A DNA stretch of 64,000 bases from assembly GCA_048938105.1 (NCBI GenBank), contig JBHLMN010000017.1, positions 64,001 to 128,000 of the forward strand, given 5' to 3'. Shown here one piece after another: positions 1 through 64,000 of the stretch. Both the position numbers and the translations under genes were made by a program. A model generated the notes under the pieces. The model saw only the letters and a list, made by a program, of their open reading frames with translations. It did not search any database and was not told the origin of the DNA. Position 1 is the stretch's first letter. Each line of letters starts with the position of its first letter. Source of the DNA: Promethearchaeota archaeon (GTDB lineage Archaea > Asgardarchaeota > Heimdallarchaeia > Hodarchaeales > Hodarchaeaceae).

Positions 1-284
1 CATTTTCCTCACTATATTCGTTTTATAGCGTTTTTAGGGGAAATAACCTTTGAGACAAAAGCTATGATAATATTATTACTATTTACTTCATAGTAAATAA
101 GCGCATAGTAATTATTACCTTTTATTAGCCCTTTGTTTTTATTTCTTTCTTGAGAAGGAAAAACACTTCACATAAAATTTCAATATTAGTTATGACTAAT
201 TAACCTTACCATAATGCATACTTAACTCAATGCCATAAAAGAGAATAAGATGTTGAGAATCTCAAGACATGTTTTGGGAATATA

Positions 285-1007
285 ATGAAGTGTGAAGGAA
301 CCTATTGTAAAGCCAGATTTAAGGAACGTACAAACCGATTTCTAGCACGGGTCGAAATTCAATCTTCAACGCAACCAGATAAACTTATAGATGCACATGT
401 ACCAGATCCAGGCAGACTGAAGGAATTACTTCTACCAGGTGTTCAGGTAATCCTACGAAAATGTTTCAATAGTACACGAAAGACTAAGTATTCGTTAATT
501 GGCATCAAAAAAGGTAGAATCTGGATTAATATTGACTCTTTCATTACAAATCGGTTGTTTCATGAGGAATATACTGTCATTTCAAGCCTCCAAAAATATC
601 GAGTTCTTCAGGCTGAATATACGTTTAGAAATAGTAGATTTGATTTTTTAATGGTTAATGTTGATACTCATCAAAAAGCGTTGATTGAAGTTAAGAGTGT
701 TACACTTGTCAAAAACGGTGTAGGACTTTTTCCTGATGCACCAACAACCAGGGGAGTGAAACACGTCAATGATTTAGTTAGAGCTGTTGAGACCGAAGAA
801 TATCAATCATTCATGATTTTTATCATTAAAAGGAATGATGTTCTCGCTTTTAAACCAAATAAGGTTATAGATCCCAATTTTAATCAAGCACTAAATACCG
901 CCATTCAAAGAGGAGTCCATGTATGTGCCGTAAAATGTTTTTATGACCCAATTTCAGCTCAAGAAGTGAAAATTCTTGATGAAGTTCCAGTAACTTGGGA
1001 TAATTGA
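285..1007 (+). CDS. sfsA: DNA/RNA nuclease SfsA (sugar fermentation stimulation protein)
   Basis: Motifs RTNRF, HVPDPGRLKELL, SRFDF, IEVKSVTLV, FPDAPTTRGVKH are typical of SfsA (PD-(D/E)XK fold). Confidence 0.93.
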   Translation: MKCEGTYCKARFKERTNRFLARVEIQSSTQPDKLIDAHVPDPGRLKELLLPGVQVILRKCFNSTRKTKYSLIGIKKGRIWINIDSFITNRLFHEEYTVISSLQKYRVLQAEYTFRNSRFDFLMVNVDTHQKALIEVKSVTLVKNGVGLFPDAPTTRGVKHVNDLVRAVETEEYQSFMIFIIKRNDVLAFKPNKVIDPNFNQALNTAIQRGVHVCAVKCFYDPISAQEVKILDEVPVTWDN

Positions 1008-1161
1008 ATATAAATTCAATCTCATTTAGCCATCTCTCTTTTTCACATAAAAATAAGGCTTAGCAAGGCTAAAAAAATTCAAAACTAACCTTTAATGTTT
1101 TATTAAAGTGATTCAAATATTTATAACACCCCAAAACCCCAAGGAGGTTGGTGGTTCTTGG

Positions 1162-2271
1162 TTGGAATGGAACCATGTAATATTACATTGTGACCTTGAC
1201 AGTTTTTTTGCAAGTGTTCACGTTAAGAACCATCCTTTTTTACAAGGATATCCAGTTATTATTGGTGCTAATCCACAGAATGGCAACGGACGAGGTGTGG
1301 TTTCTACTTGTTCGTATGAGGCACGAAGATTTGGTCTTCATTCTGCAATGCCGATCTCACAAGCATATAAATTATGTCCCCATGGTGTATACATTTGTTC
1401 TGGAACTCCAATATCTTTTCCTCAGTATCATGAGGAATCTGAGGCGGTCATGTCATGTCTGCGAAAATATGGTGACAAATTTCAACAGGCAGGGTTGGAT
1501 GAAGCTTATATTGATGCAACAAACTCATGGCAAGCTTATGGGTCCTCTCCACAATCGATTGCTAAAGCTATTCAGGCAGAAATTCAAGAAAAATTATCAT
1601 TACCAGTATCAATAGGAGTAGCAGAGACTAAATCTATTGCAAAGATAGCTTCTGATCTAAATAAACCTAATGGCATTACTCTTGTTCACAATTGTGAATT
1701 AGAAGAGAAAATTTATCCTTTACCTGTTCGAAAAATCGTAGGTGTGGGAAAAAAAACTGAAAAACGATTACATAAAAAAGGGATAAGAACTATTAGAGAC
1801 ATTGCTACCATGTCTCGAGAAAAAGCTTTTGTCCTTCTTGGAGAACATGGACTATATTTAAGGAAAGTTGCTCAAGGAACCAATTATAAAGAAGTGGGAT
1901 ACACTAGGGGGACGCGAAAATCGATTAGTTCTGAAAGAACCTTTGGAACAGATCAAAGCGATTGGAATCTTATTGATTCAAAAGTGAAAAACATTATTTC
2001 TAGACTAACAGAAAGACTCCACAAGAACAACCTTATGACCCGAACTATATCAGTCAAAATACGGTTTCAAGGGTATGAGACTTATACTAGGAGTTCAAGT
2101 TTCAATAATTTTTTGGCTGATGAAAAAGTCATTTACAATACTGCGATCAAACTCCTTGATGAATTTCGATCCTCAATAAAAAAAGTGCGATTAATAGGCG
2201 TTCGAGTGGCAACATTGAAAAGTAAGCAAAGACAACTCACATTAATGCCATTTTTAAGTCACAGAGCTTAG
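1162..2271 (+). CDS. dinB: DNA polymerase IV (Y-family, DinB/Dpo4)
   Basis: HCDLDSFFASV, STCSYEARRFG, GLDEAYID, AKIASDLNKPNG, KSISSERTF. C-terminal PIP-like QLTLMPFL. Start placed at TTG 1162 after GGAGG (track start 1108). Confidence 0.93.
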   Translation: MEWNHVILHCDLDSFFASVHVKNHPFLQGYPVIIGANPQNGNGRGVVSTCSYEARRFGLHSAMPISQAYKLCPHGVYICSGTPISFPQYHEESEAVMSCLRKYGDKFQQAGLDEAYIDATNSWQAYGSSPQSIAKAIQAEIQEKLSLPVSIGVAETKSIAKIASDLNKPNGITLVHNCELEEKIYPLPVRKIVGVGKKTEKRLHKKGIRTIRDIATMSREKAFVLLGEHGLYLRKVAQGTNYKEVGYTRGTRKSISSERTFGTDQSDWNLIDSKVKNIISRLTERLHKNNLMTRTISVKIRFQGYETYTRSSSFNNFLADEKVIYNTAIKLLDEFRSSIKKVRLIGVRVATLKSKQRQLTLMPFLSHRA

Positions 2272-2424
2272 ATTGAGAAGTTATTAAGTGAGGATTGATT
2301 ATTCTACAAAGTTAATTCTTAATTATATGAAAAAAGAATAAGCGAAGATTAAAAAAAGAATAAGAGAAAAATAATGCAAGTATCTGAGAATAAATAATAT
2401 CACATGATGTAGGAATGATTCCTA

Positions 2425-3978
2425 ATGGGTGTATACAAGCTTACTTCTATGACAAGAAAAACGAAGATTATCTTTTTCTGCCTTATTTGGTTTTTTTCTG
2501 CGATATGTGCCATTGTTGGCACAATATTCATAGCAACCGCAGTCATTCTCCCGCAGACACCTTATGATATTGAACCAAGTGATATTGTGGGCCAAATAAG
2601 ACAACAAATGGGGCCTTTTCAGTCTCTTGCTTATTTTAATCCCGATACAGAAGAGTTCTTTTGGGGTGTTACAATTGAGGAAGGAGTAGAGGAATACCAA
2701 TTATACAATGAATTTCAGAAACCTATTGGACCTCTTAAACCATGGTTCTTAGTGGAAGTGCATCTGAATGGAACTGTCTTTTACATTCATGACCCAGGCA
2801 TCCTCGTTTTTGAATTATTTAATGGTACATTCTATGAAGTAAACGCCGAGCGAGGACAACTGAAGGTAGATATCTCAAGGAAACAACTTACCTTAAGTTA
2901 TCAACCAGGGGATCAATTCAAAATTAACCGTAGATCTATTGATAATACAGAAACCATTGGAGAAGATAAAGAAAAAGTTGAAATTATTGGGACTTATTTT
3001 ATTGTAAGAAATCGTGGTTTGGTCTCTTGGTTTCAGCAAATTCTCAGAGCATTATGGGAGTATTCTTGGGAGGCATTTTTATTATATGGGCGAATTATAC
3101 TCGTTACTGTGGCGATTGGGGGAGGTGCAGGAATAATATTTGCCTTTTTTCTCATTATAACACGTTTATCTAAACTCTTTGGAGGCAAGTACTTAACATT
3201 TGTAATATTAAGAGCGTTAAATGGAAAACTAGGAAAGATCATGAGTTATATCCCAATATTCGATTTTATCGGAGATTTCTTTGTCGATGAACGTTTAATC
3301 GATGTGATCAATTTTTCTGGTATCCGACCTACCCTTTCAGAGTTGTATAAACAAAGATGGTATGATATCTTGGTTTTTCCTACAGCTTTGGCTTCAATTC
3401 TCACAATCTTTTTTGTACAATATTATCCTGGCGAAAATAAAACGGATGCTCTCATTTTAAGCCCTCTATTGACTCCTATAGTGTTGATCCTCATTTTGTT
3501 TTATTACCCATTGATTTTTGCTTTTAATGAAGGAGGCTTTAAACGTATGCAAATAAGCTCCCAAGGTGACATCATTGCGGTGAAACCTCTAGGAAACATT
3601 TTGAGAGATGGTCTTGGCATTGTGATTGGATTTTCAGGGATTTTATCCTTAGGAGCGTTGGCTTATGAGATCAATGCAAGCGCTGCACTCCAAGCAACGA
3701 CCACTGGCCAAATACAGGTTGCTGGTTTCAGTTTTGATATCTTTAGTATACTTTTACTTGTATTATGGACATTAGGTTTATTTTTCATCCTCTTAGGATC
3801 GTCTTTTGTTGGAGCATCAATACTAGCCGTCAACTACTTACAATCCTCCCACTTAGACACGATTCAATATCTTAGAACGAAATCAGAGGAAAAAGGCGTA
3901 GTTACTAATTGGGGATCAGTTAATTATCAATTTAGTCCAGTACCTACAAAAGCTATATTTGAAAAAACAGAGAGCTGA
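2425..3978 (+). CDS. Multi-pass membrane protein of unknown function with an extracellular N-terminal domain
   Basis: 517-aa ORF: N-terminal TM helix, about 160-aa soluble beta-rich segment, then about 5-6 hydrophobic helices. Confidence 0.7.
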   Translation: MGVYKLTSMTRKTKIIFFCLIWFFSAICAIVGTIFIATAVILPQTPYDIEPSDIVGQIRQQMGPFQSLAYFNPDTEEFFWGVTIEEGVEEYQLYNEFQKPIGPLKPWFLVEVHLNGTVFYIHDPGILVFELFNGTFYEVNAERGQLKVDISRKQLTLSYQPGDQFKINRRSIDNTETIGEDKEKVEIIGTYFIVRNRGLVSWFQQILRALWEYSWEAFLLYGRIILVTVAIGGGAGIIFAFFLIITRLSKLFGGKYLTFVILRALNGKLGKIMSYIPIFDFIGDFFVDERLIDVINFSGIRPTLSELYKQRWYDILVFPTALASILTIFFVQYYPGENKTDALILSPLLTPIVLILILFYYPLIFAFNEGGFKRMQISSQGDIIAVKPLGNILRDGLGIVIGFSGILSLGALAYEINASAALQATTTGQIQVAGFSFDIFSILLLVLWTLGLFFILLGSSFVGASILAVNYLQSSHLDTIQYLRTKSEEKGVVTNWGSVNYQFSPVPTKAIFEKTES

Positions 3979-4066
3979 ATTTTATTAGAGTACAAGATGA
4001 CTTAATATCAACTTATAACCTAGTCATCATATATCTTTGGAGATATATGTGCATAGGGAATAAATC

Positions 4067-4600
4067 GTGATCTCTAAAGATGAAATTCGTGAGTTTCAAG
4101 AAGAATATAACTCTATTGATATAGAAGACTATTCGGGGTTATTTAAACTCATTATTAGAATAGTTCGACGATTCTTAGACAAATCCCGACCTGGAATCAT
4201 GCTAGGATTAGTAGAATTGGGATATGATCAAGGTAATTTTGTTGGGGGCTTTCATCGTTTAGGAACGAACGAGGTGTATCTGAATAAGTCAGCTCTCCGT
4301 GTCATGCGTAAGGAAACTTCAGAGGATCTCTATAAAGCCTACCTCTTTCACTTGTTACTTCATGAGTATATTCACTCAAATAATTTCGTTGATGAAACTG
4401 AAACTCGTCAATTAACTAAAAATATCTCCCTAGCCATCTTTGAGAAACACCATCCCGTTGGAAGGTTAACTATCTTCGGTTTAGGGGCTTTTTTTCCATA
4501 TACATTTCGCCAAGAACGTTATATGCCTACCAGACAAGAAATGGTTAATCCAGAGTATATCTTGCTGCGACACCCAGATAGTGAGTTTACTTATATCTAG
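4067..4600 (+). CDS. Putative zinc metallopeptidase-like protein (HExxH)
   Basis: LLLHEYIHS motif followed by DETETR. 177 aa. Confidence 0.65.
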   Translation: MISKDEIREFQEEYNSIDIEDYSGLFKLIIRIVRRFLDKSRPGIMLGLVELGYDQGNFVGGFHRLGTNEVYLNKSALRVMRKETSEDLYKAYLFHLLLHEYIHSNNFVDETETRQLTKNISLAIFEKHHPVGRLTIFGLGAFFPYTFRQERYMPTRQEMVNPEYILLRHPDSEFTYI

Positions 4601-4669
4601 AGAGTAAAAATTTAAATCCTTATAAGAATTAGTCACTTAACAACAGTCACAAGAAGGAGCTGATTATCC

Positions 4670-4897
4670 ATGAAAAAAATAGGTGGCTTAGCAAAAGGGG
4701 TTGGAAAGGAAGCGATGTCTACAGCAATGAACACAGCAGTAAAAGAGATTCTAGAAGAAACTGGAGCTAAGGAAATCGCCAAAGATAAGGCCCTTGAAGT
4801 TGGAAAGAAGATTCTAGGGGATAAAAATATCCCGACAAAGCAAAAAGTGCAAAAAGAGATTCTTAAAACCTTGATTAAGAAGGAATTAGGTCTTTAA
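4670..4897 (+). CDS. Small basic helical hypothetical protein
   Basis: 75-aa ORF with AAGGAG RBS upstream and a T-rich tract downstream. Confidence 0.7.
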   Translation: MKKIGGLAKGVGKEAMSTAMNTAVKEILEETGAKEIAKDKALEVGKKILGDKNIPTKQKVQKEILKTLIKKELGL

Positions 4898-5044
4898 TTA
4901 ATACAGATTCTACATTCCTTATTTATTTTTTAATCTCTTTTAACAAAATGACAACATGACCAAAATAGACTGGAATTATTTGTTCTAAGGATATATTCTA
5001 AAAAAAGAAAGGGGGAGAGAAACAGCTTCAAAGAAAGCTAGATT

Positions 5045-6298
5045 TTATGAAGTTATCATGGTTGCTGGAGTAACTCGCTGATATTGCTTTAGCAGAAAAC
5101 CCAGTAAAATGAATGTAATAGCAATCATTCCAATCAAGCTTATAATTAAAGTCTGATTCCGTGAGAAATCAAGAACATCAAAGATTAGCGAAAGTATAAA
5201 GTATAATGAAGAGCCAACAAAAGAGATTAGAGAAGCAAATGTTGCTCGTTCATCAGATTTAAGGCGATGCTGCAATATTGTCTGTATTATCGGTGTGCGC
5301 ATCCCGCGAGTTATTTGTGCCATTAAAGACATCATAAGAATACCAAAAAGATCTGGTATCTGGACTAAGATAATCAAATATGTTCCTTCAATTAATATTA
5401 TGACAAGAAAAGTCCATAGATTTGATAGTTTGTTGACCCTCGATTGGATAAGCAGAGAAGTAGTTGCAGCACATAGATTAAATCCCGCAAGGACAAAGCC
5501 CATGACGAGAGATGTAACTAGAAATTCTTCAATTAATATATGCTGGACTGCCCAAAATGCTATTCGACTGAAGACAAGCCCTGTGAAGCTGAAGACCAGA
5601 ATAGCTTTAAGTTCAGTGTGATTTTTTAATGATTCCAGAGCATTCATGATAGCAGCTGTCGGAGTTTTCGCTTTTAATCTGGGAGGTTCAGCGTAACCCC
5701 AAAGGACTAAGCTAGCGAATATCAAATGGCCGATAGTCGCAATTATGATAGGCATTTGAATCATGGATATCGCACCGATAAAACCACCAGTAAGCGCGCC
5801 GAATGCTCCTCCAAGAAACATGATGGTCATTCGCTTGGAAACTATTTCACCAAAACGACCATTGACATCATTATCGAATGAAAGTAAGGAGTCATAAACT
5901 AAAGCGGTCTCACTTCCAGTTTGGAACGCGACTGCAATACCTGCTGTCATTTCTGCGAGAGCAAACACAAAGAAATTGTCCCCAATCGCATACAAAAACA
6001 TTGCAATACTGAATAGCACATGAAATACACTAGCACAACCTTTTCGACTCCAATAGTCTGCAAATGAACCCGATGGAACTTCTAAAATTAATATGGGGAG
6101 AACAAACAGACCTTGAAGTAATAACATCTCATGAAAACTCAGTCCAGCTCTTAACCAGACCAAGACGATCACAGGAACGATCAAGACCGTAATATCAAAT
6201 CCTGTGATTTGAAATACTCTAATATTGCGTTGACATTGAGCTCGAGTGAACTGTATATGGTAAGTTCTCTCATCTCTTTCTAGGGGCATGGAATTCAC
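5045..6298 (-). CDS. MFS transporter
   Basis: About 12 TM helices; LEVPSGSFADYWSRK loop motif; GSETALVYDSL; ERATFAS. Confidence 0.9.
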   Translation of the reverse strand: MNSMPLERDERTYHIQFTRAQCQRNIRVFQITGFDITVLIVPVIVLVWLRAGLSFHEMLLLQGLFVLPILILEVPSGSFADYWSRKGCASVFHVLFSIAMFLYAIGDNFFVFALAEMTAGIAVAFQTGSETALVYDSLLSFDNDVNGRFGEIVSKRMTIMFLGGAFGALTGGFIGAISMIQMPIIIATIGHLIFASLVLWGYAEPPRLKAKTPTAAIMNALESLKNHTELKAILVFSFTGLVFSRIAFWAVQHILIEEFLVTSLVMGFVLAGFNLCAATTSLLIQSRVNKLSNLWTFLVIILIEGTYLIILVQIPDLFGILMMSLMAQITRGMRTPIIQTILQHRLKSDERATFASLISFVGSSLYFILSLIFDVLDFSRNQTLIISLIGMIAITFILLGFLLKQYQRVTPATMITS

Positions 6299-6660
6299 TT
6301 CTTATTTGTATAGTAGCTTTTAAATCACCTCTTAACTTATAAAAAAACTCTGATACTGAAATATGCTAGAAATTCCGCATATTAAATGGAATTATTCGAA
6401 GATTCAGCCAAACAATGACGAGAAAAAGCAGATGGTTGGATTTCAGTCAAATCTTCAGCAAAATTTATGCGAACACGGGGACGAGAGTGATGAGTGCCAT
6501 TGAATTAGCACAAGACATCCTATTTGAACTCGTCATTGAGATTTCCAACCATTATCTTTGATTCTGCATTTCGTTAAAAAAGCTTTCATTATTGGTAATT
6601 TTACCATTGAAGGAGGGCTAGATCATAAATAGAAGGGGAATTTGAAATATTGAAAAGTGA

Positions 6661-8808
6661 TCATGAAGCTTTAATTATTTCAGTTCTCTCTAAAGTTATT
6701 CCTTCATTCTCATGAATAGACAGCTTTTGTTTATTTGTGGAAGAAATAAACTTCCTTCTTTCCGAACGAACTTTCCAAGTTGTTAGCTCACTAAAGAATA
6801 CTAGTCCAAAGGCAATAAGCAGTTTCAAGGATGAATAGAGGTCACCATAAACGTAGTGTACCAATGTACCGATAATGACCACTACTAGAAGAATCCTAGT
6901 CAAGTTTCGACATACTTTCAGAATTATACCTTCAGGTTTCTTAGTCGCAAGACCATACCATTGTATAACTACGATTAAAAACAATTGAATGCCCAAGAAA
7001 AGCAGAGTGTGCCACATTGTAACTGTATACCCCACTGTAGAGGAGGAAGACGAATAAATAGGGAACAATGAGATATATCCTCCCCTAAATTCGAGAACGG
7101 GGGCCTCAAATGATCCATTATAACTAACACTAGTTGCTACTACTACGAAAGCAAGAACCATTTCAAAGAACGAGATAAAAAGCATGAAAACTGATAAAAT
7201 GAAGGCTTTTCCAATTTCTCCAATTCCTTTGAAAAATCTTGAGACTAATGAAGGCTTTTTGTCTATATCAACTGGTTTAGTGAAAAGAACGTGTTCCCTA
7301 GCTTCAGGTGACTCTACTATTCTGCTTTTTACGTCTGTTGATTGTTCTATCGTGCGATTAGTAAAGATATGTTGGGAGTTATTGAGTCTGGGCACTGAGC
7401 TTGGGCTAGCTAACGTAACTAAAGTTTTACCAAACCATAGTTTGAATCTTTTCCCGCTGGAGGTATTTAAAACAATTTCAGAGGCAATCAAAACAATAAT
7501 AATACCAAAAACACCAAAATAAACAATTATCATATCATTAGCGAAAGTAAGGATGAGAATCAACTTAAAAGCCAATAGTCTCATCAACCATGCAATAAGT
7601 TCAGGCGCCTTTGTAAACGTTTCTGGGTCTCGAGAAGAAGAAGTCTTTATCTTGTAATATCTCAAGGCTCCTACTGATACCACCATAACAACTAGACTGG
7701 AATATGCAAGTAGGAAAGCAAACATGGGTACAGAAGAAATATCATACATTCTATAATGATATTCATCCCTCCATGAATAGAAACCAATCCAAGGAAAGAC
7801 GAAAGTTGTTACAAGCATAGTAAATAAAATTACTACTAGCCACTTCTCTTCTCGTGTAAATTGTTCTTTAAATTGGGTCCAATATGAGGGTATATTCAAC
7901 TGCTTTTGATCATGTTTGGGATCTGTTAAAGCCGAACCTAACGAAATTAACCAAGGGCCAAGTTTCTCTTCCCAAAATTGAGACTTCATCTGACGTTCAA
8001 TAACACCTGCAAGTATTAACCAAATGGGAATGTACATTAGATAAGCGGAAAAAAACAGTAATGACGACTTAAAGAATAACAAGAGAAAACTAAAACGCGA
8101 AAACCAAACAATCAATGAATCATCAAAGCGTCGATCGAATCCTTTCTCTCGGGTGAGTTTTGTTTTCCATCTATGGATCACAAATCCCTCCCATAATACG
8201 AGAATTATTGCTGTAAATGTCGCTGTACTGCAACCTGTGTAACCATGTTCATAAATGATTTCTGGATTTATATGCACTATTGACCAAGACCATAGATGAA
8301 ATCCTCCCAGGATCGAATTATAATTGAATAGAGAAATATCGAGAAGAATGATAAAGAAGAGAAAACAAAGTCGATAGAGAGTGAAAAGAGAAAATCCATG
8401 ATAATAAGACCTGATCCCTCGAACCTCATCCTGAAGTTGCATAGGGGTGACTTGGACTTTTTGACCATTAGAAGGCTTAAACCCTGGTTTTGGGCTTTTT
8501 TTAACGGATGGTGAAGGGATAATTTTGGGGGTAAATGGTCCTGGTTCCTCTTCTCTGTCCAGGTCTAAATATTGTTCACAAATTTCACTCGGAGAACCAC
8601 ATTCTTCAATCGCCTTTAGAACATCATTATAGTGGACTCTGTCGTCAGTTGCTAACTCACCACTCCTGAGATACACAAAGTCATTTATTTCATTCAGAAG
8701 GGAATCAATTTCATTTGGGTGTAAACGAGTGTGTTCACGGAGATACTCCTCAATACCATCAACATACGTTCTAATCAAATGTTTAGCATCAACATCAATG
8801 GATTTCAT
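6661..8808 (-). CDS. Polytopic membrane protein with N-terminal HAAS-like helical signalling domain
   Basis: N-terminus 'LIRTYVDGIEEYL...EIDSLLNEINDFVY...AIEECGSPSEICEQY' matches the HAAS pattern (GsPeeiA). Many TM helices follow. Directly downstream of padR. Confidence 0.72.
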   Translation of the reverse strand: MKSIDVDAKHLIRTYVDGIEEYLREHTRLHPNEIDSLLNEINDFVYLRSGELATDDRVHYNDVLKAIEECGSPSEICEQYLDLDREEEPGPFTPKIIPSPSVKKSPKPGFKPSNGQKVQVTPMQLQDEVRGIRSYYHGFSLFTLYRLCFLFFIILLDISLFNYNSILGGFHLWSWSIVHINPEIIYEHGYTGCSTATFTAIILVLWEGFVIHRWKTKLTREKGFDRRFDDSLIVWFSRFSFLLLFFKSSLLFFSAYLMYIPIWLILAGVIERQMKSQFWEEKLGPWLISLGSALTDPKHDQKQLNIPSYWTQFKEQFTREEKWLVVILFTMLVTTFVFPWIGFYSWRDEYHYRMYDISSVPMFAFLLAYSSLVVMVVSVGALRYYKIKTSSSRDPETFTKAPELIAWLMRLLAFKLILILTFANDMIIVYFGVFGIIIVLIASEIVLNTSSGKRFKLWFGKTLVTLASPSSVPRLNNSQHIFTNRTIEQSTDVKSRIVESPEAREHVLFTKPVDIDKKPSLVSRFFKGIGEIGKAFILSVFMLFISFFEMVLAFVVVATSVSYNGSFEAPVLEFRGGYISLFPIYSSSSSTVGYTVTMWHTLLFLGIQLFLIVVIQWYGLATKKPEGIILKVCRNLTRILLVVVIIGTLVHYVYGDLYSSLKLLIAFGLVFFSELTTWKVRSERRKFISSTNKQKLSIHENEGITLERTEIIKAS

Positions 8809-8813
8809 TTTCT

Positions 8814-9233
8814 TTAAGACCTTCTCCTTTTTTGATCATCAATTTCTTGATACCATTTCTTTATAAAATCATGATAGGAAAAATAAGTGCCGATCATCTC
8901 TTCAATCATTTCCTCACCAATCCCAGTGATTGTATATATCTTTCTGGGTACACCAGGAGAGTCTATATCATCAGCTGTTATTGGTTCTATCATTCCATCA
9001 TCTTCCATTCGTTTTAACAAGGGATAAATTGTGCCTGCTTTCAATTCAATTCCAATACCAGTCTTTCTGATTAATTTTATGAGACCATATCCATGTGCGT
9101 CTTGAGTTCGTAGACGAATCAACATAAGGATCATCAATTGAAGTAAACCACGGCGAATATCACGTTCCCAATGTTTCACTATGATTGATTTCTTCCTCGG
9201 TTCTGTAGTATCCCTTCGTTTGTCCGTACTCAT
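8814..9233 (-). CDS. PadR-family transcriptional regulator
   Basis: RRGLLQLMIL...HGYGLIK...GTIYPLLKRMEDDG...PRKIYTITGIG. Confidence 0.93.
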   Translation of the reverse strand: MSTDKRRDTTEPRKKSIIVKHWERDIRRGLLQLMILMLIRLRTQDAHGYGLIKLIRKTGIGIELKAGTIYPLLKRMEDDGMIEPITADDIDSPGVPRKIYTITGIGEEMIEEMIGTYFSYHDFIKKWYQEIDDQKRRRS

Positions 9234-9320
9234 TAGTTTTTCAACCCTTAAGCTTTCAATCGCCTGATTTAGCCTGAAGAACTGCTTGATGTTGGAATAA
9301 ATCGATTATTGTACCTATAT

Positions 9321-9363
9321 GCGCACCTATTTATATCGCGTGCCGACATATATAGCGCACCTA
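9321..9363. promoter_or_regulatory. Candidate PadR operator
   Basis: Imperfect palindrome TATATCG-N5-CGACATA (9332-9350) flanked by direct repeats GCGCACCTA (9321-9329 and 9355-9363), upstream of padR. Confidence 0.5.
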
Positions 9364-9715
9364 ACAAGGCTTTTATACCTAGCTATAAGTATACTAGAAA
9401 ACTTTTTACAGAGTAGAAAGCAGCGGAAAAAGAGAATTTGGTTATAACATTGATCTAATATTGCGATATTTATCCCCTTTTTAATGAAATAATAATTAAT
9501 TCTAATCATTGACTAATACTATCAAGATAAAATTTTTATTTACGCATAAAAAGCGATGAATAAACAATAATGAAGGAGAAAAAGCCATTATTTCTCACAA
9601 ACACCAGAAACTCTAATAAGGAATATTATTTCACCTGGTTGTCTTACTTTGCAACCTCACATTCATAAGTTGTTGCGGTCTTTAATCAACTTGTTCTAGG
9701 AATCCGATCACATAA

Positions 9716-9731
9716 TTGCATCAGTTTGCAA
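9716..9731. promoter_or_regulatory. Candidate operator palindrome
   Basis: TTGCA-N6-TGCAA about 80-95 bp upstream of the gene at 9812/9827. Confidence 0.3.
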
Positions 9732-9811
9732 GGAATAACAAAACTGTTGTTTCGTGAAGGAGTTATTACAAAAATAACTTAACAAGAATTAAAGAAATTA
9801 AGAGTAAAGGA

Positions 9812-11506
9812 TTGTGTGCTAAAATAATGTATGTCCCGACTCAAAAGAAGATGTTGTTACTTACAGGAATGATTTTTTTAGGTATATTTTCAACAACATA
9901 TTTAGCTAATTCATTTACTAGTAATTTAACACTTCCAGAAGCGGAAATTAAATTTGAGGAAGACGATTATGATAAAGCAGCAGCGGAAGAAGCGGATTCT
10001 AGAAATGGTTATCAAATCCCAGGCTTCTATGATGAAGAATATGAGTATAAAGAAGCAAAATTAACGGAAAAAGAAGTCCTTACCATAACAGAAGCACTGG
10101 AAGAAGTCCAAAGATTCAAAGCGGATCATGAAAATGTCTCTGTTTGGGCCTGGTATGATGGATTTGATTTTTGGTATGTTGACTACTCGGTTAATTACTG
10201 GAATGAGTACTATATTAAAGACAACGAGATTAGTACTGATGAAATTAGTTATGAAGCCGAACCAGTTACTGATTACTCCTATTACCCTGAATGGAATTAT
10301 CTTACTATTATAATTCAAGATTCAACTGGTAAGGTTTATAAAATCATTCAACCCATAAAACCAACCTTAACTGAAGAGGAAGTTTATGATATTGCTATAA
10401 ATTCTGAAGAAGGAATTGCTTTCCTTGAAGAATATCCAGAAGCCGATATTAATATCTGGTTTGATTCTTTCCAATTTTGGTATGTAGAATTCTACCCTTC
10501 TTATGAATATTGTGAATATAATGATGATTTTACTGATCCTGATGAACCTAATGTTAAAATAGGATCTGGGTATGTATGGGATTATCTTTCTCTTGTAATT
10601 GATGATCTTACAGGAGAGATTATTGAAGTAGTTCAACCTATTGATCCAACCTTAAGTGAGGACGAAGTACTTGAAATTGCCTTTGATATCCCTAAGATTC
10701 AAGAATTAGCGGATGAATATGAGGATCTTCAAGTTTGGGCTTATTATGATGGCTATGGTTATTGGTATATCGATATCCACTCTTCTGAGCACTATGAAGT
10801 CTGGGCATACGTTACCATTGACGATGCTACTTCTGAAGTGGTTGATTTTTATGTCCCACAACTACCTGACCTGTCAAAAGAAACAATCATCGACATTGCA
10901 ATGGAAGATCCAAATGTCAAAGAATTCCTAGATAAATATGATAATTCCTCAATCGACGCGTATTTCTATACCAGTTGGTACTTCTCTGATGAGACGGGTG
11001 AGAAAATGAACGAACCTAGTTACGAAGGAACCCCAGAAGCTTATTGGTATGTCTATGTCTATTCTGAAATCTATTTAGATGCTTGGGGGTATCTACTGAT
11101 CAGTGATGATACGGGGGAAATTATTGAGTCAGATTTTATTATGCCTGACCTACCAACAGTAACCTATACTGAAGCTATCAGTATTACTCAAGCCCATGAA
11201 TTAACTATTGAATTCATAGAAAATTATCCTGATTACGGAATATATGCATATCATTTCAGTACTTATTACTACGATGAAGTAGTCGAGGATAAGGATTATA
11301 CTGAAGTTAGTTATAATGAAGGTAGGGGGATATGGCACATCGTGTATTATACCCCTACAGAGTTTTATTGGCGGTCTTCAGAGGAACGAAAATATGATAA
11401 TGAATCACCTACTTACGCTGAACTCGGATTTATAATAGATAGTGAAACTGGAGATATCTTAGAAACCTGGTATTACAATTGGGACGATGAAATCGTCCCA
11501 TCATAA
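9812..11506 (+). CDS. Secreted or membrane-anchored acidic protein with five PepSY-like repeats
   Basis: N-terminal hydrophobic helix, then five repeats of LTxEEVxxIA...WYV...IDDxTGEII. Rich in D/E/Y/W. ATG 9827 is an alternative start. Confidence 0.75.
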   Translation: MCAKIMYVPTQKKMLLLTGMIFLGIFSTTYLANSFTSNLTLPEAEIKFEEDDYDKAAAEEADSRNGYQIPGFYDEEYEYKEAKLTEKEVLTITEALEEVQRFKADHENVSVWAWYDGFDFWYVDYSVNYWNEYYIKDNEISTDEISYEAEPVTDYSYYPEWNYLTIIIQDSTGKVYKIIQPIKPTLTEEEVYDIAINSEEGIAFLEEYPEADINIWFDSFQFWYVEFYPSYEYCEYNDDFTDPDEPNVKIGSGYVWDYLSLVIDDLTGEIIEVVQPIDPTLSEDEVLEIAFDIPKIQELADEYEDLQVWAYYDGYGYWYIDIHSSEHYEVWAYVTIDDATSEVVDFYVPQLPDLSKETIIDIAMEDPNVKEFLDKYDNSSIDAYFYTSWYFSDETGEKMNEPSYEGTPEAYWYVYVYSEIYLDAWGYLLISDDTGEIIESDFIMPDLPTVTYTEAISITQAHELTIEFIENYPDYGIYAYHFSTYYYDEVVEDKDYTEVSYNEGRGIWHIVYYTPTEFYWRSSEERKYDNESPTYAELGFIIDSETGDILETWYYNWDDEIVPS

Positions 11507-11693
11507 ACTTAACATTTATTTTTTCCCTTTTCATGGAATTTTTAAGTCTTATCATCCTTCCTTAGGTTTATTTAGCTTCTCAAGCTTGATATTTAGTTTT
11601 TTTGCTAAGGAAAAAAGAGTATTTCATCTTCGTGGGAGAGAAAACGAAAGCTTATTATATTAAATACTTAAAATATGTCGCTGGTGACCTATC

Positions 11694-13028
11694 CTGATTG
11701 GGAGATCTTCTATTCTCATATTATCTCTTTTCCTTTCTAGTCTTTTTCTTATCCCACAGGGTAGTGCGTCGAAAGCAGACACAGAATTCGACATTGGTAA
11801 TGTTACATTAACTTACACGATATTTGAAAACCAGTCTTACAAATGCACTTTCTTTGTCCAAGTTATTGGGAACACTGATACAATAGAAGGGAATGTTCAA
11901 GGGACACTTATCGCCACTGGAGAAGTAAATAATATTATAATCATATTTGAAGGCAGCGAAATTAACTCCCAAATTTCTTCAATTAGTGGAAACACCCAAA
12001 TCTCTTTTAGTATCCAATCATCCCTCCAACCAGGAATTGAATACGACTTATCTGGTTCCTATATGGGTCTTACGTCAGATGACGAAGTGACTTCTTTAGG
12101 GATGGATTGGGGTACACGAACAAGTCTCCTACAAACATATATTTATTTAGAAAGAGGATTAGTTCTACTAGAAGTCGATCCAACACCTCAACGAATATCA
12201 ATTATAGCAGGAGGGAAATTACAACTTTCTTGGACTGATGTAAATCAACAGAAATTTCTAGCAACAATTGACTTCAGTTCTGAATCCACTACCAAGCTAA
12301 TGACGGCTAATATTAATACTTGGACGATAACGAGCTCCAAACCTTTAGTTGTTACAATCCAATCTTTTGTTAATTATGAACTCCATTGTTATACGGTGAC
12401 TCCTTCATGGATTAGTACCAATTTAACCCAATTTGTAATCAATCCTAAAGGTACAAAAGTTATTTCTTTCGTGCTATCAGATACGCTTCCTCCACGAGGT
12501 ACAACAGGAATCATCCAGATTAATGCTCGTGAAATCCTTACGAAGATAGAAATACCAGTTGAAATTTCTACAGGTTCGAGCTCTGATCCTTTTATCACAA
12601 GTCTAATTGCTGCATTTATTGGTTCAGCTATTTTTCTTGCGATAGTAATTCTGTTTCAAAACAGACAATTGATCATTGAGAAAGTTTCAGGGTATAAAAA
12701 ATCAATAAGAACTACATCTCAAATCCCTCCCACTGACATTTCTCCAAATACAATCCATCAAGCGATTCGAATTGAAGAACCAGTACGATCAAAAACTACA
12801 TGGGAAGAAGTCAAAGAAAAATGGCAAAATTTCCTCAATGAAAATGAAATAAGTGTCTTAAGACTTCTTCATGAAGGTTCAAAGAATCAACAAACTATAG
12901 CTGATGAATTAGGTCTCTCAAAGTCTACAATGTCTAGAATGTTAGCTAGACTCGAACAGAAAAGATTAATAATCAGAGAAAAGGACGGTATGAGTAACAT
13001 CGTCACCCTAAATTGGGAAACCATTTGA
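11694..13028 (+). CDS. Membrane-anchored winged-HTH transcriptional regulator with extracellular domain (COG2512-like)
   Basis: Frame is open from 11688 and encodes a signal peptide (LIGRSSILILSLFLSSLFLIPQGSA). One TM helix near 12590-12655. C-terminal LNENEISVLRLL...QQTIADELGLSKSTMSRMLARLEQKRLIIREKDGMSNIV. Start inferred at CTG 11694 after GGTGA; the track starts at internal ATG 12063. Confidence 0.8.
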   Translation: MIGRSSILILSLFLSSLFLIPQGSASKADTEFDIGNVTLTYTIFENQSYKCTFFVQVIGNTDTIEGNVQGTLIATGEVNNIIIIFEGSEINSQISSISGNTQISFSIQSSLQPGIEYDLSGSYMGLTSDDEVTSLGMDWGTRTSLLQTYIYLERGLVLLEVDPTPQRISIIAGGKLQLSWTDVNQQKFLATIDFSSESTTKLMTANINTWTITSSKPLVVTIQSFVNYELHCYTVTPSWISTNLTQFVINPKGTKVISFVLSDTLPPRGTTGIIQINAREILTKIEIPVEISTGSSSDPFITSLIAAFIGSAIFLAIVILFQNRQLIIEKVSGYKKSIRTTSQIPPTDISPNTIHQAIRIEEPVRSKTTWEEVKEKWQNFLNENEISVLRLLHEGSKNQQTIADELGLSKSTMSRMLARLEQKRLIIREKDGMSNIVTLNWETI

Positions 13029-13101
13029 AAAGAATGGAAAGTATCAACTCTCCATCATAGTTATCATTATAAGCAGTCTCAATCAAATATTGGTTTTCAA
13101 C

Positions 13102-13878
13102 ATGAATATTCACTTATTGGTCAGTCGTGAGGATAGTGCAGGGATGAATATCTCACGGTTTATTCATTCTCATCTGCAACAAAATGTAACGTTTATTGAT
13201 ACAGTATCTATCTATTCTGATGATGAAATCGCAAACGCTATTCCTTCTACTTCTTCGATTATTTTCCTTTCTCGCCATTCCGCGCAAAGTTTACGACCAA
13301 GTTTTACTGTTCACCCCATTGGGAATTTTGGAACAGCGGAATTTGGTGGTAAAGATAGTACATTAGTTAAATGTCATTCTTTTCTTATGAAAAGGTTATT
13401 ACTCAATATTCAAGAACTAAAGGCCTCTGGAGAATATACAATAAATTTTGATTATGAAGTGAGCTTAGAAGTTACCCACCATGGACCGTTCTCCAGACCA
13501 GCTATTGTGTTTATAGAGGTGGGTTCCACTGATGCTCAATGGGAAGATTTGGAAGCATGTCGACTCATTGCAGATGCTGTGAATAATACAGATTTTAATA
13601 ACCTCAATCAAGACAGTGATTGGGTATCTGTCATTGGATTTGGGGGGAACCATTATGCTACTAAATTTACTCGCTATATGGTAGAAAGTGATTATGCCTT
13701 CGGCCACATCTGTGCAAAATATGCGATTCAATGGTTAACTGAAGATTTAATTCGTCAAATGATTACGAAAACTAATCCCCCCCCAGAGCTTGTCTTATTT
13801 GATAAAAAGAGCATGAAACGAAAACAACAGCTTAGAACATGGTTATCCGAATTTAATATCAAAGTTAAACAGATTTAA
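13102..13878 (+). CDS. dtdA: D-aminoacyl-tRNA deacylase (archaeal DTD2)
   Basis: DSAGMNI, IFLSRHS, FTVHPIGN, LEVTHHGP, FIEVGST..QW, GFGGNHYA, FGHICAKY. Confidence 0.92.
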   Translation: MNIHLLVSREDSAGMNISRFIHSHLQQNVTFIDTVSIYSDDEIANAIPSTSSIIFLSRHSAQSLRPSFTVHPIGNFGTAEFGGKDSTLVKCHSFLMKRLLLNIQELKASGEYTINFDYEVSLEVTHHGPFSRPAIVFIEVGSTDAQWEDLEACRLIADAVNNTDFNNLNQDSDWVSVIGFGGNHYATKFTRYMVESDYAFGHICAKYAIQWLTEDLIRQMITKTNPPPELVLFDKKSMKRKQQLRTWLSEFNIKVKQI

Positions 13879-13920
13879 TTTTATCCGATTTAAAAAGAGG
13901 GAGAAAATGATCACTAATGA

Positions 13921-16900
13921 TCATTTATTATTCCGTTTGAGCTTTTTCAATATAATTGTTGGTACGATCGCTATTACAACCATCATTCCAGTCATTCCAG
14001 GCACTGGTATAGATGGTGCAGCGCTTGTGGTGGTAGAGGAGGAGGAGGATTTAGTCTCAGTTGTAGTTGTTGTTGTTGTAGTAGTTGTAGGCTTTATATT
14101 TTGAATAGTAAAAAGATCAGAGATAGTCTCTTTGATTTCTCCTAATGAGCATGTAGCAACCACTTTAATCCGATACGTAGTATCATCATCAACTGTGGTG
14201 GTATCCCATTCGTAATTAGTGGTAATCAGACCTGACACCATAAGAATCCAGCTGCTCCCACCATCTGGAGAGTAGTACAACGAATAAGTAATTGAATGGT
14301 CAAAAGAATCCACTGAGAACCATTGAATCGTGATGATGCCCGACATGACTTCCCCGCCAATCGGATAGTTTATAATTGGTGGTGTGAGCGCATGGGTGTC
14401 AGGTGATACTAATGGGTAGGGATCTTGGTTTTCACTCCCAATAGGATAAGGATTATCCACGATACCGTCTCCGTCCGCATCAGGACTGGTCCAACCACTC
14501 CAGTAATTCAGGATGAAAACATTGTTTGACCCATCATCATTCGCTTGCGGGCCACTTATGAAGTGATTTCTCAAAATGGTATTGTAATCCGAATTTTCGA
14601 GATAGATTCCCTCATTGGGATTATTCGTAATAGTGTTATTGTTAATAATATTATAATGAGAGTTTCCTAAATTGATTCCATTGATTTCATTATCATGAAC
14701 ATCATTACCTGAAATCTCATTGAAATCAGCAGAACCTAAATTTATTCCTGAATCCATGTGATTGTAGACGGTGTTTCCTGTTATTCTATTGTTATTTCCA
14801 GTAATAAAAATTCCATTATTATTATCATAGAGGAGGTTTTGAGTGACATTGTTGAATAATCCATCAAGACGGATACCAGCATCGGGGTTGCTAAAGATGA
14901 TATTATAGCTAATAGTATTGTATTTTATATTATCTAAATCACCTAGAACAATACCATCACGATTATTGTTATAGATGGTATTTCCTGTGATAACATTGAA
15001 ATTACACTGTCCATCTCCTGATTCAATTCTAATTCCATCTTCCAGAGAATTATATATCTCATTATCTCTAATGATCGAATAAGAAGTTCCCCTAATATTT
15101 AATCCACAATCAGGACCATTCCCATCAATGACATTCTTGGAAACAACAATATATTCAGAACTTTCAATGTAAATTCCCAATCCGTTGTTGTTGTGAACGC
15201 TATTATTCGAGAGGAAGATATTTTTAGAGGAATCAATTTGAATCCCCCCGCTGTTTTCGTAAATGATATTGCTGGAAATAGTTATGTAAGTAGAACTTTC
15301 AATCCATATTCCCAACCAGTCATTGTTATCGATTGAATTGAATGATATATGATGATCAGAGCCTGTAACTTGAATCCCAAGTTCATTGCTAAAAATATAA
15401 TTATTGGTTACCTCGTTATTTTTTCCTCCAATCATAAATCCATTGACGTTATTAAATACCTTATTATAAGTGGCAAGGTTGTTTTCTTCACTATGATAGG
15501 GATTAATTTGGATCGCGAACTCAGAGTTGTATACAATATTATGAGATATGTAATTACTCCGACATTCCCATAACGAAATTCCCCGTCGGTCATTGTTTCC
15601 TGCTACTGTGTAATTAATTATATTGTAGCTAATAATGCAGTTATCGGACTCACTAATGACAATCCCTGCAAAATTATTATCACACGCGGTATTATTGGAG
15701 ATTTCGTTCTCGTAAGACCATAAAATAAAGATTCCATCATATGTATTCCAGTAAGCATGATTGTTAGTAATTATATTTCGACTAATATAACTGGATACCA
15801 TCCCTTCGTTATTATATACCCAGATCCCATTTTCTTTGTTCCCAAATACTGTATTATTATCAATCTTATTGTAAGTAATGTCATCCTCAAGCCGGATACC
15901 ATTCAAAATGTTATTATAAGCTGTATTATGACAAATCATATTTTTAGAAGAAGAATAAAGACGAATACCATCTCCATTAGTATCATAAACAGTGTTCTTG
16001 GCAATTGTATTATTTTGGGAAAAGGATGATAATTGAATGCCAACCCATTCATTATTGTATACTAAGTTATAAGATATGGTAGTATTATGAGAAGAAGTGA
16101 GAGAAATTCCCTCATTATTTTTGTATATAGTATTATATTCTATGATATTAAGATCCGAAGAAGAAAGGGTTATTCCATTCGCAGGATTACGATGGATAAG
16201 GTTCTTGAAAATAAAATTTTGACTTGATTCATCAAGATTGATTCCTCCCCACTTGTTATTAGAAATCATATTACTAACAATGATGTTATCATTCGAGGAT
16301 CCTCCTTCACCAAGCCATATTCCATACTCAAAGTTACCGAAAACGGCATTATTGACAACACTATTATTGTTGGACGACCAACCAAGTTTTATTCCAGTCC
16401 AACTGTTCCTGTAGACCGTATTGTTGATAATTGAATTATAATCAGATGATTCTACCCAAATACCGTCATAACCATTGTGGTAAATGATATTTTCTTCAAT
16501 AATCCCATGAGTTACATTATGGAAATATATGCCAGGATTTGACCCGAATAAACCATTAAGGATATTATTTGCAATTCGAAAATATAGCGATGTATCACTG
16601 ATCGCGATTGGGGAGGCAGCCGACGTTGTAATATTATATCCTTCAATCCGAATGGGATCTGCAATGGTGCCCATTCCAGGGAATGAAGAGTTGAGTTGGG
16701 CATCAGATGTTATTGAAATAAAACCATGGGGAGTGTATATTTTGGTCACTATATTCATATTAGTCATCCATTGGGCTAAATTAGTCGAATTAGTGGGAAC
16801 AGTGATCTCTCCGCTGATGATCTTATTTCTAACGGTTACATTCACTTCTTGGATTTTGTCAAAACCAATTTCATCTTTCGTATAAGTTAAAGGAGATAAT

Positions 16901-17937
16901 CCAACCCCATTCTCAGCCATTCTTAATGATTGAACGTCAGCACTCCAATTCGAATTATATACATCCTGAATAGCATTATAAACTGCAATGTCAACTCTTT
17001 TCATCATAGAACAAAGAATTCGACCAGGGAAAAGAAAATCTTGGTCTGCATCAACACCAATGGCATAGAAACCTCCTCCCTGTTCATTTGTTGATTCTAA
17101 GGCGCCAAATCCGCTAGCTCCAGCAGCAACATAGATTATATCCACTCCCTTCGCCCACATGGCTTCCGCGATATTTTTACCCGTTACAGGATCACCCCAC
17201 GCGCCAACAAAATCTTCAATGACCTCGATATAGCTATCATTCTTTTCATAAAACACCCCAGCCTTATAACCAGCCCAAAATTCACGAATTAATGGAATAT
17301 CCATACCTCCAATAAATCCCACTTTTCCTGTCTGGGTCATCAGACCAGCCATTGCCCCTGCAAGGAATGAGCCTTCTTGCTCCTCGAATAAAACAGACCT
17401 AACATTTCCTTGAACAACGACTTGGTCAATTAACACAATTGGCTGTGCTGGATAATTTATAGCTGTTATATTCACAGCTGATATTTGATCATATCCAATT
17501 GTAACGATTAAATCATAAATACCAGAGGCTGCATAATTGTCCAACATACCTAAATATTCGCTGCTATCAACAGGTTCTTTATAAACGAAGGTACATAATC
17601 CATCTGTTTGTGCTTTTTGAAGCCCAGCATATACCATACTATTGAAACCTAGTTCATTAATACCTTGGGCTGATGCTGCAAAGACACATGCTACATTGAT
17701 GGGAGCATTAATTTCAGTCACTTTCTGATTTGACACGGGCCGACCAGCTAATGAAGTAACAGATTCCCAGGGATAAATTACTCCTGTTTGATCAAATTGC
17801 TTCGTTGAATACAGCTTTGCTATTTTAAGTTGAAGCTTTTCTCCATTACTACCCCTAGTATTGATCCCAACGGCAAATACTAACATAAGAAGCATTATTA
17901 AGATAAATTGTTTTTTTATATTAATGTAATTTTTCAC
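13921..17937 (-). CDS. Cell-surface protein: BMP-family substrate-binding domain + long NosD/CASH-type right-handed beta-helix + Ig/FN3-like domain + Thr/Ser linker + C-terminal membrane anchor
   Basis: BMP motifs (FEEQEGSFLAGAMAG, VGFIGGMDIPLI, AIGVDADQ, SMMKRVDIAVY). Many N-x-I-x-N-N-x-x-Y-N-N-x-x-G-I-x-L repeats. NYWSGW..PDADGDGIVDNPY cap. TTTTTTTTT linker. Start set at GTG 17937 after AGGTGA. Confidence 0.85.
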   Translation of the reverse strand: MKNYINIKKQFILIMLLMLVFAVGINTRGSNGEKLQLKIAKLYSTKQFDQTGVIYPWESVTSLAGRPVSNQKVTEINAPINVACVFAASAQGINELGFNSMVYAGLQKAQTDGLCTFVYKEPVDSSEYLGMLDNYAASGIYDLIVTIGYDQISAVNITAINYPAQPIVLIDQVVVQGNVRSVLFEEQEGSFLAGAMAGLMTQTGKVGFIGGMDIPLIREFWAGYKAGVFYEKNDSYIEVIEDFVGAWGDPVTGKNIAEAMWAKGVDIIYVAAGASGFGALESTNEQGGGFYAIGVDADQDFLFPGRILCSMMKRVDIAVYNAIQDVYNSNWSADVQSLRMAENGVGLSPLTYTKDEIGFDKIQEVNVTVRNKIISGEITVPTNSTNLAQWMTNMNIVTKIYTPHGFISITSDAQLNSSFPGMGTIADPIRIEGYNITTSAASPIAISDTSLYFRIANNILNGLFGSNPGIYFHNVTHGIIEENIIYHNGYDGIWVESSDYNSIINNTVYRNSWTGIKLGWSSNNNSVVNNAVFGNFEYGIWLGEGGSSNDNIIVSNMISNNKWGGINLDESSQNFIFKNLIHRNPANGITLSSSDLNIIEYNTIYKNNEGISLTSSHNTTISYNLVYNNEWVGIQLSSFSQNNTIAKNTVYDTNGDGIRLYSSSKNMICHNTAYNNILNGIRLEDDITYNKIDNNTVFGNKENGIWVYNNEGMVSSYISRNIITNNHAYWNTYDGIFILWSYENEISNNTACDNNFAGIVISESDNCIISYNIINYTVAGNNDRRGISLWECRSNYISHNIVYNSEFAIQINPYHSEENNLATYNKVFNNVNGFMIGGKNNEVTNNYIFSNELGIQVTGSDHHISFNSIDNNDWLGIWIESSTYITISSNIIYENSGGIQIDSSKNIFLSNNSVHNNNGLGIYIESSEYIVVSKNVIDGNGPDCGLNIRGTSYSIIRDNEIYNSLEDGIRIESGDGQCNFNVITGNTIYNNNRDGIVLGDLDNIKYNTISYNIIFSNPDAGIRLDGLFNNVTQNLLYDNNNGIFITGNNNRITGNTVYNHMDSGINLGSADFNEISGNDVHDNEINGINLGNSHYNIINNNTITNNPNEGIYLENSDYNTILRNHFISGPQANDDGSNNVFILNYWSGWTSPDADGDGIVDNPYPIGSENQDPYPLVSPDTHALTPPIINYPIGGEVMSGIITIQWFSVDSFDHSITYSLYYSPDGGSSWILMVSGLITTNYEWDTTTVDDDTTYRIKVVATCSLGEIKETISDLFTIQNIKPTTTTTTTTTTETKSSSSSTTTSAAPSIPVPGMTGMMVVIAIVPTIILKKLKRNNK
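14022..14090 (-). repeat. Low-complexity Thr/Ser codon run (ACA/ACT/TCC) forming the surface-protein stalk
   Basis: gttgtagttgttgttgttgtagtagttgt and gaggaggaggagga on the + strand, in frame within the CDS. Confidence 0.7.
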
Positions 17938-18136
17938 ATTTATCACCTTATATCTTTCATGATATGAATCATTATTTAGGTTATGAAAAAAGCATTTTCC
18001 TGCTGTTCTATTTATTATTATTAAGAAAATGATCAATTATAGCAACATGAAATAAAGATATTCATATTAATTAATACTAACAAAATGTTATAAAAAACTT
18101 TCGAAAAAAATTATAATGAAAAATCATGAAATGATA

Positions 18137-18421
18137 TCATTTCTTTCCCATTAATCTCTCAACTTGTTGAATGTATTCTTGAGTGGTCATATCGGTACGA
18201 TTTTGATCGTGAGTAAGGGCTTCTTTCGAAACCATACGCATTCTTCGGATTCGAAGTGTATATCCAATACTCATCAGTATTAACATCCCTGAAAGGATAA
18301 TTACACCTATTAAAGGATGTAAAAACGGAAGAATATACATTACGAAGAAAAATGTTGAAATTGCAACCACGGTAACGCCAATATAATAGATATTAATCCT
18401 TGAAACCATTTTACTACTCAA
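18137..18421 (-). CDS. Small two-TM membrane protein
   Basis: 94 aa with two hydrophobic helices and a charged tail. Confidence 0.6.
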   Translation of the reverse strand: MSSKMVSRINIYYIGVTVVAISTFFFVMYILPFLHPLIGVIILSGMLILMSIGYTLRIRRMRMVSKEALTHDQNRTDMTTQEYIQQVERLMGKK

Positions 18422-18861
18422 GTTATTTTCAATTAGAATATCATTAATGTATCTTCGTTAAGACATTTTTTCTTGAACGCTCTAAAAGAACCATCAGACG
18501 CCGCTATCTGAGGCAAAATAAGACATGAATCTTGGATACGTCAAATATACTAATAATGGTAATTTTTCTATCCTCAAATTGATCCTGATTTCTTGAGTAC
18601 TAATAAATTATTCTTATAGTTCAAGGAAAACACAATAACTCCATTTATATAAAAATTAAAGAAATACAAAATCCATCTGCTTTAATGTTTTTGTATTAGA
18701 TGAAATCACTTCTTCAATTATCCTTTTTTCACCATTCTTAATGAATGGAAGGGTCTAGTTTGAATAGGTATTTAAAGAGAAAGAATCTTTCCATTCCAAA
18801 AACTATGTAAATCAAGTTTGAACTTATTCATTTTTAAAATCAAGAATCACAGTGATGTCAA

Positions 18862-19932
18862 ATGACCGATGAAAGTCAACCAAGTGGTTTTATCGGACTC
18901 TGGATAATTGAAAAAATCTCTGGAATCCCCATTTGCTCTTTATGTCCTAAGGATACGACACAGGTTGACTCGGTGCTCTTTGGTGGGTTCATGGTCGCGA
19001 TTAGAGGCATGATGAATGATCTTAATATTGGAGAATTAAGTTCTTTTAGTACCAAACGATCAAGTCTGCTTATTGCCAGCTCGGATGACGTATTTTCAGT
19101 TCTAGCTCTAGAAAAAGATATTAACACTGAGTTTTGGTATCCTACTTTACTTAGAGTACAAAAAACCGTTGAAGAACAGTATAAGCAATACAGAAAAGAT
19201 GAGATTATTATTGATACATCCATTTTTGAAAAATTAAAGCCAAGATTGCGTCAATTAATACTTTCTAACGCCAATAATTTCAATGGTTTTCAACAAAAAC
19301 TAAAATCTTCTGAATTTGACCAAATCACATCAATCGATATAGGAGACCAATATAAAGAAGGGGACTTAGAATTTTTGTTTCAGTATTTTTCTGAAGATTT
19401 GGGTAAATTAGTTTATACTTTAGTCTTAGAGGAGCCAGTTCTTATAATAGGCGATATAAAGGAGCTTGTACAAAAAGCTGTAGCCTCCATAGAATTACTT
19501 GTTCCTCATCGATTACTATCAAAAGATTATGCTGCTGAATATATTGACCCAACTGGAAAAGACCTTATTATTTGTTCCTCGCGGGTAAATTTCTTAGATG
19601 ACTATAAGGATATCACAAAGGTTGATCTAGGTAATCGTAAGATCACCTCAACGATCAGGAAGGCCCCCTCTGCTGATAATCTTATATACTCATTAAAAAT
19701 CACCCCAATAACCCAACTAGATACAGTTATTCATAGATATATAGGTAAGCTTATCGCAAAAACTGGTGAACTCATGGAATATTGTCATAAAGAAAAGGTT
19801 ACCAAAGAAGAAATCCTAAAATTCAGGAGCAATCTAAAAGTAGATGAATTAAATATTATTATTTCTAAAGTGCGAAAAACGGTTCCACAATTCGAGGATA
19901 AATTGTTTCATTTTGCTAGATCGTTTGTATAA
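18862..19932 (+). CDS. Longin/roadblock-like N-terminal domain + DENN-core-like domain protein
   Basis: N-terminus LWIIEKISGIPI...DSVLFGGFMVAIRGM (Asgard longin type). Central LFQYFSEDLGKLVYTLVLEEPVLIIGD...VQKAVASIELLVPHR resembles the cDENN 'LLERRILF...ALLYPF' signature. Confidence 0.65.
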   Translation: MTDESQPSGFIGLWIIEKISGIPICSLCPKDTTQVDSVLFGGFMVAIRGMMNDLNIGELSSFSTKRSSLLIASSDDVFSVLALEKDINTEFWYPTLLRVQKTVEEQYKQYRKDEIIIDTSIFEKLKPRLRQLILSNANNFNGFQQKLKSSEFDQITSIDIGDQYKEGDLEFLFQYFSEDLGKLVYTLVLEEPVLIIGDIKELVQKAVASIELLVPHRLLSKDYAAEYIDPTGKDLIICSSRVNFLDDYKDITKVDLGNRKITSTIRKAPSADNLIYSLKITPITQLDTVIHRYIGKLIAKTGELMEYCHKEKVTKEEILKFRSNLKVDELNIIISKVRKTVPQFEDKLFHFARSFV

Positions 19933-19993
19933 TAAAAGGCGTCAGCTTAAGATATAAGCAAGATAACAATTCTTAATAGATTCTATTAATGGA

Positions 19994-21784
19994 TCATGTA
20001 TCCTGTGATTGTTCCACAATTTCTTGAGCAACCGTGATATATTCTTTTAATTCTTTCATTCTCCTGATTTCATTCATTTCAATAAATAATTCAGGATTTA
20101 GAATCAGAATCTTTGCTACTTCAACAAGTCTGTCTCTTGACTTAGCTTTATAGAAATGCTTAATGGCGTTTGTATAATCACTATTCTTTAGAGCTTCTTC
20201 ACCTCTCAGTAAAGCTTGATGACGGATAACACGACGATTGTACAAATATGCTGCAGCAATTAAACCAAATACTAAAGAGGAACCCAGTAAAAGCTCCACA
20301 ACAGGGAATGGAGCGGGAGCAGAACTTGTAATGAGTTTAAAAACCTCACTTGAAGCAGTGTTATTATTTTTATCATTAATCAAGACTTGTGCTGAATAAT
20401 TTGATTCTGCTTGTAGATTTTCAAGAATAAAGATGTGGATCGAGAGATATTTTTGATTAATCTTGCTATTTTCACCAAGAGATTCTAATCCATATTTGAT
20501 ATTAGCTCTGACTGGTTCATTAGCGACTATTGAAATATTATAACTATTATAGGACAGCTTGATAGGATAAAGCTCAGAAATAATAGGTGGAGTAAGATCT
20601 GATCCAAGGATTGATATAATCTTTCCATTAAGAGTCCCTATGATTAAATCAACTATTGTGTCATTATTCAGGTTAGTAGCTAGTACAAAAGATAGTTGCT
20701 CTTGAGCTACTTGTTTATAGTGGACTGTATTTCCAGTGGTTTGATTAAGGACAAAAACATGACCAGAAGCTGTACAAACAACAAGATCATTTTTCAGATC
20801 TCCTGTGAACTCAATCGAGAGCATATTAGTGATATAACCTGGGATATCAGTGTTATTCCATAAGATTGCTTTATCTGAAACTCGAACAGCAACCAGTTCT
20901 CCATTATTTTTCGATAAGAATACCGTATCATTATCTCGATCAATTATTTGTATTGATTTATAGGTAAGAAGACCATAATATCCCGAATAATCGATTGAAC
21001 TTGTCTGTAAATCCAAGAAGATTACTCCATTTTCATAGCTATATGCAATCACTAGATTTAAGTATAGATCTATTGCCAAAACTTGATTATCACCAATACT
21101 TTCGTTCCATAAATCGTCTGTTCCATTAAATACGTATATCTCTCCTGATCGAGTCCCTACTAACGAATAACTTTCTTTAGTCACGATTATTGTAATTTCA
21201 GACGAAGTTGTATGGTTTGCATCCTCAACCCCTTCTGGAGTTAACCACGAAATTACCTTGTTATCTCCACCCGTAACAATGTAGAAGGGGATATCTGGAT
21301 TGTATGGAGCTTCTACTAGTACTAAACTTGATATGGCTAATGACCCAAGAGATTTTGTCCATAAAACTTGGCCAATCATGGAAATTTCAAATATGGTACC
21401 ATTAGAAAGTGAAACGTAGACACCAGATACTTCCTGTTTCCGTAAGGAATTGGGTATTAATTTCCATATGAAAACCTCTTCATTCTTCTCCAATCCAAAA
21501 GATTTATTCCAAATAATTTCATTCTTATTATAATTAAATGCTATTATTCGTGAATGAAACCCTAAAATGAATATAAAGTCACCCTTGGAGATATTACTAC
21601 CTATTTGTACAATCCCAGACACAGGTTCATCCTCTTGGATATGTACGTTTACATTTTGGTCCTCAGTGAGAAATTTTGATATAAGAAATGAATTTGAAAG
21701 CTCGACAGGATGTAATGGAGAAATTAAAGACAATCCAAGCGTGAAGATAATACAATTAATTACAAGTGAATTTCTAATATTCAC
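19994..21784 (-). CDS. Single-pass membrane protein: PQQ/FG-GAP-like beta-propeller + FN3-like domain + TM + cytoplasmic TPR-like tail
   Basis: Signal peptide, W-ending blade repeats (IIWNK, VLWTK, DLWNE, ILWNN), FG-GAP-like NLNNDTIVDLIIGT, FN3-like LENLQAESNY, TM at PFPVVELLLG..., then GEEALKNSDYTNAIKHFYKA. Confidence 0.72.
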   Translation of the reverse strand: MNIRNSLVINCIIFTLGLSLISPLHPVELSNSFLISKFLTEDQNVNVHIQEDEPVSGIVQIGSNISKGDFIFILGFHSRIIAFNYNKNEIIWNKSFGLEKNEEVFIWKLIPNSLRKQEVSGVYVSLSNGTIFEISMIGQVLWTKSLGSLAISSLVLVEAPYNPDIPFYIVTGGDNKVISWLTPEGVEDANHTTSSEITIIVTKESYSLVGTRSGEIYVFNGTDDLWNESIGDNQVLAIDLYLNLVIAYSYENGVIFLDLQTSSIDYSGYYGLLTYKSIQIIDRDNDTVFLSKNNGELVAVRVSDKAILWNNTDIPGYITNMLSIEFTGDLKNDLVVCTASGHVFVLNQTTGNTVHYKQVAQEQLSFVLATNLNNDTIVDLIIGTLNGKIISILGSDLTPPIISELYPIKLSYNSYNISIVANEPVRANIKYGLESLGENSKINQKYLSIHIFILENLQAESNYSAQVLINDKNNNTASSEVFKLITSSAPAPFPVVELLLGSSLVFGLIAAAYLYNRRVIRHQALLRGEEALKNSDYTNAIKHFYKAKSRDRLVEVAKILILNPELFIEMNEIRRMKELKEYITVAQEIVEQSQDT

Positions 21785-23790
21785 TTCTGATTCCCTTTAT
21801 TTGATTTTTTTAGAGTATATATCCGTTTTAGGAACAATAATCCAAGAATAGGGTAGAAAATCTCGAATCCAGTATGGCTACTAGTTGGGGGAGGTTCACT
21901 AGTCATTGAAGTTGAGGTAGTACTCGAGCTTGGAGCAGTCATTGCAGCAATGGTATAATATGTAAAATTGTTGATGATTCCACAACCATACCACTTGGGA
22001 AAATCTGTGAAAGTAAAATAGAGTATAGTACCGATGTACAATGAGGCGGATTCTGGCATAGTGTTCAATTCAGAAGATATTTTATTAATAACGAATTTTG
22101 TAATATCATAAACCAGGTCAAATTCCACCTTAAAATATTCTTTAGCCACATTACTGATGGGCCAATCAAATGGAGTGAAAACAGTGATTAATGAAGGATT
22201 GACTCCTTTTTGGTTATGAAATTCACAAGTAAAATAAGTATAGCCACCCATATATAGATTTATTTCATCTGGTTGAGTATTGTATTCTGGATTCACGACA
22301 TCAATCCCAAAGGTTGTTGTTGTGGTTGTTACTGTCAAACCAAAGCCATTATCCATTTGTATTCGTTCTCTAGCATCATCCTCCATATAAAATGTGGATT
22401 CAGGTAGATAAATTGTGACATTATTTTGAATGGTTCCACCCCCTGGAGATGGTGTCCCTACGAGATCATTTGGAACTTCAAGAGTGTAACTGGGAACAGC
22501 AGCAAATGGTGTATGGTTCCAGGCCCCGCTAGGAATAGAATCCTCGGTTATTAGAAGGAAGCTAGTTTCACCAATATCATAATGAGCTGTCAATCTTCCT
22601 TTGATGTAACTGAATTTACCTGAAATTTCTATTGTCTCAAACACATAATTAAACGAGACGAAATCGAGAACAGTAGCAGCGTAGATATCCTGGCCAAAAA
22701 TTACACCCCTCGTATCATCCTTAATATGTTGATCGTTTCCAAAGACATCTACACCTTTGACGGGAAGATTAACTTCTTGCCACAAGACGAACATATTTGT
22801 ATAATTGATACCGAAATTGAAGCCATTAGTTGTTTCCTCAAAACTGGGTTTATAATTGAAGGGAGTAATCTGATAAGTTTGGTTATTTAATCTCAATAAT
22901 TCATTCACAGCATCAATCAATTCTTGCGTAGTAATGGTATAACCTAAATACAGGGAATCATTCTCATCCATTTCTCGATCTGTTAAATTTGAAGAATAAG
23001 CCATTAAAGACATAAAATTATTGGTGACAAAGACATCTTCATCCCAAGGTGTGATATAATGCTGAATTAACTGTTGAAAAGGAGTACTGGCATTAATGCG
23101 GAAAATACTTGTGTTCAGAGCCTCATGAAAAGCAGGGGTGGCATAAAAAACGTTGTAATCATTTTCATCTAATAAACTACCAAAAGTAAGATTGTTTTCT
23201 ACCTTCTCTAATGCGGTATAAAAGGTGTCAATTCCAGAGTCATTTATGAAAACAGTATAGAATTGGTCATCCTTAAGCTTATTCGAATCATTGGTCAATG
23301 CATTCTCATACAACAGATCACGAATTAAATTAGGTTCTGTATTTTCAGGTACAGCTAGATCTACCTCGACCGCGAAGCAATGCTCACTAAAACAATGTCC
23401 AACGAAATCAGTGTCTTGGGTAGGGGAAGGAGAACGAATAACCACAGTAATATCTTGAGACACTACATTATTAGAATAATCAGTTATTTCTAAAGTAAAA
23501 ATAATCACCTCTCCTGGTGGTTCAGGACTACGAGTAAAGTTCAAAACACTGGATCTTATTCTACCAGATTCCACTTCTTCCCCATCTCGTTTAAGAACGT
23601 AATAATTAGGATTATCGTCAATAAGAATATATGTTAATGTAAATGGTTTGTTGGCATCTACCTCGATCACTGATTTAGGAACATATATAATTGGAACTAA
23701 AGAATCAGGGCGCGATTCACTTCTTAATCCATTTAAGCTAAGTAGTAAAAATAGAAAACAGAAAAACAGAATCTTCTTTAATAACTTCAT
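21781..23790 (-). CDS. Secreted surface glycoprotein with N-terminal Ig-like module and C-terminal anchor
   Basis: Signal peptide, DDNPNYYVLKRDG...FTLEITDYSNN Ig-like unit, many N-x-S/T sequons, S/T linker + TGFE + TM + Lys tail. 4-nt overlap with the next gene. Confidence 0.7.
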   Translation of the reverse strand: MKLLKKILFFCFLFLLLSLNGLRSESRPDSLVPIIYVPKSVIEVDANKPFTLTYILIDDNPNYYVLKRDGEEVESGRIRSSVLNFTRSPEPPGEVIIFTLEITDYSNNVVSQDITVVIRSPSPTQDTDFVGHCFSEHCFAVEVDLAVPENTEPNLIRDLLYENALTNDSNKLKDDQFYTVFINDSGIDTFYTALEKVENNLTFGSLLDENDYNVFYATPAFHEALNTSIFRINASTPFQQLIQHYITPWDEDVFVTNNFMSLMAYSSNLTDREMDENDSLYLGYTITTQELIDAVNELLRLNNQTYQITPFNYKPSFEETTNGFNFGINYTNMFVLWQEVNLPVKGVDVFGNDQHIKDDTRGVIFGQDIYAATVLDFVSFNYVFETIEISGKFSYIKGRLTAHYDIGETSFLLITEDSIPSGAWNHTPFAAVPSYTLEVPNDLVGTPSPGGGTIQNNVTIYLPESTFYMEDDARERIQMDNGFGLTVTTTTTTFGIDVVNPEYNTQPDEINLYMGGYTYFTCEFHNQKGVNPSLITVFTPFDWPISNVAKEYFKVEFDLVYDITKFVINKISSELNTMPESASLYIGTILYFTFTDFPKWYGCGIINNFTYYTIAAMTAPSSSTTSTSMTSEPPPTSSHTGFEIFYPILGLLFLKRIYTLKKSNKGNQK

Positions 23791-24095
23791 GGGTTCTAGC
23801 TCATTAGCTATTTCTAGCAGTACTTGACATTAATCGTTATTTATTAAGTATTCTATTTTTCTTGCTTAGTTAAGGAGATAGCTCAATTCCACTAAACTTC
23901 TTTTTTTCTTGATTCAGATATTGAAAATACCTTAAAATTAGTAGATTTTACACATTTTTTAACAAGAAGATAGTTCTATCAGCTATCTGATTCTCAGGTC
24001 ATTAAAAAGAATTCACCTCTAATAAAAGTAAATAGCTCTATTTTCTAAGAGATGAATTTCTAATGTACCTCGAAACCAATCAGAATGGAGAAACG

Positions 24096-24461
24096 ATGGA
24101 TCGCTTGCATGAAATCGCGAGAATACTTCATGAACTCCAATCACGGATTCCTGACTTAGAAGGAGTCGCAGTTGTCTCTCGAGAGGGATTATCAATAGCT
24201 AGTGCGTTATTTACTACTGTTGATGAAGATCGAATAGGTGCTATGACAGCTGCCAGTCTTTCTTTATCAGATCGAATTGTCCTAGAATTAGAACGAGGCA
24301 TTATGGATCAGGTAATTATTACAGGGACAGATGGTTTAGTGATTATTCGCGAGGCTGGTGAACATGCAGTATTAGTAGGTATAGCTAAGACAAATGCCAA
24401 ATTAGGTCTGGTTCTCCTTGATATTAAACGAGCTGCTAAAAGGCTCGCTGGTCTGATTTAA
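24096..24461 (+). CDS. Roadblock/LC7 (MglB-like) domain protein
   Basis: IPDLEGVAVVSREGLSIASAL...DEDRIGAMTAASLSLSDRIVLELERG...AKLGLVLLDIKRAA. ATG 24096 follows GGAG. Confidence 0.92.
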   Translation: MDRLHEIARILHELQSRIPDLEGVAVVSREGLSIASALFTTVDEDRIGAMTAASLSLSDRIVLELERGIMDQVIITGTDGLVIIREAGEHAVLVGIAKTNAKLGLVLLDIKRAAKRLAGLI

Positions 24462-24474
24462 CCAGGTGTTCTGA

Positions 24475-25101
24475 ATGAGTTTTTTCAATTCAATTCGTTC
24501 TAATCCTAATAAACCATTAAAATTAGTAGTTCTAGGCGAGGGAGGAGTGGGTAAGACGACAATTGCAAAGACTTTTGTCAATAACAGGTTTTACTCTGAA
24601 GCAACACAGACCATTGCTGTAGAATTCCATTCAAAGATTTTTTCAATAGGGATAGGTACTAACACAAAAATCCAAATCTGGGATCTAGGTGGACAAGAGC
24701 AATTTAAAAACATGAGAACTGTTTTCAGAAAATTCTGTGAAGGTGCGGATGGAGCTCTTCTGTGTTTTGATTTAACTGATATTGGATCTTTGTTTGCAAT
24801 TCCAGAATGGTTAGAATTCTTAGAAAACGATGCACAACGGTTCTTAATCGGGACAAAATATGATATTGCAATCTTTGAAGAACGAAACATCAATCTTGAA
24901 ACCTTTCAACAGAAATTTAATTGTGAATATTCCTTTAAATGTACAGCAAAAGATGTTAACTCAATAGAAAACATATTTAAACAGATTATAATCTCAATTA
25001 GAAATTACAAGGAAAAGCAGCTTGAGGGGTTATCAGAGAAAGTCATAGAGCGTCCTAAATGGATGGATTATATCCCAACATACCATAAAGAATTCGGATA
25101 A
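24475..25101 (+). CDS. Rab-like small GTPase
   Basis: G1 GEGGVGKT, G2 TIAVEF, G3 WDLGGQ, G4 GTKYD, G5 CTAK. No C-terminal cysteine motif. Confidence 0.9.
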   Translation: MSFFNSIRSNPNKPLKLVVLGEGGVGKTTIAKTFVNNRFYSEATQTIAVEFHSKIFSIGIGTNTKIQIWDLGGQEQFKNMRTVFRKFCEGADGALLCFDLTDIGSLFAIPEWLEFLENDAQRFLIGTKYDIAIFEERNINLETFQQKFNCEYSFKCTAKDVNSIENIFKQIIISIRNYKEKQLEGLSEKVIERPKWMDYIPTYHKEFG

Positions 25102-25203
25102 GAGGTAACCCTCAATTATGATATTGTATTTAGGAAGACTTGTTAGAAGGAAAGTGAAAAGCAATACCTTTTAATAAATCAATTTTCTTTTCCTTTCAAA
25201 CAC

Positions 25204-26451
25204 ATGAAGGCCGATATTTTTAATTTAACGAGAATAACGTATGTTATAGTCCTTGGTGCTAGCATCACTAACCTCGCTGCAGGATTACTTGAACCTACGG
25301 TCGCACCATATTTGGAAATCCTCGGTGCAAGCTCTCAAGAAATTGGTACGATTTTAAGTGCGCGTTATTTAGTTGTTGCGATTGCATCTCTGCCACTCGC
25401 CCTTTTTGCGTCGCAAATAGGGCTTAAACGATTTTTGTATCTTTCAGCAATTGGTATGGTTATTGGGGGAATAATTCTATTTTCGATTGAAGGAAAAACC
25501 GCTATATTTTGGTTCTATTTGTCTATTGGCTTCGCAAGTGCCATTTTTAGCGGACCAGGGGCGGCTTTGATCGCTGAAAATACTGGTACAAAACGAATAG
25601 CAGCATTTAGCCTGTTTTTTGCGACTTGGATGATCCCAACTGCTCTTGGGGCATTAATATCGACCATTTGGTTTTGGGATATCCTTGAATATACTCCTGA
25701 AAATTTGACGAGTATTTTTCCTCTAGCGGTTTTTGTGATAATAGGAGGAAGTGTGGTTTTTATTGGTTTAATGCTTTTCGTCAATCACAAAGGAAGTACA
25801 GAAGAACTATCGACTGTTTCTGTTATCGATCAAGTTCCTATTAAGAATCAATTTCAAATATTATTCAGTCCTGTTATTGCTTTACCTTTAACTTTATTAA
25901 TTTTCTCGGAATTCTTATCAGGTGCAGGAGCAGGGTCTAGTCTTCCATATTTAACCCCCTATTTAAAAAGTATTGGCGCAACTCCAGGAGAGCTGTCCAT
26001 ATTAGTTTTTGTAATGAATGTTTTTATGGGTATAGCTACTCAATTATCTCCCATTTTAGCTAAGCGTTTTGGAGATTTGCGTGTCTTTTCCGTAACAATG
26101 ATTTTATCAGTTTCTTGTTTATTAGGAATTGTTTTTTCAACTGATTTACTTATATCAGCTTTATTTTTCATCTTCCGGGGTACTTTCGCAAATATGAACG
26201 CGCCAATAACCTCATCTCGGATGTTAACCTTCATTGAAACACGAGTACGAGCAACTGGTGTTGCAACTACTTCTACAGTCCGATGGATTGGCTGGAGTCT
26301 ATTTTCACCAATTTCAGGTGGAATAATTGACCTTTACGGATACAACATCGCGTTTACTTTCACCTCTATCATTTATATCATTGTTTTAGTGATTTTTGTC
26401 CGTGTGATCCAACGATATAAGAGTTTAGAAGAAATGAAAAACAGTGAGTAA
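25204..26451 (+). CDS. MFS transporter
   Basis: 12 TM pattern; ASQIGLKR and LAKRFGDLR loop motifs. Confidence 0.88.
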   Translation: MKADIFNLTRITYVIVLGASITNLAAGLLEPTVAPYLEILGASSQEIGTILSARYLVVAIASLPLALFASQIGLKRFLYLSAIGMVIGGIILFSIEGKTAIFWFYLSIGFASAIFSGPGAALIAENTGTKRIAAFSLFFATWMIPTALGALISTIWFWDILEYTPENLTSIFPLAVFVIIGGSVVFIGLMLFVNHKGSTEELSTVSVIDQVPIKNQFQILFSPVIALPLTLLIFSEFLSGAGAGSSLPYLTPYLKSIGATPGELSILVFVMNVFMGIATQLSPILAKRFGDLRVFSVTMILSVSCLLGIVFSTDLLISALFFIFRGTFANMNAPITSSRMLTFIETRVRATGVATTSTVRWIGWSLFSPISGGIIDLYGYNIAFTFTSIIYIIVLVIFVRVIQRYKSLEEMKNSE

Positions 26452-26769
26452 TGAAATATTTTAATATCGTGAAGATTTTTCTCTTCTTATCAGTTTAAAG
26501 ATTTTTAAACAATAATGAAATTGATTTCATGAGTGTTATTGAAAAAATATGTTTTGACTGATCTAATGTGTAAATAATCCTAGGTGGTTCTTCTCCACTT
26601 AATGTTCTTAATGCCTGTTCCAATTCGAGTGAAATTAAGCTGTCATCTGTAGGTACCCAAAAATAATACTTTTGATCGACTCTGAAATTCTTTGAGTTTT
26701 ACTTTATCCATTCATATTTTCTGGTAAGAAATCGAAAAAATCATATGTCTATCTCATCCACAGGAATAA

Positions 26770-28158
26770 TTGATGCGAATGTCTGATTCATCATTAATAG
26801 ATGTCATGAGAAGAGCTGAAACAGGCCCAATTTGTCTGGAAAAGGATTTTGATAGAAATAAATTAAGAATAAAACTCCAAGAGGTTATAAAAGAGTATAA
26901 TATCTCATATAATCCAGATTTTTTAATTCCGAATGATAATGACTTAGCGGACGCGCTGTTTAATGCTGCATTGGATCTTTATCTGGAAATAGGTACCTTA
27001 TGTGTGAGTACACACCGACAAATCAAGTTTGAAGAAACAGAAATCAAGGTAGCTTTACAGAATGCAGCTAAACATGTTATATTTGGTGAGGGGTCTGATA
27101 CAAGAGAAATGGCACCTCGAAAGATAGAAGATCAAACTCCTCCTCTTTGCTTAACTTCAGGTGGAGGTGAAATCTCTGAAGACATCTACGTTCAAGTAGT
27201 TCAGAGTTACGCACAAAATTCCCTAGCTGACACTATAAGTGGTGGATGTCCATTGCACACCATTTTTGGTATTGCTCCCAAAGCAGGTACTCCTGCAGAA
27301 GTATTAGCATCTATGTACAATGTTATCTATTCAAAAGAGGGAGCAAAAAGAGCAGGTCGTCCTTTGATAGGTTTTCATAATCTACTCGGAACTGCTCTCT
27401 CAGCAGCAGGGTATATCTCCGCAAGTCAACCCGAACTTGGTGTTAGACCTGTTGATGGAAACCTCATTGCTTCTCTTGCTGAACTTAAAACGGATTACAA
27501 TCAGCTTACTAAAGCCTTATATTACTCTCAGCGAAAAAATGTCCTGTCAGGAGCTGTATACGTACCATTGATGGGAGGATACGGTGGAGGGCCTGAAGGA
27601 ACTGCAATTGTCACTCTAGCACACCATCTGCAAGGACTTCTTGTCCACGATGTTTCTTATGCAGACTTTCCAGTTACCCATCTAAGGTATTCTTGTAGTA
27701 CAGCGCGAGAATCCTTATGGGTCGCTAGTATCGTTGGCCAGGCACTTAGTCGAAATACTCATCTCTTAACTGCTACTGAAGCCATCACTGCTGCTGGTCC
27801 CTGTACAGAAATGTGTTTACTAGAGGTTGCAGCAAGTTCGATTGTTGGTACCGTTTCAGGTATTCATATAAATAACGCATCTGCAACAAAAAGTCAATAT
27901 CTCGATCGTGAAACAGGTATGGAAGCTAGAATAGGCTGTGAAGTCGGCCATGCAACCACAGGTTTGAAAAGAACTGATGCAAACGAGTTAGTGACCCAAC
28001 TTGTTGCTAAATATGAGCAGAAGCTAGGAAATCCACCCCTTGGCCATAGGTTTCAAGAATGTTATGATATAAATACTGTAAAACCTTCTAAAGAGTATTT
28101 AAATGTTTATAAACGGGTAAGAAAAGTATTACAAGAGCTGGGACTCAATTTAGAGTGA
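26770..28158 (+). CDS. mtmB: Monomethylamine:corrinoid methyltransferase MtmB homologue, pyrrolysine-free (His at Pyl site)
   Basis: GPIC.EKDFD, AGRP, ELKTD, PLMGGYGGGPEGTAIV, AGPCTEMCLLE, TGMEARI, FQECYD..TVKPS.EY. No in-frame TAG. Confidence 0.88.
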   Translation: MMRMSDSSLIDVMRRAETGPICLEKDFDRNKLRIKLQEVIKEYNISYNPDFLIPNDNDLADALFNAALDLYLEIGTLCVSTHRQIKFEETEIKVALQNAAKHVIFGEGSDTREMAPRKIEDQTPPLCLTSGGGEISEDIYVQVVQSYAQNSLADTISGGCPLHTIFGIAPKAGTPAEVLASMYNVIYSKEGAKRAGRPLIGFHNLLGTALSAAGYISASQPELGVRPVDGNLIASLAELKTDYNQLTKALYYSQRKNVLSGAVYVPLMGGYGGGPEGTAIVTLAHHLQGLLVHDVSYADFPVTHLRYSCSTARESLWVASIVGQALSRNTHLLTATEAITAAGPCTEMCLLEVAASSIVGTVSGIHINNASATKSQYLDRETGMEARIGCEVGHATTGLKRTDANELVTQLVAKYEQKLGNPPLGHRFQECYDINTVKPSKEYLNVYKRVRKVLQELGLNLE

Positions 28159-28167
28159 GTTCAGTAA

Positions 28168-28668
28168 TCAAATTTTTGAAAGAAGAGTTATAAACTCTTC
28201 CTTATCAAAGGATTCATTCAGATCTAAAGTCAGAGGAGGAGAAAAGACAGGATCTATTCGATAAAAATCTGGTATAGCTAAAATATTCTTATCATGGGTT
28301 GCTATTTTCACGACATTCCTGTCCTTCATCGTTGCTAAGATTGATGCATCTCGTCCTCCAATCCCATGGATTCGATAATCTCCTAAGAGAGTCATTGATT
28401 CTGCTAAAAGCCGCACATCAAAATCTGCAAGAATTACATTCTTAAGAGCAATGATTCCTAATGCTGCATTATAAGCTGTAGTAAAATCTACAGAAGGCTT
28501 CTTAGAAATAGAATGCAGTACTTCTAATGGGATTATAGTGTTTAATACTATCTGTTCCTGGGATTGAAGAACTCCGTCCTTACCCCTTAACCAGCTTTTT
28601 ACATTCTTTGATTCTGGTGCATAGGGATCATAATTATAAATCCAAATCATTGAATCAATAGTGATCAC
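28168..28668 (-). CDS. vapC: VapC-like PIN-domain toxin
   Basis: IDSMIWIY, LEVLH, GGRDASILATM, IATHDKN acidic PIN residues. Confidence 0.85.
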   Translation of the reverse strand: MITIDSMIWIYNYDPYAPESKNVKSWLRGKDGVLQSQEQIVLNTIIPLEVLHSISKKPSVDFTTAYNAALGIIALKNVILADFDVRLLAESMTLLGDYRIHGIGGRDASILATMKDRNVVKIATHDKNILAIPDFYRIDPVFSPPLTLDLNESFDKEEFITLLSKI

Positions 28669-28679
28669 CTTGAAATCCC

Positions 28680-28913
28680 TCAGAACAACTTTTCGAATTT
28701 GATTGGTGAATTTGTTTCTTGTTTCAGGGATTCGCTGATATTATCGGAGAGATTCTCAAACTCTTTAGCTGAAAGGACTTTTTTTATAAGCAGAAAATCT
28801 TTAATTATCGATAAGTTCAGTTCTACTCCAGCTGTTAATCCTAACTTTTTTCGCAATTCTCGCGGGATAGTAATTCTACCTTTTTCATCAATTGAAACTT
28901 TCATAAATACCAC
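28680..28913 (-). CDS. AbrB/MazE/SpoVT-family antitoxin
   Basis: IDEKGRITIPRELRKKLGLTAG, directly upstream of the PIN gene. Confidence 0.88.
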   Translation of the reverse strand: MVFMKVSIDEKGRITIPRELRKKLGLTAGVELNLSIIKDFLLIKKVLSAKEFENLSDNISESLKQETNSPIKFEKLF

Positions 28914-28962
28914 TAAGTGGGCCGAGGTGGGAATTCATTAAAATTTTTCTGTATGGTCTTAA

Positions 28963-29490
28963 CTAGAGAAACTCCGTTAAAGTCTTTTTTTGTGATTCTA
29001 AAGCCAAGAGCTTTTCTTTTCTCCACAGTCCTCCACCATATCCATGTAATTTTCCATTACTAGCAATCACACGATGACAAGGGACAACAATAGCAACGGG
29101 ATTATTCCCATTTGCTCGCCCAACTGCTCGGGAGGCAGATGATTTGCCTATTGTTTTTGCTATCTCTCCATAGGATCTAGTTTCTCCATAAGGAATCTTT
29201 TGTAATGCGTTCCAAACAGAGGTTTCAAAAGGAGTGCCTCGTAAATCTAGTGGAATAGAAAAATCACGTAATTTCCCGTTAAAATATTCTTTCAGCTCAA
29301 TTTCAAGCTTATCAAGAATCGGATGTGATCCTTCAATGCAATCAAGTCGGTACCATTTTTTGTATCGTGTTTTAATGTTGAATAAGTCATGCCTATCTTT
29401 GAATTCAAGAAGACAACAGCCTTTAGAGGTTGTACCAACGATTAAGTCACCTAAAGGGCTATCCAAATATCGATAGACTAGTTTAGACAT
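28963..29490 (-). CDS. ogt: Methylated-DNA--protein-cysteine methyltransferase (Ogt/AdaB)
   Basis: SPLGDL, GTPFETSVW, IPYGETRSYG, RAVGRANGNNP, active-site VPCHRV, GYGGGLWRK. ATG 29490 overlaps the adaA stop. Confidence 0.95.
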   Translation of the reverse strand: MSKLVYRYLDSPLGDLIVGTTSKGCCLLEFKDRHDLFNIKTRYKKWYRLDCIEGSHPILDKLEIELKEYFNGKLRDFSIPLDLRGTPFETSVWNALQKIPYGETRSYGEIAKTIGKSSASRAVGRANGNNPVAIVVPCHRVIASNGKLHGYGGGLWRKEKLLALESQKKTLTEFL

Positions 29491-30025
29491 GGCGAGTCTC
29501 TCCAGGAGGGTGTCCAAATTCTTTAGAGAAAGCAGTTCTGAACCCACTATTGGACTTATATCCACAATGAGATGGGAGCTTTTTAACCCTCATTCCTTTT
29601 CTGAGTAATTCTTTTGCGTAAGCTAAGCGAAGTTTACGGTGAAATGCCATTGGAGTTAACTGATAATGATTTTTGAAATGCCGTCTAATAGTAGAGATCT
29701 CTACTCCTGAAATCCGAATCAAAGTTTTCTCATCAATTCTCTTTGAAACATTCCTTTTCATATAAGAAAGAACCTTTTCCAACCAATTAGGAACATTATT
29801 GGGAAATAAATCTGGTTTACATCGTTTACAGCTTCGATATCCTGCAACAATTGCTTCTTCTCTCGTTGAAAAGAATACCATGTTTTTCTCCAATGACAAT
29901 CTTGCTTTACATGAAGGAAGACAGAATATTTTCATCGTCCGCACCCCCACATAAAAATATCCATCGTATGAAGCATCACGTCTTATTCGTGCACTAACCA
30001 TTTCTTCATACGTAAGTTTTTTCAT
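29483..30025 (-). CDS. adaA: AdaA-like methylphosphotriester methyltransferase / AraC-type regulator
   Basis: RDASYDGYFYVGVRT.KIFCLPSC...AGYRSCKRCKP (four Zn-ligand Cys) plus AraC HTH (CGYKSNSGFRTAF). ATG 30025 follows AAGGAG. Confidence 0.9.
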   Translation of the reverse strand: MKKLTYEEMVSARIRRDASYDGYFYVGVRTMKIFCLPSCKARLSLEKNMVFFSTREEAIVAGYRSCKRCKPDLFPNNVPNWLEKVLSYMKRNVSKRIDEKTLIRISGVEISTIRRHFKNHYQLTPMAFHRKLRLAYAKELLRKGMRVKKLPSHCGYKSNSGFRTAFSKEFGHPPGETRHV

Positions 30026-30146
30026 GATGAGAACTCCTTTCACGATTATTTTAAACATTGTGCCTATTTTCGAGCAAGTAATTCGATATCACATGAATTC
30101 AGGATTTTCTTTTAATGAATAGAATGTGCAATGTAAAAAAAGATTA

Positions 30147-31532
30147 CTAGTAAATGAACGGAACACCGAGATCGTCAAGCTGCTTACGAATAACTTGATA
30201 AAGATCCAAATATTCTGTTGAAGGCTTGCACCGCTGTACGTCATAACATTCTCGAAAATCTTTACCTAATGGAGCTTTCTCTATCCTATCTTCGTAAGTC
30301 TTGAGAAGAGTAAGAACAAGCTCATTAACATCACTTCTTGACAGTTGCTCTTTTGTTATTCCCAACCCTACTTCAGCAGCCATCCGTGCTTCCAATGGAG
30401 TAGCATAGTTTTTGTGTCTATTTTTTGCAACAGCCATTATCCAGAGATTTGAACCAGAAACAACTGAAGCAAGAGCGTGAGTTGCTGCCTCTCTTAAAAC
30501 CATGGGTGTACATGGTCCAGCAGCAGCATAACTAGCCGATAAAGAGATTAAATTACTGTTACGCGCTAACGCTTGGTAAGTTGTTGTCAATACCCAGAGA
30601 AGCTCCCGTGTTGTATTGCAGGTGTGCTTTAAGTGAAAGGGAAAGTAAACCATGAAATGTGCCTGATTCACAAGTAGACCCATTAAGTGATACGCAAGTC
30701 CAACAATAGCGGTTCCTTCGGGCCCTCCTGCATAACCACCCATAATAGGCCCAGCCAATGCCCCTACGAAACAGCCATAGCTGTGGAAATGTACCATTTT
30801 GTTCAGTAGAGAGTTATTCACTTTTAACTCCGTAATACTTGCCACAAAACGCCCATCAGTCAGTCTCTCTCCCCATTCAGGATTACTTGCTGCAATTTGC
30901 GCAGCATCAGATTCCGCAGTTCCAACACTTTTAAGAAAGATTCCAGGCCGACCCACTCTTCGGGCAGCCTCCCGAAACATCATGGCATGAGAAACAGATC
31001 CCTTTACTTCTGAGGGATATCCTGAGCGAATGGGCATCCCTTCTATCTCATCAAGGATGGGAGCACAGACTCCATCTGCTAGAGGCTCCTGCAAGTAAGC
31101 CATACTCATTGGGACAAAAAGATCTTCATCACAAGTGATGTCAGGTGTGAACATACAGAAAGGCTTTCGAGAATCTGTTATTTGTCGATTTGAAATCTCT
31201 CTCGAATCACGTCCAAATCCTAATGTGAACCTGCCAGGGTAGTTTCCGAGAGCCTCTTTCACCTCTTCTTCTGTAAATAAAACCCTTCTATGAGTATCAG
31301 TCACCAAAGTTCCCACAGTCAGGTAAAGATCTTTTGCAGCGTCCCAAAGATTATCTACTAGAGTATTATCTTCTGGAACTGGTGTTTGGGGATCAAAATG
31401 AATATCATATTCCTTGATAATCCTCCGCAATTCAGGAACTAAGAATTTAAGGTCGAAATCCTTTTCTAAACAAACTGGCCCATTTTGTGCCCTGTCCAGT
31501 ACTTCATTGATACGCCATGGAGGAGTTCCCAT
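30147..31532 (-). CDS. mtmB: Second MtmB homologue, pyrrolysine-free (Lys at Pyl site)
   Basis: GPVCLEKDFD, VGRPGIFLKSVGTA, ELKVN, GPIMGGYAGGPEGTAIV, AGPCTPM, LEARMAAEVG, FRECYDV. ATG 31532 follows GGTGA. Confidence 0.88.
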   Translation of the reverse strand: MGTPPWRINEVLDRAQNGPVCLEKDFDLKFLVPELRRIIKEYDIHFDPQTPVPEDNTLVDNLWDAAKDLYLTVGTLVTDTHRRVLFTEEEVKEALGNYPGRFTLGFGRDSREISNRQITDSRKPFCMFTPDITCDEDLFVPMSMAYLQEPLADGVCAPILDEIEGMPIRSGYPSEVKGSVSHAMMFREAARRVGRPGIFLKSVGTAESDAAQIAASNPEWGERLTDGRFVASITELKVNNSLLNKMVHFHSYGCFVGALAGPIMGGYAGGPEGTAIVGLAYHLMGLLVNQAHFMVYFPFHLKHTCNTTRELLWVLTTTYQALARNSNLISLSASYAAAGPCTPMVLREAATHALASVVSGSNLWIMAVAKNRHKNYATPLEARMAAEVGLGITKEQLSRSDVNELVLTLLKTYEDRIEKAPLGKDFRECYDVQRCKPSTEYLDLYQVIRKQLDDLGVPFIY

Positions 31533-31584
31533 TTTTCTCACCAAATATTTTTTCTTATTCAAAATAAACAGTAGATCTTTTGAT

Positions 31585-32262
31585 TTAGAACCAGACCAAA
31601 ATTTCAGATAATTTCTTTCTTTTTATATCAGGAACGGTTACATCTTCTTTTGGAAATCCAATAGGCATTATAACAAACGCTTTCTCGTTTTTAGGCCGTT
31701 TTAAAAGATTTCGTAGAAAATTCATACTGATAGGTGTGTGTGTTAATGTTGCTAAACCTGCATTATGGATGGCCATGATGAGTATCCCAACAGCAATTCC
31801 AACACTCTTAGTTACGTAATAATTTTTTCGTTTGTTATTGAATTCATCCAAATGATATTTTTGTTGAAAAACAACTATTAGATAGGGAGCTATTTCTAGA
31901 AACGGTTTTCTCCAAGTTGTTCCTAAAGGAGCTAAGTCTTGACGCCACTCCTCTGATATTTTACGTTCGTAAAATTCTTTTTCTTCAAGTTCTGCAGCTT
32001 CTCGGATCTTATGTTTGAGAACAGGATCACTGACAATAACAAATGTCCAGGGTTGTTTATTTGCTCCTGAGGGGGCCGTACCAGCAGTTTTGATAATATT
32101 CTTAATGATTTCTCGTGGAAAAGGCTTATCTGAAAAATCTCGTATTGATCTACGAGAATTGGCAAGATGATACATTTCTTGAGCTCTTCTACTCATATCC
32201 TCCTTGGAATATGTTTGAAAGTGATAGGGAATAAATGGATACTTATTTTCCATTGATCTCAC
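31585..32262 (-). CDS. Iodotyrosine deiodinase-like nitroreductase
   Basis: RRSIRDFS, AGTAPSGANKQPW, lid EEKEFY...LGTTWRKPFLEIAP, SVGIAVG, GLATLTHTP. Confidence 0.88.
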   Translation of the reverse strand: MRSMENKYPFIPYHFQTYSKEDMSRRAQEMYHLANSRRSIRDFSDKPFPREIIKNIIKTAGTAPSGANKQPWTFVIVSDPVLKHKIREAAELEEKEFYERKISEEWRQDLAPLGTTWRKPFLEIAPYLIVVFQQKYHLDEFNNKRKNYYVTKSVGIAVGILIMAIHNAGLATLTHTPISMNFLRNLLKRPKNEKAFVIMPIGFPKEDVTVPDIKRKKLSEILVWF

Positions 32263-32381
32263 CTCAAATTAGGCATGAGATGTATTTTAATGATCAATAG
32301 AAATACATATTCACTTTCACTAATTGTAGTATATCTTAGTGTTATATCCTCTGAGAATCTGGTAAAGTAAGTAGATGATAT

Positions 32382-33980
32382 ATGGATCCCAAAGAAAAAA
32401 GATTTTTATCAGAAATTAGTGATATTTCAGGTCAAAAACTACTAAAAGTCGATAAAGTGGGATATGGAAGAAATGGTTATGTTGAGAAGCGTAATCGTAT
32501 AATAAAATTATCCATTTCCAATCTAAAACTCTATTATATTCCAGAAAGTATAGAGAATTTAAATGAACTAAAAGCTCTTCATATGGGGGGAAATTATCTA
32601 ACTAAAATATCAGACCCGATCCTAACCCTAAGGAATTTGGAAATTCTAGAAGCTTGGGACAATCGGATTGAATCAATTCCTAATGATATTGGAGTTTTGG
32701 AAAAAGTTTGGCGATTACATCTCGCAGGAAATAAAATAACCGAGCTTCCGTTTTCTATTGGTAATCTGCCAATGAAGAAGCTGTATCTCAAACATAACAA
32801 TGTTAGTTATGTTCCCGAAAGTATTGGGAACTGGATAAACCTCGATGTTTTTGGTTTACCTCTCAATAATCTTCCCTCACTACCAGAAACTATTAATGGT
32901 TGGAAAAACGTCCGTGTAATCTCAGTTTGGCAAAATAAGCTTAGAACGTTACCAGATGTTCAACTCAACGTTAAAGAATTACGAATTAATAATAATTATT
33001 TTACAGAAGTACCTCCTCGGGTGTACGAGATCAAACAATTAAGGAAACTTTGGTTGAATAGTAATCAATTGACAGAGATACCAGAAATTCCAAGAGGACA
33101 TCTTCAAAATTTATGGTTTCTAGATTTACAGAATAATCTCCTTTCTACATTACCTAAGTCCCTTCAGCAATTACCTAACCTCCGTGATTTAAGACTCTCA
33201 GGTAACCTATTTGATTCCTATCCAAACTGGTTGGATTCTCTTAAAGGTTATAAAGTTGATACCACGACTCATAAGCGACAAGTAAAACAACCAGATTATA
33301 TTGGAGTCAAGAAATATGTGAAATATCTTGAAGATAATCACTTACCAATAGAACACTTAGTAGAGATCAAGCGACTCCAGAGATATCTCGAGAATGAGAA
33401 AGGTTTCTCCAGAATTGTGAAAGCAAAGGCTGATGATGTTAAAGATTATATTGCACAAGGAGGTATCACAGCTTTTGCATTGAGATCTCTATATCTATAT
33501 TTCTCTTGGCTTCAGGATTATCCATTACGTCGAATTATCAAAGAAGAATTAGAGAATTTTGCACAGATAATGAGTATCAATCTTCAAGATGTCAGAAGGC
33601 TTGTTGAGGAATCACAGGTTGTGACATCATTATTAACAGTAGACGGAATAGAAGAAAAGACTCCTAATATTGTTTCTCAACCACCACAAGTTGTAGAGAA
33701 AATTGAGGGGGATGAATGGGAGTCTTTCAAAACCAAACTAGATAAAACATCTATAAAAGCGTTAGAAATTCTCTTAAAGGCTTCAAAACCTAAAAACGCA
33801 CTTAAAAAATTCGCTGATGGCCAAAACAGACTCCCAGAAACCCTTCTTGAATCTATTAATGAATTAGCATTGGAAATGATTGGTGATCTACTCATTGACC
33901 AAGAGACCTGTCAAATCACAGAAGTTAATTATAGAGAGAAATTACTTGAAATTTTCTTTAGAAAAGGGAAAGTAGAATAA
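32382..33980 (+). CDS. Leucine-rich-repeat protein with C-terminal TerB_C-like domain
   Basis: About 10-11 LxxLxLxxNxLxxLP repeats. C-terminus INLQDVRRLVEESQVVTSLL...LPETLLESINELALEMIGDLLID parallels the C-terminus of the next gene. Confidence 0.85.
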   Translation: MDPKEKRFLSEISDISGQKLLKVDKVGYGRNGYVEKRNRIIKLSISNLKLYYIPESIENLNELKALHMGGNYLTKISDPILTLRNLEILEAWDNRIESIPNDIGVLEKVWRLHLAGNKITELPFSIGNLPMKKLYLKHNNVSYVPESIGNWINLDVFGLPLNNLPSLPETINGWKNVRVISVWQNKLRTLPDVQLNVKELRINNNYFTEVPPRVYEIKQLRKLWLNSNQLTEIPEIPRGHLQNLWFLDLQNNLLSTLPKSLQQLPNLRDLRLSGNLFDSYPNWLDSLKGYKVDTTTHKRQVKQPDYIGVKKYVKYLEDNHLPIEHLVEIKRLQRYLENEKGFSRIVKAKADDVKDYIAQGGITAFALRSLYLYFSWLQDYPLRRIIKEELENFAQIMSINLQDVRRLVEESQVVTSLLTVDGIEEKTPNIVSQPPQVVEKIEGDEWESFKTKLDKTSIKALEILLKASKPKNALKKFADGQNRLPETLLESINELALEMIGDLLIDQETCQITEVNYREKLLEIFFRKGKVE

Positions 33981-34260
33981 TTTTCTTATATAGCTTTTTC
34001 ATCTTATGAACATATTATAAACCTTTTTAAATGACTTCTCATCCAAAGCTCAATCATTAGTGTCAATTAATATATGTTTTCACACTCTAGATACTGTTTG
34101 GAGTTATTCTGATATTGAAGAAGGTGTGTAATAATATTATAAACGTGCTATTGTATTATCCTCTTATTAAATATTATTCTCTTACCGACTCTGAATAACT
34201 TACACACAGGAGTTGTTGAGATAAGAAGAATTAAATGAGTTGTACAGGTAGCATCTTTCG

Positions 34261-37200
34261 ATGTCAACAGCTATAACAATCGTTACGATGAAGGCTAGAG
34301 ATAAAGAACAGAAAATAGGAGACGCTCCATTAAGAATTCCAAAAAGATTCACAGATGTTTTTCCTGTGAAAACAAAAACAGTTATTATGGCTTGTCAAGG
34401 AAATTATACCCCTGAAATAGGAGATTATATATCTTTTCAGCTTTCTTCTGAAGACTCCTTAACCCACAAAGAATCTTCAGCTGAATTGTTTGTTCAAATT
34501 GATAAAATAACCTCATTTGAAAAAATATTATCTACTGATATTACTCAAGAGGAAATCGGATCAATTCTCGAAAGTTCTCCGAAGAGAATGGTTTGGATAG
34601 AAGGAATTGTCCTTGGATACTATTCTCCAAGTCGAAAAAGAATTTTAATGCCAAAAAATTCCCTTATAGGAATGATAGGAGAATTTACTGATTCAGAATC
34701 TATTAAGATTTTTATAAACCTGTATATGGAATGTCTATTTCGCACATTCCCCCTTAAACTAATAAATTATTTAGTCTATAACTCAATCCAAGGAAGTCAG
34801 TTTTGTCAAAAAGGTAATAACAAGCTTTTAGAAGAAGTGATTCCTAAAATCCTAAAGAACATCGATGACTATTTCTTAAAGACAGAAACTAAAGATCTTC
34901 TTAATGTATTTACACAACAAACGAATTTTACCATTTCGAAAGAAACAGAAGATATTAATGATATCAAACATGAATATATTAATTGGCTTGCTTCTAATAA
35001 ACCAATGGTCGATTTCATAACTGATATATTGAAATATACTGAGAAAAAATTAAGTTTAATATTAAAATACCGAGGGAAGGTGGAAGTAAATCCAAGGCCA
35101 CTTAATAGTCATATCAGAAAAATAATTCAAACAGAACTTAAAAAATATGAAACAGGAGTACACCCAAAAAGGGAGACAAATCTAAAACAGCCAGTTTTTG
35201 CTGAATTTGAAATTGGATTCAGTCCCGAACAACAAGTCAAAATATCGGTCATAGAACCCGAATTGCAATCTAAGGTCAGGAAAACCGATCGGAAACCAGA
35301 CTCCATCAAAACCAATGAAAAGCGAGAAGATATTCGTGAACTTGAAGCTAAGATGAAACTCGCTGCTCATTCTCTGGACTTTAAAAAAGCATCCAAAATT
35401 CGAGAGAAAATTGAAGAAATAAAAAAAGAAAATATCGATAGAGAAATAGAAAAACAGCCTTCTGATTTTGAGGCACCTTCAGCAAAGAAACTTCTTAGAA
35501 CACCCAAATTCGTACCATTCGATCAATACTGGCCAACCTTAGATACAATGAATGAAGATCAAAGAAATTGGTACGATTATTGGGTGTCAGAAGCCGAAAA
35601 TGGACATTATTATCCGACTGATATATCTTATATTTTCTTATATATCTATCAAACACTTGATTATGAAGATAAAGAAAAAGGGTATCGTACATTACGAGAT
35701 ATTTGGATCCATTATCGGAGAGAACATCCCAAACTGGATCGGTACTTGATTGATTGGATAACAGACTATGTCCTTCTTCATAAATGCCATTATGATCAAA
35801 GGACTATACTAAAGGAATTAATCAAATTTCACTCAAAATACACAGTCGAATGTCTTGATTCTATATTAACATTATTCCCCCCTCGCTCATTTAAAGAAAT
35901 GCCTATAGATTGGATTGATGTTCTGGCAAATAATAGTATCAAAAGTAGTTCATTTTATATGTCGAAGCCCAATGTCATGAACACAATAATCCCTGAAGTA
36001 CTTGATGCAATTGATCGATATTACCATGAGAATGAAAATATAGGTTTATTAGAGAAATTTAAACCCGATAAAGTTACACGGTTCGTCTTTGATCGTGCCC
36101 TCAAGGATGAAAGTTATCTTACTAAGACTATTGAAGTTTTATCTTACACAAAATCCCTATCTCTTCTTGTTTTCATCTCTGAGGTTGTAAGAACAACAGA
36201 GACTAAACTCCGTAAGTACTATCGTTTTCCAGCCCTTCCTCATATTTGTATATTAGAAAGAGAAATTGAAAAAGTAATTGAAACCACTTTTACGAAGTTT
36301 ATCAGTGAGTTGAGTTTAACCGAAGGTGAAACACAATTATCCTTCATCGACGCAGCGCAAAAATATGTTAATAGAGTCGAGAATGAACCTGAAAAAAAAC
36401 CGAAATTGTACCAGTTTCAACCTAATTATCAAGATATGACTAAATCTCAATTGAAATGGTATTTCTATTGGCGTAACCAGGTTAGGAACGGAAATTTTCT
36501 CCCTACTCAAATTGGATACATTATATTGTATATCTATGAAATAATCAATGATATTGGAATTCAAAATCATCAAGAGGGTTATAAACGACTATCAGCAATC
36601 TGGGAATATTACCGTATCGATAATCCCGAGTTAGACGAATATTTCCCTGAATGGATAGCGGAATATGCGATTCTAAATCAAATACCTGTTGATAATCTCG
36701 AAGAACTCTATTATAAGATTTTAAATAGATTAGATAGAAGAGAACAAAGAGATCTTCGATATGAATTAACAGAACTTTTACTTTCTCAATACAAACATGA
36801 AGCTTTTAATAAAATTCCAATCAAAATGATTTATGAGCTTGTTGGTTATACAAATTTTCTCCCCTATACACGATTAAATGACACAGTTCGAAATACGATA
36901 GATCAGCATGTAAATACAATACTAAATGAAGTAAATTCTTACTATTTACAAAAGTACAAAAAAGGATTGCTAGATTGCTTCAGTCCAACCAAAAAACGGA
37001 GAATCCCCTTTGTTCTTGCTCGATATTTTGGTGACACTGATATATTAGAGGTAAAAGGTTACTCACGGCAATTTTTGAATTTTTTAGACAATATAATAAG
37101 ATTTATCCAGAATCGATTCCGTGATATTGAATTAGATACAACTAAAACCCGATTGAAGGTTGTTATTCCCGATCCTGAAGTTGAAGCACTAATTGATTAT

Positions 37201-37710
37201 TATTTCATTGACAACCTAAATGCCACAAACATCATGCCTAAATATTCAAAGATTGCATTACAGGTTCAAAGTGGCAATTTAGGCGTGGATCAATCTAAAA
37301 TAAAGGCTTTAACCGAGGAATCCGAGGAAATTCAATCCCTCTTAACAACCACCGAGATTGAGCAGGAAGAAGCTCTACCAGAGTTAGAAATGATTCAAAT
37401 AGAAATTAAAAAACCAATTAATAAAGAATCTGTTCAGGAAGCAGAAACAAGCGAATCAGATGAGTTGGAGCTGTTTCGATCAAGATTGACTGATCTCCAA
37501 TTAGAAGTTTTGAGGATCTTAATAGTCAGTAAAAAGCCAAAAGAACAGTTAGACCAACTAGCAGAACAAACGGGTACTTTACCAGAAGCAATGATAGAAT
37601 CCATTAACGAAATCGCGCTTGAGATAATAGATGATATCATAATTGATTCTGAACTTCTCAACATTATTGATGAGTATTTGGATAGGATAAAGACGATTAT
37701 CAAGATATAA
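34261..37710 (+). CDS. Shango SngA-like protein (two TerB_N-like units + TerB_C) with N-terminal HAS-barrel-like and UVR modules
   Basis: YWPTLDTMNEDQRNWYDYW...DISYIFLYIY and FQPNYQDMTKSQLKWYFYW...QIGYIILYIYEIIN. C-terminal LPEAMIESINEIALEIIDDIIID. UVR-like ELEAKMKLAAHSLDFKKASKIREKI. Confidence 0.8.
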   Translation: MSTAITIVTMKARDKEQKIGDAPLRIPKRFTDVFPVKTKTVIMACQGNYTPEIGDYISFQLSSEDSLTHKESSAELFVQIDKITSFEKILSTDITQEEIGSILESSPKRMVWIEGIVLGYYSPSRKRILMPKNSLIGMIGEFTDSESIKIFINLYMECLFRTFPLKLINYLVYNSIQGSQFCQKGNNKLLEEVIPKILKNIDDYFLKTETKDLLNVFTQQTNFTISKETEDINDIKHEYINWLASNKPMVDFITDILKYTEKKLSLILKYRGKVEVNPRPLNSHIRKIIQTELKKYETGVHPKRETNLKQPVFAEFEIGFSPEQQVKISVIEPELQSKVRKTDRKPDSIKTNEKREDIRELEAKMKLAAHSLDFKKASKIREKIEEIKKENIDREIEKQPSDFEAPSAKKLLRTPKFVPFDQYWPTLDTMNEDQRNWYDYWVSEAENGHYYPTDISYIFLYIYQTLDYEDKEKGYRTLRDIWIHYRREHPKLDRYLIDWITDYVLLHKCHYDQRTILKELIKFHSKYTVECLDSILTLFPPRSFKEMPIDWIDVLANNSIKSSSFYMSKPNVMNTIIPEVLDAIDRYYHENENIGLLEKFKPDKVTRFVFDRALKDESYLTKTIEVLSYTKSLSLLVFISEVVRTTETKLRKYYRFPALPHICILEREIEKVIETTFTKFISELSLTEGETQLSFIDAAQKYVNRVENEPEKKPKLYQFQPNYQDMTKSQLKWYFYWRNQVRNGNFLPTQIGYIILYIYEIINDIGIQNHQEGYKRLSAIWEYYRIDNPELDEYFPEWIAEYAILNQIPVDNLEELYYKILNRLDRREQRDLRYELTELLLSQYKHEAFNKIPIKMIYELVGYTNFLPYTRLNDTVRNTIDQHVNTILNEVNSYYLQKYKKGLLDCFSPTKKRRIPFVLARYFGDTDILEVKGYSRQFLNFLDNIIRFIQNRFRDIELDTTKTRLKVVIPDPEVEALIDYYFIDNLNATNIMPKYSKIALQVQSGNLGVDQSKIKALTEESEEIQSLLTTTEIEQEEALPELEMIQIEIKKPINKESVQEAETSESDELELFRSRLTDLQLEVLRILIVSKKPKEQLDQLAEQTGTLPEAMIESINEIALEIIDDIIIDSELLNIIDEYLDRIKTIIKI

Positions 37711-37734
37711 ATACCTAAAGGACGCATTGTAACA

Positions 37735-39066
37735 ATGTCAAAGAAAAGAATCCCACAACGTGTATCAGCTACAATTCTAAAATCCTTGAGTGCTGGAGTG
37801 GTACCCCGTATAGGTCTAGAACATATTGCTGTAGGTCGAAAAGAGGAAATAGAATCATTATTGGAAGATTTGGAAAATATTGAGGTAGGAAGCGCAGCTT
37901 TTCGATTTTTTATTGGACGATATGGATCTGGTAAGAGTTTCTTAATTCAGTTGCTAAGGAATTATGCGATGGATCGTGATTTCGTTGTTGCTGATGTTGA
38001 TTTATCCCCAGCTCGACGATTCATTGGCGGGGGAAATAAAGGCGTTGCTACATATCGTGAACTTATTACAAATATGTCCACAAAAACACGTCCTAGTGGT
38101 GGAGCATTAACAGCAATCTTGGAAAAATGGATCTCCAAAATTCAATCCATGGTAATCACTGAAAAAGGGATCAAACTTCAAGATCCTGTTTTTGTGGATT
38201 TGGTGGAAACAGAGATAATTAATGCTGTAAACAACATCAAGGACTTAGTTCATGGGTTTGATTTCGCAACAGTTATCTCAACATACTGGCGTGGGCACAA
38301 ACTTGGTGAGGAAGAAACGAAAGAAAATGCTCTTAGATGGTTACGAGGGGAATATACCACAAAAACAGAGGCACGAAACGCTATAACAAATGTTAGTGTC
38401 ATTGTCGATGATGATTCATGGTACGATTATATCAAGTTAATGGCGCGATTTGTCACTGAAATTGGATATAAAGGACTATTAGTGTTTTTTGATGAGGCTG
38501 TGAACCTTTATAAGATCACCCATACTCAATCAAGAACCAATAATTATGAGAAACTTTTAACAATGTATAACGACACCATGCAAGGAAAAGCTGAGTACAT
38601 TGGAATTTTTGTTGGTGGTACACCTCAATTTCTCGAAGATCGAAGGAGAGGCCTCTATAGCTATGAAGCACTACATTCACGTCTTGTTGAGAGTCGGTTT
38701 ACCAAAAATGGATTACGTGATATTTCAGGCCCTGTCATTAAGCTAGAACGTTTATCCTTAGAAGAGATTTTTGTACTATTAACTCGTGTTATGAACATTC
38801 ATGCCCTCCACTATAAATATGAAGCTAATTTAACAAATGATGAACTTCAAGAATTCATTAAAATAATAGTTAGCCGAATTGGGGCCGATAAACTGCTTAC
38901 TCCACGAGAATTTGTCCGAGAATTTATTATTTTATTAAATATCCTTCGGAGGAACCCAGAAAAATCCTTTTTAGGATTAATTCAAGGAGAAGATTTCAAA
39001 CCACAAGCTCCAAGCCAAGTAGAGGAATCCGTTAAAGGAACAGAATATGAGGAATTTACCTTATGA
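37735..39066 (+). CDS. DUF2791/BrxD-family P-loop ATPase (Shango SngB-like)
   Basis: SLSAGVVPRIGLEHIAVGR, Walker A GRYGSGKS, NALRWLRGE, Walker B LVFFDEAVNL, GLYSYEALHSRL, LTPREFVREF. Confidence 0.9.
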   Translation: MSKKRIPQRVSATILKSLSAGVVPRIGLEHIAVGRKEEIESLLEDLENIEVGSAAFRFFIGRYGSGKSFLIQLLRNYAMDRDFVVADVDLSPARRFIGGGNKGVATYRELITNMSTKTRPSGGALTAILEKWISKIQSMVITEKGIKLQDPVFVDLVETEIINAVNNIKDLVHGFDFATVISTYWRGHKLGEEETKENALRWLRGEYTTKTEARNAITNVSVIVDDDSWYDYIKLMARFVTEIGYKGLLVFFDEAVNLYKITHTQSRTNNYEKLLTMYNDTMQGKAEYIGIFVGGTPQFLEDRRRGLYSYEALHSRLVESRFTKNGLRDISGPVIKLERLSLEEIFVLLTRVMNIHALHYKYEANLTNDELQEFIKIIVSRIGADKLLTPREFVREFIILLNILRRNPEKSFLGLIQGEDFKPQAPSQVEESVKGTEYEEFTL

Positions 39067-41297
39067 GTGATGCTATTTTCAATCGTTTTCCTGCATTTAT
39101 TCAAGAATGGATTTACTCGCATGGATGGGAGGAATTACGTGAAATTCAGGTTGCTTCTGCAAATGTAATTTTTAATACAAACGCTCATGTATTGTTGGCA
39201 ACTGGAACTGCCAGTGGGAAAACGGAAGCAGCTTTTTTTCCTGCATTAACATTGATTTATGAAGATCCTCCTGCAAGTATTGGTATCCTTTACATCTCAC
39301 CCTTGAAAGCTTTAATTAATGACCAATTTAATCGCATAGAGGAGTTGTTAGAAGAAGCAGAGATCTCCACTTGGCCCTGGCATGGAGATATTCCTCGAAA
39401 TCTGAAAAGAAAATTACTCGAAAATCCTAATGGAGTTCTTCAAATTACGCCTGAATCTATGGAAAGTTTACTAATAAATAGACACCAAGATCTTCGGAGA
39501 ATGTTTGGAGATCTTCGATTTGTGATAATAGACGAAGTACACGTTTTTATGAATGCAGAGAGAGGAACTCAAATCCTATGTCAATTAGAACGTCTTGGAA
39601 ACATCATTGGATATCATCCCCGTCGTATAGGTCTGTCAGCAACTTTAAGCGATTATAGCTCTGCAGAAAAGTGGTTAAGTTCAGGAACAACCATTTCAAT
39701 TAATACTCCGAAAGTACAAGGATTAATCAAAAGAATTAGATTGGCTGTTGAGAATTTCATTGATCCTAATCCGAACCCTGCTGGAATAATGCAGTATGGT
39801 GAAGGGGGCGAATTAGTTGCCCCAGCTTCAGAACCCTCTTCCGAACCATATCCCTCAAATATGTATTTATTTGATCAAACGTTAAATGTTCAGTGTTTAA
39901 TCTTTACTAACACCCGAGAACGAGCGGAAAGCACAATTAATGCCCTTAGGGCAATTGCTGATCAAAAACGATATCCAAATAGGTACTATGTTCATCATGG
40001 GAGTATTTCTGCTTCTCTAAGGGAGGAAGCTGAATCAATTATGAAAACTGGAGACATCCCTTCTGTTACGGCATGTTCTGTTACGTTGGAATTAGGCATT
40101 GATATTGGATCCTTGGAAAGAATTATTCAGATTGGATCCCCACGAACAGTATCCAGTTTTTTACAACGGCTAGGCCGATCAGGTCGAAAGGAAAAAGATG
40201 TTTCTGAAATCCTTTTCATTCATTCGGAAGAAGAACCTTCGGATAACAAACCATTACCTTACTTGATACCTTGGGAATTGATTCAATCTGTAGCAATCAT
40301 CAATCTTTATTTAGAAGAACGCTGGATTGAACCAATACAAGAGTTAAAATCTCCATTCAGTTTATTATATCACCAAACAATGTCTTCTCTGGCATCTGCA
40401 GGTGAACTCTCTCCTCAATCTCTTGCTCAACGAGTACTCTCCTTGACACCATTCAAGTATGTCTCTCAAGAAGAATATCGAACTCTTATTCATCATCTTA
40501 TAGAATTGAATCATATTGAACAAATTGAAGATGGAGGATTAATTGTAGGCCTTGATGGTGAACGAATTGTTCGAAACTATCGATTTTATGCGGTCTTTCC
40601 TGATGTGGTAGAGTGGACGGTGAAGAACACAGAAGAATTTGATGAGATAGGTAAAATTGGGCAATTATTTCTACCAGGTGATCGGTTTCCCCTAGCAGGA
40701 TATACCTGGGAGGTTAAAGAAATCTATCCTGATCAAAAGGTGATAATTGTATCGAAAGTTGGTGGTCGAACCCGATATTTCTGGCCTGGAGGGATTGCCC
40801 CTGTTCATACTAAAATCCTTCAGAAGATGCGAAAAATCCTGTTTGAAGAAAAGATTTATCCTTACTTACAACCTGGTGCTGTTGAACGAATTCAACAGGT
40901 TAGAACATTAGCCAGAGAAGTAGAAATGGATAGACAAGTCCTTTTTCAGCTTGCTGGTCATAAATTTGTACTTCTACCTTGGGCTGGATCAATTTCGTTT
41001 CGAACAATTAGAAGAATATTGGAATTACATTCTGAAGAATTAGGGATCAGAAGTATTAGCGAACAGTCTCCCTATTTCTTTTTATTTGAAGCGGAAGACC
41101 AATCAAGAGATAGTCTTGAATCAGAGATCAAAAGATTATGTAACAGAATTGAATCACCTGCTGAGCTTATCAAAGAGGATGAAATTTTTGTCTGGCGGAA
41201 ATTTGATCAATTTATCCCGACTGATCTCCAACAACAGACATTAATGAATGACTACTTAGACTTGAAAGAAGTCAAAAGCATTATTAAGAACTGGTGA
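39063..41297 (+). CDS. Lhr-like DEAD/DEAH helicase, copy 1 (Shango SngC-like)
   Basis: TGTASGKTEAA, SPLKALINDQ, ITPES, DEVH, GLSAT, HHGS, TLELGIDIG, QRLGRSGR. ATGA overlap with the ATPase. Confidence 0.92.
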   Translation: MSDAIFNRFPAFIQEWIYSHGWEELREIQVASANVIFNTNAHVLLATGTASGKTEAAFFPALTLIYEDPPASIGILYISPLKALINDQFNRIEELLEEAEISTWPWHGDIPRNLKRKLLENPNGVLQITPESMESLLINRHQDLRRMFGDLRFVIIDEVHVFMNAERGTQILCQLERLGNIIGYHPRRIGLSATLSDYSSAEKWLSSGTTISINTPKVQGLIKRIRLAVENFIDPNPNPAGIMQYGEGGELVAPASEPSSEPYPSNMYLFDQTLNVQCLIFTNTRERAESTINALRAIADQKRYPNRYYVHHGSISASLREEAESIMKTGDIPSVTACSVTLELGIDIGSLERIIQIGSPRTVSSFLQRLGRSGRKEKDVSEILFIHSEEEPSDNKPLPYLIPWELIQSVAIINLYLEERWIEPIQELKSPFSLLYHQTMSSLASAGELSPQSLAQRVLSLTPFKYVSQEEYRTLIHHLIELNHIEQIEDGGLIVGLDGERIVRNYRFYAVFPDVVEWTVKNTEEFDEIGKIGQLFLPGDRFPLAGYTWEVKEIYPDQKVIIVSKVGGRTRYFWPGGIAPVHTKILQKMRKILFEEKIYPYLQPGAVERIQQVRTLAREVEMDRQVLFQLAGHKFVLLPWAGSISFRTIRRILELHSEELGIRSISEQSPYFFLFEAEDQSRDSLESEIKRLCNRIESPAELIKEDEIFVWRKFDQFIPTDLQQQTLMNDYLDLKEVKSIIKNW

Positions 41298-43579
41298 GGG
41301 ACCTGGCCTCAGCTCAATTTTATCGACTTGCTCCATGGATTCAAGAGTGGATTTATAGACAACAATGGGAGGTTTTTAGACCAATTCAAGAAGAGGCCTG
41401 TAAAGTCATTTTCGATACTCCTCATCATCTCCTATTAGCAACTGGAACTGCCAGTGGGAAGACCGAAGCTGCATTATTTCCTATCCTGACTCTATTAGAT
41501 CAAAATCCTTCTGCAACTATTGGTGTTTTATACATTGGACCATTAAAAGCTCTTATTAATGATCAATTCCAGCGAGTTGAAGATCTCCTCCGAGAAGCGG
41601 ATATAAAAGTTTGGCGTTGGCACGGAGATGTACCACAGAGCTACAAAACCAAATTAGTTCGAAATCCAAACGGATTACTGCAAATCACTCCAGAATCATT
41701 AGAAAGCTTGTTGATTAATCGCACAACTGATTTACGTAGACTCTTTGGTGATTTAAGATTCATCATTATTGATGAAGTACATGCATTCATGCCTCAACTA
41801 TCGGATCGCGGAAGACAAGTAATTTGTCAACTTGAGCGGCTTCAAGAGTATATTAACCAAATTCCTCGGCGAATTGGACTCTCTGCTACACTTGGTGATT
41901 ATTCCTATGCTGAATATTGGCTTGCTTCAGGTACAAATTTCCCTGTTATAACTCCTATAACCAACGAACCCTCAAAGAAACTTCGACTTAGTATTGAACA
42001 TTTCACTGAAACAACATGGCATCGAGCAAAGATGAGAGGTCAACCCCCACCACGTGGCCTTGACCTTCCATCACATAGATGGATCTTTGATTTAACTTTA
42101 GGAAGAAAATGCATAATTTTCCAGAATGATAGAGAAAGAACTGAGCTAGTAACTCATGGATTGAGAGAAATCGCTAAATCAAAAGGATTACCAGATGTAT
42201 ATCACTCGCATCATTCATGTATAGCAGGTTTACTTAGAGAAGATGCGGAGGAGTTTTTGAAAGAAAAGAACGGGGTTCCTCATGTTGTTGCAGCAACTAT
42301 GACATTAGAGCTAGGCATTGATATATCTGATGTTGAAAGGATTATCCATGTTGATAGCCCTCATGCTGTCTCCACATTTGTACAACGTTTGGGAAGATCT
42401 GGTCGAGTAAATAACGCGTCAGAGATGTTTTTTGCTGTTTCTGAGAATCCTAAATCTCCTCGTACGCCTCTTGCATATCAACTCCCTTATCGATTATTGC
42501 AAGCCATAGCAGTTGTCCAACTCTATCTTGATGAACGATGGATTGAACCAGCACTCCCACTTAAGAAACCGTTTTCAATTTTATTTCACCAAACCATGTC
42601 GATTCTAGCTTCCGCTGGTGAACTCTCTCCTCAAGCGTTAGCTCAAAGGGTATTATCACTTTCTCCTTTCAAGAATATTACTCAGCCTGAATTTCGCGTA
42701 TTGTTAAACTACCTTATTAATAATGAGTATATTGAGCAAATTCAAGATGGTGGCTTGATTCTTGGACTAGCTGGAGAGAAGATAGTCCGAAACTACCGTT
42801 TTTATGCGGTATTTCGAGACTATGCGGTAGATTACTCAGTGAAGGAGGGGACGCGTGAGATTGGCCATATTGAACAACTACTCGAACCAGGTGATCAATT
42901 ATTAATTGGGGGGTATCCTTACCGAATAACTCAAGCTTATCCTAAACAAAAACTCATGCTAGCTGAAAAGATATCGGAAAAACCATTATATGTGTGGCCA
43001 GGGAGAATCGCTCCTGTACATACTAGAGTAGTTCAACGAATGCGACGTTCTCTCTTTGAGGAAAAATCTTATTCATTCCTTCAGAGAGGTGCACGAATTC
43101 GTCTGGAAGAAGGCCGATTATTTGCTAAAAAGCATCAATTAGATAAAAGGGTCTTATTAAAAGAGTCAAAAAACAGATATAGCCTACTACCATGGATGGG
43201 ATCCACACCGTTTAGAACACTTCTTCGTATATTAAAATTTCTGGGTCCTAACACCTTAGGGATAAATTGGGTGCAACCTGAACCTGTAACAACAACGGAT
43301 CCCCATCTTCCAGTCCATGTTATTCAATTTGAAACCAGTAGTTATAATAACGCCAATTCGCTTTATAATGACCTATACAAACTAGTAGAAAACGTTTCAG
43401 AGAAAGAGCTACACCAACTATATGATCAGTCTGAAAAATTCATTTATGAAAGATATCACCACTTATTACCAGTAGAATTACAACGGGAGGTATTAATTCA
43501 TAATTATCTGGATCTTAAAGAGGTAAAGAGTGTTATTCGTACGTGGGAGGATTATTCTATTTATTGGCAAACAGATTAA
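41294..43579 (+). CDS. Lhr-like DEAD/DEAH helicase, copy 2 (Shango SngC-like)
   Basis: Same motif set (TGTASGKT, DEVH, GLSAT, TLELGIDI, QRLGRSGR). GTGA overlap with copy 1. Confidence 0.92.
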   Translation: MRDLASAQFYRLAPWIQEWIYRQQWEVFRPIQEEACKVIFDTPHHLLLATGTASGKTEAALFPILTLLDQNPSATIGVLYIGPLKALINDQFQRVEDLLREADIKVWRWHGDVPQSYKTKLVRNPNGLLQITPESLESLLINRTTDLRRLFGDLRFIIIDEVHAFMPQLSDRGRQVICQLERLQEYINQIPRRIGLSATLGDYSYAEYWLASGTNFPVITPITNEPSKKLRLSIEHFTETTWHRAKMRGQPPPRGLDLPSHRWIFDLTLGRKCIIFQNDRERTELVTHGLREIAKSKGLPDVYHSHHSCIAGLLREDAEEFLKEKNGVPHVVAATMTLELGIDISDVERIIHVDSPHAVSTFVQRLGRSGRVNNASEMFFAVSENPKSPRTPLAYQLPYRLLQAIAVVQLYLDERWIEPALPLKKPFSILFHQTMSILASAGELSPQALAQRVLSLSPFKNITQPEFRVLLNYLINNEYIEQIQDGGLILGLAGEKIVRNYRFYAVFRDYAVDYSVKEGTREIGHIEQLLEPGDQLLIGGYPYRITQAYPKQKLMLAEKISEKPLYVWPGRIAPVHTRVVQRMRRSLFEEKSYSFLQRGARIRLEEGRLFAKKHQLDKRVLLKESKNRYSLLPWMGSTPFRTLLRILKFLGPNTLGINWVQPEPVTTTDPHLPVHVIQFETSSYNNANSLYNDLYKLVENVSEKELHQLYDQSEKFIYERYHHLLPVELQREVLIHNYLDLKEVKSVIRTWEDYSIYWQTD

Positions 43580-43651
43580 AAGATATTTAAGAAAATTTTT
43601 AGGCTATCATCAAGTAAAAGAAGTTTAATTCCCATCTAGAACTGAGTAAAA

Positions 43652-44911
43652 TTATGTTAAACGTTTAAGTTTCTCTAATACTATGTAGTAGGCTTTTTTT
43701 TCTAATTCTTCAAGTAATATGCTTTTACCATTTAAGAAGAAGTCAATAATATAGGGATGAGCTGCTTGAGGAATGCTTAATTTCTTGAATTCGCTTTTAT
43801 CCAACTCATAGACATCTTCAGGATGTTTTTCTAGAAGCCCAGCAGCTTTGTTTAATTGGTATGTTTCACCAGAAGATTTCTCTCGAATAATATTTGAGTC
43901 TACGTAGGCTGCTCTCATTAAGATTTCAACAAGTCGGAGATTATTTTCAATCCGTCCAGGGGGAATATAACGCCTAGCAGTATAGGGAAGTTTGAACTCG
44001 TGATTAAATTTGTATGCTTTTACTTCTGGATAAATGAGATTGAATTTTTTTAATTGAAAATGATCTAATGTCCCATATTTGTTATTATTGCCGTATAACT
44101 GGCGATATTTAGATAATAAATGAGGATAATGTTTTTGGATTGTACGAAAAAACCCATTCTTATTTCTCCCAGGTTTTAAGGTTAAAGACCACACATAAAC
44201 AAACTCTGCACCAGTTTTTTTCGCTTTTTGAAATAGTAAATGCATATTTTCATCTGTATCCCCAATAAATGGTAAAGGGGGATAAAAATATACCCCTGAA
44301 TGAATCCCTTCTTCTCTTAGTTTCTGAATTGCTTTAAAGCGTTCAGAGGTTGTGCTTGCGTTGGGTTCAAAAATTCTTTGAGCATCTTCGTCCGCTAATG
44401 TAATACTGAAATTTACTGCTGCATATGTTTTCTCATTTATCTTCTTAAATAAGTCTAGATCTCTCAGAACAAGTGCACTTTTTGTTAATATTTGTACAGG
44501 AACATTGTACATATAAGCAAGGTGTAATAAGGTTCGAGTCATCTTCACCTGTTTCTCTGCAGGTTGATAAACATCGCACACCCCTCCTCCAATAAACAGG
44601 ATGAAAGTTGGTTTGGGGGATCTTTTTTTTATTTTTAGATGGTCATCCAAGGTGGAACCTGATATCATTCCATGCTGTTTTAAAAATCGTTCAAGTAAGT
44701 GAGGAGCATTCCTTTTGACACGGATACGATTACCAAAGTCCTCATGCATGTGGTATACTTCAGATTTACCATCACAATACTGACAATCGTGATAGCATCC
44801 TTGATAAGGATTTAGATAGTATTCCGTCCAAGAGAAAAGTGAAGGCGAACTTTTACGCATCAGAGTCTTGGCATTATACTCTTCTACTATCATTGGGTAC
44901 TCACGTGTCAT
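43652..44911 (-). CDS. Radical SAM protein (SplB/Rv2578c-like DNA-repair family)
   Basis: LNPYQGCYHDCQYC (CxxxCxxC), DVYQPAE, ILTKSALVLRDLD, FEPNASTTSERF. Confidence 0.88.
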   Translation of the reverse strand: MTREYPMIVEEYNAKTLMRKSSPSLFSWTEYYLNPYQGCYHDCQYCDGKSEVYHMHEDFGNRIRVKRNAPHLLERFLKQHGMISGSTLDDHLKIKKRSPKPTFILFIGGGVCDVYQPAEKQVKMTRTLLHLAYMYNVPVQILTKSALVLRDLDLFKKINEKTYAAVNFSITLADEDAQRIFEPNASTTSERFKAIQKLREEGIHSGVYFYPPLPFIGDTDENMHLLFQKAKKTGAEFVYVWSLTLKPGRNKNGFFRTIQKHYPHLLSKYRQLYGNNNKYGTLDHFQLKKFNLIYPEVKAYKFNHEFKLPYTARRYIPPGRIENNLRLVEILMRAAYVDSNIIREKSSGETYQLNKAAGLLEKHPEDVYELDKSEFKKLSIPQAAHPYIIDFFLNGKSILLEELEKKAYYIVLEKLKRLT

Positions 44912-45007
44912 TTAAGAATAGCTAAATTGAATAAAGAATCTCTTGTTTTAATAATTTGATCCCTGATTAGCCATTATTTTCTTCCTGATTTTATTGGGAT
45001 TAAGTAA

Positions 45008-45703
45008 TTATAACCCTGAGATTTCTTTTTTGAGGAGAATGAAAACTTCATTGAAATGTTCCTTATATTTAGGATTAATTTCATTAATCATTTTAAGAAA
45101 ATCGTACAGTACTCCCATATCTAACTTTTCTTTCGCAATTATGTCTTCATGATCTACTAACCAGTTACCTAATACCTTGTAATATTGCTGTTTAGTTTCT
45201 AATAGTTTTTGTGGTAAATTTGAATAATCCTTAGGAAGAGATAATTCTAAAATATTAGCAAATTTTTGAAATTCATTGAATCGTTTAGTATAACTTTCGA
45301 AACTAATTTTTTCACTCCCAACGAAAAGATTTCGTGCCACACGTCCAAAATACTTAACTTTATTGCGTCCATGAGGCCCTTTCTGCAACGTAGCTACAAC
45401 TTTGATTAATCCAATTTCTTGGAGAGTATCTAAGTGAAAATAAAGATTCGTCGAACTCATAACAATTTCTTTTCTTTTCTCTAATAATTCTTTGATTTCA
45501 ATCACATTAAGCGCATGTCGCATCACAGATCTTCCATCTGGAGACATCTCTTCTATTCCTTCTCTTAATAGCTTAACAATTTCACTTTTCACTGGATGGG
45601 AATAGTATTTATCTTTAGGAACGTCTATATATGCGAAGGAGGGGATCTTATCCCAATGATCAAATAGTAGCTGATGCTTGTTAGTCATTTTAGGATCACT
45701 CAT
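45008..45703 (-). CDS. Winged-HTH (ArsR-like) transcriptional regulator
   Basis: HPVKSEIVKLL...TNLYFHLDTLQEIGLIKVV...KYFGRVA. Divergent from the AKR operon. Confidence 0.75.
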   Translation of the reverse strand: MSDPKMTNKHQLLFDHWDKIPSFAYIDVPKDKYYSHPVKSEIVKLLREGIEEMSPDGRSVMRHALNVIEIKELLEKRKEIVMSSTNLYFHLDTLQEIGLIKVVATLQKGPHGRNKVKYFGRVARNLFVGSEKISFESYTKRFNEFQKFANILELSLPKDYSNLPQKLLETKQQYYKVLGNWLVDHEDIIAKEKLDMGVLYDFLKMINEINPKYKEHFNEVFILLKKEISGL

Positions 45704-45795
45704 AAATTATTTCATTCTTTAATATATGGAAGGCTTATTATTGGTTTTTTATACTCTTCAGTTAGCCACATTCGAAAACTATATATCAGATTTTA

Positions 45796-45853
45796 CGTTT
45801 CAAATTGAACTTGAAATAAATTTCTAAACGCTTCAAGAAGGGCTTGAAACGTT
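45796..45853. promoter_or_regulatory. Two tandem palindromic operator sites (YTTCAA-N7-TTGAAA)
   Basis: TTTCAA-attgaac-TTGAAA (45798-45816) and AACGCTTCAAG-aaggg-CTTGAAACGTT (45827-45853), 33 bp apart, in the divergent promoter region. Confidence 0.7.
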
Positions 45854-45892
45854 CCATTTTACTTTAGAATCAGCTAGGGAAGATAATCAAGA

Positions 45893-46921
45893 ATGAAATT
45901 ATACACAAGAAAATTGGGTAAGAGTAATATCAAAGTTAGTGCAATGGGAATGGGTTGTTTTGCGATTGGAGGACCTTTTAAGAATGAGGATGGTCGTCTT
46001 TTTGCCTATGGAAATGTAAATGATCAAGAATCAATAGAAACAATACATAAGGCTTTGGAAATTGGAGTGAACATATTTGACACTGCCGAGGCTTATGGAC
46101 AAGGTCATAGTGAAGAAGTGCTAGGCCTGGCTTTAAAAGGTAGGAGAGACGACGTTGTCATCGCAACTAAATTCAGGAGTGTATATGACCCAAAAAAGCA
46201 AACAAATGTTGATAAAAAAATTATTCTAGATAAATTGCAAGATTCTGTTAATAAAAGCCTGAACAGATTACAAACAGATTACATAGATATTTATCAGTTA
46301 CATAATTCTCGTCAAGATCCTTCAAGTGCTTTATTAATCAGGGATTGTCTAGAAGAATTAGTAGATGAAGGAAAAATTCGTTATTATGGTTGGAGTACAG
46401 ATGATCCCAATCGAGCAAAAGAGTTTGCTAAAGAAAAGCATTGTGTGGCATTACAGTATGTTTTAACGCTTACTCGGATAAATACACCGATAGCAGAATT
46501 GTGTGAAGAAAATAACTTGGCAGGGATTATTCGGAGCCCCTTCGCAAGTGGAACTTTAACAGGAAAATACACCAGAGACACTAAGCGTAGTTCAGATCAT
46601 ATGTTATCAGAAGTTGATTTTAACACTAAGCGTTATATTAAAACATTCCAGGCTTTAGACCAGTTGAAAGAGTTATTAACGGAACATGGTCGGACTTTAG
46701 TTCAAGGAATTCTTGGATTTATTTGGACGAAGAATGATCGTGCTATTCCTATTCCAGGAGCAAAAACAGTTGACCAAATAACTGAAAACGCGAAGTCTCT
46801 GGAATTAGGCCCCATTTCACAGCAATTAATGAGTGAAATTGATTCAATATTCTCAGATTTGCAGCTAGATTTCTCTTATGATAATTTTACTTACTATAAA
46901 GAAAATAAAAAGGACAGATAA
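45893..46921 (+). CDS. Aldo/keto reductase
   Basis: RKLGKS, FDTAEAYG, IATKF, LQTDYIDIYQLH, PIPGAKT. Confidence 0.93.
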   Translation: MKLYTRKLGKSNIKVSAMGMGCFAIGGPFKNEDGRLFAYGNVNDQESIETIHKALEIGVNIFDTAEAYGQGHSEEVLGLALKGRRDDVVIATKFRSVYDPKKQTNVDKKIILDKLQDSVNKSLNRLQTDYIDIYQLHNSRQDPSSALLIRDCLEELVDEGKIRYYGWSTDDPNRAKEFAKEKHCVALQYVLTLTRINTPIAELCEENNLAGIIRSPFASGTLTGKYTRDTKRSSDHMLSEVDFNTKRYIKTFQALDQLKELLTEHGRTLVQGILGFIWTKNDRAIPIPGAKTVDQITENAKSLELGPISQQLMSEIDSIFSDLQLDFSYDNFTYYKENKKDR

Positions 46922-46924
46922 TCC

Positions 46925-48007
46925 ATGAAATTTCGAAAATTAGGAAAAAGCGGAATGCATGTTTCTCTCATTAGTTTTGGGACAATGGCGTATGGAGGAG
47001 CACAATATAAATTCACAGAAAATCCAATTTCTAAAGAAGATGCCTTAAGATGTCTTGAAAAAGCAAGTGACTTAGAGATTAACTATATAGATTGTGCTGA
47101 TATCTATGGGGCTTATGGTCAAGCTGAAAATATCATTGGGGAGTTCATTCAAGAACATGCTCGCTCAAACTTTGTAATCAGTAGTAAGGTCATGTTTCCA
47201 ATGAGTACAAATGTTAATGATCGAGGACTTAGTAAAAAACACATCTATGAATCAATAAATAATACATTAAAACGTCTTAAAACTGATTATCTCGATGTAT
47301 ATTACTGTCATAGGTATGATTTTGCTACCCCACTGGAAGAAACTATAACTGCAATGAATAATTTGATCGATCAAGGTAAAATACTCCATTGGGCAACGTC
47401 AAACTGGAGAGCAGTTCAATTAGAACGTACTTTTGGTATTACATCAAGATTAGGATTAGAACCTCCTGTATGTGATCAAACTAAGTATAATATGTTTCAG
47501 AGATATGCGGTAGAAATTGAATTACCTTATACAGCTGATCACTACGGTTTAGGTGTTGTTGCTTACAGAATATTAGCTGAAGGATTGTTAACAGAAAAAT
47601 ATAAACTTTTAAAACTTGAAAAACTTTCCAAAGAAGATGAAAGACATTTTTCTGGTTATTTGGAGAACGACCCTCTGATTATCGAGAAAATCAACCAATT
47701 ACTTGAAGTAGCAGATGAGCTAGAAATTACACTTCCGCAACTTGTATTTGCCTGGAGTTTGCAGATTCCTTATATCGACACTGTATTAATGAGTACAAGG
47801 AATCCTGATCGAATTGAGGAAAATGTTCAGGCAATTAGTATTAAATTGAAACCAGATATTTGCGAGAAAATAGAATTGATTTTGAACAATCGGCCTATGC
47901 CGATTAGAAGAGGGATTACTGAATCATTTGTTGATTTCAATAATTTTATTCTTCAAAATCCCAAAGCAAAAATTGGGAAATTCCCTCCAGATCCACAGAC
48001 ATTTTAA
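46925..48007 (+). CDS. Aldo/keto reductase (Kv-beta-like subgroup)
   Basis: IDCADIYG, ISSKV, GLSKKHI, LKTDYLDVYYCHRYD..TPLEET. Confidence 0.92.
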   Translation: MKFRKLGKSGMHVSLISFGTMAYGGAQYKFTENPISKEDALRCLEKASDLEINYIDCADIYGAYGQAENIIGEFIQEHARSNFVISSKVMFPMSTNVNDRGLSKKHIYESINNTLKRLKTDYLDVYYCHRYDFATPLEETITAMNNLIDQGKILHWATSNWRAVQLERTFGITSRLGLEPPVCDQTKYNMFQRYAVEIELPYTADHYGLGVVAYRILAEGLLTEKYKLLKLEKLSKEDERHFSGYLENDPLIIEKINQLLEVADELEITLPQLVFAWSLQIPYIDTVLMSTRNPDRIEENVQAISIKLKPDICEKIELILNNRPMPIRRGITESFVDFNNFILQNPKAKIGKFPPDPQTF

Positions 48008-48029
48008 TCGTCATAAAAGAGGTTTTCAA

Positions 48030-49031
48030 ATGAAATACAGAAAAATGGGAAAACATGGAATGAAACTCTCAGAAATTAGTATTGGAACTATGTATTATGG
48101 TTCATATATCAAAAAGGAAGCTGCATTAGCGTGCTTAATGGAAGCCTTGAATCAAGGAATTAACTTCATCGATTGTGCTGATAGATATGGTATCGATGAT
48201 TCTGAACTTCCAATAGATCAACGAATACGTGCAGAAGTCATCCTTTGTGAATTTCTACAGGATCAAGACCGCGATGACTTAGTAATCAGCAGCAAAGTCT
48301 TCAAACAATTACGTGAAAGTCCAAATAGTGGAGGCTTATCACGTAAACATATTAGAGAATCAATTAGAGACTCGTTGAAATATCTTCAAACCAATTATCT
48401 GGATATTTATTATTGTCATAGACCAGATCGTGAAACTCCTTTAGCAGAAACAATTAGAACTATGACTAATCTAATCGAAGAAGGACTTGTACATTATTGG
48501 GGAACCAGTTGGTGGCCTCCATTTCTTGTAGAAAGAACTATAGGAATCGCTAAAGAGCATGGATTAATACCTCCCGCTGTTGAAGAACCACCTTATCATA
48601 TAAATGCACGTTTTATTGAAGTAGAGCTCTTTGATGTTGCAAACTACCATGGGTTAGGAATTACAGCTTTTGAAGCTTTGGCTGGAGGATTTTATACTGG
48701 AAAATATGTTGATGGAATACCAGAAGAAAGTCGTTTCTCTATTGACCTTATTAGGGAAGGAATACCACCAGGGTTGTTTGAAAAACGTAGACCACAAATA
48801 TTAAAGCTTATAGAAGTAGCAAACTCTCTTGAGATACCTTTGAGTCAGTTAGCGTTAGCATGGGTCTTACGTAATCCCGAAATTTCATCAACTATTATGG
48901 GTGCTTCGAAACCTGAACAAGTAAGTGAGAATGCGGGAGCATGCGATGTAAGCTTAGATGAAGAGACATTAGAGAAGATAGAAGAAATATTAGATAACAA
49001 ACCGACAACACCTTTTAGACAATGGGGTTGA
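48030..49031 (+). CDS. Aldo/keto reductase (Kv-beta-like subgroup)
   Basis: MKYRKMGK start at ATG 48030; IDCADRYG, GLSRKHI, YYCHRPD.ETPL, YWGTSWW, IMGASKPEQ. Confidence 0.92.
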   Translation: MKYRKMGKHGMKLSEISIGTMYYGSYIKKEAALACLMEALNQGINFIDCADRYGIDDSELPIDQRIRAEVILCEFLQDQDRDDLVISSKVFKQLRESPNSGGLSRKHIRESIRDSLKYLQTNYLDIYYCHRPDRETPLAETIRTMTNLIEEGLVHYWGTSWWPPFLVERTIGIAKEHGLIPPAVEEPPYHINARFIEVELFDVANYHGLGITAFEALAGGFYTGKYVDGIPEESRFSIDLIREGIPPGLFEKRRPQILKLIEVANSLEIPLSQLALAWVLRNPEISSTIMGASKPEQVSENAGACDVSLDEETLEKIEEILDNKPTTPFRQWG

Positions 49032-49070
49032 CAAGAAAGAGGAAACTAATTCAAGACGTTCAGTTGGGGT

Positions 49071-49445
49071 ATGACCATGCTTGAAATTGCTATGAATCAA
49101 ATTAATGTTACTAATCTCGAGGAAGCAATTACTTGGTATACAGAAGTATTAGGATTTAAACTCTCAAAAGAACATTACTACCCTCCTCAAGCTGTGGATT
49201 TAATCCAAAAAGGGGGAATTCGATTACTTTTGTATAAAGTACAAAAACATACTGTGATTGATTACCCAAATCAAGCTCAATCTCTAATAATATTTAGAAC
49301 AGATGATCTAAGAAAACTGAAGAAAGAGTTAACAGAAAAAGGAGTCGAATTCCTCTATTCTGAGGCAAAAGAATTTCCTGCAGGTATTTTTAATGCCTTT
49401 AAAGATCCATATGGTAATGTTCATGAGATCGTCCAAATTCACTAG
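49071..49445 (+). CDS. VOC/glyoxalase-family protein
   Basis: INVTNLEEAITWYTEVLGF...FKDPYGNVHEIVQ. Confidence 0.9.
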   Translation: MTMLEIAMNQINVTNLEEAITWYTEVLGFKLSKEHYYPPQAVDLIQKGGIRLLLYKVQKHTVIDYPNQAQSLIIFRTDDLRKLKKELTEKGVEFLYSEAKEFPAGIFNAFKDPYGNVHEIVQIH

Positions 49446-49627
49446 GCTTTTTGTAAACTGATCCCATTCTTTAAACCCGTCCTTCAGATCCCTTTTATTT
49501 ACCCCATCAAATCAAATAAATCCATTACCTCATGATATTATCTCCAGGGAATCTGTTACCGATAATTCACAGGTTTTCATCAAACAATTCTGAATAATAG
49601 CAAAAATCAAGAGAATATTGATGGTAT

Positions 49628-50842
49628 ATGAAAAGAAATAACATTTTAATCTATTTAGCGACAGCCTTTCTTGCTCTTGGCCAGTCCTTCTCCCGAGGTA
49701 ATTTTCCCTCTTATGTTGAAGTCTTAGGGGGAACTATAGTCAATTATGGTTTCATTCAATCAATCCAAACATTCTCTAATTTATTATTTCTTTTTCCAGC
49801 AGCTTTACTATCAGATAAATTGGGTCACAAACGATTAGTTTTAAGTGGGACTGTAATCTACGCTTTATCATATTTCATTATTGCATTCACCCCACCCCCA
49901 CATTGGGAATATTTGTTGTTGGGAGGTTTTGGAATAGGACTTGGGCAAGGAATGATTATGCCGTCTCAAGTAGCAATTCTGGCTCATAATAATCCGACCG
50001 ATAGGATTAATGTATTCACAAGGAATGAGACAATGAGATGGGGAACCCTAGCTTTAGGATATTTTTTATCATCTTTCTTCTTTATTCTTTTTGAAAATAA
50101 ATTTTCATACGAAAACCTCCAACTAACAATTGTTGTCACCTTATTAGTTGTAACAGCTGCAATAATCCCTTCTTTTTTACTTGTGAATGCTGAAGAGTGG
50201 AGGAATAATGTTGAATCTCAACCAAAGGCTAATATAAAAATGATGTTAAGTAGTCCTGAAGGAACGTATATTATTGGTTTTCTTGGTTTTTCTCTTATAG
50301 TTGGATTTGGTGCAGGCTTCTTAGTACCTTTTGCTCAACCATATTTTGTCAAACGATTTTCCCTTGGACCTTCTGAGATCAATATTATTATGGGTACAGC
50401 TCAAATTCTTACTGCACTTTTTATGGGTAGTATTCCATTTTTGTCTTTTAGATTGGGTAGTAATGCTAGAGTGATTTATTTAACACAAGGGACATCTATT
50501 CCATTAATACTGATTTTAGCATATAGTACAAATCTCCCATTATCGATTTTTGCCTTTCTGTTTCGAATTGTACTCATGAACATGAGTACACCAGCACAGA
50601 CTACTATTGTGCAAGAATATGTTCCTGAAGCTTTTCGGGCAAGGATTCAATCACTAATGCGAATCACAGATCGACTTGGCCGGAGTTTTAGCCCTTCAAT
50701 AAGTGCTATAATGATTGAAGAGACAAATGATTTTTATCTATCTTTTACATTCACAGCAATATTATATTCAACAGCAGTATCAACCCTTTTCTTAATAACA
50801 AGAAATTTAAAGAGAAAATTGACAGTCAAAACAAATTTCTAG
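49628..50842 (+). CDS. MFS transporter
   Basis: LLSDKLGHKR motif, 12 TM pattern, RIVLMNMSTP. Confidence 0.88.
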   Translation: MKRNNILIYLATAFLALGQSFSRGNFPSYVEVLGGTIVNYGFIQSIQTFSNLLFLFPAALLSDKLGHKRLVLSGTVIYALSYFIIAFTPPPHWEYLLLGGFGIGLGQGMIMPSQVAILAHNNPTDRINVFTRNETMRWGTLALGYFLSSFFFILFENKFSYENLQLTIVVTLLVVTAAIIPSFLLVNAEEWRNNVESQPKANIKMMLSSPEGTYIIGFLGFSLIVGFGAGFLVPFAQPYFVKRFSLGPSEINIIMGTAQILTALFMGSIPFLSFRLGSNARVIYLTQGTSIPLILILAYSTNLPLSIFAFLFRIVLMNMSTPAQTTIVQEYVPEAFRARIQSLMRITDRLGRSFSPSISAIMIEETNDFYLSFTFTAILYSTAVSTLFLITRNLKRKLTVKTNF

Positions 50843-50892
50843 AGTTCAGAGATTTTTGTGGACTACTCAATCAGATGTGAGAAATACCTATG

Positions 50893-52263
50893 TCATCTGA
50901 GACTTATTTTCCAAATTGTACGTTTATTTTTCTCTTCAATCATTTCAGGTTCATCTAATGTAAGAGTTTTCAACATACCTATCAAAAATCCTTTTGTAAT
51001 TAAATTTGAGATTTCTTTAGGAAATCTTTCATCAGACCAATCTTTAAGAGTAACTATTATAGAATCTTCTTTCTGAATAACATTAGGTGAGTCTTGTTTT
51101 TCTATAGTTTCTGGTACAGAATATGTACCAATTAAGGATTCAATCCATGCGTTCTGCAAAAAATAAGAATACTCTTTTCCATACCTTACTGATCTTTCAA
51201 CAAGATCAGCTTTTGATTCAGCAAGTACTCTGGGATAAAAAATTAAATAAGAAAAATCATCAGCGATTAATCTAATTTGTTTCTCAAAATAATTTGTAAA
51301 ATCTTCAAATAATCTTTTTAGAACCATAGAGGGAAGAGAGAAAAAGAAAGCCTTAGAAAGGGCAATATTACTACTATCATCATTAATTGTAGTAAAATAG
51401 AATATTCCTTTGTCAAAATAATCAACGAAGTACTTTAAGCAAATATTGACATTTTCAACTAAATTAGCTCTTTTCTCGACGTCAAATTTATGAAGAAATA
51501 TTGATAAACGAGGCGGGGGATCATTAACACGTGAAGCAATTTCCCAAATATCTGTTAAGTAGTCTCTTGCTATTTGAAATAGCTCTCGATTTTGGATATC
51601 AATTACAAACACGATTGCTGCAATTCCTTTCCAACTTATGTCTCGTGAAATATACTCTTGACGAAAATTAGATTGTCCCCCAAAATCCTTTACTAAGAGC
51701 TTCTGTCGTAAAAAGTCCTCGAATTTAAGAGATGTCTCTATGCCTATAGTAGGTTTAATGTCTTTAATTTCTTCAGCTGACCATCTATCAAAAAAAACAT
51801 TTTTGATAGAAGTTTTACCAGCCAGAGCGAGGCCTACTAGTGCGACTTTTGAAGGAGGAGGAGCTTTTGAGATTCTTTTCGACTTCATATAGAATTTCTC
51901 TATAATCCGAACCAAATTTAACTGAAAAATCTTTTTCGTTTCATCTATTTCATTCTCTGCGAGAATTTGAGATGTTTCTAACGCTAATTCTTTAGTAAAT
52001 GGTTCTATTGATTGAAATGTCACTGATTCATCAAAAAGAAGACGAATGTGGAATTTTTTAAAAGGAATGAAAAATAGACATTTGTTTGAGAACATTATAT
52101 GTTGGATCTTAGATTTATTCTCGTTTCCCTTAGACATATTCTCAAGTGCATTAAATAAAATAGAAATATAATGGAAATTGACATACTCTTTTGAAGAGGG
52201 TTTATTTTCGTATCTGAATAATTCCACTTTATCAAAGTTATTAATTGTTGCCAGTCGAAGCAT
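50893..52263 (-). CDS. Rag/Arf-like small GTPase with N-terminal longin/roadblock-like and C-terminal V4R/Bet3-like extensions
   Basis: G1 GLALAGKTS, PTIG, G3 DFGGQ, G4 HKFD and G5 TTIND (Rag-type HKxD and TSIxD). About 135-aa N-terminal and about 140-aa C-terminal extra domains. Confidence 0.8.
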   Translation of the reverse strand: MLRLATINNFDKVELFRYENKPSSKEYVNFHYISILFNALENMSKGNENKSKIQHIMFSNKCLFFIPFKKFHIRLLFDESVTFQSIEPFTKELALETSQILAENEIDETKKIFQLNLVRIIEKFYMKSKRISKAPPPSKVALVGLALAGKTSIKNVFFDRWSAEEIKDIKPTIGIETSLKFEDFLRQKLLVKDFGGQSNFRQEYISRDISWKGIAAIVFVIDIQNRELFQIARDYLTDIWEIASRVNDPPPRLSIFLHKFDVEKRANLVENVNICLKYFVDYFDKGIFYFTTINDDSSNIALSKAFFFSLPSMVLKRLFEDFTNYFEKQIRLIADDFSYLIFYPRVLAESKADLVERSVRYGKEYSYFLQNAWIESLIGTYSVPETIEKQDSPNVIQKEDSIIVTLKDWSDERFPKEISNLITKGFLIGMLKTLTLDEPEMIEEKNKRTIWKISLR

Positions 52264-52458
52264 TCTAGAATCACTATTCCAGTCAAAGAATAAAATGCGA
52301 TTTTACTCCATAACCTAAACCTAGTATCACTAGTATAATGCTGCAATAATTTAAATATTAGCATTTATTTGACATTATTTTTCATATAGATTTTATATTA
52401 TCTCTTTTCAATGAAGTTAAAGATGCTAACATCTAGATATCGCTAATATTACACATTT

Positions 52459-53040
52459 TCATTTAATTGTATTTAGAATCGCAGAGATCTTAATCCAATA
52501 GTTCTTAAGATCTGGATGTTTTCCATTCTTGATTTGGCTAGATATTTGTTTCAATATATTCCTTAGCTCTAATGAATCTGAACAACTAATTTTAGGGGAA
52601 ATCAGAGCAATTAAGTATTTACATTGGCCTCCTCTTATTTCATCATCTTCAAAAAAGTCAAAAAAAATGAAACTATCGTGTTGGACATATTCTATTCTCA
52701 ACAAGAGATCTTGAGGAGCAATAGCGTCCGCATAACCATAAATAGCGACTGATGCTTGGAATAAATAATTTCCAATTGTTTCTATAGGAATAAAAGAAAT
52801 GTCCAATAAATGGGGGGGATAATTATCTTGAAGTGTCGGACCACTTTCTTCATCCCAGATTATCCAGAATAAAATTTGAGAATCTGTTTTATGTGATGAG
52901 AGAAATGAATTGTAACAACTTTGTGTCTCCTTATCAACGTTTTTAGCTTCTAAATGTGAATTATTCAACTTAGTAAATCTGCTAATATAAGATTTAAAGG
53001 TGGAAATGAGTCTTTTCAAGAAACTAACACCTTTATCCAT
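52459..53040 (-). CDS. Stand-alone uDENN/longin protein (FLCN/SMCR8/NPRL2-like)
   Basis: FWIIWDEESGPTLQDNYP (uDENN 'FdxxxGP') and FEDDEIRGGQCKYLIALI (FLCN-type DxxxRGxQxxY). Confidence 0.65.
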   Translation of the reverse strand: MDKGVSFLKRLISTFKSYISRFTKLNNSHLEAKNVDKETQSCYNSFLSSHKTDSQILFWIIWDEESGPTLQDNYPPHLLDISFIPIETIGNYLFQASVAIYGYADAIAPQDLLLRIEYVQHDSFIFFDFFEDDEIRGGQCKYLIALISPKISCSDSLELRNILKQISSQIKNGKHPDLKNYWIKISAILNTIK

Positions 53041-53420
53041 TGATTAACATGTTTTGATTAATTTTATTCCTTACTATATCTTCATAAAAGGAGAATAACA
53101 TCTTTCTCTCATATATCTCTATATAAATATTCAATTCAAAGATTCGGAAGCCTGTCGAAGTACATATCTTAGTCATACATTTTAAACATAATTAAATAAA
53201 TCATTATAATTCGTCTTGTCAATCTTTTATAATTGATCTCGAGACAGTAGTATAGATAAAAGTAAAAAATGTATGAATCTATGAGATTAAGAATCTTATA
53301 AGAACATGTCATAATATCACATTCACATATATATCATAATTTGCTATAATTTTATCCTTTCTCTCATTAGAATGGAAATTAAGGAAAAATTCACAATTGA
53401 ATTAAAATAGATGAAATATA

Positions 53421-53987
53421 ATGGTTCGAACTTTCATATGTGTTGAAATAAATGATTTAGAAGTAGTTAAACAAATCGAAGACCAAATTAGAAAGATCAG
53501 ATTTGAAGGAGTTCGAGCGGTCAAACCAAATCAATTGCATCTGACATTGAAGTTCTTGGGAGAAGTACCGGAATCCCAAATAGTATCGATCAAGCAAGCA
53601 ATACAAGCAATTGAGTCTCCTTCTTTTAACATATCATTAGAGGGATTGGGCTGTTTTCCCAATCTTAATTATATACGGGTTGTATGGATTGGAATAACAA
53701 AAGGAAATGATAATCTTAAACAACTTGCCAACATGATAGATGAAAATCTTAATTCAATTGGGTTTCCAAAAGAGAAAAGACGTTTTTCTCCCCATTTGAC
53801 TCTGGCTCGGGTAAAAAAATTACGTGATTCTGATAAAAAACAATTAACTGCCATTATCCGAGACTCGAAAACCATTCACATTGGAGTTCAAATGATAGAG
53901 GAATTAATCCTCAAGAAAAGTACTCTAACACCAAAGGGTCCTATTTATGAAGATTTACTTGTTGTTCCGATGAAGTACAAGAGTTGA
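53421..53987 (+). CDS. thpR: RNA 2',3'-cyclic phosphodiesterase (2'-5' RNA ligase)
   Basis: Two HxT motifs (HLTLKFLG, FSPHLTLARVK), STLTPKGPIY. Confidence 0.95.
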   Translation: MVRTFICVEINDLEVVKQIEDQIRKIRFEGVRAVKPNQLHLTLKFLGEVPESQIVSIKQAIQAIESPSFNISLEGLGCFPNLNYIRVVWIGITKGNDNLKQLANMIDENLNSIGFPKEKRRFSPHLTLARVKKLRDSDKKQLTAIIRDSKTIHIGVQMIEELILKKSTLTPKGPIYEDLLVVPMKYKS

Positions 53988-54106
53988 GTTTAGCTTTCAT
54001 AAGAAGGTTTTTATCTTCAATTGATAGTAGAGAGAAGATAATAAGTTCCCCTCTAACATTCGATAAACCTTCCCTCCCCCTTAATTGTCACGAGTTGTTA
54101 AAACAA

Positions 54107-55066
54107 ATGACTCAAAGCATTTCTGATTTGAAATATGGGATCATTAGAAAGGTAGTTCAGTTCGCTGCACTGTTTGGCTATCGCTTAGAGATTGAGGGGA
54201 GACGTGAGAATCTAAGTGATAAAATCGATGAGCTACGAGAAGGAGTCATCTTTGCAGGAAATCATGAAAGTGTAATTGATGCATTTTTGATGGGATTGAT
54301 AGTTCCACCAGAGATGAAAGAAAAGAGAATATATTTTTTAGGAAAAAAAAGTGCACTTTGGAGGAACAGATTTTGGGGATCAATGATGAATTATTTTGGA
54401 GTTATTCCGGTAAAAAAACGAGGGAATCAAGAAGCCATTAGAAGAGGGATTGATGTTTTACAACACAATCAAGCATTAGGAATTTTTCCAGAAGGACATA
54501 TTCGTTACTCTCGGAAAGAATTAGAAGGTAAAGTAGGAGTTGCTCGCTTTGCTTTCGAGACTGAATCACCTGTTATACCCGTCGGTATAATCGGTACGGA
54601 TGGTATTTTACCCTATGGAGGTAATTGGCCTTCTCCTGGAAGAAAGGTCACCTTACGTGTTGGAAATCCCATTTTTCTCCGTTATGATTATGATCGGAAA
54701 GATATGTTCGATCCTTATGCTCTTCGTGCAGCCACTGATCTAATCATGCATGAAATTCGTATTTTGTCTCAAGGGTATGGGATTCCTCCAAATGAAGCCC
54801 ACTCATTACGCTGTATGGATGGAATTCAACAAGTGATGACCCCTCCGAAGTGGCTTTTAAAGAAAAAGAAAATCGTGGAAGAATGGGATAGGAAAAAAAA
54901 GAGGATAGATATTGTAGATTCGTTTGAGGATTGGATAGCAGGAGTCCCTCAATCAAAATCAAAGCGAATTCGAAAGAAAACTGGGAAAAAGAGTATTCTA
55001 AAGACCCCAGAGTATAAATCCACGCCAACAGATGAATTTTTGAAGTGGCTAGACGATCAGCTCTGA
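54107..55066 (+). CDS. PlsC-like lysophospholipid acyltransferase with basic C-terminal extension
   Basis: NHESVID (HxxxxD), FLGKK, GIFPEG, GVARFA, PVIPVGI. Start at ATG 54107 or TTG 53984. Confidence 0.88.
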   Translation: MTQSISDLKYGIIRKVVQFAALFGYRLEIEGRRENLSDKIDELREGVIFAGNHESVIDAFLMGLIVPPEMKEKRIYFLGKKSALWRNRFWGSMMNYFGVIPVKKRGNQEAIRRGIDVLQHNQALGIFPEGHIRYSRKELEGKVGVARFAFETESPVIPVGIIGTDGILPYGGNWPSPGRKVTLRVGNPIFLRYDYDRKDMFDPYALRAATDLIMHEIRILSQGYGIPPNEAHSLRCMDGIQQVMTPPKWLLKKKKIVEEWDRKKKRIDIVDSFEDWIAGVPQSKSKRIRKKTGKKSILKTPEYKSTPTDEFLKWLDDQL

Positions 55067-55168
55067 CATTAGAACTAAAGATTCGCTTAAAAGCACGATT
55101 TATGATAGGAATATGCTAGATATTGGATCTATGTTGCTGAAAATAATGCTATGAATCAAAAGCTAAAA

Positions 55169-56179
55169 TTATGGCTTCCAGCCGAATTTTAGTGGTTTAC
55201 CTTTGATAAAATTAAGAACATCTTCAGTAATCATATTTGTTTGATGACGAACAACATCAGCAGTATTTCCTCCAAAATGAGGCATTACAGTCACATTATC
55301 AAACTCTAAGAAGCGATTCTCCGAATCAACTGGTTCATCATCAAAAACATCAAGACCAGCTCCAGCTATTCTCTTTTCTTTGATAGCACTATATAGTGCA
55401 TCTTCATCAATACAATAAGAACGAGCAAGATTAAAGAAATGAGCTGTTGGTTTCATTAGGGAAAACATCTCTGCATTTATCAACTCTTCTGTCTCTTCAA
55501 CGGGAGGAGTATGAATAGTAATCATATCAGACTCTTTCATTAATCTCTCAAGTGAAACCTTTTTCCCTTTAGTTTCAAGCACAAGCTCGTGATTTTCTGC
55601 AACATAGGGGTCAAAATAAAGTATTTTACATCCAAAACCTTTATGCAGCCTTTGTGCTACTCGGGAACCGATAGCTCCGAAACCGATTATTCCTATAGTT
55701 AAACCATTGAGTTCCACACCCCGAAAACGATTATAAAACTCTGCAAAATCCTCTTCACTTTCAAGCTCTGCAGTATTAAATTTACCACTCTTAAGAAACC
55801 GATCAATTTCGATCATTTTACGAGCTTGAACAAGTATCATTGCTACTGTGAGATCCGCTACAGCATCAGCATTTCGATGAGGAGTATGAATTACGGGAAT
55901 GTTTTTATCGTTAGCTGCTTCCTCGTCAACATTTACAGGAGTACCTCTAGTTGATGCTATAAGTTTGAGATTTGTTTTTTCGATTACCCATGCATCTACT
56001 TCATCAGCTTCTGTTATGAAGATATCAACCTTATTATCATTTAATTTTTGAATGAGTTCATCCTCATCGAAATAGATCTTTCCTGTATCTCTCCAACTCT
56101 CATAAATAACCTCACAGTGTTCCTGTAAATTTTTTATTCCACTTTCGTGGAAGGGAGCAGTAATTAGGATTTTCACCAA
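55169..56179 (-). CDS. D-isomer-specific 2-hydroxyacid dehydrogenase (SerA-like)
   Basis: GIIGFGAIG, FNLAR, AGLDVFDDEP, MPHFGG. Confidence 0.9.
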   Translation of the reverse strand: MVKILITAPFHESGIKNLQEHCEVIYESWRDTGKIYFDEDELIQKLNDNKVDIFITEADEVDAWVIEKTNLKLIASTRGTPVNVDEEAANDKNIPVIHTPHRNADAVADLTVAMILVQARKMIEIDRFLKSGKFNTAELESEEDFAEFYNRFRGVELNGLTIGIIGFGAIGSRVAQRLHKGFGCKILYFDPYVAENHELVLETKGKKVSLERLMKESDMITIHTPPVEETEELINAEMFSLMKPTAHFFNLARSYCIDEDALYSAIKEKRIAGAGLDVFDDEPVDSENRFLEFDNVTVMPHFGGNTADVVRHQTNMITEDVLNFIKGKPLKFGWKP

Positions 56180-56201
56180 TAATTCCTCTTAATAATAGGC
56201 T

Positions 56202-57710
56202 TTAATCTTCTTCTCTTGATTTTTCATATGTCTCCAGCCATTGAGAAAAGAGATTACTATACTCAGACTGATAATCTTCATTAGGAGAGAAGATTTCTTT
56301 CTCTGGTATCAACTGAGAGACTGCCTCATTTACTGTTTTGAAATAACCAGTACCAATCATGCATGAAATAAAACCAGCTACAGAGGCTCCCTCTGGTACA
56401 AAAACGTGAACGTCAGATTGAACAACATCTGCTGTAACTTGACAAAATGCCTTTGATCGAGCTAATCCTCCAACTACATAAATGGTTTCCAGTGGCGAAT
56501 CCACTACGTTAAGAATTTGTTCCATATTTGCCCGTACAGAAAAGGAGAGATTTTCAACAACTGCTCTTGCAAAAGCACCAACATCAAGGTTACCTTCCAA
56601 CATGTACGCTATAGGAGAGAAAATGAATCCTCCTGTTGGAATTCGTAACATATCCTGAGCGTTAAAGATCTGTGGCCCAATATCAGCCTGAACTCCTCCT
56701 GCTCCAGGCTTTTGGGAAAAAACAAGTTCTTCAAATTTGCCGTAGGGGTTTTCAACTCCTAGTTTGGCCAAAAATGAGTCAACAAACCACTGATGAGCAT
56801 CTCCAGCAGATCCTGCATTTGATTCAATTACCCAGTTTCCTAAGAAAGGATTTGTCCAAACACGTCTTTCAGGATCCAAAATAGGACGATCAACGACAAA
56901 ATAAATTGGCATGGTTGAACCAGCAACAACTCCTAAAGATCCTTTGTTTATTGCTCCACAGCCAATAAGGGATGCTTGACTATCAGCACAACCCATAAAA
57001 ACTGGAATCTGCGATTTTAAACCTAATTTTTCAGCAAAACTAGGAAGAATAGGCGCGATAAGCTCTCCAAACTCTAAAATCCTAGGTAGGATCTCATGAG
57101 AAATTCCAAACTCTTCAAGGATCGTTTCTGACCAATTTTTCTTCGTAATATTATAGAGGAGCGTTTCACTTGCCCCAGTCTCATCGATAGCATACTGACC
57201 AGTTAAACGAAAATTTACCCATCCATCAATTGTCAAGAGATGCTTGATTTTTTCATATGTTTCCTCCTCATTCTCTTGAAACCATAATAATCTAGCTAAT
57301 GGAAATATAAAGGGAAGACCTCTACCAGTAATATCATAAATTACATCGTTTTCCATGTACTCTTCTGTATCAATTTCTAAACCACGAACATCGCGATTTG
57401 GACCTGCATACAATTCTTTTCCATCTTTGTTAAGAAAAACGCACCCCTGTCTTTGAGATGTAGTAGAAATTGCCTTGATACTTCTTGGATCAATCTTTGC
57501 ATAATCAATAACATCTTTTACTGTTTTTATGATAATATTCCAGAATTGATCAGGATCAAATTCATGTCCATATGGTGCCAAATCTTCTGGTATATGATAT
57601 AAGTGACTCCATTTTGATTTTGCAAAACCAATAATCTGACCATTCTCGTTACCGATAACAGCTTTTCCTCCACTTGTTCCCGCATCTATCGTTAAAAAAT
57701 AATCAGTCAT
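56202..57710 (-). CDS. FGGY-family carbohydrate kinase
   Basis: IDAGTSGGKA, TSQRQG, ADSQASLIG, VVGGLARS. Confidence 0.9.
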   Translation of the reverse strand: MTDYFLTIDAGTSGGKAVIGNENGQIIGFAKSKWSHLYHIPEDLAPYGHEFDPDQFWNIIIKTVKDVIDYAKIDPRSIKAISTTSQRQGCVFLNKDGKELYAGPNRDVRGLEIDTEEYMENDVIYDITGRGLPFIFPLARLLWFQENEEETYEKIKHLLTIDGWVNFRLTGQYAIDETGASETLLYNITKKNWSETILEEFGISHEILPRILEFGELIAPILPSFAEKLGLKSQIPVFMGCADSQASLIGCGAINKGSLGVVAGSTMPIYFVVDRPILDPERRVWTNPFLGNWVIESNAGSAGDAHQWFVDSFLAKLGVENPYGKFEELVFSQKPGAGGVQADIGPQIFNAQDMLRIPTGGFIFSPIAYMLEGNLDVGAFARAVVENLSFSVRANMEQILNVVDSPLETIYVVGGLARSKAFCQVTADVVQSDVHVFVPEGASVAGFISCMIGTGYFKTVNEAVSQLIPEKEIFSPNEDYQSEYSNLFSQWLETYEKSREED

Positions 57711-57724
57711 ATAACTTTCAACTC

Positions 57725-58345
57725 TTAATCAAATCCAGGAAATCTCCGTAATTCTCCCCCAAATTGTTGGGCGTTCAAATAAAGTCGTAAATATTCTTCA
57801 AGTGCTCGAGTTTTAATTGCAGCCTCTCTAAATGTTTCCCCCACCGCAACAACACCATGATTTTCCAGAATCACAATACTAGAATCCCATAGTTTATCAG
57901 CTACGGCTTCTCCAAGCTCTTCTGAACCTGATTGCTCATATGGCACTATCACAATTTCAGGAACCAGAAAACCTAATTCAGCAGTTAACGGGGGAAATTG
58001 GGGAGGATTCTTGAGAACAGATAGAGCAGTTGCCAACGGCGCATGGCTATGGATGATGACCTTGAAATCCTCGTCTTCTTTATAGATTCGTAGATGCATT
58101 GGCCATTCAACAGAAGGATTCATATCTGTGTCTTCAGATACTACTTCACCTGTCAATGACATTTTAATTAAATGGTTAGGTTCAACTATATTCTTTTTCA
58201 ATCCAGAAGGAGTTATCCAGAAAAATTGGTCCTTATCTTCTGACCGAAAACTTAAATTTCCTCCCACATCCGTAAGAATCCGTTCACTATATAGTTCCTT
58301 CATAGTTTGACATAATTCTACCTTGATTTTTTGATCAGAAGTCAA
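57725..58345 (-). CDS. Class II aldolase/adducin family (FucA-like)
   Basis: GGNLSFR, ITPSG, PSVEWPMH, IIHSHAP, LENHGV. Start probably TTG 58345. Confidence 0.9.
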   Translation of the reverse strand: MTSDQKIKVELCQTMKELYSERILTDVGGNLSFRSEDKDQFFWITPSGLKKNIVEPNHLIKMSLTGEVVSEDTDMNPSVEWPMHLRIYKEDEDFKVIIHSHAPLATALSVLKNPPQFPPLTAELGFLVPEIVIVPYEQSGSEELGEAVADKLWDSSIVILENHGVVAVGETFREAAIKTRALEEYLRLYLNAQQFGGELRRFPGFD

Positions 58346-58437
58346 TTCAAAACGTCCATTATATGTATAACTAAAAATAAAAACAAAATTAGCAATAGTT
58401 ATTTTCAATAGATAAAGGGATGACTATGAACATATCC

Positions 58438-58776
58438 TTATTTCATTAGTTTTTGAAGTTTTAAGAGATCAGGCATACTACCTTTTACTTTCAGCTTTTT
58501 ACTAGTGTAAGCTTTCATTCCACCAATTTCGCCAGCCATAATGCCTTTCCATGTTGCAGCATCAGTTGTGATTTTCACGTGGACTTTTCCATCTGGAGCT
58601 CCTTCGATAACTTCACTAGGTACACCATTTTCAATGTTTGTGTGGAATGTTTTTTCCAAATCAGTGAATTCAAAAACCATAGTTTTTGACCACTTTCGGA
58701 AAGTCTTTTGAGCTTTTTCCGTTTTAAAATTCTCCAGCATCTTATTTATTGCATCAATTGCTTCCTGTTCTGACAT
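58438..58776 (-). CDS. SCP2 sterol/lipid-binding domain protein
   Basis: ITTDAATWKGIMAGEIGGMKAYTSKKLKVKGSMPDLLKL. Confidence 0.9.
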   Translation of the reverse strand: MSEQEAIDAINKMLENFKTEKAQKTFRKWSKTMVFEFTDLEKTFHTNIENGVPSEVIEGAPDGKVHVKITTDAATWKGIMAGEIGGMKAYTSKKLKVKGSMPDLLKLQKLMK

Positions 58777-58860
58777 TATTACTCACATGTGAACATTGAT
58801 TTCATTGGTTAAACAAGATTCGATTTCTCATCCATATCTAAAAGGGTTTTCTTCATTCCA

Positions 58861-60804
58861 TTAAATATCCAGAATAAAATCGTCTAGACCCAAATCTTTC
58901 AAATGGTTACTATCAGGAATGGTAGTGTTTATATCCCACTTTAGAGCAGTAAGAAATTCCCTGAGGATTTTATCTTCTTCCTCAACTAAAGATACGTCTT
59001 GATTGGGTCCGTCCTCCGCTTTTTCTATAATTCTTTTAGGTAATTCATAATTCAACGGATTGATCCCCTCTCGGAGGTTAAAGAGATGTTTCACTGTTAA
59101 GGTTCTTTCTCCAATCCTAATAAGATCCTCGATAGACAAATCCAAACCTGTTACTAAGTTAACAAACTCGAGGGCTGGATAATTACCTATGACAAGTCCA
59201 AATTGACATAATCCAAGCGCTGAAATCGTTTGATTAAAGCAATAATAATCAAGCGTCCTATTCTTCTTATCTAAGGAGGGATATATCTTATGAAATTTAG
59301 AAATATCAATCATTACTTCTGTAAAGGGTGTATGACGGCCAGGACTTGGATCGAGTCTGTATGGAATTATGAAAGCTTTAGAGAACCTGGGATCATGTGC
59401 AGGGATAGCTTGATTGTTAATATGAATTGCAAAATCCTCACCACCAAGTTTCTTAGATGCTCTACCCACTCCAGTTGCTAATATATCTCCTATTCCCTCC
59501 CGACTTGTGATCTTTTTAATTAAAGGAAGAAGATCTCCTGAATTCCCCCATGATATATTGAGACCGCCTAAATCAACTTCAGATATTAATCCATTTTCTG
59601 TAGCTTCCATGAGGAATGCAAGAATTGAACCAACAGCAATAGTATCTAATCCCTGCCGGTTGCAATAATCATTCATTGCATAAATAGAACCAAGATCATC
59701 ATTGAGGAGATTTGAACCAAGCATGGCTAATGTTTCATATTCAGGCTTGTGTGTCTCTGATATATCATAGTGTTCATCCTTATAGCTCATTATTCCTCCA
59801 CATGCCATAGGACACCTTTTACACCCATATTTCCGAACACGATACTTTGTTACAGAGTCAGTCGATAATTTTCCACTTTTTTTCAATGGGAAGTCCTTAT
59901 AACACCCTTTCCAATTCTTAACTGGGGCATCCCCTGTCTCAACTAGCACTGCTGTTCCTGCTGCAGTCCCCCATCGCTTATATGATTCAATAATCATGCT
60001 ACTTGTACTCATGGATTCGTAATTCTTTACTTTGAAGCGTCGAAGCCATGGAGCGAAGGTAGTTGACATTTTCAGACTAGGTTTTAAAAGAAAGTTCAGA
60101 CCTTTTGAGACCCATTTATTTACGAAGGTACGGAGTTCACGAAGTCCATCAGGATCGAAAATGGGAATATCTTTTGTTCCCCGAACAACAATAGCCTTTA
60201 GATTTTTCGACCCCATAACTGCTCCAAGACCACTTCTAGCAGCGACTCTAGCTTTATCCGTTACTATACCAGTGATTAAAACCAAATTCTCCCCAGCTAA
60301 TCCGATACTAGCCACCTGGACTTTTGGCCCATATTTCTTTTTCAATTCTACTTCAGTTTCAACACAATCTAAACCTTTAAGATTAGAGGTGGGGATTATT
60401 TCAATGGAATCATTTGTAATATTCAAAATTGAAAGCTCTTTCGCTTTGCCTTTAATGAGTAGTAAATCAAATCCTGCTTGACGTAATTCAGGACCAAACC
60501 GTCCACCTGAATTTGCTTCTCCCCACGTACCAGTTAAGGGTGATTTTCCAGCAACAATGAAGCGGCCCGAAAAAGGGACAATAGTTCCACTTAGAACACC
60601 TGTGATGAAGCATAGAATATTCTCAGATCCTAGTGGGTCCGTTTTAGAAGGCATATGTCGAAGAAGATAATCAGCTGCAAGTCCCTCTCCTCCAAGATAT
60701 TTCTTAAACACTTCATCTCGAAATGAATGAGATTCTATGTTTATGTTGTTTGTGGATAAGTCAACAACACCAATCTGTATTCTATTAGAAAAATTAGAGT
60801 TCAT
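58861..60804 (-). CDS. Aldehyde:ferredoxin oxidoreductase family (W/Mo-pterin)
   Basis: YLGGEG, KSPLTG, GAVMGSKNLKAI, C..C...C (CKRCPMAC), PEYET, GLDTI, ERTL...FNLREG. Confidence 0.92.
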   Translation of the reverse strand: MNSNFSNRIQIGVVDLSTNNINIESHSFRDEVFKKYLGGEGLAADYLLRHMPSKTDPLGSENILCFITGVLSGTIVPFSGRFIVAGKSPLTGTWGEANSGGRFGPELRQAGFDLLLIKGKAKELSILNITNDSIEIIPTSNLKGLDCVETEVELKKKYGPKVQVASIGLAGENLVLITGIVTDKARVAARSGLGAVMGSKNLKAIVVRGTKDIPIFDPDGLRELRTFVNKWVSKGLNFLLKPSLKMSTTFAPWLRRFKVKNYESMSTSSMIIESYKRWGTAAGTAVLVETGDAPVKNWKGCYKDFPLKKSGKLSTDSVTKYRVRKYGCKRCPMACGGIMSYKDEHYDISETHKPEYETLAMLGSNLLNDDLGSIYAMNDYCNRQGLDTIAVGSILAFLMEATENGLISEVDLGGLNISWGNSGDLLPLIKKITSREGIGDILATGVGRASKKLGGEDFAIHINNQAIPAHDPRFSKAFIIPYRLDPSPGRHTPFTEVMIDISKFHKIYPSLDKKNRTLDYYCFNQTISALGLCQFGLVIGNYPALEFVNLVTGLDLSIEDLIRIGERTLTVKHLFNLREGINPLNYELPKRIIEKAEDGPNQDVSLVEEEDKILREFLTALKWDINTTIPDSNHLKDLGLDDFILDI

Positions 60805-60980
60805 AGTCTCACCTGTTTCCGAATAAACTTATTTATCTTTTCTTGGTTGCAATTTATTAACTATACTTTTATTTCAATCTTCACCAATACGACAATCTAA
60901 AGGAGATAAATCAAATTAAAGTTGAATATTTAAACTACTATGACGAGGAATTTTGGAATAATTTACAAGTTTAGGAGGAT

Positions 60981-62351
60981 TTGTTGATGTTATCACTTGC
61001 TGAAATGGAAAAATTTGCAGAGAACAATCTTGATAATGCTCTTGAGGATCTATTCAAGCTTACTAGAATACCTACTATTACTGCAAAAGGAGGAGACTAT
61101 TCATCTAAAGCTATAACGGAATTAACTAGAATTTTCAGTGAATTACATTTTAAATGTGTCATTACTGAAACCAAAGGAGAACCTGTTTTTACCGCTGTAT
61201 TAGATATAAATAAACCAAAGACCTTACTTTTCTACGATCATTACGATGTGCAACCTGCAGAACCATTTGATAAATGGACAAGTCCTCCGTTTGAACCAGA
61301 AGTTAGAGAGGGAATGATATATGGCCGAGGAGTTGCTGATAATAAAGGCAATATAATAGCTAGGATATATGCAGTAAAAATGATCCAAGAGTTACTTGGG
61401 GAACTTCCTGTCAATGTAAAATTTATTATTGAAGGCGAGGAGGAAGTTTCAAGCCCAAATTTAAAGGAATATGTCGATTCTCACCATGAATTCTTATTTT
61501 CAGACCAAACTTCTTGTATCTGGGAATTCGGAGGTACGAATACTCAAGGGATGCAAGAGATTTGGGCAGGAGTGAAAGGGATTTGTTACATCCAGCTGAA
61601 AACCACAGGTCCAAATCGAGACCTGCATTCAGCTTACGGAGCAATCGTTGAGAATCCAGCTAATCATCTAGTTGCAGCTCTTGCTTCATTACGAAATGAT
61701 CACACAGACAAAATTCTAATCGAAAATTTTTATGATCCACTCATTACTCCTTCTAAGGAAGTACTTCAAGCTATTTTAAGGATAAAAGACACTATGAATG
61801 AGGATAATCAAAAAAAGCAACTAGGTATCAAGAAATTCATAGGTGGATTATATGGTGAAGAATTACTAAAGAAGTACTATTTAAGCCCAACCTGTACCAT
61901 TTGTGGAATTTGGTCAGGCTGGCAGGGGGAGGGGGGAAAGACTGTACTCCCCGCTGAGGCTCATGCAAAATTAGACTTCAGGTTAGTGCCAAATCAGACT
62001 CCAGAAGACGTTATTCAGATGTTAAAAGATCATTTCAAGAAGAAGAATTTTAATGTTGAGATAGAATGGTTTGAAGGGTATCGTCCTGCTTTTACACCGT
62101 TATCGGTTCCTTTTGTCGGATTACTTAAGGAAACAATGTTTGAAGTCTATGGTCATACCCCTATTATTCATCCCTGGAGCCCTGCTTCAGGCCCTCTGTA
62201 TCTATTTGCTGATCATATACCTGTCCTTTCAATAGGAGTAGCTCATGCAGGCAGCCGTGGTCATGCTCCTAATGAAAATATTAAAGTTGAAGACTTCAAA
62301 CAAGGCCAGGTTTGTCTTGCCAAGTTAATGGAAAATATGGCAGAATCTTAG
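60981..62351 (+). CDS. M20/M25/M40 metallopeptidase (dipeptidase-like)
   Basis: HYDVQP, GRGVADNKG, EGEEE, DLHS, HAPNE. Confidence 0.92.
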   Translation: MLMLSLAEMEKFAENNLDNALEDLFKLTRIPTITAKGGDYSSKAITELTRIFSELHFKCVITETKGEPVFTAVLDINKPKTLLFYDHYDVQPAEPFDKWTSPPFEPEVREGMIYGRGVADNKGNIIARIYAVKMIQELLGELPVNVKFIIEGEEEVSSPNLKEYVDSHHEFLFSDQTSCIWEFGGTNTQGMQEIWAGVKGICYIQLKTTGPNRDLHSAYGAIVENPANHLVAALASLRNDHTDKILIENFYDPLITPSKEVLQAILRIKDTMNEDNQKKQLGIKKFIGGLYGEELLKKYYLSPTCTICGIWSGWQGEGGKTVLPAEAHAKLDFRLVPNQTPEDVIQMLKDHFKKKNFNVEIEWFEGYRPAFTPLSVPFVGLLKETMFEVYGHTPIIHPWSPASGPLYLFADHIPVLSIGVAHAGSRGHAPNENIKVEDFKQGQVCLAKLMENMAES

Positions 62352-62375
62352 TAATTAACTGTTTGTGGAATTAAA

Positions 62376-62819
62376 ATGTTTAATAAAATGGTTCATGCTG
62401 CAGATGGACTCTTGATTAGTGATAATGGAAAAATTGTCCTTATTCTACGTAAGGGTGAGACTTTTCATGATTTTTGGGCACTACCTGGTGGAGCTGTAGA
62501 AGAAGACGAAACGATCGAGGAAGCCTTAATTCGTGAGATGAAAGAAGAAACAGGTGTAAAGGTAAAACCAAAGGAAATTTTAGGAATATTTTCTGATCCT
62601 GATCGAGATCCAAGAGGACGTGTGATTTCAACAGTATTTATATGCAATTATGAAGGAATATTGAAAGCAGGGTCAGATGCAGGGAGGATAATCACATGTA
62701 CGATAGAAGAAGCTCTAAATATGCAGCTTGCATTTGATCACCACTTCATTCTCCAATGTTATCAACAGTGGCTCAAACAGAAGGGCACATTTTGGTCGAA
62801 AAAGCTATTACGGCATTAA
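62376..62819 (+). CDS. Nudix hydrolase (ADP-ribose pyrophosphatase-like)
   Basis: Nudix box GGAVEEDETIEEALIREMKEETG, RDPRGR, LAFDH. Confidence 0.93.
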   Translation: MFNKMVHAADGLLISDNGKIVLILRKGETFHDFWALPGGAVEEDETIEEALIREMKEETGVKVKPKEILGIFSDPDRDPRGRVISTVFICNYEGILKAGSDAGRIITCTIEEALNMQLAFDHHFILQCYQQWLKQKGTFWSKKLLRH

Positions 62820-62832
62820 AATCATAAATACT

Positions 62833-64000
62833 CTATTCTCTCCCCCTTTTAGAATGATAATCCACCAATGCTTTCATTGCTCGCGCTGCCATTGAGGGCC
62901 ATTTAAAAACTGCAATACCATTATCCTGAAGAAACGTAACGGCTTCGTCAGCTGTATCTAAACAACTTATTAGCACTGGAATCTTATTTTCATGAACCCA
63001 AGAAACAAAATCCGATAAATTCTCTTGCAACATGGTTTCGAAAAATGTTGCTGGAAGTATTTCCATAAATTCATTATTCCCAAATTTGAACATTCGCTCT
63101 ATCATATTCCCTCCGAAAACACCGTACAATAATAGAACATCCACCTCGCCTGATTGCCAGATGAGACGTGGAACCTCTCTGTAAAACAAATCCATATTCA
63201 TGTCAAATGTAAGATCGATAGGATTATTTGCAGAAGCAGTCGATCTTACAACATTTCTAATCTTTCTTTGGAGATCAGATGAGAATGAGGGGACAGGTAG
63301 ACCATTCCTCTCGCAACTATCTGCGAAAGTTACCGCAGGTCCCCCGGAATTTGTTATGAGTCCAATACGATCCCCTTTAGGAGGATATGTGAGTGAAAAC
63401 GCATGAATATATTCATATAATTCTTCCATTGTTGTTGTTTCGATAACCCCTGCTTGTTTGAAAACAGTTTCATATACGGAGATTTTTCCTCCTAAAGAAG
63501 CAGTGTGAGACATCCCTGCTCTTGATCCAGCTTTTGTTCCTCCAACATAATGTACAATAACTGGTTTCTTTTGAGCTAGTTCACATAGTGCTTTTACAAA
63601 CTGACGTCCTTCACGTTTTACTCCTTCAATGTAAAGACCTACAACTTCAGTGTCAGGATCATCACGAAAATATTCCATGCAATCTGTGATGTTGACATTG
63701 GCTTCATTTCCAACAGACACCGCTTTTCCAAGTCTTATCCCTCTTCTTTCCATCCAGATCAGGATTTGAGAAATCCATGAACCAGACTGACTTATTAGCG
63801 AAACGTTCCCAGATTGTCCTTCAGGAAGCTCAAAAGGAAACCAAGTGCAATTAAATATACCTTTTGGGCAATGAAGATTAATTATACCAATACAATTAGG
63901 CCCAATGAAGCGTATTCCATAACGTTCCGCTATCTCGTTTAATTGTACTTGATTTTCTGACTCTCCAACCTCACTAAATCCTGCAGAAATAATGATCACA
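62833..64000 (-). CDS. Acyl-CoA synthetase (ADP-forming) alpha subunit, 5'-truncated by the window edge
   Basis: ISAGFSE, GPNCIG, SQSG, SVGNEA, phospho-His SHTASLGG, TNSGG, NNPIDLT. Confidence 0.9.
   Translation of the reverse strand, partial: VIIISAGFSEVGESENQVQLNEIAERYGIRFIGPNCIGIINLHCPKGIFNCTWFPFELPEGQSGNVSLISQSGSWISQILIWMERRGIRLGKAVSVGNEANVNITDCMEYFRDDPDTEVVGLYIEGVKREGRQFVKALCELAQKKPVIVHYVGGTKAGSRAGMSHTASLGGKISVYETVFKQAGVIETTTMEELYEYIHAFSLTYPPKGDRIGLITNSGGPAVTFADSCERNGLPVPSFSSDLQRKIRNVVRSTASANNPIDLTFDMNMDLFYREVPRLIWQSGEVDVLLLYGVFGGNMIERMFKFGNNEFMEILPATFFETMLQENLSDFVSWVHENKIPVLISCLDTADEAVTFLQDNGIAVFKWPSMAARAMKALVDYHSKRGRE

Follow-up and report, generated by a model that had tools for sequence, protein, structure and literature searches.

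A candidate Asgard-specific subtype of the Shango defence system with an additional leucine-rich repeat protein ending in TerB_C

The window analysed here, a 64,000-nt stretch of DNA from a Promethearchaeota archaeon, carries five co-oriented genes on the plus strand between positions 32382 and 43579. These are an LRR–TerB_C gene (32382..33980; product P0001, 532 amino acids), a sngA-like gene (34261..37710; P0002, 1149 amino acids), sngB (37735..39066; 443 amino acids), sngC1 (39063..41297; 744 amino acids) and sngC2 (41294..43579; 761 amino acids, GTG start). The initial annotation had proposed five such genes with these domains, and open reading frame calling reproduced all five sets of coordinates exactly, while Pfam and PADLOC agreed with the domain content. 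The last three genes are coupled, as it had claimed, by 4-nt overlaps, at 39063-39066 and 41294-41297; the gap between sngA and sngB is 24 nt and that between the LRR gene and sngA is 280 nt. The assignment of the DNA to an Asgard-type host also held, as homologues are labelled Heimdall-, Hod-, Prometh- or Thorarchaeota and the same contig encodes a Roadblock/LC7 and Ras-like GTPase pair. The alkylation-repair genes ada and ogt lie near the block in the window.

The three core genes of Shango are adjacent and co-oriented at this locus, in an order that is identical in all related loci, and they score on the PADLOC Shango models as first proposed (SngA 329.7 bits, SngB 621.1 bits, SngC 748.3 bits for SngC1 and 697.8 bits for SngC2). 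P0002 is an SngA-type protein with TerB-family domains: a lineage-specific head (residues 1-350), with relatives only within the same Asgard clade, is followed by a UVR motif (358-390), two TerB_N segments (~415-520 and 686-815; TerB_N 146.9 bits in Pfam) and TerB_C (994-1143; 48.9 bits). SngB matches Pfam BrxC_BrxD (formerly DUF2791) with 546.5 bits and is a BrxD-type (ORC/Cdc6-like) AAA+ ATPase that keeps Walker A (GSGKS) and Walker B (DEA), with G64, S65, G66, K67, D253 and E254 invariant in the alignment. SngC1 and SngC2 both contain DEAD, Helicase_C and WH_Lhr domains, are 50% identical by BLASTP and share the motifs GTASGKT, DEVH, SAT and QRLGRSGR; the Lhr-like DEAD/DEAH helicase of Shango is thus present in two copies, and the catalytic motifs of the ATPase and of both helicases are all intact. 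SngC1 is an Lhr/BrxHI-like SF2 helicase whose nearest solved relatives are the Lhr chains 5v9x and 7lhl, MrfA/YprA also being among the nearest solved relatives of SngC.

Lhr-family helicases act in DNA repair, and the cluster could instead be a repair or maintenance module, composed of an Lhr-type helicase and an ATPase loader, which the LRR protein links to cell structures. The Lhr and MrfA/YprA relatives would suit such a module, as would the proximity of ada and ogt and the finding that no other defence genes flank the block among the flanking ORFs scanned in the window. We nevertheless regard this as improbable, given that the three core proteins score far above all other models on the Shango models, that the ada/ogt neighbourhood is absent beside the block in other genomes, that the presence of the system in only 7 of the 21 genomes of the genus fits an accessory gene set and that Shango in bacteria protects against phages (10.1101/2022.11.11.516204; 10.1101/2022.05.11.491447). 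Type 2 BREX (Pgl) was considered as well, as it too has a linked AAA+ ATPase and Lhr-like helicase pair, and SngB matches BrxD (167 bits in PADLOC, 170 bits in NCBIfam) and SngC matches BrxHI (387 and 362 bits). This assignment was rejected because the BrxD and BrxHI scores are far lower, the SngB model scoring three to four times BrxD and the SngC model about twice BrxHI, and because a scan of 20 flanking ORFs (26770-32262, 43652-48007 and ten others) revealed no PglZ, PglX, BrxC or PglW. We know of no BREX system with TerB_C-bearing input proteins.

Compared with the bacterial Shango of E. coli and Pseudomonas aeruginosa (Millman et al. 2022; Johnson et al. 2022/2023), the Asgard locus has the same three families, order, overlapping frames and intact motifs, and the nearest relatives of its SngB and SngC are bacterial, at 50-60% identity. 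It differs in having two helicase paralogues where bacteria have one, in an SngA of 1149 amino acids with its head, UVR motif and two TerB_N segments, against the 528 positions of the PADLOC model, in the extra upstream LRR–TerB_C gene and in its archaeal host. Protection against phages has been shown for Shango in E. coli and P. aeruginosa only (10.1101/2022.11.11.516204; 10.1101/2022.05.11.491447). Shango was reported earlier as enriched in Asgard archaea (PMC11291487), and we infer that it has a defence function in the Promethearchaeota host. We found no mechanistic paper on Shango in the literature, nor any description of a variant with an LRR–TerB_C protein, in keeping with the initial claim that no such variant had been described.

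Of the 399 genomes of the phylum 11 have SngB, and of the 21 genomes of the genus 7 have it, a patchy distribution that fits an accessory gene set. The second helicase copies form one clade (support 100) nested in the Asgard SngC clade, and on this tree the helicase duplication is a single event inside the Asgard lineage. Bacterial SngC proteins always score best against SngC1 rather than SngC2, so that SngC1 is the copy nearer bacterial SngC, and neither a second helicase nor a second TerB_C protein was found in any of the 80 closest bacterial loci. Two genomes, G059 of the same genus and G283 of another family, have two-helicase Shango but no LRR–TerB_C gene, and the core can therefore do without the LRR gene; as judged from these comparisons, the second helicase predates the LRR gene and is independent of it. 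Purifying selection acts on each of the five genes, and their dS values are similar; dN/dS lies at 0.12-0.21 in the LRR gene, at 0.15-0.22 in SngA and at 0.03-0.075 in SngB and SngC (0.03-0.06 for SngB and 0.04-0.075 for SngC2). Within SngA the values by domain are 0.30 for the head, 0.10 for TerB_N and 0.19 for the C-terminal part, the head being the fastest-evolving part of the whole locus.

The LRR–TerB_C protein, P0001, is built from an N-cap, about 11 LRRs, a helical bundle and a C-terminal TerB_C. Its LRR region (residues 40-290; 32499..33251, plus strand) is recognized by Pfam (LRR_4/LRR_8, 67 bits), by motif count and in the AF2 model. Ten tandem repeats fit the LxxLxLxxNxL-type pattern with a spacing of about 23 residues, one more being inferred at residues 40-62, and a pLDDT of 80-94 with a regular strand–helix pattern gives a confident solenoid model. 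The following bundle (residues 307-400; 33300..33581, plus strand) has no Pfam match and in the predicted model resembles the N-terminal core-binding (SAM-like) domain of tyrosine recombinases. Against 3nrw, XerD and XerA, VIA-align gives Z 9.0-9.1 over 81-82 residues at an rmsd of 2.1-2.2 Å, values that helical models reach by chance, and the top eight rows are seven recombinases and the Ndc10 DNA-binding domain, at a Z level common for helical folds; we take the core-binding-like fold as a lead only.

The initial annotation had held that the C-terminus of 32382-33980 would match TerB_C and that the LRR and SngA-like proteins end in the same module, and both claims were confirmed. The module (residues ~394-532; 33561..33977, plus strand) is laid out as a helix, a variable acidic linker (421-443) and a winged-helix-like end (444-527) that bears the family motif W...L...INExAxxxxGD, and the near-invariant family residues W, L, I-N, A and D are kept in the alignment. 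TerB_C (PF15615) is matched over residues 395-520 with 32.1 bits, above the Pfam gathering cut-off of 26.3, and with 35.6 bits in a genome scan, while residues 307-524 match the C-terminal part of the PADLOC SngA model with 57.3 bits. The tail aligns with that of P0002 at 34% identity over 116 amino acids by BLASTP (E 9e-14) and with SngA C-termini by profile–profile comparison in hhalign (99.2%, E 3e-19). The structure model exceeds pLDDT 90 for residues 445-520, and residues 444-527 have weak structural matches to winged-helix domains (Z 6-7). On these alignments the tail of P0001 is a true TerB_C, homologous to that of its SngA-like neighbour.

The LRR–TerB_C fusion is restricted to one Asgard genus, where its homologues fall into 15 clusters of 73-92% identity. 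It has a single representative among the 1.84 billion proteins searched, and these representatives include no further TerB_C protein with LRRs. Linkage to the core was borne out by a search of the genus, in which six of the seven Shango-positive genomes have the gene and all 14 Shango-negative ones lack it, counts that are not independent because the six genomes are close kin; this co-occurrence may reflect a single gain of the five-gene block that was later inherited. One LRR–TerB_C case that appeared to be unlinked was rejected as an assembly artefact, since its record strings contigs together with N spacers. Wherever the contig extends far enough, the LRR gene is found 5' of sngA and in the same orientation, 0.28-6 kb away, and this position has been kept through at least four different left flanks (nitroreductase/MtmB, GAPDH, Yip1 or CxxCxxCC) and three insertions. 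Opposite-strand genes are included in the 0.55-6 kb that separate the two genes in other genomes, and the distance from sngA, whether 280 nt or 0.55-6 kb, indicates that the LRR gene is not needed in cis.

The 280 nt between the LRR gene and sngA (33981..34260, plus strand) are a conserved non-coding region with 82-86% column identity in alignments of six loci, and this region remains beside sngA where other DNA has been inserted after the LRR gene. It probably carries the sngA promoter and leader; it has no Rfam match, no covariation support and no conserved small ORF. A 24-nt block within it, AAGGTGTGTAATAATATTATAAAC (34121..34144, plus strand; alignment columns 41-64), is invariant across the aligned loci except for one T-to-A change in L054 and contains the TATA-like sequence ATTATAAA, about 120-130 nt 5' of the sngA ATG. 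Because the conserved region stays with sngA, and because 0.25-6 kb of intervening DNA is present in several genomes, the LRR gene is probably transcribed separately and not as the head of a single operon.

Separate transcription would also be expected if the LRR–TerB_C protein were an independent DNA- or nucleoprotein-binding factor, acting through its recombinase-like and winged-helix parts and lying beside Shango only because it arose there when the 3' end of sngA was partly duplicated. The resemblance of residues 307-400 to DNA-binding core-binding domains and of residues 444-527 to winged-helix domains points the same way, although both sets of fold scores are in the range common for helical models. 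We think that there is little chance of this, as LRR–TerB_C has never been seen without the Shango core, its place upstream of sngA has persisted despite the changes of flank and the insertions, and TerB_C proteins elsewhere directly precede sngB.

Those other TerB_C proteins bear on what the module may do. Of 74 with lengths of 200-1000 amino acids, TerB_N is present in only 22, coiled coils in about 15 and an FHA domain in one, and TerB_C invariably forms the C-terminal end. In the 80 bacterial loci, ORFs with TerB_C alone immediately precede sngB; in L056, the single context examined, a 294-amino-acid protein with TerB_C as its only Pfam match is directly 5' of sngB with a 4-nt overlap. With heads that vary and a TerB_C-only protein in this position, TerB_C is the constant part beside the ATPase, and since proteins that lack TerB_N directly precede sngB in bacteria, the heads are exchangeable on a constant tail. 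The bacterial proteins without TerB_N, with a coiled coil, FHA or no recognized head, share the C-terminal module with P0001 but are the sole TerB_C protein of their loci, whereas in the Asgard locus a second TerB_C subunit stands beside a full SngA.

Docking of the LRR protein on the ATPase, which the initial annotation had considered probable, was examined by complex prediction. SngB with residues 290-532 of P0001 reached an ipSAE of 0.60 (runs 0.58-0.64), the best of three controls scoring 0.00, with a partner pLDDT of at least 71 and a run-to-run contact agreement of at least 66%. In the calibration, 58 of 80 solved complexes and 2 of 110 mismatched pairs attain the mark used, but only seven of the 80 solved complexes scored at or below 0.60, as did both passing mismatches. 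The model is thus a weak indication that the LRR protein docks on SngB through TerB_C. No solved SngB or TerB_C structure was found in a structure search. Pfam describes TerB_C as a predicted metal-binding domain, not a docking one, and this counts against the docking reading.

As regards the repeats, the same annotation had cast the LRR protein as an alternative sensor. The protein and its linkage to the core are real, but its LRR region is strongly conserved (140 of 251 columns invariant; dN/dS 0.12) and so, unlike arms-race receptors, gives no sign of an arms race; a sensor role is weakly suggested. One other explanation for these data is that the LRR–TerB_C protein is a regulator or decoy, which competes with SngA for a site on the ATPase/helicase machine or pairs with the SngA tail, and which holds the machine off, or tethers it to a host structure through the LRRs, until a signal releases it. 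A strongly conserved LRR is what a constant host ligand would lead one to expect, the tails of SngA and the LRR protein, being homologous, could share a site, the gene has its own transcription and is not required by the core, and the weak predicted contact with SngB fits this explanation as well as it does a sensor. Nothing specifically indicates inhibition, however, and the tails share only 34% identity, their common site being a candidate one; we consider regulation of this kind rather unlikely.

We lean, if slightly, towards the block being an Asgard-specific subtype of Shango in which the LRR protein serves, beside SngA, as another adaptor or sensor. In this proposal SngB and the paralogous helicases SngC1 and SngC2 would form the motor of the system, SngB probably loading or activating the helicases on invading DNA, by analogy with BrxD–BrxHI, described as a tightly linked ATPase–helicase pair with a proposed loader role (PMC12839542). 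Input would come from two TerB_C-tailed subunits, the long SngA and the separately transcribed LRR protein, in which the LRRs and the small helical domain replace the TerB_N part, and TerB_C would be the common plug that couples these different heads to the SngB/SngC machine. The LRRs may bind a conserved protein ligand, either viral or host. A broader and more doubtful possibility, which we put forward tentatively, is that TerB_C is a general plug that joins interchangeable heads (TerB_N, coiled coil, FHA, LRR) to SngB, possibly supplying in trans a winged-helix domain that SngB lacks; the Asgard cassette would then be the first Shango to have two kinds of input subunit, with a cytoplasmic LRR pattern-recognition protein as one of the two.

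The parallel that had been drawn with eukaryotic innate immunity survives as a loose analogy and not as homology. As in NLR/STAND receptors and bacterial Avs/bNACHT, an LRR module is tied to an ATPase-driven immune machine, and the TerB_C end weakly matches the winged-helix of plant NLRs and the Drosophila apoptosome, at a common level (Z 6.2-6.8). The Asgard locus, in contrast, has a BrxD-type ATPase, with no match to the STAND family in any of the five proteins, carries the LRR on a separate polypeptide and would have a helicase pair as effector rather than an oligomerising death domain. Membership of the NLR/STAND group was rejected, there being no NACHT or NB-ARC STAND domain joined to sensor repeats.

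The variant exchanges the TerB_N part for LRRs, keeps TerB_C and stands beside a normal SngA, and this natural separation of tail from head offers a direct route to test TerB_C docking and what the heads sense. The locus illustrates how a cassette of bacterial affinity was rebuilt after entering the Asgard lineage: its helicase was duplicated once, SngA acquired a new head, and a further subunit was then added. Cases in which an LRR protein is tied to a prokaryotic defence machine are rare, and this one, from the archaeal group closest to eukaryotes, bears on how LRR-based recognition is recruited to immunity, here by analogy rather than ancestry. If TerB_C does act as a plug, a close relative of eukaryotes would have built an NLR-like division of labour out of separate polypeptides.

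The locus at 32382-43579 is a real, lineage-specific and expanded variant of the Shango system that includes an LRR-TerB_C subunit. ORF calling in the window found five plus-strand genes with exactly the boundaries of the initial annotation. The first (32382-33980; protein P0001, 532 amino acids) matched LRRs and TerB_C in Pfam, and in PADLOC it aligned with the C-terminal part only of the SngA model (57 bits). It is followed after 280 nt by sngA (34261-37710), which encodes two TerB_N domains, TerB_C and a UVR motif, and 24 nt beyond that by sngB (37735-39066), the product of which matched BrxC_BrxD (formerly DUF2791) with 546 bits. Two genes with DEAD, Helicase_C and WH_Lhr domains complete the block, sngC1 (39063-41297) overlapping sngB by 4 nt and sngC2 (41294-43579) overlapping sngC1 by a further 4 nt. 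The claim that the core scores as Shango was borne out by PADLOC (SngA 330 bits, SngB 621 bits, SngC 748 and 698 bits); the second-ranked models for the ATPase and the helicases, BrxD and BrxHI of type 2 BREX, scored far lower, and no PglZ, PglX or BrxC was present among the scanned ORFs of the window. These Shango scores, together with the patchy distribution of the cluster and the activity reported for Shango in bacteria, make it unlikely that the whole cluster is a housekeeping repair module. SngB retains its Walker A and Walker B motifs, and the two helicases, which share 50% identity, both have intact GTASGKT, DEVH, SAT and QRLGRSGR motifs. The closest solved structures to SngC are Lhr and MrfA/YprA; no solved structure was related by sequence to SngB or TerB_C. 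The SngA head (residues 1 to 350 or 400) had no Pfam or atlas match, and the relatives of residues 1-400 are confined to the same Asgard clade.

The surroundings of the cassette, in a 5.85-Mb assembly of 65 contigs, are metabolic and repair-related and not a defence island: two MtmB paralogues, ada, ogt, a PIN protein, a nitroreductase, a radical SAM enzyme and aldo-keto reductases. The two MtmB-like genes (26770-28158 and 30147-31562) are full length with no in-frame stop codon, are about 43% identical to each other and flank the PIN gene and the alkylation-repair genes ada and ogt, an arrangement retained in a related locus, L011. At 24063-25101 a Roadblock/LC7 gene directly precedes a gene for a Ras/Roc/Arf-like small GTPase, and this pair is also found in L011; the pairing of Roadblock/LC7 with Ras-like GTPase genes is typical of Asgard archaea. 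We also note a 1371-amino-acid protein (13921-18036, minus strand) with a Bmp/PnrA-like substrate-binding domain and many NosD/beta-helix repeats, a homologue of which lies at the edge of L011.

That the product of the first gene ends in TerB_C, as originally proposed, is upheld both by Pfam (32.1 bits against a cut-off of 26.3) and by a profile-profile comparison in which residues 394-532 were homologous to SngA C-termini (99.2%, E 3e-19); the near-invariant residues of the TerB_C family are retained. Homology of the whole C-terminal half (307-532) to SngA was considered, as the PADLOC alignment spans it, but was rejected since the profile-profile comparison backs only about 394-532. Two models, one of the whole protein and one of the C-terminal half with a 124-sequence alignment (mean pLDDT 79), gave the domain layout. 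A confidently modelled LRR solenoid of about 11 repeats (residues 40-290) is followed by a helical bundle (307-400), a variable acidic linker (421-443) and a compact end (444-527, pLDDT >90) with weak likeness to the winged helices of MarR/ArsR regulators, ORC/Cdc6 and NLR proteins (Z 6-7); Foldseek gave no significant match for the TerB_C tail. The helical bundle had no Pfam match and is not demonstrably common to SngA. Its best structural matches were mostly N-terminal core-binding domains of tyrosine recombinases, with Z 9.0-9.1 over 81-82 amino acids (rmsd 2.1-2.2 Å), a value often reached by helical models, and this predicted likeness is a lead. Searching 5.8 billion proteins turned up the LRR-TerB_C architecture in 15 clusters with 73-92% identity, all remaining matches being generic LRR proteins; the homologues all belonged to metagenome-assembled genomes with Heimdall-, Hod-, Prometh- or Thorarchaeota labels. 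When the non-LRR part (residues 290-532) was compared exhaustively with 1.84 billion representatives, one LRR-TerB_C cluster and a fragment were recovered, with 112 further matches to proteins of 77-1256 amino acids in which similarity was restricted to the extreme C-terminus. A tree built from 133 TerB_C tails placed the LRR clade on a long branch and did not separate an origin by copying of the tail of the local sngA gene from an outside origin. One of the closest LRR relatives, the Promethearchaeota protein P0021, combines LRRs with a TIR domain, so Asgard archaea may employ LRR modules in further immune-type proteins.

Linkage of the LRR-TerB_C gene to the core had been proposed as a check, and the gene was indeed found upstream of sngA, on the same strand, in every contig that reaches far enough. 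The two are directly adjacent, 0.28-0.55 kb apart, in the window and in loci L005 and L013-L017; they are 1.5 kb apart in L003, with two small opposite-strand ORFs between them, and about 6 kb apart in L011, L012 and L053, with three opposite-strand genes between. No target-site duplications were found flanking this inserted DNA. An apparently unlinked copy in CP070760.1, 260 kb from sngB, was rejected as an assembly artefact: the record consists of contigs joined by 100-N spacers, with breaks 48 nt past the LRR stop codon, inside sngA just before its tail and inside sngC2, and therefore carries no information on linkage. We note that this apparently closed 3.16-Mb genome (L004, L010 and L020; G001, identical to G067) is made up of many contigs of a few kb in arbitrary order, with about 70% completeness, so that gene distances in the record are meaningless. 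SngB is present in 7 of the 21 species genomes of the genus, and the LRR-TerB_C tail in 6 of these 7 and in none of the 14 SngB-negative genomes, although the positive genomes are close kin and the counts could reflect one gain followed by inheritance. More telling than these counts is that the five genes stay together while the left flank changes (nitroreductase/MtmB, GAPDH, Yip1 or CxxCxxCC); on the right, the radical SAM flank is retained in four genomes. Another possibility is that the LRR-TerB_C protein has an independent DNA-binding role, but its strict association with the core makes this less likely. No empty cassette site was found in the Shango-free genomes of the genus, the flanks not being common to more distant species. 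In genome G074 the nitroreductase gene lies next to the radical SAM gene, both on the same side of the cassette (L054, 14446-16441), whereas in the window they lie on opposite sides (31585-32262 and 43652-44911), which implies that either the five-gene block moved as a unit or those genes moved around it.

The 280 nt between the LRR stop codon and the sngA start (33981-34260) are 82-86% identical across six loci, more conserved than expected from the synonymous divergence of the genes, and remain attached to sngA where other DNA follows the LRR gene. Within them, at 34121-34144, lies a near-invariant block of 24 nt that includes a TATA-like ATTATAAA some 120-130 nt ahead of the sngA ATG, which implies a long conserved leader or regulator sites. 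No Rfam family, structured RNA, covariation or conserved small ORF was detected in the region. The simplest reading is that it would serve as promoter and leader of sngA-sngB-sngC1-sngC2, with the LRR gene transcribed separately. The initial annotation had placed the LRR gene at the head of the system; it apparently lies outside the core operon, as the conserved region travels with sngA.

Pairwise Nei-Gojobori comparisons of six loci gave comparable dS across the five genes (0.4-1.7, mostly 0.6-1.1), with dN/dS of 0.12-0.21 for the LRR gene, 0.15-0.22 for sngA, 0.03-0.06 for sngB and 0.04-0.075 for sngC1 and sngC2. Because these values are purifying, the LRR gene is a maintained, functional gene. 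By domain, conservation is good in the LRR part (0.12) and in both TerB_N domains (0.10), the TerB_C tails of the two proteins evolve faster (0.19-0.25), and the SngA head (0.30) and UVR linker (0.46) have the highest ratios. No diversifying selection was seen on the LRR surface in the per-domain analysis, and the repeat surface is without sign of an arms race.

A search for SngB relatives covered 185,579 species genomes, and the 80 nearest loci were all from bacteria (Paenibacillus, Nostoc, Deinococcota, Clostridia and others), with 50-60% identity. Each has one TerB_C protein (364-1503 amino acids in loci that are not truncated by the end of a contig) and no more than one SngC; no second helicase or second TerB_C ORF was found within 10 kb in these 80 loci. 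In the SngC tree, which was midpoint-rooted and for which we infer the direction of transfer, all ten Asgard copies group together (support 100), with a Caldilineaceae sequence as their sister (95), and the second copies form one clade nested inside the Asgard group (support 100), so that a single helicase duplication took place within the Asgard lineage. Two-helicase Shango without the LRR gene occurs in G059, of the same genus, and G283, of another family. From this follows an order of events in which the system first entered the Asgard lineage, its nearest sampled relatives all being bacterial, and then came helicase duplication and a long SngA; the LRR-TerB_C gene was gained last, in one sub-lineage. 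One helicase per TerB_C protein was also considered and was rejected on the same two genomes and on the SngC tree, by which the duplication is older than the LRR gene. Cyanobacterial loci (L083, L085-L098 and L100, from Nostoc and others) have a TerB_C protein of 444-477 amino acids before sngB, unlike the rest of the window SngA, and no SngC-like helicase above 100 bits after it; the system there may use another helicase or be a variant of two genes. L051, from a further Asgard family (G130), encodes a 578-amino-acid TerB_C protein and a SngB of 49% identity; three large genes on the opposite strand and no SngC match follow, and the locus has the look of a separate TerB_C/SngB system in the phylum. 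The novelty claimed for the locus holds for the architecture, as no mention of an LRR-TerB_C Shango was found in the literature; Shango itself was previously listed among systems enriched in Asgard archaea (PMC11291487).

Among 74 TerB_C proteins of 200-1000 amino acids, 73 matched TerB_C and 22 TerB_N, about 15 had coiled coils, and one each had an FHA and a rubredoxin domain; a 294-amino-acid protein directly before sngB had TerB_C as its sole Pfam match. TerB_C is thus the constant element beside the ATPase. BrxD-type ATPases are ORC/Cdc6-like AAA+ proteins without their own DNA-binding or regulatory domains, and their proposed role is to load the BrxHI helicase or to activate it (PMC12839542). 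From the constancy of TerB_C, gene order and the BrxD/BrxHI precedent, we read TerB_C as a coupling module and propose that it couples variable input heads to the SngB/SngC motor, the LRR protein being a second input subunit of the machine. More speculatively, given weak fold matches, the TerB_C winged helix may supply in trans the domain missing from the ORC/Cdc6-like SngB. A predicted complex of SngB with P0001 residues 290-532 scored 0.60 (runs 0.58-0.64) against 0.00 in three controls, a score graded weak and more often wrong than right unless the pairing was likely beforehand; gene order makes it a reasonable guess. The partner had a pLDDT of at least 71, and at least 66% of contacts were common to the runs. 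The docking on the ATPase originally proposed is only inferred. The same applies to the sensor role of the LRR protein, for which a serious rival is that it acts as a regulator, decoy or tether: a conserved LRR surface is as compatible with a constant ligand from the host as with a conserved one from a virus. The parallel drawn with eukaryotic immunity holds as an analogy and nothing beyond it. Overall, the initial observation is confirmed on the three points open to refutation (the TerB_C end, linkage and Shango scores) and its interpretation is partly supported. The variant is useful mainly as a tool for learning how Shango couples input to motor.

Follow-up and report, generated by a model that had tools for sequence, protein, structure and literature searches.

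The gene at 34261-37710 (+ strand) in a window of 64,000 nt from a Promethearchaeota archaeon (Asgardarchaeota; Heimdallarchaeia; Hodarchaeales; Hodarchaeaceae; assembly GCA_048938105.1, contig JBHLMN010000017.1, positions 64,001-128,000 of the forward strand) encodes SngA, the scaffold subunit of a Shango defence cluster that consists of five genes; the host is an Asgard archaeon of Hodarchaeales type. The protein, P0001, has 1149 residues and is built from a constant chassis, TerB_N-M, TerB_N-M and TerB_C, and a lineage-specific N-terminal head that carries a predicted HAS barrel and a UVR helical hairpin. We propose that the head most likely acts as a tethered hub for protein-protein association on the Shango scaffold, a reading inferred from its two modules to which we assign a probability of about 0.6.

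The PADLOC SngA model matches the protein with an E value of 1.5e-98 (329.7 bits), the best stretch being residues 691-1147 against model positions 81-527 of 528. Downstream and on the same strand are sngB (37735-39066; PADLOC SngB, 2.9e-187), encoding a BrxC/BrxD-type (DUF2791) ATPase, and two paralogous helicase genes, the Lhr/BrxHI-like SF2 helicase sngC-1 (39063-41297; PADLOC SngC, 2.9e-225) and sngC-2 (41294-43579; PADLOC SngC, 5.9e-210), whose products share ~50% identity and which are kept as a pair in 5/5 related loci. A conserved partner gene upstream (32382-33980, + strand) encodes an LRR protein with a SngA C-terminal half and TerB_C at its end, and without TerB_N. The gene order is LRR-TerB_C protein, SngA, SngB and two SngC, with gene ends overlapping or nearly abutting from sngA downstream, and the SngA-SngB-SngC neighbourhood is conserved in four other genomes. 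Pfam and PADLOC models found no nuclease domain in the five cluster proteins.

The cluster resembles the Shango system (Millman et al., 2022, preprint 10.1101/2022.05.11.491447; Johnson et al., 2022, preprint 10.1101/2022.11.11.516204) in that the three PADLOC models match strongly and in the canonical order, and in having no recognisable effector nuclease. It differs in that the Asgard SngA is about twice as long as the SngA model, with one more TerB_N-M unit and the head of HAS barrel, M0 module and UVR hairpin, and in that the cluster has two SngC paralogues instead of one and an additional LRR protein with the same TerB_C tail. The host here is also an Asgard archaeon, whereas activity has been shown for bacterial systems only, virus protection having been shown only for those of E. 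coli and P. aeruginosa.

The chassis of SngA comprises TerB_N unit 1 (residues 415-520, 35503-35820), the helical module M1 (521-685, 35821-36315), TerB_N unit 2 (688-815, 36322-36705), the helical module M2 (816-990, 36706-37230) and TerB_C (994-1143, 37240-37689). Both TerB_N copies (56.6 and 101.7 bits) and TerB_C (48.9-54.2 bits) clear the Pfam cut-offs of 25 bits for PF13208 and 26.3 bits for PF15615, and M1 and M2 were assigned by hhalign, in which unit 1 aligned to unit 2 with 99.3% probability (1e-20). An earlier reading of this DNA, made from the sequence only, had proposed a soluble SngA-like protein with two TerB_N units starting near 35509 and 36406 (residues 417 and 716), no transmembrane helix and no central TerB domain, and all of this was borne out: the highest 19-residue Kyte-Doolittle mean is 1.44, with no transmembrane helix evident, and the central TerB domain (PF05099) gave no match in SngA at E values up to 0.1, leaving only the TerB-associated N and C domains. 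TerB_C was missing from that reading, as was the recognition of residues 147-300 as a third post-TerB_N module. A search of residues 400-1149 against PDB sequences returned no match.

The HAS barrel lies at residues 1-145 (34261-34695; span ~3-145) and is homologous to the N-terminal domains of HerA. The sequence-only reading had placed it at residues ~25-150; the homology held up in BLASTP, hhalign and reverse search, and the span proved wider. A profile of the head matches the extreme N-terminus of HerA (DUF87) ATPases encoded beside NurA in 15 other Asgard genomes, with a best HerA match of E 4.9e-13 per genome (46.6 bits was also obtained), and all 15 matches fall on the first ~130 residues of the HerA proteins. 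The closest of these is a bona fide HerA within a nurA-herA-mre11-rad50 operon, and pairwise BLASTP aligned HerA residues 17-115 with SngA residues 38-136 (8e-10), while hhalign of a SngA-only profile against a HerA-only profile gave 98.1% probability and E 7.7e-14 over 97 columns. When that HerA was searched against the SngA genome, the SngA head was the only match to HerA residues 16-116. The alignment of the two barrels is co-linear, and both contain the W..A.VLGY strand and, between strands 4 and 5, an inserted helical element. SngA has in addition an insert of 25 residues between barrel strands 1 and 2 (residues 12-37, 34294-34371), modelled with low confidence, that is family-specific and has no counterpart in HerA and within which an IPKRF motif is invariant.

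The AF2 model of residues 1-150 has seven strands (pLDDT 76), and its top fold match is the HerA of S. solfataricus (4d2i_B, residues 1-111; Z 7.4, rmsd 2.6, 80 aligned), followed by other HerA proteins and the N-terminal barrels of F1, V1, FliI and EscN; the alignment from which it was built contained HerA sequences. The whole head, modelled from 10 sequences without HerA, reached a pLDDT of 56, which is low confidence; in Foldseek this model gave nothing at E <= 0.001 and weak HerA rows only, in VIA it returned a mixture of split-barrel and HerA rows, with FMN-binding split barrels at Z 5.8, and M0 showed no clear fold. One could argue that the N-terminal domain is a generic small beta-barrel that resembles HerA by chance or convergence: besides the split-barrel matches and a fold-search Z below 8, residues 1-350 have no Pfam or NCBIfam match, Pfam's own HAS-barrel model included, and the head-only profile reached no solved structure, with only a chance-level match among PDB sequences (E 0.51). 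The missing Pfam match was not counted against the barrel because the models are too narrow; indeed, Asgard HerA proteins in the same model library are matched by DUF87 only. A phmmer search of residues 1-345 against 1.84 billion representatives gave 13 matches, among which the barrel occurred only in other head-bearing SngA proteins, and did not reach HerA. A chance resemblance is hard to reconcile with the profile-profile score, the placing of 15/15 genome matches on the same end of HerA, the return of the SngA head in the reverse search and the co-linear alignment with its common insertion and strand, and we consider it very improbable. The sequence data argue that the head begins with a HerA-type HAS barrel, probably derived from archaeal HerA.

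HerA is an FtsK-HerA ring ATPase of archaeal NurA-HerA-Mre11-Rad50 end resection, and the likeness of SngA to it is confined to the N-terminal HAS barrel with its strand 4/5 insertion. SngA lacks HerA's P-loop ATPase and helix-bundle domains; no DUF87 or P-loop match was found in P0001, and a TerB_N-derived helical module, M0, follows the barrel, so SngA is not a HerA but merely the bearer of a HerA-derived domain. Two other origins of the barrel were rejected. Residues 1-115 aligned with the TerB_N units at only 0.3% and 0.1% hhalign probability, which rules out a TerB_N origin, and a recent copy of a resident HerA is ruled out since the head profile finds none of the resident paralogues, even at E 10 with filters off.

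M0 (residues 147-300, 34699-35160) is all-helical and paralogous to M1 and M2 (BLASTP 2e-8; hhalign 94%, 1.4e-7), so that the helical module seen after both TerB_N units occurs three times in SngA. It corresponds to Pfam TerB_N positions from ~145 on and to the region beyond, and ordinary SngA-like proteins match the head from TerB_N profile position ~145-155. M0 being the third post-TerB_N module, the barrel occupies the place of the TerB_N N-subdomain; that is, the HAS barrel replaces the N-subdomain of a third TerB_N-M unit in the head.

The UVR hairpin follows at residues 356-390 (35326-35430), after a poorly conserved linker (residues 301-355, 35161-35325; pLDDT under 50). Pfam PF02151 matches residues 358-390 (35332-35430), scoring 26.3 bits when the full-length protein is scanned and 30.5 bits when the segment is scanned by itself, above the cut-off of 21.5 bits, in agreement with the motif that had been read at 35332-35427. 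When all six frames of the complete genome (5.85 Mb) were scanned with PF02151, only three sites emerged, in UvrB, UvrC and SngA, and the SngA match is therefore not a generic coiled-coil match. The sequence-only reading had allowed that the N-terminal region might fail to model as a barrel and that UVR might be generic coiled coil; the HerA match of the AF2 model and the above-threshold UVR score speak against both. The SngA hairpin aligns with the motifs of the genome's own UvrB and UvrC and keeps the L...M..AA..L[DE]F..A...[IV]R[DE]..I pattern of the UvrB C-terminal domain and of UvrC's UvrB-interacting region. F374, the loop Phe, and A377 are invariant in SngA, and in other proteins the UVR dimer interface is formed by a loop Phe and an Ala (PMC13273187). 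Unlike its counterparts in UvrB and UvrC, the SngA hairpin is embedded in a defence scaffold and flanked by two variable linkers, and its pairing partner is putative. Co-folding of the SngA segment 340-405 with the UVR segment of UvrC scored 0.20 against a mark of 0.32, a result that speaks neither for nor against binding.

All head-bearing proteins found are from Asgard archaea, in four diverged lineages, and the UVR core motif is present in nine of ten of them and in 0/15 of the head-less SngA-like proteins checked; judged from these sequences, the HAS plus UVR architecture appears to occur solely in Asgard. The G057/P0025 lineage has a degenerate UVR and an annotated start that truncates the barrel, and the head is thus not indispensable everywhere. 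The modular head had been described as novel in the sequence-only reading; its tandem TerB_N is not novel in itself, since two or three such units also occur in several SngA-like proteins of the ordinary type. The SngA-like proteins P0028-P0031 have the same TerB_N-M-TerB_C chassis with a variable N-terminal module, which is FHA in P0029-P0031 (precomputed Pfam) and a hydrophobic, apparently transmembrane anchor in P0028 (judged from the sequence by eye), whereas the Asgard SngA has HAS and UVR at this place. The N-terminus of SngA may thus be an exchangeable slot, filled according to lineage by a transmembrane-like segment, FHA or HAS plus UVR, and the presence of an anchor or FHA at the same position elsewhere fits an exchangeable module for input or localisation.

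What the head may do is best considered from the known behaviour of its two modules. In every solved context that we know of, a HAS barrel builds the collar at the N-terminal end of a ring ATPase and offers the surface on which the partner nuclease docks. In HerA, it makes up the collar of the pore and is responsible for NurA binding (PMC9960219), and the C-terminal UVR hairpin of UvrB dimerises and pairs with the homologous region of UvrC (PMC10085695). A collar and docking barrel combined with a dimerising hairpin would therefore most likely serve self-association or partner docking: the UVR hairpin would dimerise with another UVR hairpin, and the head would make SngA self-associate or dock onto a partner. 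Such contacts would govern the manner and the place of assembly of the SngB ATPase and the two SngC helicases or, alternatively, the input to which SngB and SngC respond. The linkers on either side of the UVR are the least conserved parts of SngA, with 57% and 32% mean pairwise identity, which fits a flexibly tethered hub. Several observations weigh against the predicted hub. The fold match of the barrel is middling and the better model included HerA in its alignment, a lone HAS barrel that lacks the ATPase may be unable to build a ring, and the head is not indispensable in the G057/P0025 lineage. The barrel is also the fastest-evolving folded domain, with a mean pairwise identity of 58% against 83-86% for TerB_N, which one would not expect of a purely structural collar and which could hint at a virus-facing function.

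A more specific proposal is that the head copies both docking surfaces of repair nucleases, and that Shango, having no recognisable effector of its own, borrows host nucleases or senses viral attackers through it; we regard this as unlikely. The sequence-only reading had likewise suggested that the protein may connect the defence complex with HerA/NurA and UvrABC or protect these as decoys. In its first form, the head would copy the NurA-docking surface of HerA and the UvrC-docking surface of UvrB and so bring host NurA and/or UvrC to SngB and SngC on foreign DNA. Both modules do dock nucleases in their native proteins (PMC9960219; PMC10085695), the genome encodes three NurA (in three HerA-NurA pairs), UvrB and UvrC, the last two being the only UVR carriers other than SngA, and the cluster has no nuclease domain that could be detected. 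However, each NurA protomer touches four barrels of the hexameric HerA ring (PMC9960219) and a lone barrel may not suffice to bind it, the SngA barrel is not detectably similar to the HerA barrels of its own genome, its fast evolution would be unusual for a surface in contact with a conserved enzyme of the host, and bacterial Shango functions without a HAS/UVR head. Recruitment of host nucleases is accordingly a doubtful explanation, and since UVR domains have also been described as general self-association hubs (PMC13273187), a role in assembly only is no less likely than a link to HerA/NurA and UvrABC.

In its second form, the head would be a decoy or guard, mimicking the surfaces of HerA and UvrB/UvrC that are attacked by viral anti-repair proteins, whose binding would trigger the Shango motor. 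Several observations are in its favour: between genomes, SngA (71-77% identity) and the LRR protein (78-84%) change more rapidly than SngB (93-96%) and SngC (88-92%), no folded domain of SngA varies more than the barrel, as expected of a virus-facing sensor, and sensor-type modules (FHA) take the same position in other lineages. A decoy should, however, resemble the protein that it guards, yet the head profile finds 0/3 of the resident HerA proteins and the nearest HerA relatives of the head are in other Asgard families. Nor are we aware of any viral protein that inhibits archaeal HerA or UvrB, which counts against a decoy, and this explanation seems to us distinctly improbable.

With the association hub as the preferred reading, the Asgard SngA head offers a new clue to the assembly or triggering of Shango. 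Its barrel was probably taken from an archaeal HerA of housekeeping type and joined to a system that is known chiefly from bacteria, and a HAS barrel can then exist apart from any ring ATPase; a full-text literature search that combined HAS-barrel and TerB gave no result, and we did not find a detached HAS barrel described. Should the link to repair nucleases prove correct, immunity would in this case be coupled to DNA repair in Asgard archaea, which are the archaea nearest to eukaryotes, with a defence system wired into the repair machinery or guarding it.

Two smaller observations concern the ends of the protein. The interior of TerB_C contains an acidic, variable stretch at residues ~1031-1070. 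At the N-terminus, we place the start of sngA at M1, where MST..IV is invariant among orthologues and strand 1 of the barrel aligns with HerA; the database gene call, which starts at M10, cuts this strand.

SngA (34261-37710, plus strand; 1149 residues; PADLOC SngA 1.5e-98) is a scaffold bearing a HerA-derived barrel and not a HerA, with the architecture (HAS-M0)-linker-UVR-linker-(TerB_N-M1)-(TerB_N-M2)-TerB_C, in which M0, M1 and M2 are paralogous helical modules and the HAS barrel stands where the N-subdomain of a TerB_N unit would be. Pfam places TerB_N at residues 415-520 and 688-815, in agreement with the tandem pair called in the sequence-only reading, and TerB_C, missing from that reading's list, at residues 994-1143; both units that contain TerB_N are clearly paralogous to each other (hhalign 99.3%, E 1e-20). 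No P-loop domain is found in SngA, TerB proper (PF05099) is absent from the Pfam scan, as had been noted, and the proposal of a soluble scaffold stands, with no sufficiently long hydrophobic segment for a membrane helix (top 19-residue Kyte-Doolittle mean of 1.44). The public gene call P0006 (1140 aa) begins at Met10 and truncates the first barrel strand (34261-34290); Met1 at 34261 as the start is backed by the orthologues and the HerA alignment.

Residues 1-115 of SngA match no Pfam or NCBIfam family and show no likeness to TerB_N (hhalign 0.3% and 0.1%). A profile built from ten heads and searched against 399 Asgard genomes matched the head-bearing SngA genes and, in 15 genomes from three other families, the N-terminal ~130 residues of proteins about 545 residues long. 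A GAGKS Walker A is present in all three of these proteins that were closely inspected, each adjoined by a NurA gene, and both of the two scanned match Pfam DUF87, the HerA central domain. The best match (E 4.9e-13 per genome) is a HerA from another Asgard family (genome G128), encoded in a complete nurA-herA-mre11-rad50 operon (L048, G128:C142, 4551-11932, minus strand). The barrel of this HerA is the nearest to the SngA head, and solved HerA proteins are matched by it at 1e-52 and 1e-39. SngA 38-136 aligns to residues 17-115 of this HerA by pairwise BLASTP (8e-10), a profile of the SngA N-domain only scores 46.6 bits against it and 17-26 bits against the remaining fourteen, with an N-terminal match every time, and the SngA and HerA profiles, aligned separately, match with 98.1% probability (E 7.7e-14, 97 columns). 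In the reverse search of the window's genome with the G128 HerA, nothing but the SngA head matched HerA residues 16-116 (E 7.6e-6). In the joint alignment the two families are co-linear from the first strand through to the last, with the helical insertion and the W..A.VLGY strand common to both and a SngA-specific insert of 25 residues at residues 12-37, in which IPKRF is invariant. These matches bear out the HAS-barrel-like head that had been read from the sequence.

The predicted fold is consistent with this assignment. An AF2 model of the barrel, from an alignment including HerA sequences, has seven strands (pLDDT 76, pTM 0.73), and a structural comparison with 48,161 chains ranked S. solfataricus HerA 1-111 highest (Z 7.4, rmsd 2.6, 80 aligned), followed by the N-terminal barrels of Mycoplasma G1-ATPase, TdpA, FliI, T. 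kodakarensis HerA, EscN and HerA-DUF, and then by those of yeast V1, F1-beta, D. radiodurans HerA and Sir2-HerA. Sir2/HerA chains topped the Foldseek ranking (probability 0.98, E 0.04). A model that drew on no HerA sequences was poor (pLDDT 56), with weak HerA matches amid others. We base the barrel assignment on the sequence evidence, because the fold scores are middling and the model alignment included HerA sequences.

The second half of the head is related to the rest of SngA. Residues 112-296 align to 499-680 (BLASTP 2e-8), and profile comparison of 147-298 with 519-682 gave 94% probability (E 1.4e-7). In an exhaustive search of 1.84 billion representatives, ordinary SngA-like proteins (TerB_N and TerB_C) matched only the M0 part of the head, always just past their TerB_N core (around profile position 145-155). 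The helical module found after each TerB_N is therefore present a third time in the head, as M0.

The UVR motif proposed earlier is confirmed by Pfam at residues 358-390, scoring 26.3 bits within full-length SngA and 30.5 bits when the segment is taken alone (cut-off 21.5 bits), and its core, L361...M365..AA..LDF374..A377..IR381..I, aligns to the motifs of the resident UvrB and UvrC, the only other matches to the model in the genome. Nine of the ten head-bearing proteins have it, among them the diverged P0014 (912 aa, with a single TerB_N unit) and P0027 (1203 aa), and none of 15 head-less SngA-like proteins does. In the lineage of P0025 (genome G057; L047, G057:C58, 12407-15679, minus strand), the motif is reduced to a remnant of its second helix and the annotated start leaves out barrel strands 1 and 2; the head may be undergoing decay in this lineage. 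Upstream, 43 in-frame codons resemble barrel strands 1-2 but lack an ATG, GTG or TTG start. The resident UvrB (contig C6, L053:5018-8626, minus strand) is a 1203-residue ORF split by an intein that carries LAGLIDADG and HTH domains, and UvrC (L053:14232-16079) lies ~5.6 kb from it.

TerB_N scores above cut-off in only five of the 399 species-level Asgard genomes, all in the window's genus and all with the head; in a sixth, the head was found at a contig end. Submitters assigned database relatives of SngA to Asgard archaea (Hodarchaeales, 'Thorarchaeota', Promethearchaeota and Candidatus Hodarchaeum mangrovi). The nearest relatives outside Asgard carry FHA domains in place of the HAS/UVR head (P0029-P0031, precomputed Pfam) or, in P0028, a hydrophobic and apparently membrane-spanning N-terminus that reads like two membrane helices, which suggests that the N-terminal head position is swappable across the family. 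Tandem TerB_N is common in the SngA family and is not the new element. What is new is an ATPase-less HAS barrel fused to M0 and UVR, a combination restricted to Asgard Shango systems. No other folded domain of SngA varies as much as the barrel, whose mean pairwise identity is 58%, against 83-86% for TerB_N.

Shango protects bacteria against phages. HerA HAS barrels provide a ring collar and a NurA-binding surface (PMC9960219), the UvrB C-terminal hairpin dimerises and also pairs with the homologous UvrC region (PMC10085695), and UVR domains of other proteins are flexibly tethered self-association hubs around a conserved loop Phe and Ala (PMC13273187), both retained in SngA. Because these relatives dock partners or self-associate and SngA keeps the two residues, we favour, at a probability of roughly 60%, the reading that the head acts as a tethered hub for protein association, placed in the exchangeable N-terminal slot, from which it would govern how the SngB/SngC motor assembles itself or docks with a partner.

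The putative link of SngA to repair machines raised by the sequence-only reading is plausible, and in one form of it the head would recruit NurA or UvrC as the missing effector of Shango. This idea is attractive, though we consider it unlikely. A ring of six barrels is poorly imitated by a single one, and the SngA barrel is dissimilar to the resident HerA proteins: three HerA-NurA gene pairs are present in the genome, which has nine DUF87 matches altogether (contigs C18, C15 and C63; L033, L037, L039, L041-L043), and the SngA head profile detected no barrel in any of these HerA or DUF87 proteins. The same dissimilarity weakens the still less probable idea that the head is a decoy mimic, although the barrel's fast evolution fits it.

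In the window, sngA is followed on the plus strand by sngB (37735-39066) and two sngC helicase genes (39063-41297 and 41294-43579), all identified by PADLOC, and preceded by an LRR protein gene (32382-33980, plus strand; Pfam/PADLOC scans) whose product carries at its end the C-terminal half of SngA with TerB_C; domain-model scans found no TerB_N in it. This five-gene cluster is also kept in G067, G068 and G072, and identities between cluster-bearing genomes are 93-96% for SngB, 88-92% for SngC, 78-84% for the LRR protein and 71-77% for SngA. G057 has the diverged SngA, SngB and both SngC, with no LRR gene nearby. A nitroreductase gene (window 31588-32262) and a radical-SAM gene (43655-44911) flank the 11.2 kb cluster in the window's genome (5.85 Mb, 65 contigs), as they do in G068; in G072 these two genes are next to each other, both to one side of the cluster (L045, 14446-16492), which suggests insertion or local rearrangement around it. 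Co-transcription of the LRR gene and sngA is not obligatory, because in G068 a ~6 kb opposite-strand insert separates them (L046, G068:C84, 3154-9092), coding for an SBBP beta-propeller-repeat protein, a 191-aa ORF and a family-5 solute-binding protein. A 97-aa antisense ORF (37434-37727, minus strand) overlaps the end of sngA and the start of sngB and is apparently conserved in two relatives, most likely as a mere by-product of the conserved coding sequence on the other strand.

Follow-up and report, generated by a model that had tools for sequence, protein, structure and literature searches.

The window (the whole 64,000-nucleotide stretch of Promethearchaeota DNA that was analysed) carries two neighbouring genes, A and B, which encode a stand-alone longin protein and a Rag-like GTPase. 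Gene A is a receiver-less offshoot of a widespread, already described archaeal family, whose members typically join a receiver (REC) domain to the longin. With moderate confidence, we favour a model in which this REC-less, GAP-type longin docks onto the G domain of gene B and acts on its nucleotide state as a GAP, through Arg136. In eukaryotes, the Rag/Arf GTPases are controlled by longin-domain GAP complexes, namely GATOR1, folliculin and C9orf72-SMCR8. The general idea of Asgard GAP-type longins is already published (PMC12290439; bioRxiv 10.1101/2020.10.19.343400).

The initial annotation had assigned a WDEESGP motif and an arginine codon (52633-52635) to the interval 52459-53040, and a Rag-type G4 motif, HKFD, to a co-oriented downstream gene. 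The first two are present in gene A, an intact minus-strand reading frame, and HKFD is found at 51481-51492 in gene B, which follows gene A at a distance of 195 bp in the same orientation (Table 1). No terminator-like site was found on the minus strand of the spacer, and a scan for sigma-70-type promoters, a consensus not applicable to archaea, stayed at the background level. The 195-bp length of the spacer is counted against the favoured model, and co-transcription of the two genes is not implied. The database copy of gene A starts at a TTG, codon 25. The ATG at 53040 is favoured as the start because residues 1-50 match the linker between the REC and longin domains of the family members, to which they are homologous; the alignments begin at residues 8-11 of gene A and at residues 97-117 of the homologues.

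Table 1. Coordinates of the two genes, their domains and their motifs in the window
Feature	Position	Strand	Description
Gene A	52459..53040	(-)	Intact ORF, 193 aa; stand-alone longin protein of the Asgard REC-longin family, without REC
N-terminal helices of gene A, residues 1-50	52891..53040	(-)	Helices at 2-35 and 37-48 (AF2 model)
Longin domain of gene A, residues 52-191	52468..52887	(-)	Topology β-β-α-β-β-β-α-α (AF2 secondary structure)
WDEESGP of gene A, residues 62-68	52837..52857	(-)	WD plus GP motif, β1-β2 hairpin
Arg136 of gene A, codon AGA	52633..52635	(-)	Candidate arginine finger, β4-β5 loop
DDEIRGGQCKYLIALI, residues 132-147 of gene A	52600-52647	(-)	Stretch with Arg136
A-B spacer	52264..52458	no strand	195 bp, AT-rich
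Gene B	50893..52263	(-)	Intact ORF, 456 aa; three-domain Rag-like GTPase
Gene B, residues 1-135	51859..52263	(-)	Sedlin/TRAPPC2-like longin domain (ESM Atlas structure rows)
Gene B, residues 136-305	51349..51858	(-)	G domain with G1 GLALAGKTS, G3 DFGGQ and Rag-type G4 HKFD
Gene B, residues 306-456	50893..51348	(-)	C-terminal domain, probably V4R/Bet3-like, weakly supported
G1 of gene B, GLALAGKTS	51808-51834	(-)	Sequence
G3 of gene B, DFGGQ	51673-51687	(-)	Sequence
G4 of gene B, HKFD	51481-51492	(-)	Sequence
G5 region of gene B, YFTTINDDSSNIALSK	51352-51399	(-)	Rag-like pattern

The model of gene A folded from the alignment contains a confident longin domain (AF2 pLDDT 88), and the model folded from the single sequence is uninformative (pLDDT 46.6). 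The confident model shows the exact element order of the longin superfamily and aligns with solved longins over 113-134 residues at Z values of 9-14.5. A longin fold had been proposed at the outset, and the structural comparisons place it in the GAP/uDENN class of longins. Strand β2 (residues 67-74) opens with G67-P68, the GP motif reported to be specific to GAP-type longins (PMC12290439). R136 lies between β4 (residues 121-131) and β5 (residues 139-148), the loop that holds the arginine of GAP-type longins, and it follows from the sheet topology of the model that Arg136 should be near the GP hairpin. Helix α3 spans residues 178-189, and the 193-residue chain ends four residues after this last element of the longin; a DENN domain after the longin is absent, the C-terminus being reached.

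Structural comparisons using VIA-align gave Z values of 14.5 for the Loki Roadblock-Longin (8yqg), 13.3 for Lst4, 12.1-12.9 for FLCN and 11.4 for C9orf72, with lower values for the TRAPP/SNARE longins (~9-10), the roadblocks (~8) and MglB (8.1). The best Foldseek matches are NPRL2/Npr2 chains, and the ESM Atlas rows are without exception Folliculin, SMCR8, C9orf72, NPR2 and Avl9 clusters or Asgard longins. The Atlas also contains a GTPase fusion whose longin resembles that of gene A, a similarity of fold only. At the sequence level, each single link to the eukaryotic GAP longins is weak. The GP of gene A aligns with G20-P21 of NPRL2 (E 0.0025 for the GP region), WDEESGP aligns with WDNILGP of C9orf72 (E 0.34 for the C9orf72 match), and the best local profile alignment places Arg136 on R164 of FLCN. 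The gapless match to FLCN around the arginine, as originally described, is thus recovered as the top local profile alignment, which does not reach significance by itself (19 columns, E 0.13). The folliculin sequence used for that comparison is genuine; a 71-residue fragment is exactly residues 137-207 of the Folliculin chain 6ulg_L, with R164 as its arginine.

Gene A is annotated with no Pfam or NCBIfam family and has no PDB sequence match. The Pfam Folliculin family (PF11704) is matched neither by gene A (E up to 1) nor by any of 43 relatives examined (0/43), unlike a 449-residue paralogue from the same genome (L002), which passes it at 1.6e-6 (28.5 bits; the cut-off is 23.3). The family profile of gene A aligns with this paralogue at an hhalign E value of 4e-8, arginine on arginine; a phmmer search of the PDB with the paralogue found no FLCN chain. 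The label folliculin-like is therefore too specific, since the Folliculin family is not matched and NPRL2/Npr2, Lst4, C9orf72 and SMCR8 are about equally similar. Gene A belongs to the FLCN/NPRL2/C9orf72 kind of longin without being specifically folliculin-like.

A word-indexed search of a 5.8-billion-protein collection returned a single near-identical copy of gene A, its own, and the family was collected by an exhaustive HMMER (phmmer) search. It comprises 139 cluster representatives, typically of about 300 aa with a REC domain followed by a longin of the gene A type, and is an Asgard family present in 166 of 399 genomes. Matches reach a phmmer E value of 1.7e-23 over residues 51-193 of gene A. 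Homologues in the E-value range 1e-17 to 1e-23 show three architectures (REC-longin, kinase-REC-longin and GAF-longin) and share the W-D..G-P and loop-arginine pattern of gene A; the REC domains of the relatives have E values of 1e-18 to 1e-26. In ten long relatives, the longin is joined to REC, GAF, TPR or no detected partner, and none of the ten is fused to a GTPase. Of the 58 genome-derived members, 57 retain the W, 57 the G, 57 the P and 54 the arginine; the 71 cluster representatives show W in 70/71, G in 69/71, P in 69/71 and R in 56/69. The WD..GP and arginine motifs are conserved beyond chance. Conservation of the arginine, on which the original proposal depended, holds, and the residue occupies the loop that carries R164 in FLCN.

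Gene A itself keeps the W, G, P and R motifs despite a long terminal branch (1.46 vs. a median of 0.22, about 6.6 times). No match to Response_reg was found in gene A. The initial annotation had seen in the pair a possible minimal precursor of the FLCN/GATOR-Rag nutrient-sensing switch. The results lend no support to a role in nutrient sensing, and the idea of a minimal ancestral form does not fit, because a REC-longin encoded in a histidine-kinase operon is the family norm and gene A, with its REC domain lost and its long branch, is derived.

Genes encoding such longins are linked to those of small GTPases. In three congeners, an orthologue of the B type is located 9 bp (G010), 1.8 kb (G014) and, within one operon, 3.4 kb (G005) from a REC-longin gene, and in another genome (G001) a more distant B-like gene is 1.2 kb away. 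Phylum-wide, a small GTPase is encoded on the same strand, at most 4 kb away, in 29 of 40 loci (~70%), 25 of these 29 being Rag/Arf-like, although such counts overstate the statistics because loci of related genomes are not independent. As a background, 11-35 PF04670 matches occur per genome of 2.3-5.9 Mb, and about one 16-kb segment in ten is expected to contain one. Conservation of the adjacency, expected for the proposed pair, was thus observed among the congeners as well as across the phylum. Of the four members in which the arginine is absent, three (L034, L035 and L071) lack a neighbouring GTPase gene; in the fourth (L077), a gap replaces the arginine in the alignment and a GTPase-like gene is adjacent. 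The linkage shows a functional connection between the longins and the GTPases, the direction of which it does not give. The conserved gene order suggests that Asgard GAP-type longins partner Rag/Arf-like GTPases and take their upstream input from histidine kinases. The cassette of the relatives also contains Ras-like GTPases, so the true target of gene A could differ.

The best Pfam family of gene B is Gtr1_RagA (1.7e-19, residues 139-304), and its closest PDB entries are 8zla, RagA and Gtr1. HMMER alignments place HKFD on HKMD of RagA/Gtr1 and on HKID of the Asgard GTPase 8zla. A search of its own genome with gene B found itself as the only full-length match. Neither the N-terminal nor the C-terminal domain has a Pfam match. 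Residues 1-135 resemble, in the Atlas, a TRAPPC2-like domain (TM 0.73), longin-GTPase fusions of Thorarchaeota (0.68-0.71) and a synaptobrevin longin (0.70). For residues 324-456, the Atlas rows are V4R, Bet3/TRAPPC6B and H-NOX-like proteins at a TM of about 0.5 and not roadblocks (model pLDDT 0.66). The N-terminal longin of gene B has no similarity to the gene A family at the profile level and is not a close paralogue of it (hhalign E 0.1). The description of the neighbour as Rag-like stands for its family and its HKxD G4, but the protein appears non-canonical, with a longin at the N-terminus and, at the C-terminus, probably a V4R/Bet3-like domain in place of the roadblock. Asgard Rag-like G domains fused to longin and/or roadblock domains have been reported (Tran et al. 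2024, PMC10933270).

The longins of the family normally form the output part of two-component response regulators, in which a histidine kinase would set the activity of the longin through phosphorylation of the REC domain. Gene A has lost the REC domain, but its linker helices, WD..GP hairpin and loop arginine remain. In the proposed mechanism, it would bind the G domain of gene B and control its nucleotide state, and GTPase activation would occur by insertion of Arg136 into the nucleotide pocket beside the GP hairpin, the mode of action of FLCN, NPRL2 and SMCR8. Since gene A has no REC domain and no kinase is encoded near it, we propose that the regulator is constitutive or that its level of expression sets its activity. 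Counted against the favoured model is that eukaryotic longin GAPs act as heterodimers with extra domains; candidates for a second longin are the N-terminal longin of gene B and a gene A homodimer. On the first of these, a tentative extension, which we hold to be doubtful, makes genes A and B a self-sufficient, kinase-independent GAP-GTPase switch, in which the longin of gene A would pair with the N-terminal longin of gene B, on the model of the FLCN-FNIP or NPRL2-NPRL3 pairing, and insert Arg136 into the pocket of gene B. Needing neither a kinase nor phosphorylation, this pair of proteins (193 and 456 aa) is the simplest one to test directly.

The majority of longin domains have a GEF or platform role, not a GAP role. 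Gene A might accordingly be a platform, GEF, effector or localisation adaptor for the neighbouring GTPase, with the arginine and the GP serving binding or folding, an explanation that we regard as rather unlikely. Most of the characterised longin/roadblock regulators (TRAPP, DENN, Mon1-Ccz1 and Ragulator) are GEFs or scaffolds, such folds occur among the structure matches of gene A at Z values of 8-10.5, and the gene linkage gives a connection and not a direction. However, the combination of a GP hairpin with a β4-β5 loop arginine is reported for GAP-type longins and is absent from the FNIP2, NPRL3, DENND, TRAPP and adaptin longins (PMC12290439), and a role as platform or GEF would have to be reconciled with the arginine kept in 54/58 members. 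GAP activity with a catalytic Arg136 is the reading that we prefer for the putative contact of gene A with gene B.

Improbable, in our estimate, is that gene A is the decaying leftover of a REC-longin that has lost its receiver and kinase, placed beside gene B merely by inheritance from an ancestral operon. The REC domain is gone with no degraded remnant in the 380 bp upstream, no kinase or REC domain was found across the 64-kb window, the collection holds only the one near-identical copy, and the long branch (1.46 vs. a median of 0.22) could mean a relaxed constraint after the REC loss. However, the reading frame runs uninterrupted through 193 codons, gene A keeps nine of the family's ten nearly invariant positions, with Met to Leu as the sole change, and the model is confident (pLDDT 88); two possibly REC-less relatives (P0011 and P0016) are also found on metagenome contigs of ~1 kb, taking the gene starts as given. 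A coincidental adjacency, with gene A acting on something other than a GTPase, for example as a generic dimerisation or ligand-binding module, appears highly improbable. Foldseek does list LOV/PAS domains (E 3e-3 to 2e-2), and the family is fused to sensory domains (GAF, REC, kinases) and TPR repeats and not to GTPases, but the LOV/PAS alignments have an rmsd of 9-20 Å compared with 2.4-2.8 Å for the longin matches. Coincidence also fits poorly with the same-strand small GTPase at 29/40 loci (about 70% vs. about 10% expected) and with genes A and B, each the sole gene of its type found in the genome with these queries, being adjacent.

If gene A is indeed a GAP, arginine-finger longin GAPs predate eukaryotes; if it is not, the case cautions against reading function from eukaryote-like domains. 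The self-sufficient switch, if true, would be the simplest natural longin-GAP/Rag module and would provide the first experimental answer on the GTPase class served by Asgard GAP-type longins.

An Asgard NPRL2-like longin fused to two-component signalling domains was described by Liu et al. (Nature 2021; bioRxiv 10.1101/2020.10.19.343400), and judging from their description rather than from sequences, the longin of gene A appears to be of the same family. Their fusions carry two-component domains, whereas gene A has no REC domain and its window no kinase; the portion of their text considered here describes the fusions and no operon with Rag/Arf-like GTPases. Asgard longins of the FLCN/SMCR8 type with a GP motif and an arginine finger were reported in Traffic 2025 (PMC12290439), where a shared ancestry, and possibly a shared GAP activity, with the eukaryotic complexes is proposed. 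They have in common with gene A the longin fold, the GP before β2 and a conserved arginine nearby. That study does not decide between an Arf-related and a Rag partner GTPase, whereas the context of gene A points to a Rag-like partner.

Compared with the eukaryotic complexes FLCN-FNIP (acting on RagC/D), NPRL2-NPRL3 of GATOR1 (RagA/B) and SMCR8-C9orf72 (Arf), gene A shares the longin fold, the GP at the β1-β2 hairpin and the arginine in the β4-β5 loop, and its putative client, from the gene context, is likewise of the Rag/Arf class. It differs in that no DENN domain, or any other, follows the longin and that a lysosome, Ragulator or TOR setting is absent; the similarity in sequence is marginal. 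The WD, the GP and the arginine are on one chain in gene A, but the CSW complex divides WD and arginine between C9orf72 and SMCR8, respectively (PMC12290439). Gene B shares with the Rag/Gtr GTPases Gtr1_RagA as the best family, the HKxD G4 and the pattern of G5. Unlike in these GTPases, its G domain is flanked by a sedlin-like longin and, where they have the roadblock dimerisation domain, by a probable V4R/Bet3-like domain (low-confidence model), and a single gene B stands in its own genome against the Rag/Gtr pair of paralogues. In the MglB-MglA system of Myxococcus and Thermus, a roadblock GAP is encoded beside its small GTPase. MglB is not known to supply an arginine finger, and the Myxococcus system takes input from a receiver-domain protein. 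MglB is a roadblock and gene A a longin (Z 8.1 between them), but both are small prokaryotic regulators of the roadblock/longin superfamily encoded beside a GTPase gene, a regulation that is proposed in the case of gene A.

Genes A and B, encoding a stand-alone longin protein and a Rag-like GTPase, respectively, are both intact and co-oriented, with an AT-rich spacer of 195 bp in between. The arrangement agrees with the initial annotation, and every motif quoted there was found in place (table). The pair stands alone, because the genes on both sides are unrelated and lie on the opposite strand; the downstream one encodes an MFS-type membrane protein and the upstream one a product of 188 aa. 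A Ras-like small GTPase gene is located 27 kb away (window 24520-24909, plus strand); its product shows 33% identity to the Ras-like GTPase of the cassette in the congener genome G010.

Features of genes A and B, of longin paralogues in the same genome and of family members lacking the loop arginine (L-numbers, fetched loci; AF2, predicted model)
Feature	Location	Strand	Remark
Gene A	52459-53040	minus	intact ORF, 193 aa
WDEESGP	gene A residues 62-68	minus	
Arg136 of gene A	52633-52635	minus	codon AGA
Two N-terminal helices, gene A	residues 2-48		AF2
beta1; beta2, gene A	residues 56-63; 67-74		AF2
alpha1, gene A	residues 86-101		AF2
beta3; beta4; beta5, gene A	residues 110-116; 121-131; 139-148		AF2
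alpha2; alpha3, gene A	residues 153-171; 178-189		AF2
Gene B	50893-52263	minus	intact ORF, 456 aa
HKFD, gene B	51481-51492	minus	
YFTTINDDSSNIALSK, gene B	51352-51399	minus	
449-aa paralogue	L002:622-1971 (G000:C52)	minus	N-terminal longin with FDEEHGP and loop ARG
Third GAP-type longin paralogue, 215 aa	L003:1147-1794 (G000:C35)	minus	WDEQKGP and SQIRG; hhalign E 1.8e-8 to family
Arg-less members	L034:6125-7030; L035:6037-6942; L071:7492-8496		no small GTPase gene within 8 kb

Direct searches with gene A of Pfam and NCBIfam families, PDB sequences and, by word index, 5.8 billion proteins gave no result apart from its own copy in the last. An exhaustive HMMER search retrieved 139 cluster representatives, of which 77 have E values under 1e-10. 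Most are ~295-300 aa long, with the gene A-like part at the C-terminus and a response-regulator receiver (REC) at the N-terminus (E 1e-18 to 1e-26); HisKA-HATPase-REC-longin hybrids, GAF-longin, DUF1638-longin and longin-TPR proteins also occur. Searches with the family profile detect members in 166 of the 399 genomes that represent the phylum, among them 124/135 within one family of genomes.

The AF2 model of gene A (pLDDT 88; input alignment of 71 sequences) has its predicted elements in the order of a longin domain, as initially proposed. Beta2 begins with G67-P68, and Arg136 lies inside the beta4-beta5 loop. Because beta1 neighbours beta5 in the longin sheet, the topology places the GP and Arg136 hairpins on what should be the same sheet edge. 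The top five Foldseek matches in the PDB all come from GATOR1/SEAC entries: yeast Npr2 (8adl_S) and four chains that, judged by length and entry content, are probably NPRL2. They are followed by Lst4, DENND10, a Lokiarchaeota Roadblock-Longin protein and FLCN. VIA-align Z scores are 14.5 for the Loki longin 8yqg, 13.3 for Lst4, 12.1-12.9 for FLCN, 11.4 for C9orf72 and 10.5 for DENND1B, with TRAPP and SNARE longins at ~9-10 and roadblocks at ~8. The ESM Atlas matches comprise Folliculin, SMCR8, C9orf72, NPR2 and Avl9 clusters and Asgard longins, one of which is fused to a small GTPase.

W62, G67 and P68 are almost invariant in the family, and the loop arginine is kept in 56 of 69 cluster representatives and in 54/58 genome-derived members, so it is conserved in homologues. 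The family profile matches the 449-aa paralogue (E 4e-8), aligning WD..GP to FDEEHGP and pairing the two arginines, and this paralogue passes Pfam Folliculin (28.5 bits, cut-off 23.3; 1.6e-6). A Roadblock/LC7-like gene (L002:2528-3022) lies two genes from it, and the 215-aa paralogue adjoins a large multi-pass membrane protein. The folliculin fragment used matches Folliculin residues 137-207 in the PDB exactly, and its arginine is therefore R164. The gapless register proposed initially is indeed the best local alignment of the family profile to this fragment, with R136 on R164, although its E of 0.13 carries little weight alone. A verified NPRL2 fragment (residues 9-86) aligns across beta1-GP-beta2-alpha1 with the GP on G20-P21 (E 0.0025), and the alignment stops short of R78. 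When run against all PDB sequences, the profile gives a match to C9orf72 that spans the entire domain and pairs WDxxxGP with WDNILGP (E 0.34). Gene A thus firmly belongs to the FLCN/NPRL2/SMCR8/C9orf72 longin class, and Arg136 is likely equivalent to the eukaryotic finger residue. The combined alignments and structure matches do not support special kinship to folliculin over NPRL2, SMCR8 or C9orf72.

Gene B is Rag-like, as first annotated. Gtr1_RagA is its best Pfam family (1.7e-19, residues 139-304), followed by Arf (8.9e-9), and G1, the switch I threonine, DxxGQ and the Rag-type HKxD all align by HMMER. The closest solved structures are the Asgard GTP-binding protein 8zla, then RagA, Gtr1 and RagC/D. 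Pfam has no family for either domain flanking the G domain, and these were compared using the ESM Atlas model. For residues 1-135, the matches are sedlin/TRAPPC2-like longins, SNARE longins and longin-GTPase fusions from Thorarchaeota (TM 0.68-0.73), and residues ~324-456 weakly match V4R and Bet3/TRAPPC6B clusters (TM ~0.5). Gene B thus has its Rag-like G domain flanked by a longin domain on one side and a probable V4R/Bet3-like domain on the other. Gene B is the sole protein of its type found in its 5.85-Mb genome.

Gene A lacks the REC; in alignments, its residues 8-50 still match the final helix of the REC and the linker in its relatives. In the public protein collection it is represented only by a 169-aa product, for which the TTG of codon 25 was taken as the start. 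Its relatives are similar from residue 8-11 of gene A onward, which favours the ATG at 53040 and indicates that this is the true start. No REC remnant was found in the 380 bp upstream, and no kinase or REC across the whole 64-kb window. In an ML tree of 57 domains, gene A groups with its own genus and f17, a family-level group of genomes, with moderate support (93/76), on a terminal branch of 1.46 against a median of 0.22. The initial proposal of an ancestral minimal precursor therefore does not fit; gene A is a stripped-down descendant.

Full-length B-type orthologues occur in five congener genomes (G005, G010, G012, G014 and G020). A B-type gene and a family member are co-oriented 9 bp apart in G010, share an operon 3.4 kb apart in G005 and are convergent 1.8 kb apart in G014; in a further congener (G001), 1.2 kb separates a family member from a B-like gene of more distant relationship. 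G012 and G020, with the two genes on separate short contigs, stand outside this comparison. The G010 and G005 operons additionally encode a PAS-HisKA-HATPase kinase and a Ras-like GTPase. Among 40 further loci across the phylum, 29 have a small GTPase gene in the same orientation no more than 4 kb away, the nearest being Rag/Arf-like in 25 of these; Pfam ranks Gtr1_RagA first in six and Arf first in two of eight Rag/Arf-like neighbours sampled. In two of the ten loci without a GTPase, the contig ends on the side concerned. The most frequent layout is ArsR-type HTH, ~182-aa GTPase, histidine kinase and REC-longin. In one metagenome-assembled genome, the cassette (L038:1795-8909) encodes, in this order, an ArsR-HTH, an Arf/Rag-like GTPase, KaiB, a KaiC-like ATPase, a histidine kinase, a REC protein and a REC-longin, so that clock proteins may provide an input.

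On the best-supported reading, the longin domain would be a phosphorelay output acting on the co-encoded Rag/Arf-like GTPase, into which its loop arginine would be inserted by analogy with FLCN, NPRL2 and SMCR8. Without receiver or kinase, gene A would act constitutively on gene B, presumably by binding it. Coincidental adjacency is a rival explanation. The genomes (2.3-5.9 Mb) hold 11-35 PF04670 matches each, so that about one in ten 16-kb windows is expected to contain one; since related genomes are not independent, the linkage is a strong pattern rather than a p-value. Gene A might also be a decaying remnant, a reading to be weighed with its long branch on one side and, on the other, its retention of nine of the ten almost invariant family positions. 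As to the direction of action, a GAP is favoured, in which Arg136 would act on the GTPase as in the eukaryotic proteins; a role as a GEF or a platform is the rival. Three of four members without the arginine (L034, L035 and L071) are also without a neighbouring GTPase, in small numbers; the fourth (L077:2818-4899) has an alignment gap at this position and a GTPase-like gene adjacent.

Publications already cover the longin class, its fusions to two-component domains and the GP/Arg motifs. Liu et al. (bioRxiv 10.1101/2020.10.19.343400) describe Asgard NPRL2-like longin domains fused to two-component domains, which the family of gene A fits by description; the 449-aa paralogue and its Roadblock/LC7-like neighbour resemble their FLCN-like/LAMTOR-like neighbourhood. 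The same GP-plus-arginine arrangement in Asgard longins has been reported, with the question of which GTPases these serve (PMC12290439). Our literature search found no paper stating a conserved operon of these longins with Rag/Arf-like GTPases. The window adds a two-gene variant that lacks the receiver and in which the partner is a three-domain longin-Rag-V4R GTPase, and hence a convenient test pair. Asgard Rag-like G domains fused to longin and/or roadblock domains are known (PMC10933270). Tandem pairs of B-type genes in two congeners (G005:C430:6420-9318 and G012:C485:1287-4097) are reminiscent of the Rag/Gtr heterodimer of two paralogues, whereas the window's genome has one such gene only. 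Canonical Rag carries a C-terminal roadblock; gene B instead combines a longin and a G domain with a probable V4R/Bet3-like domain.
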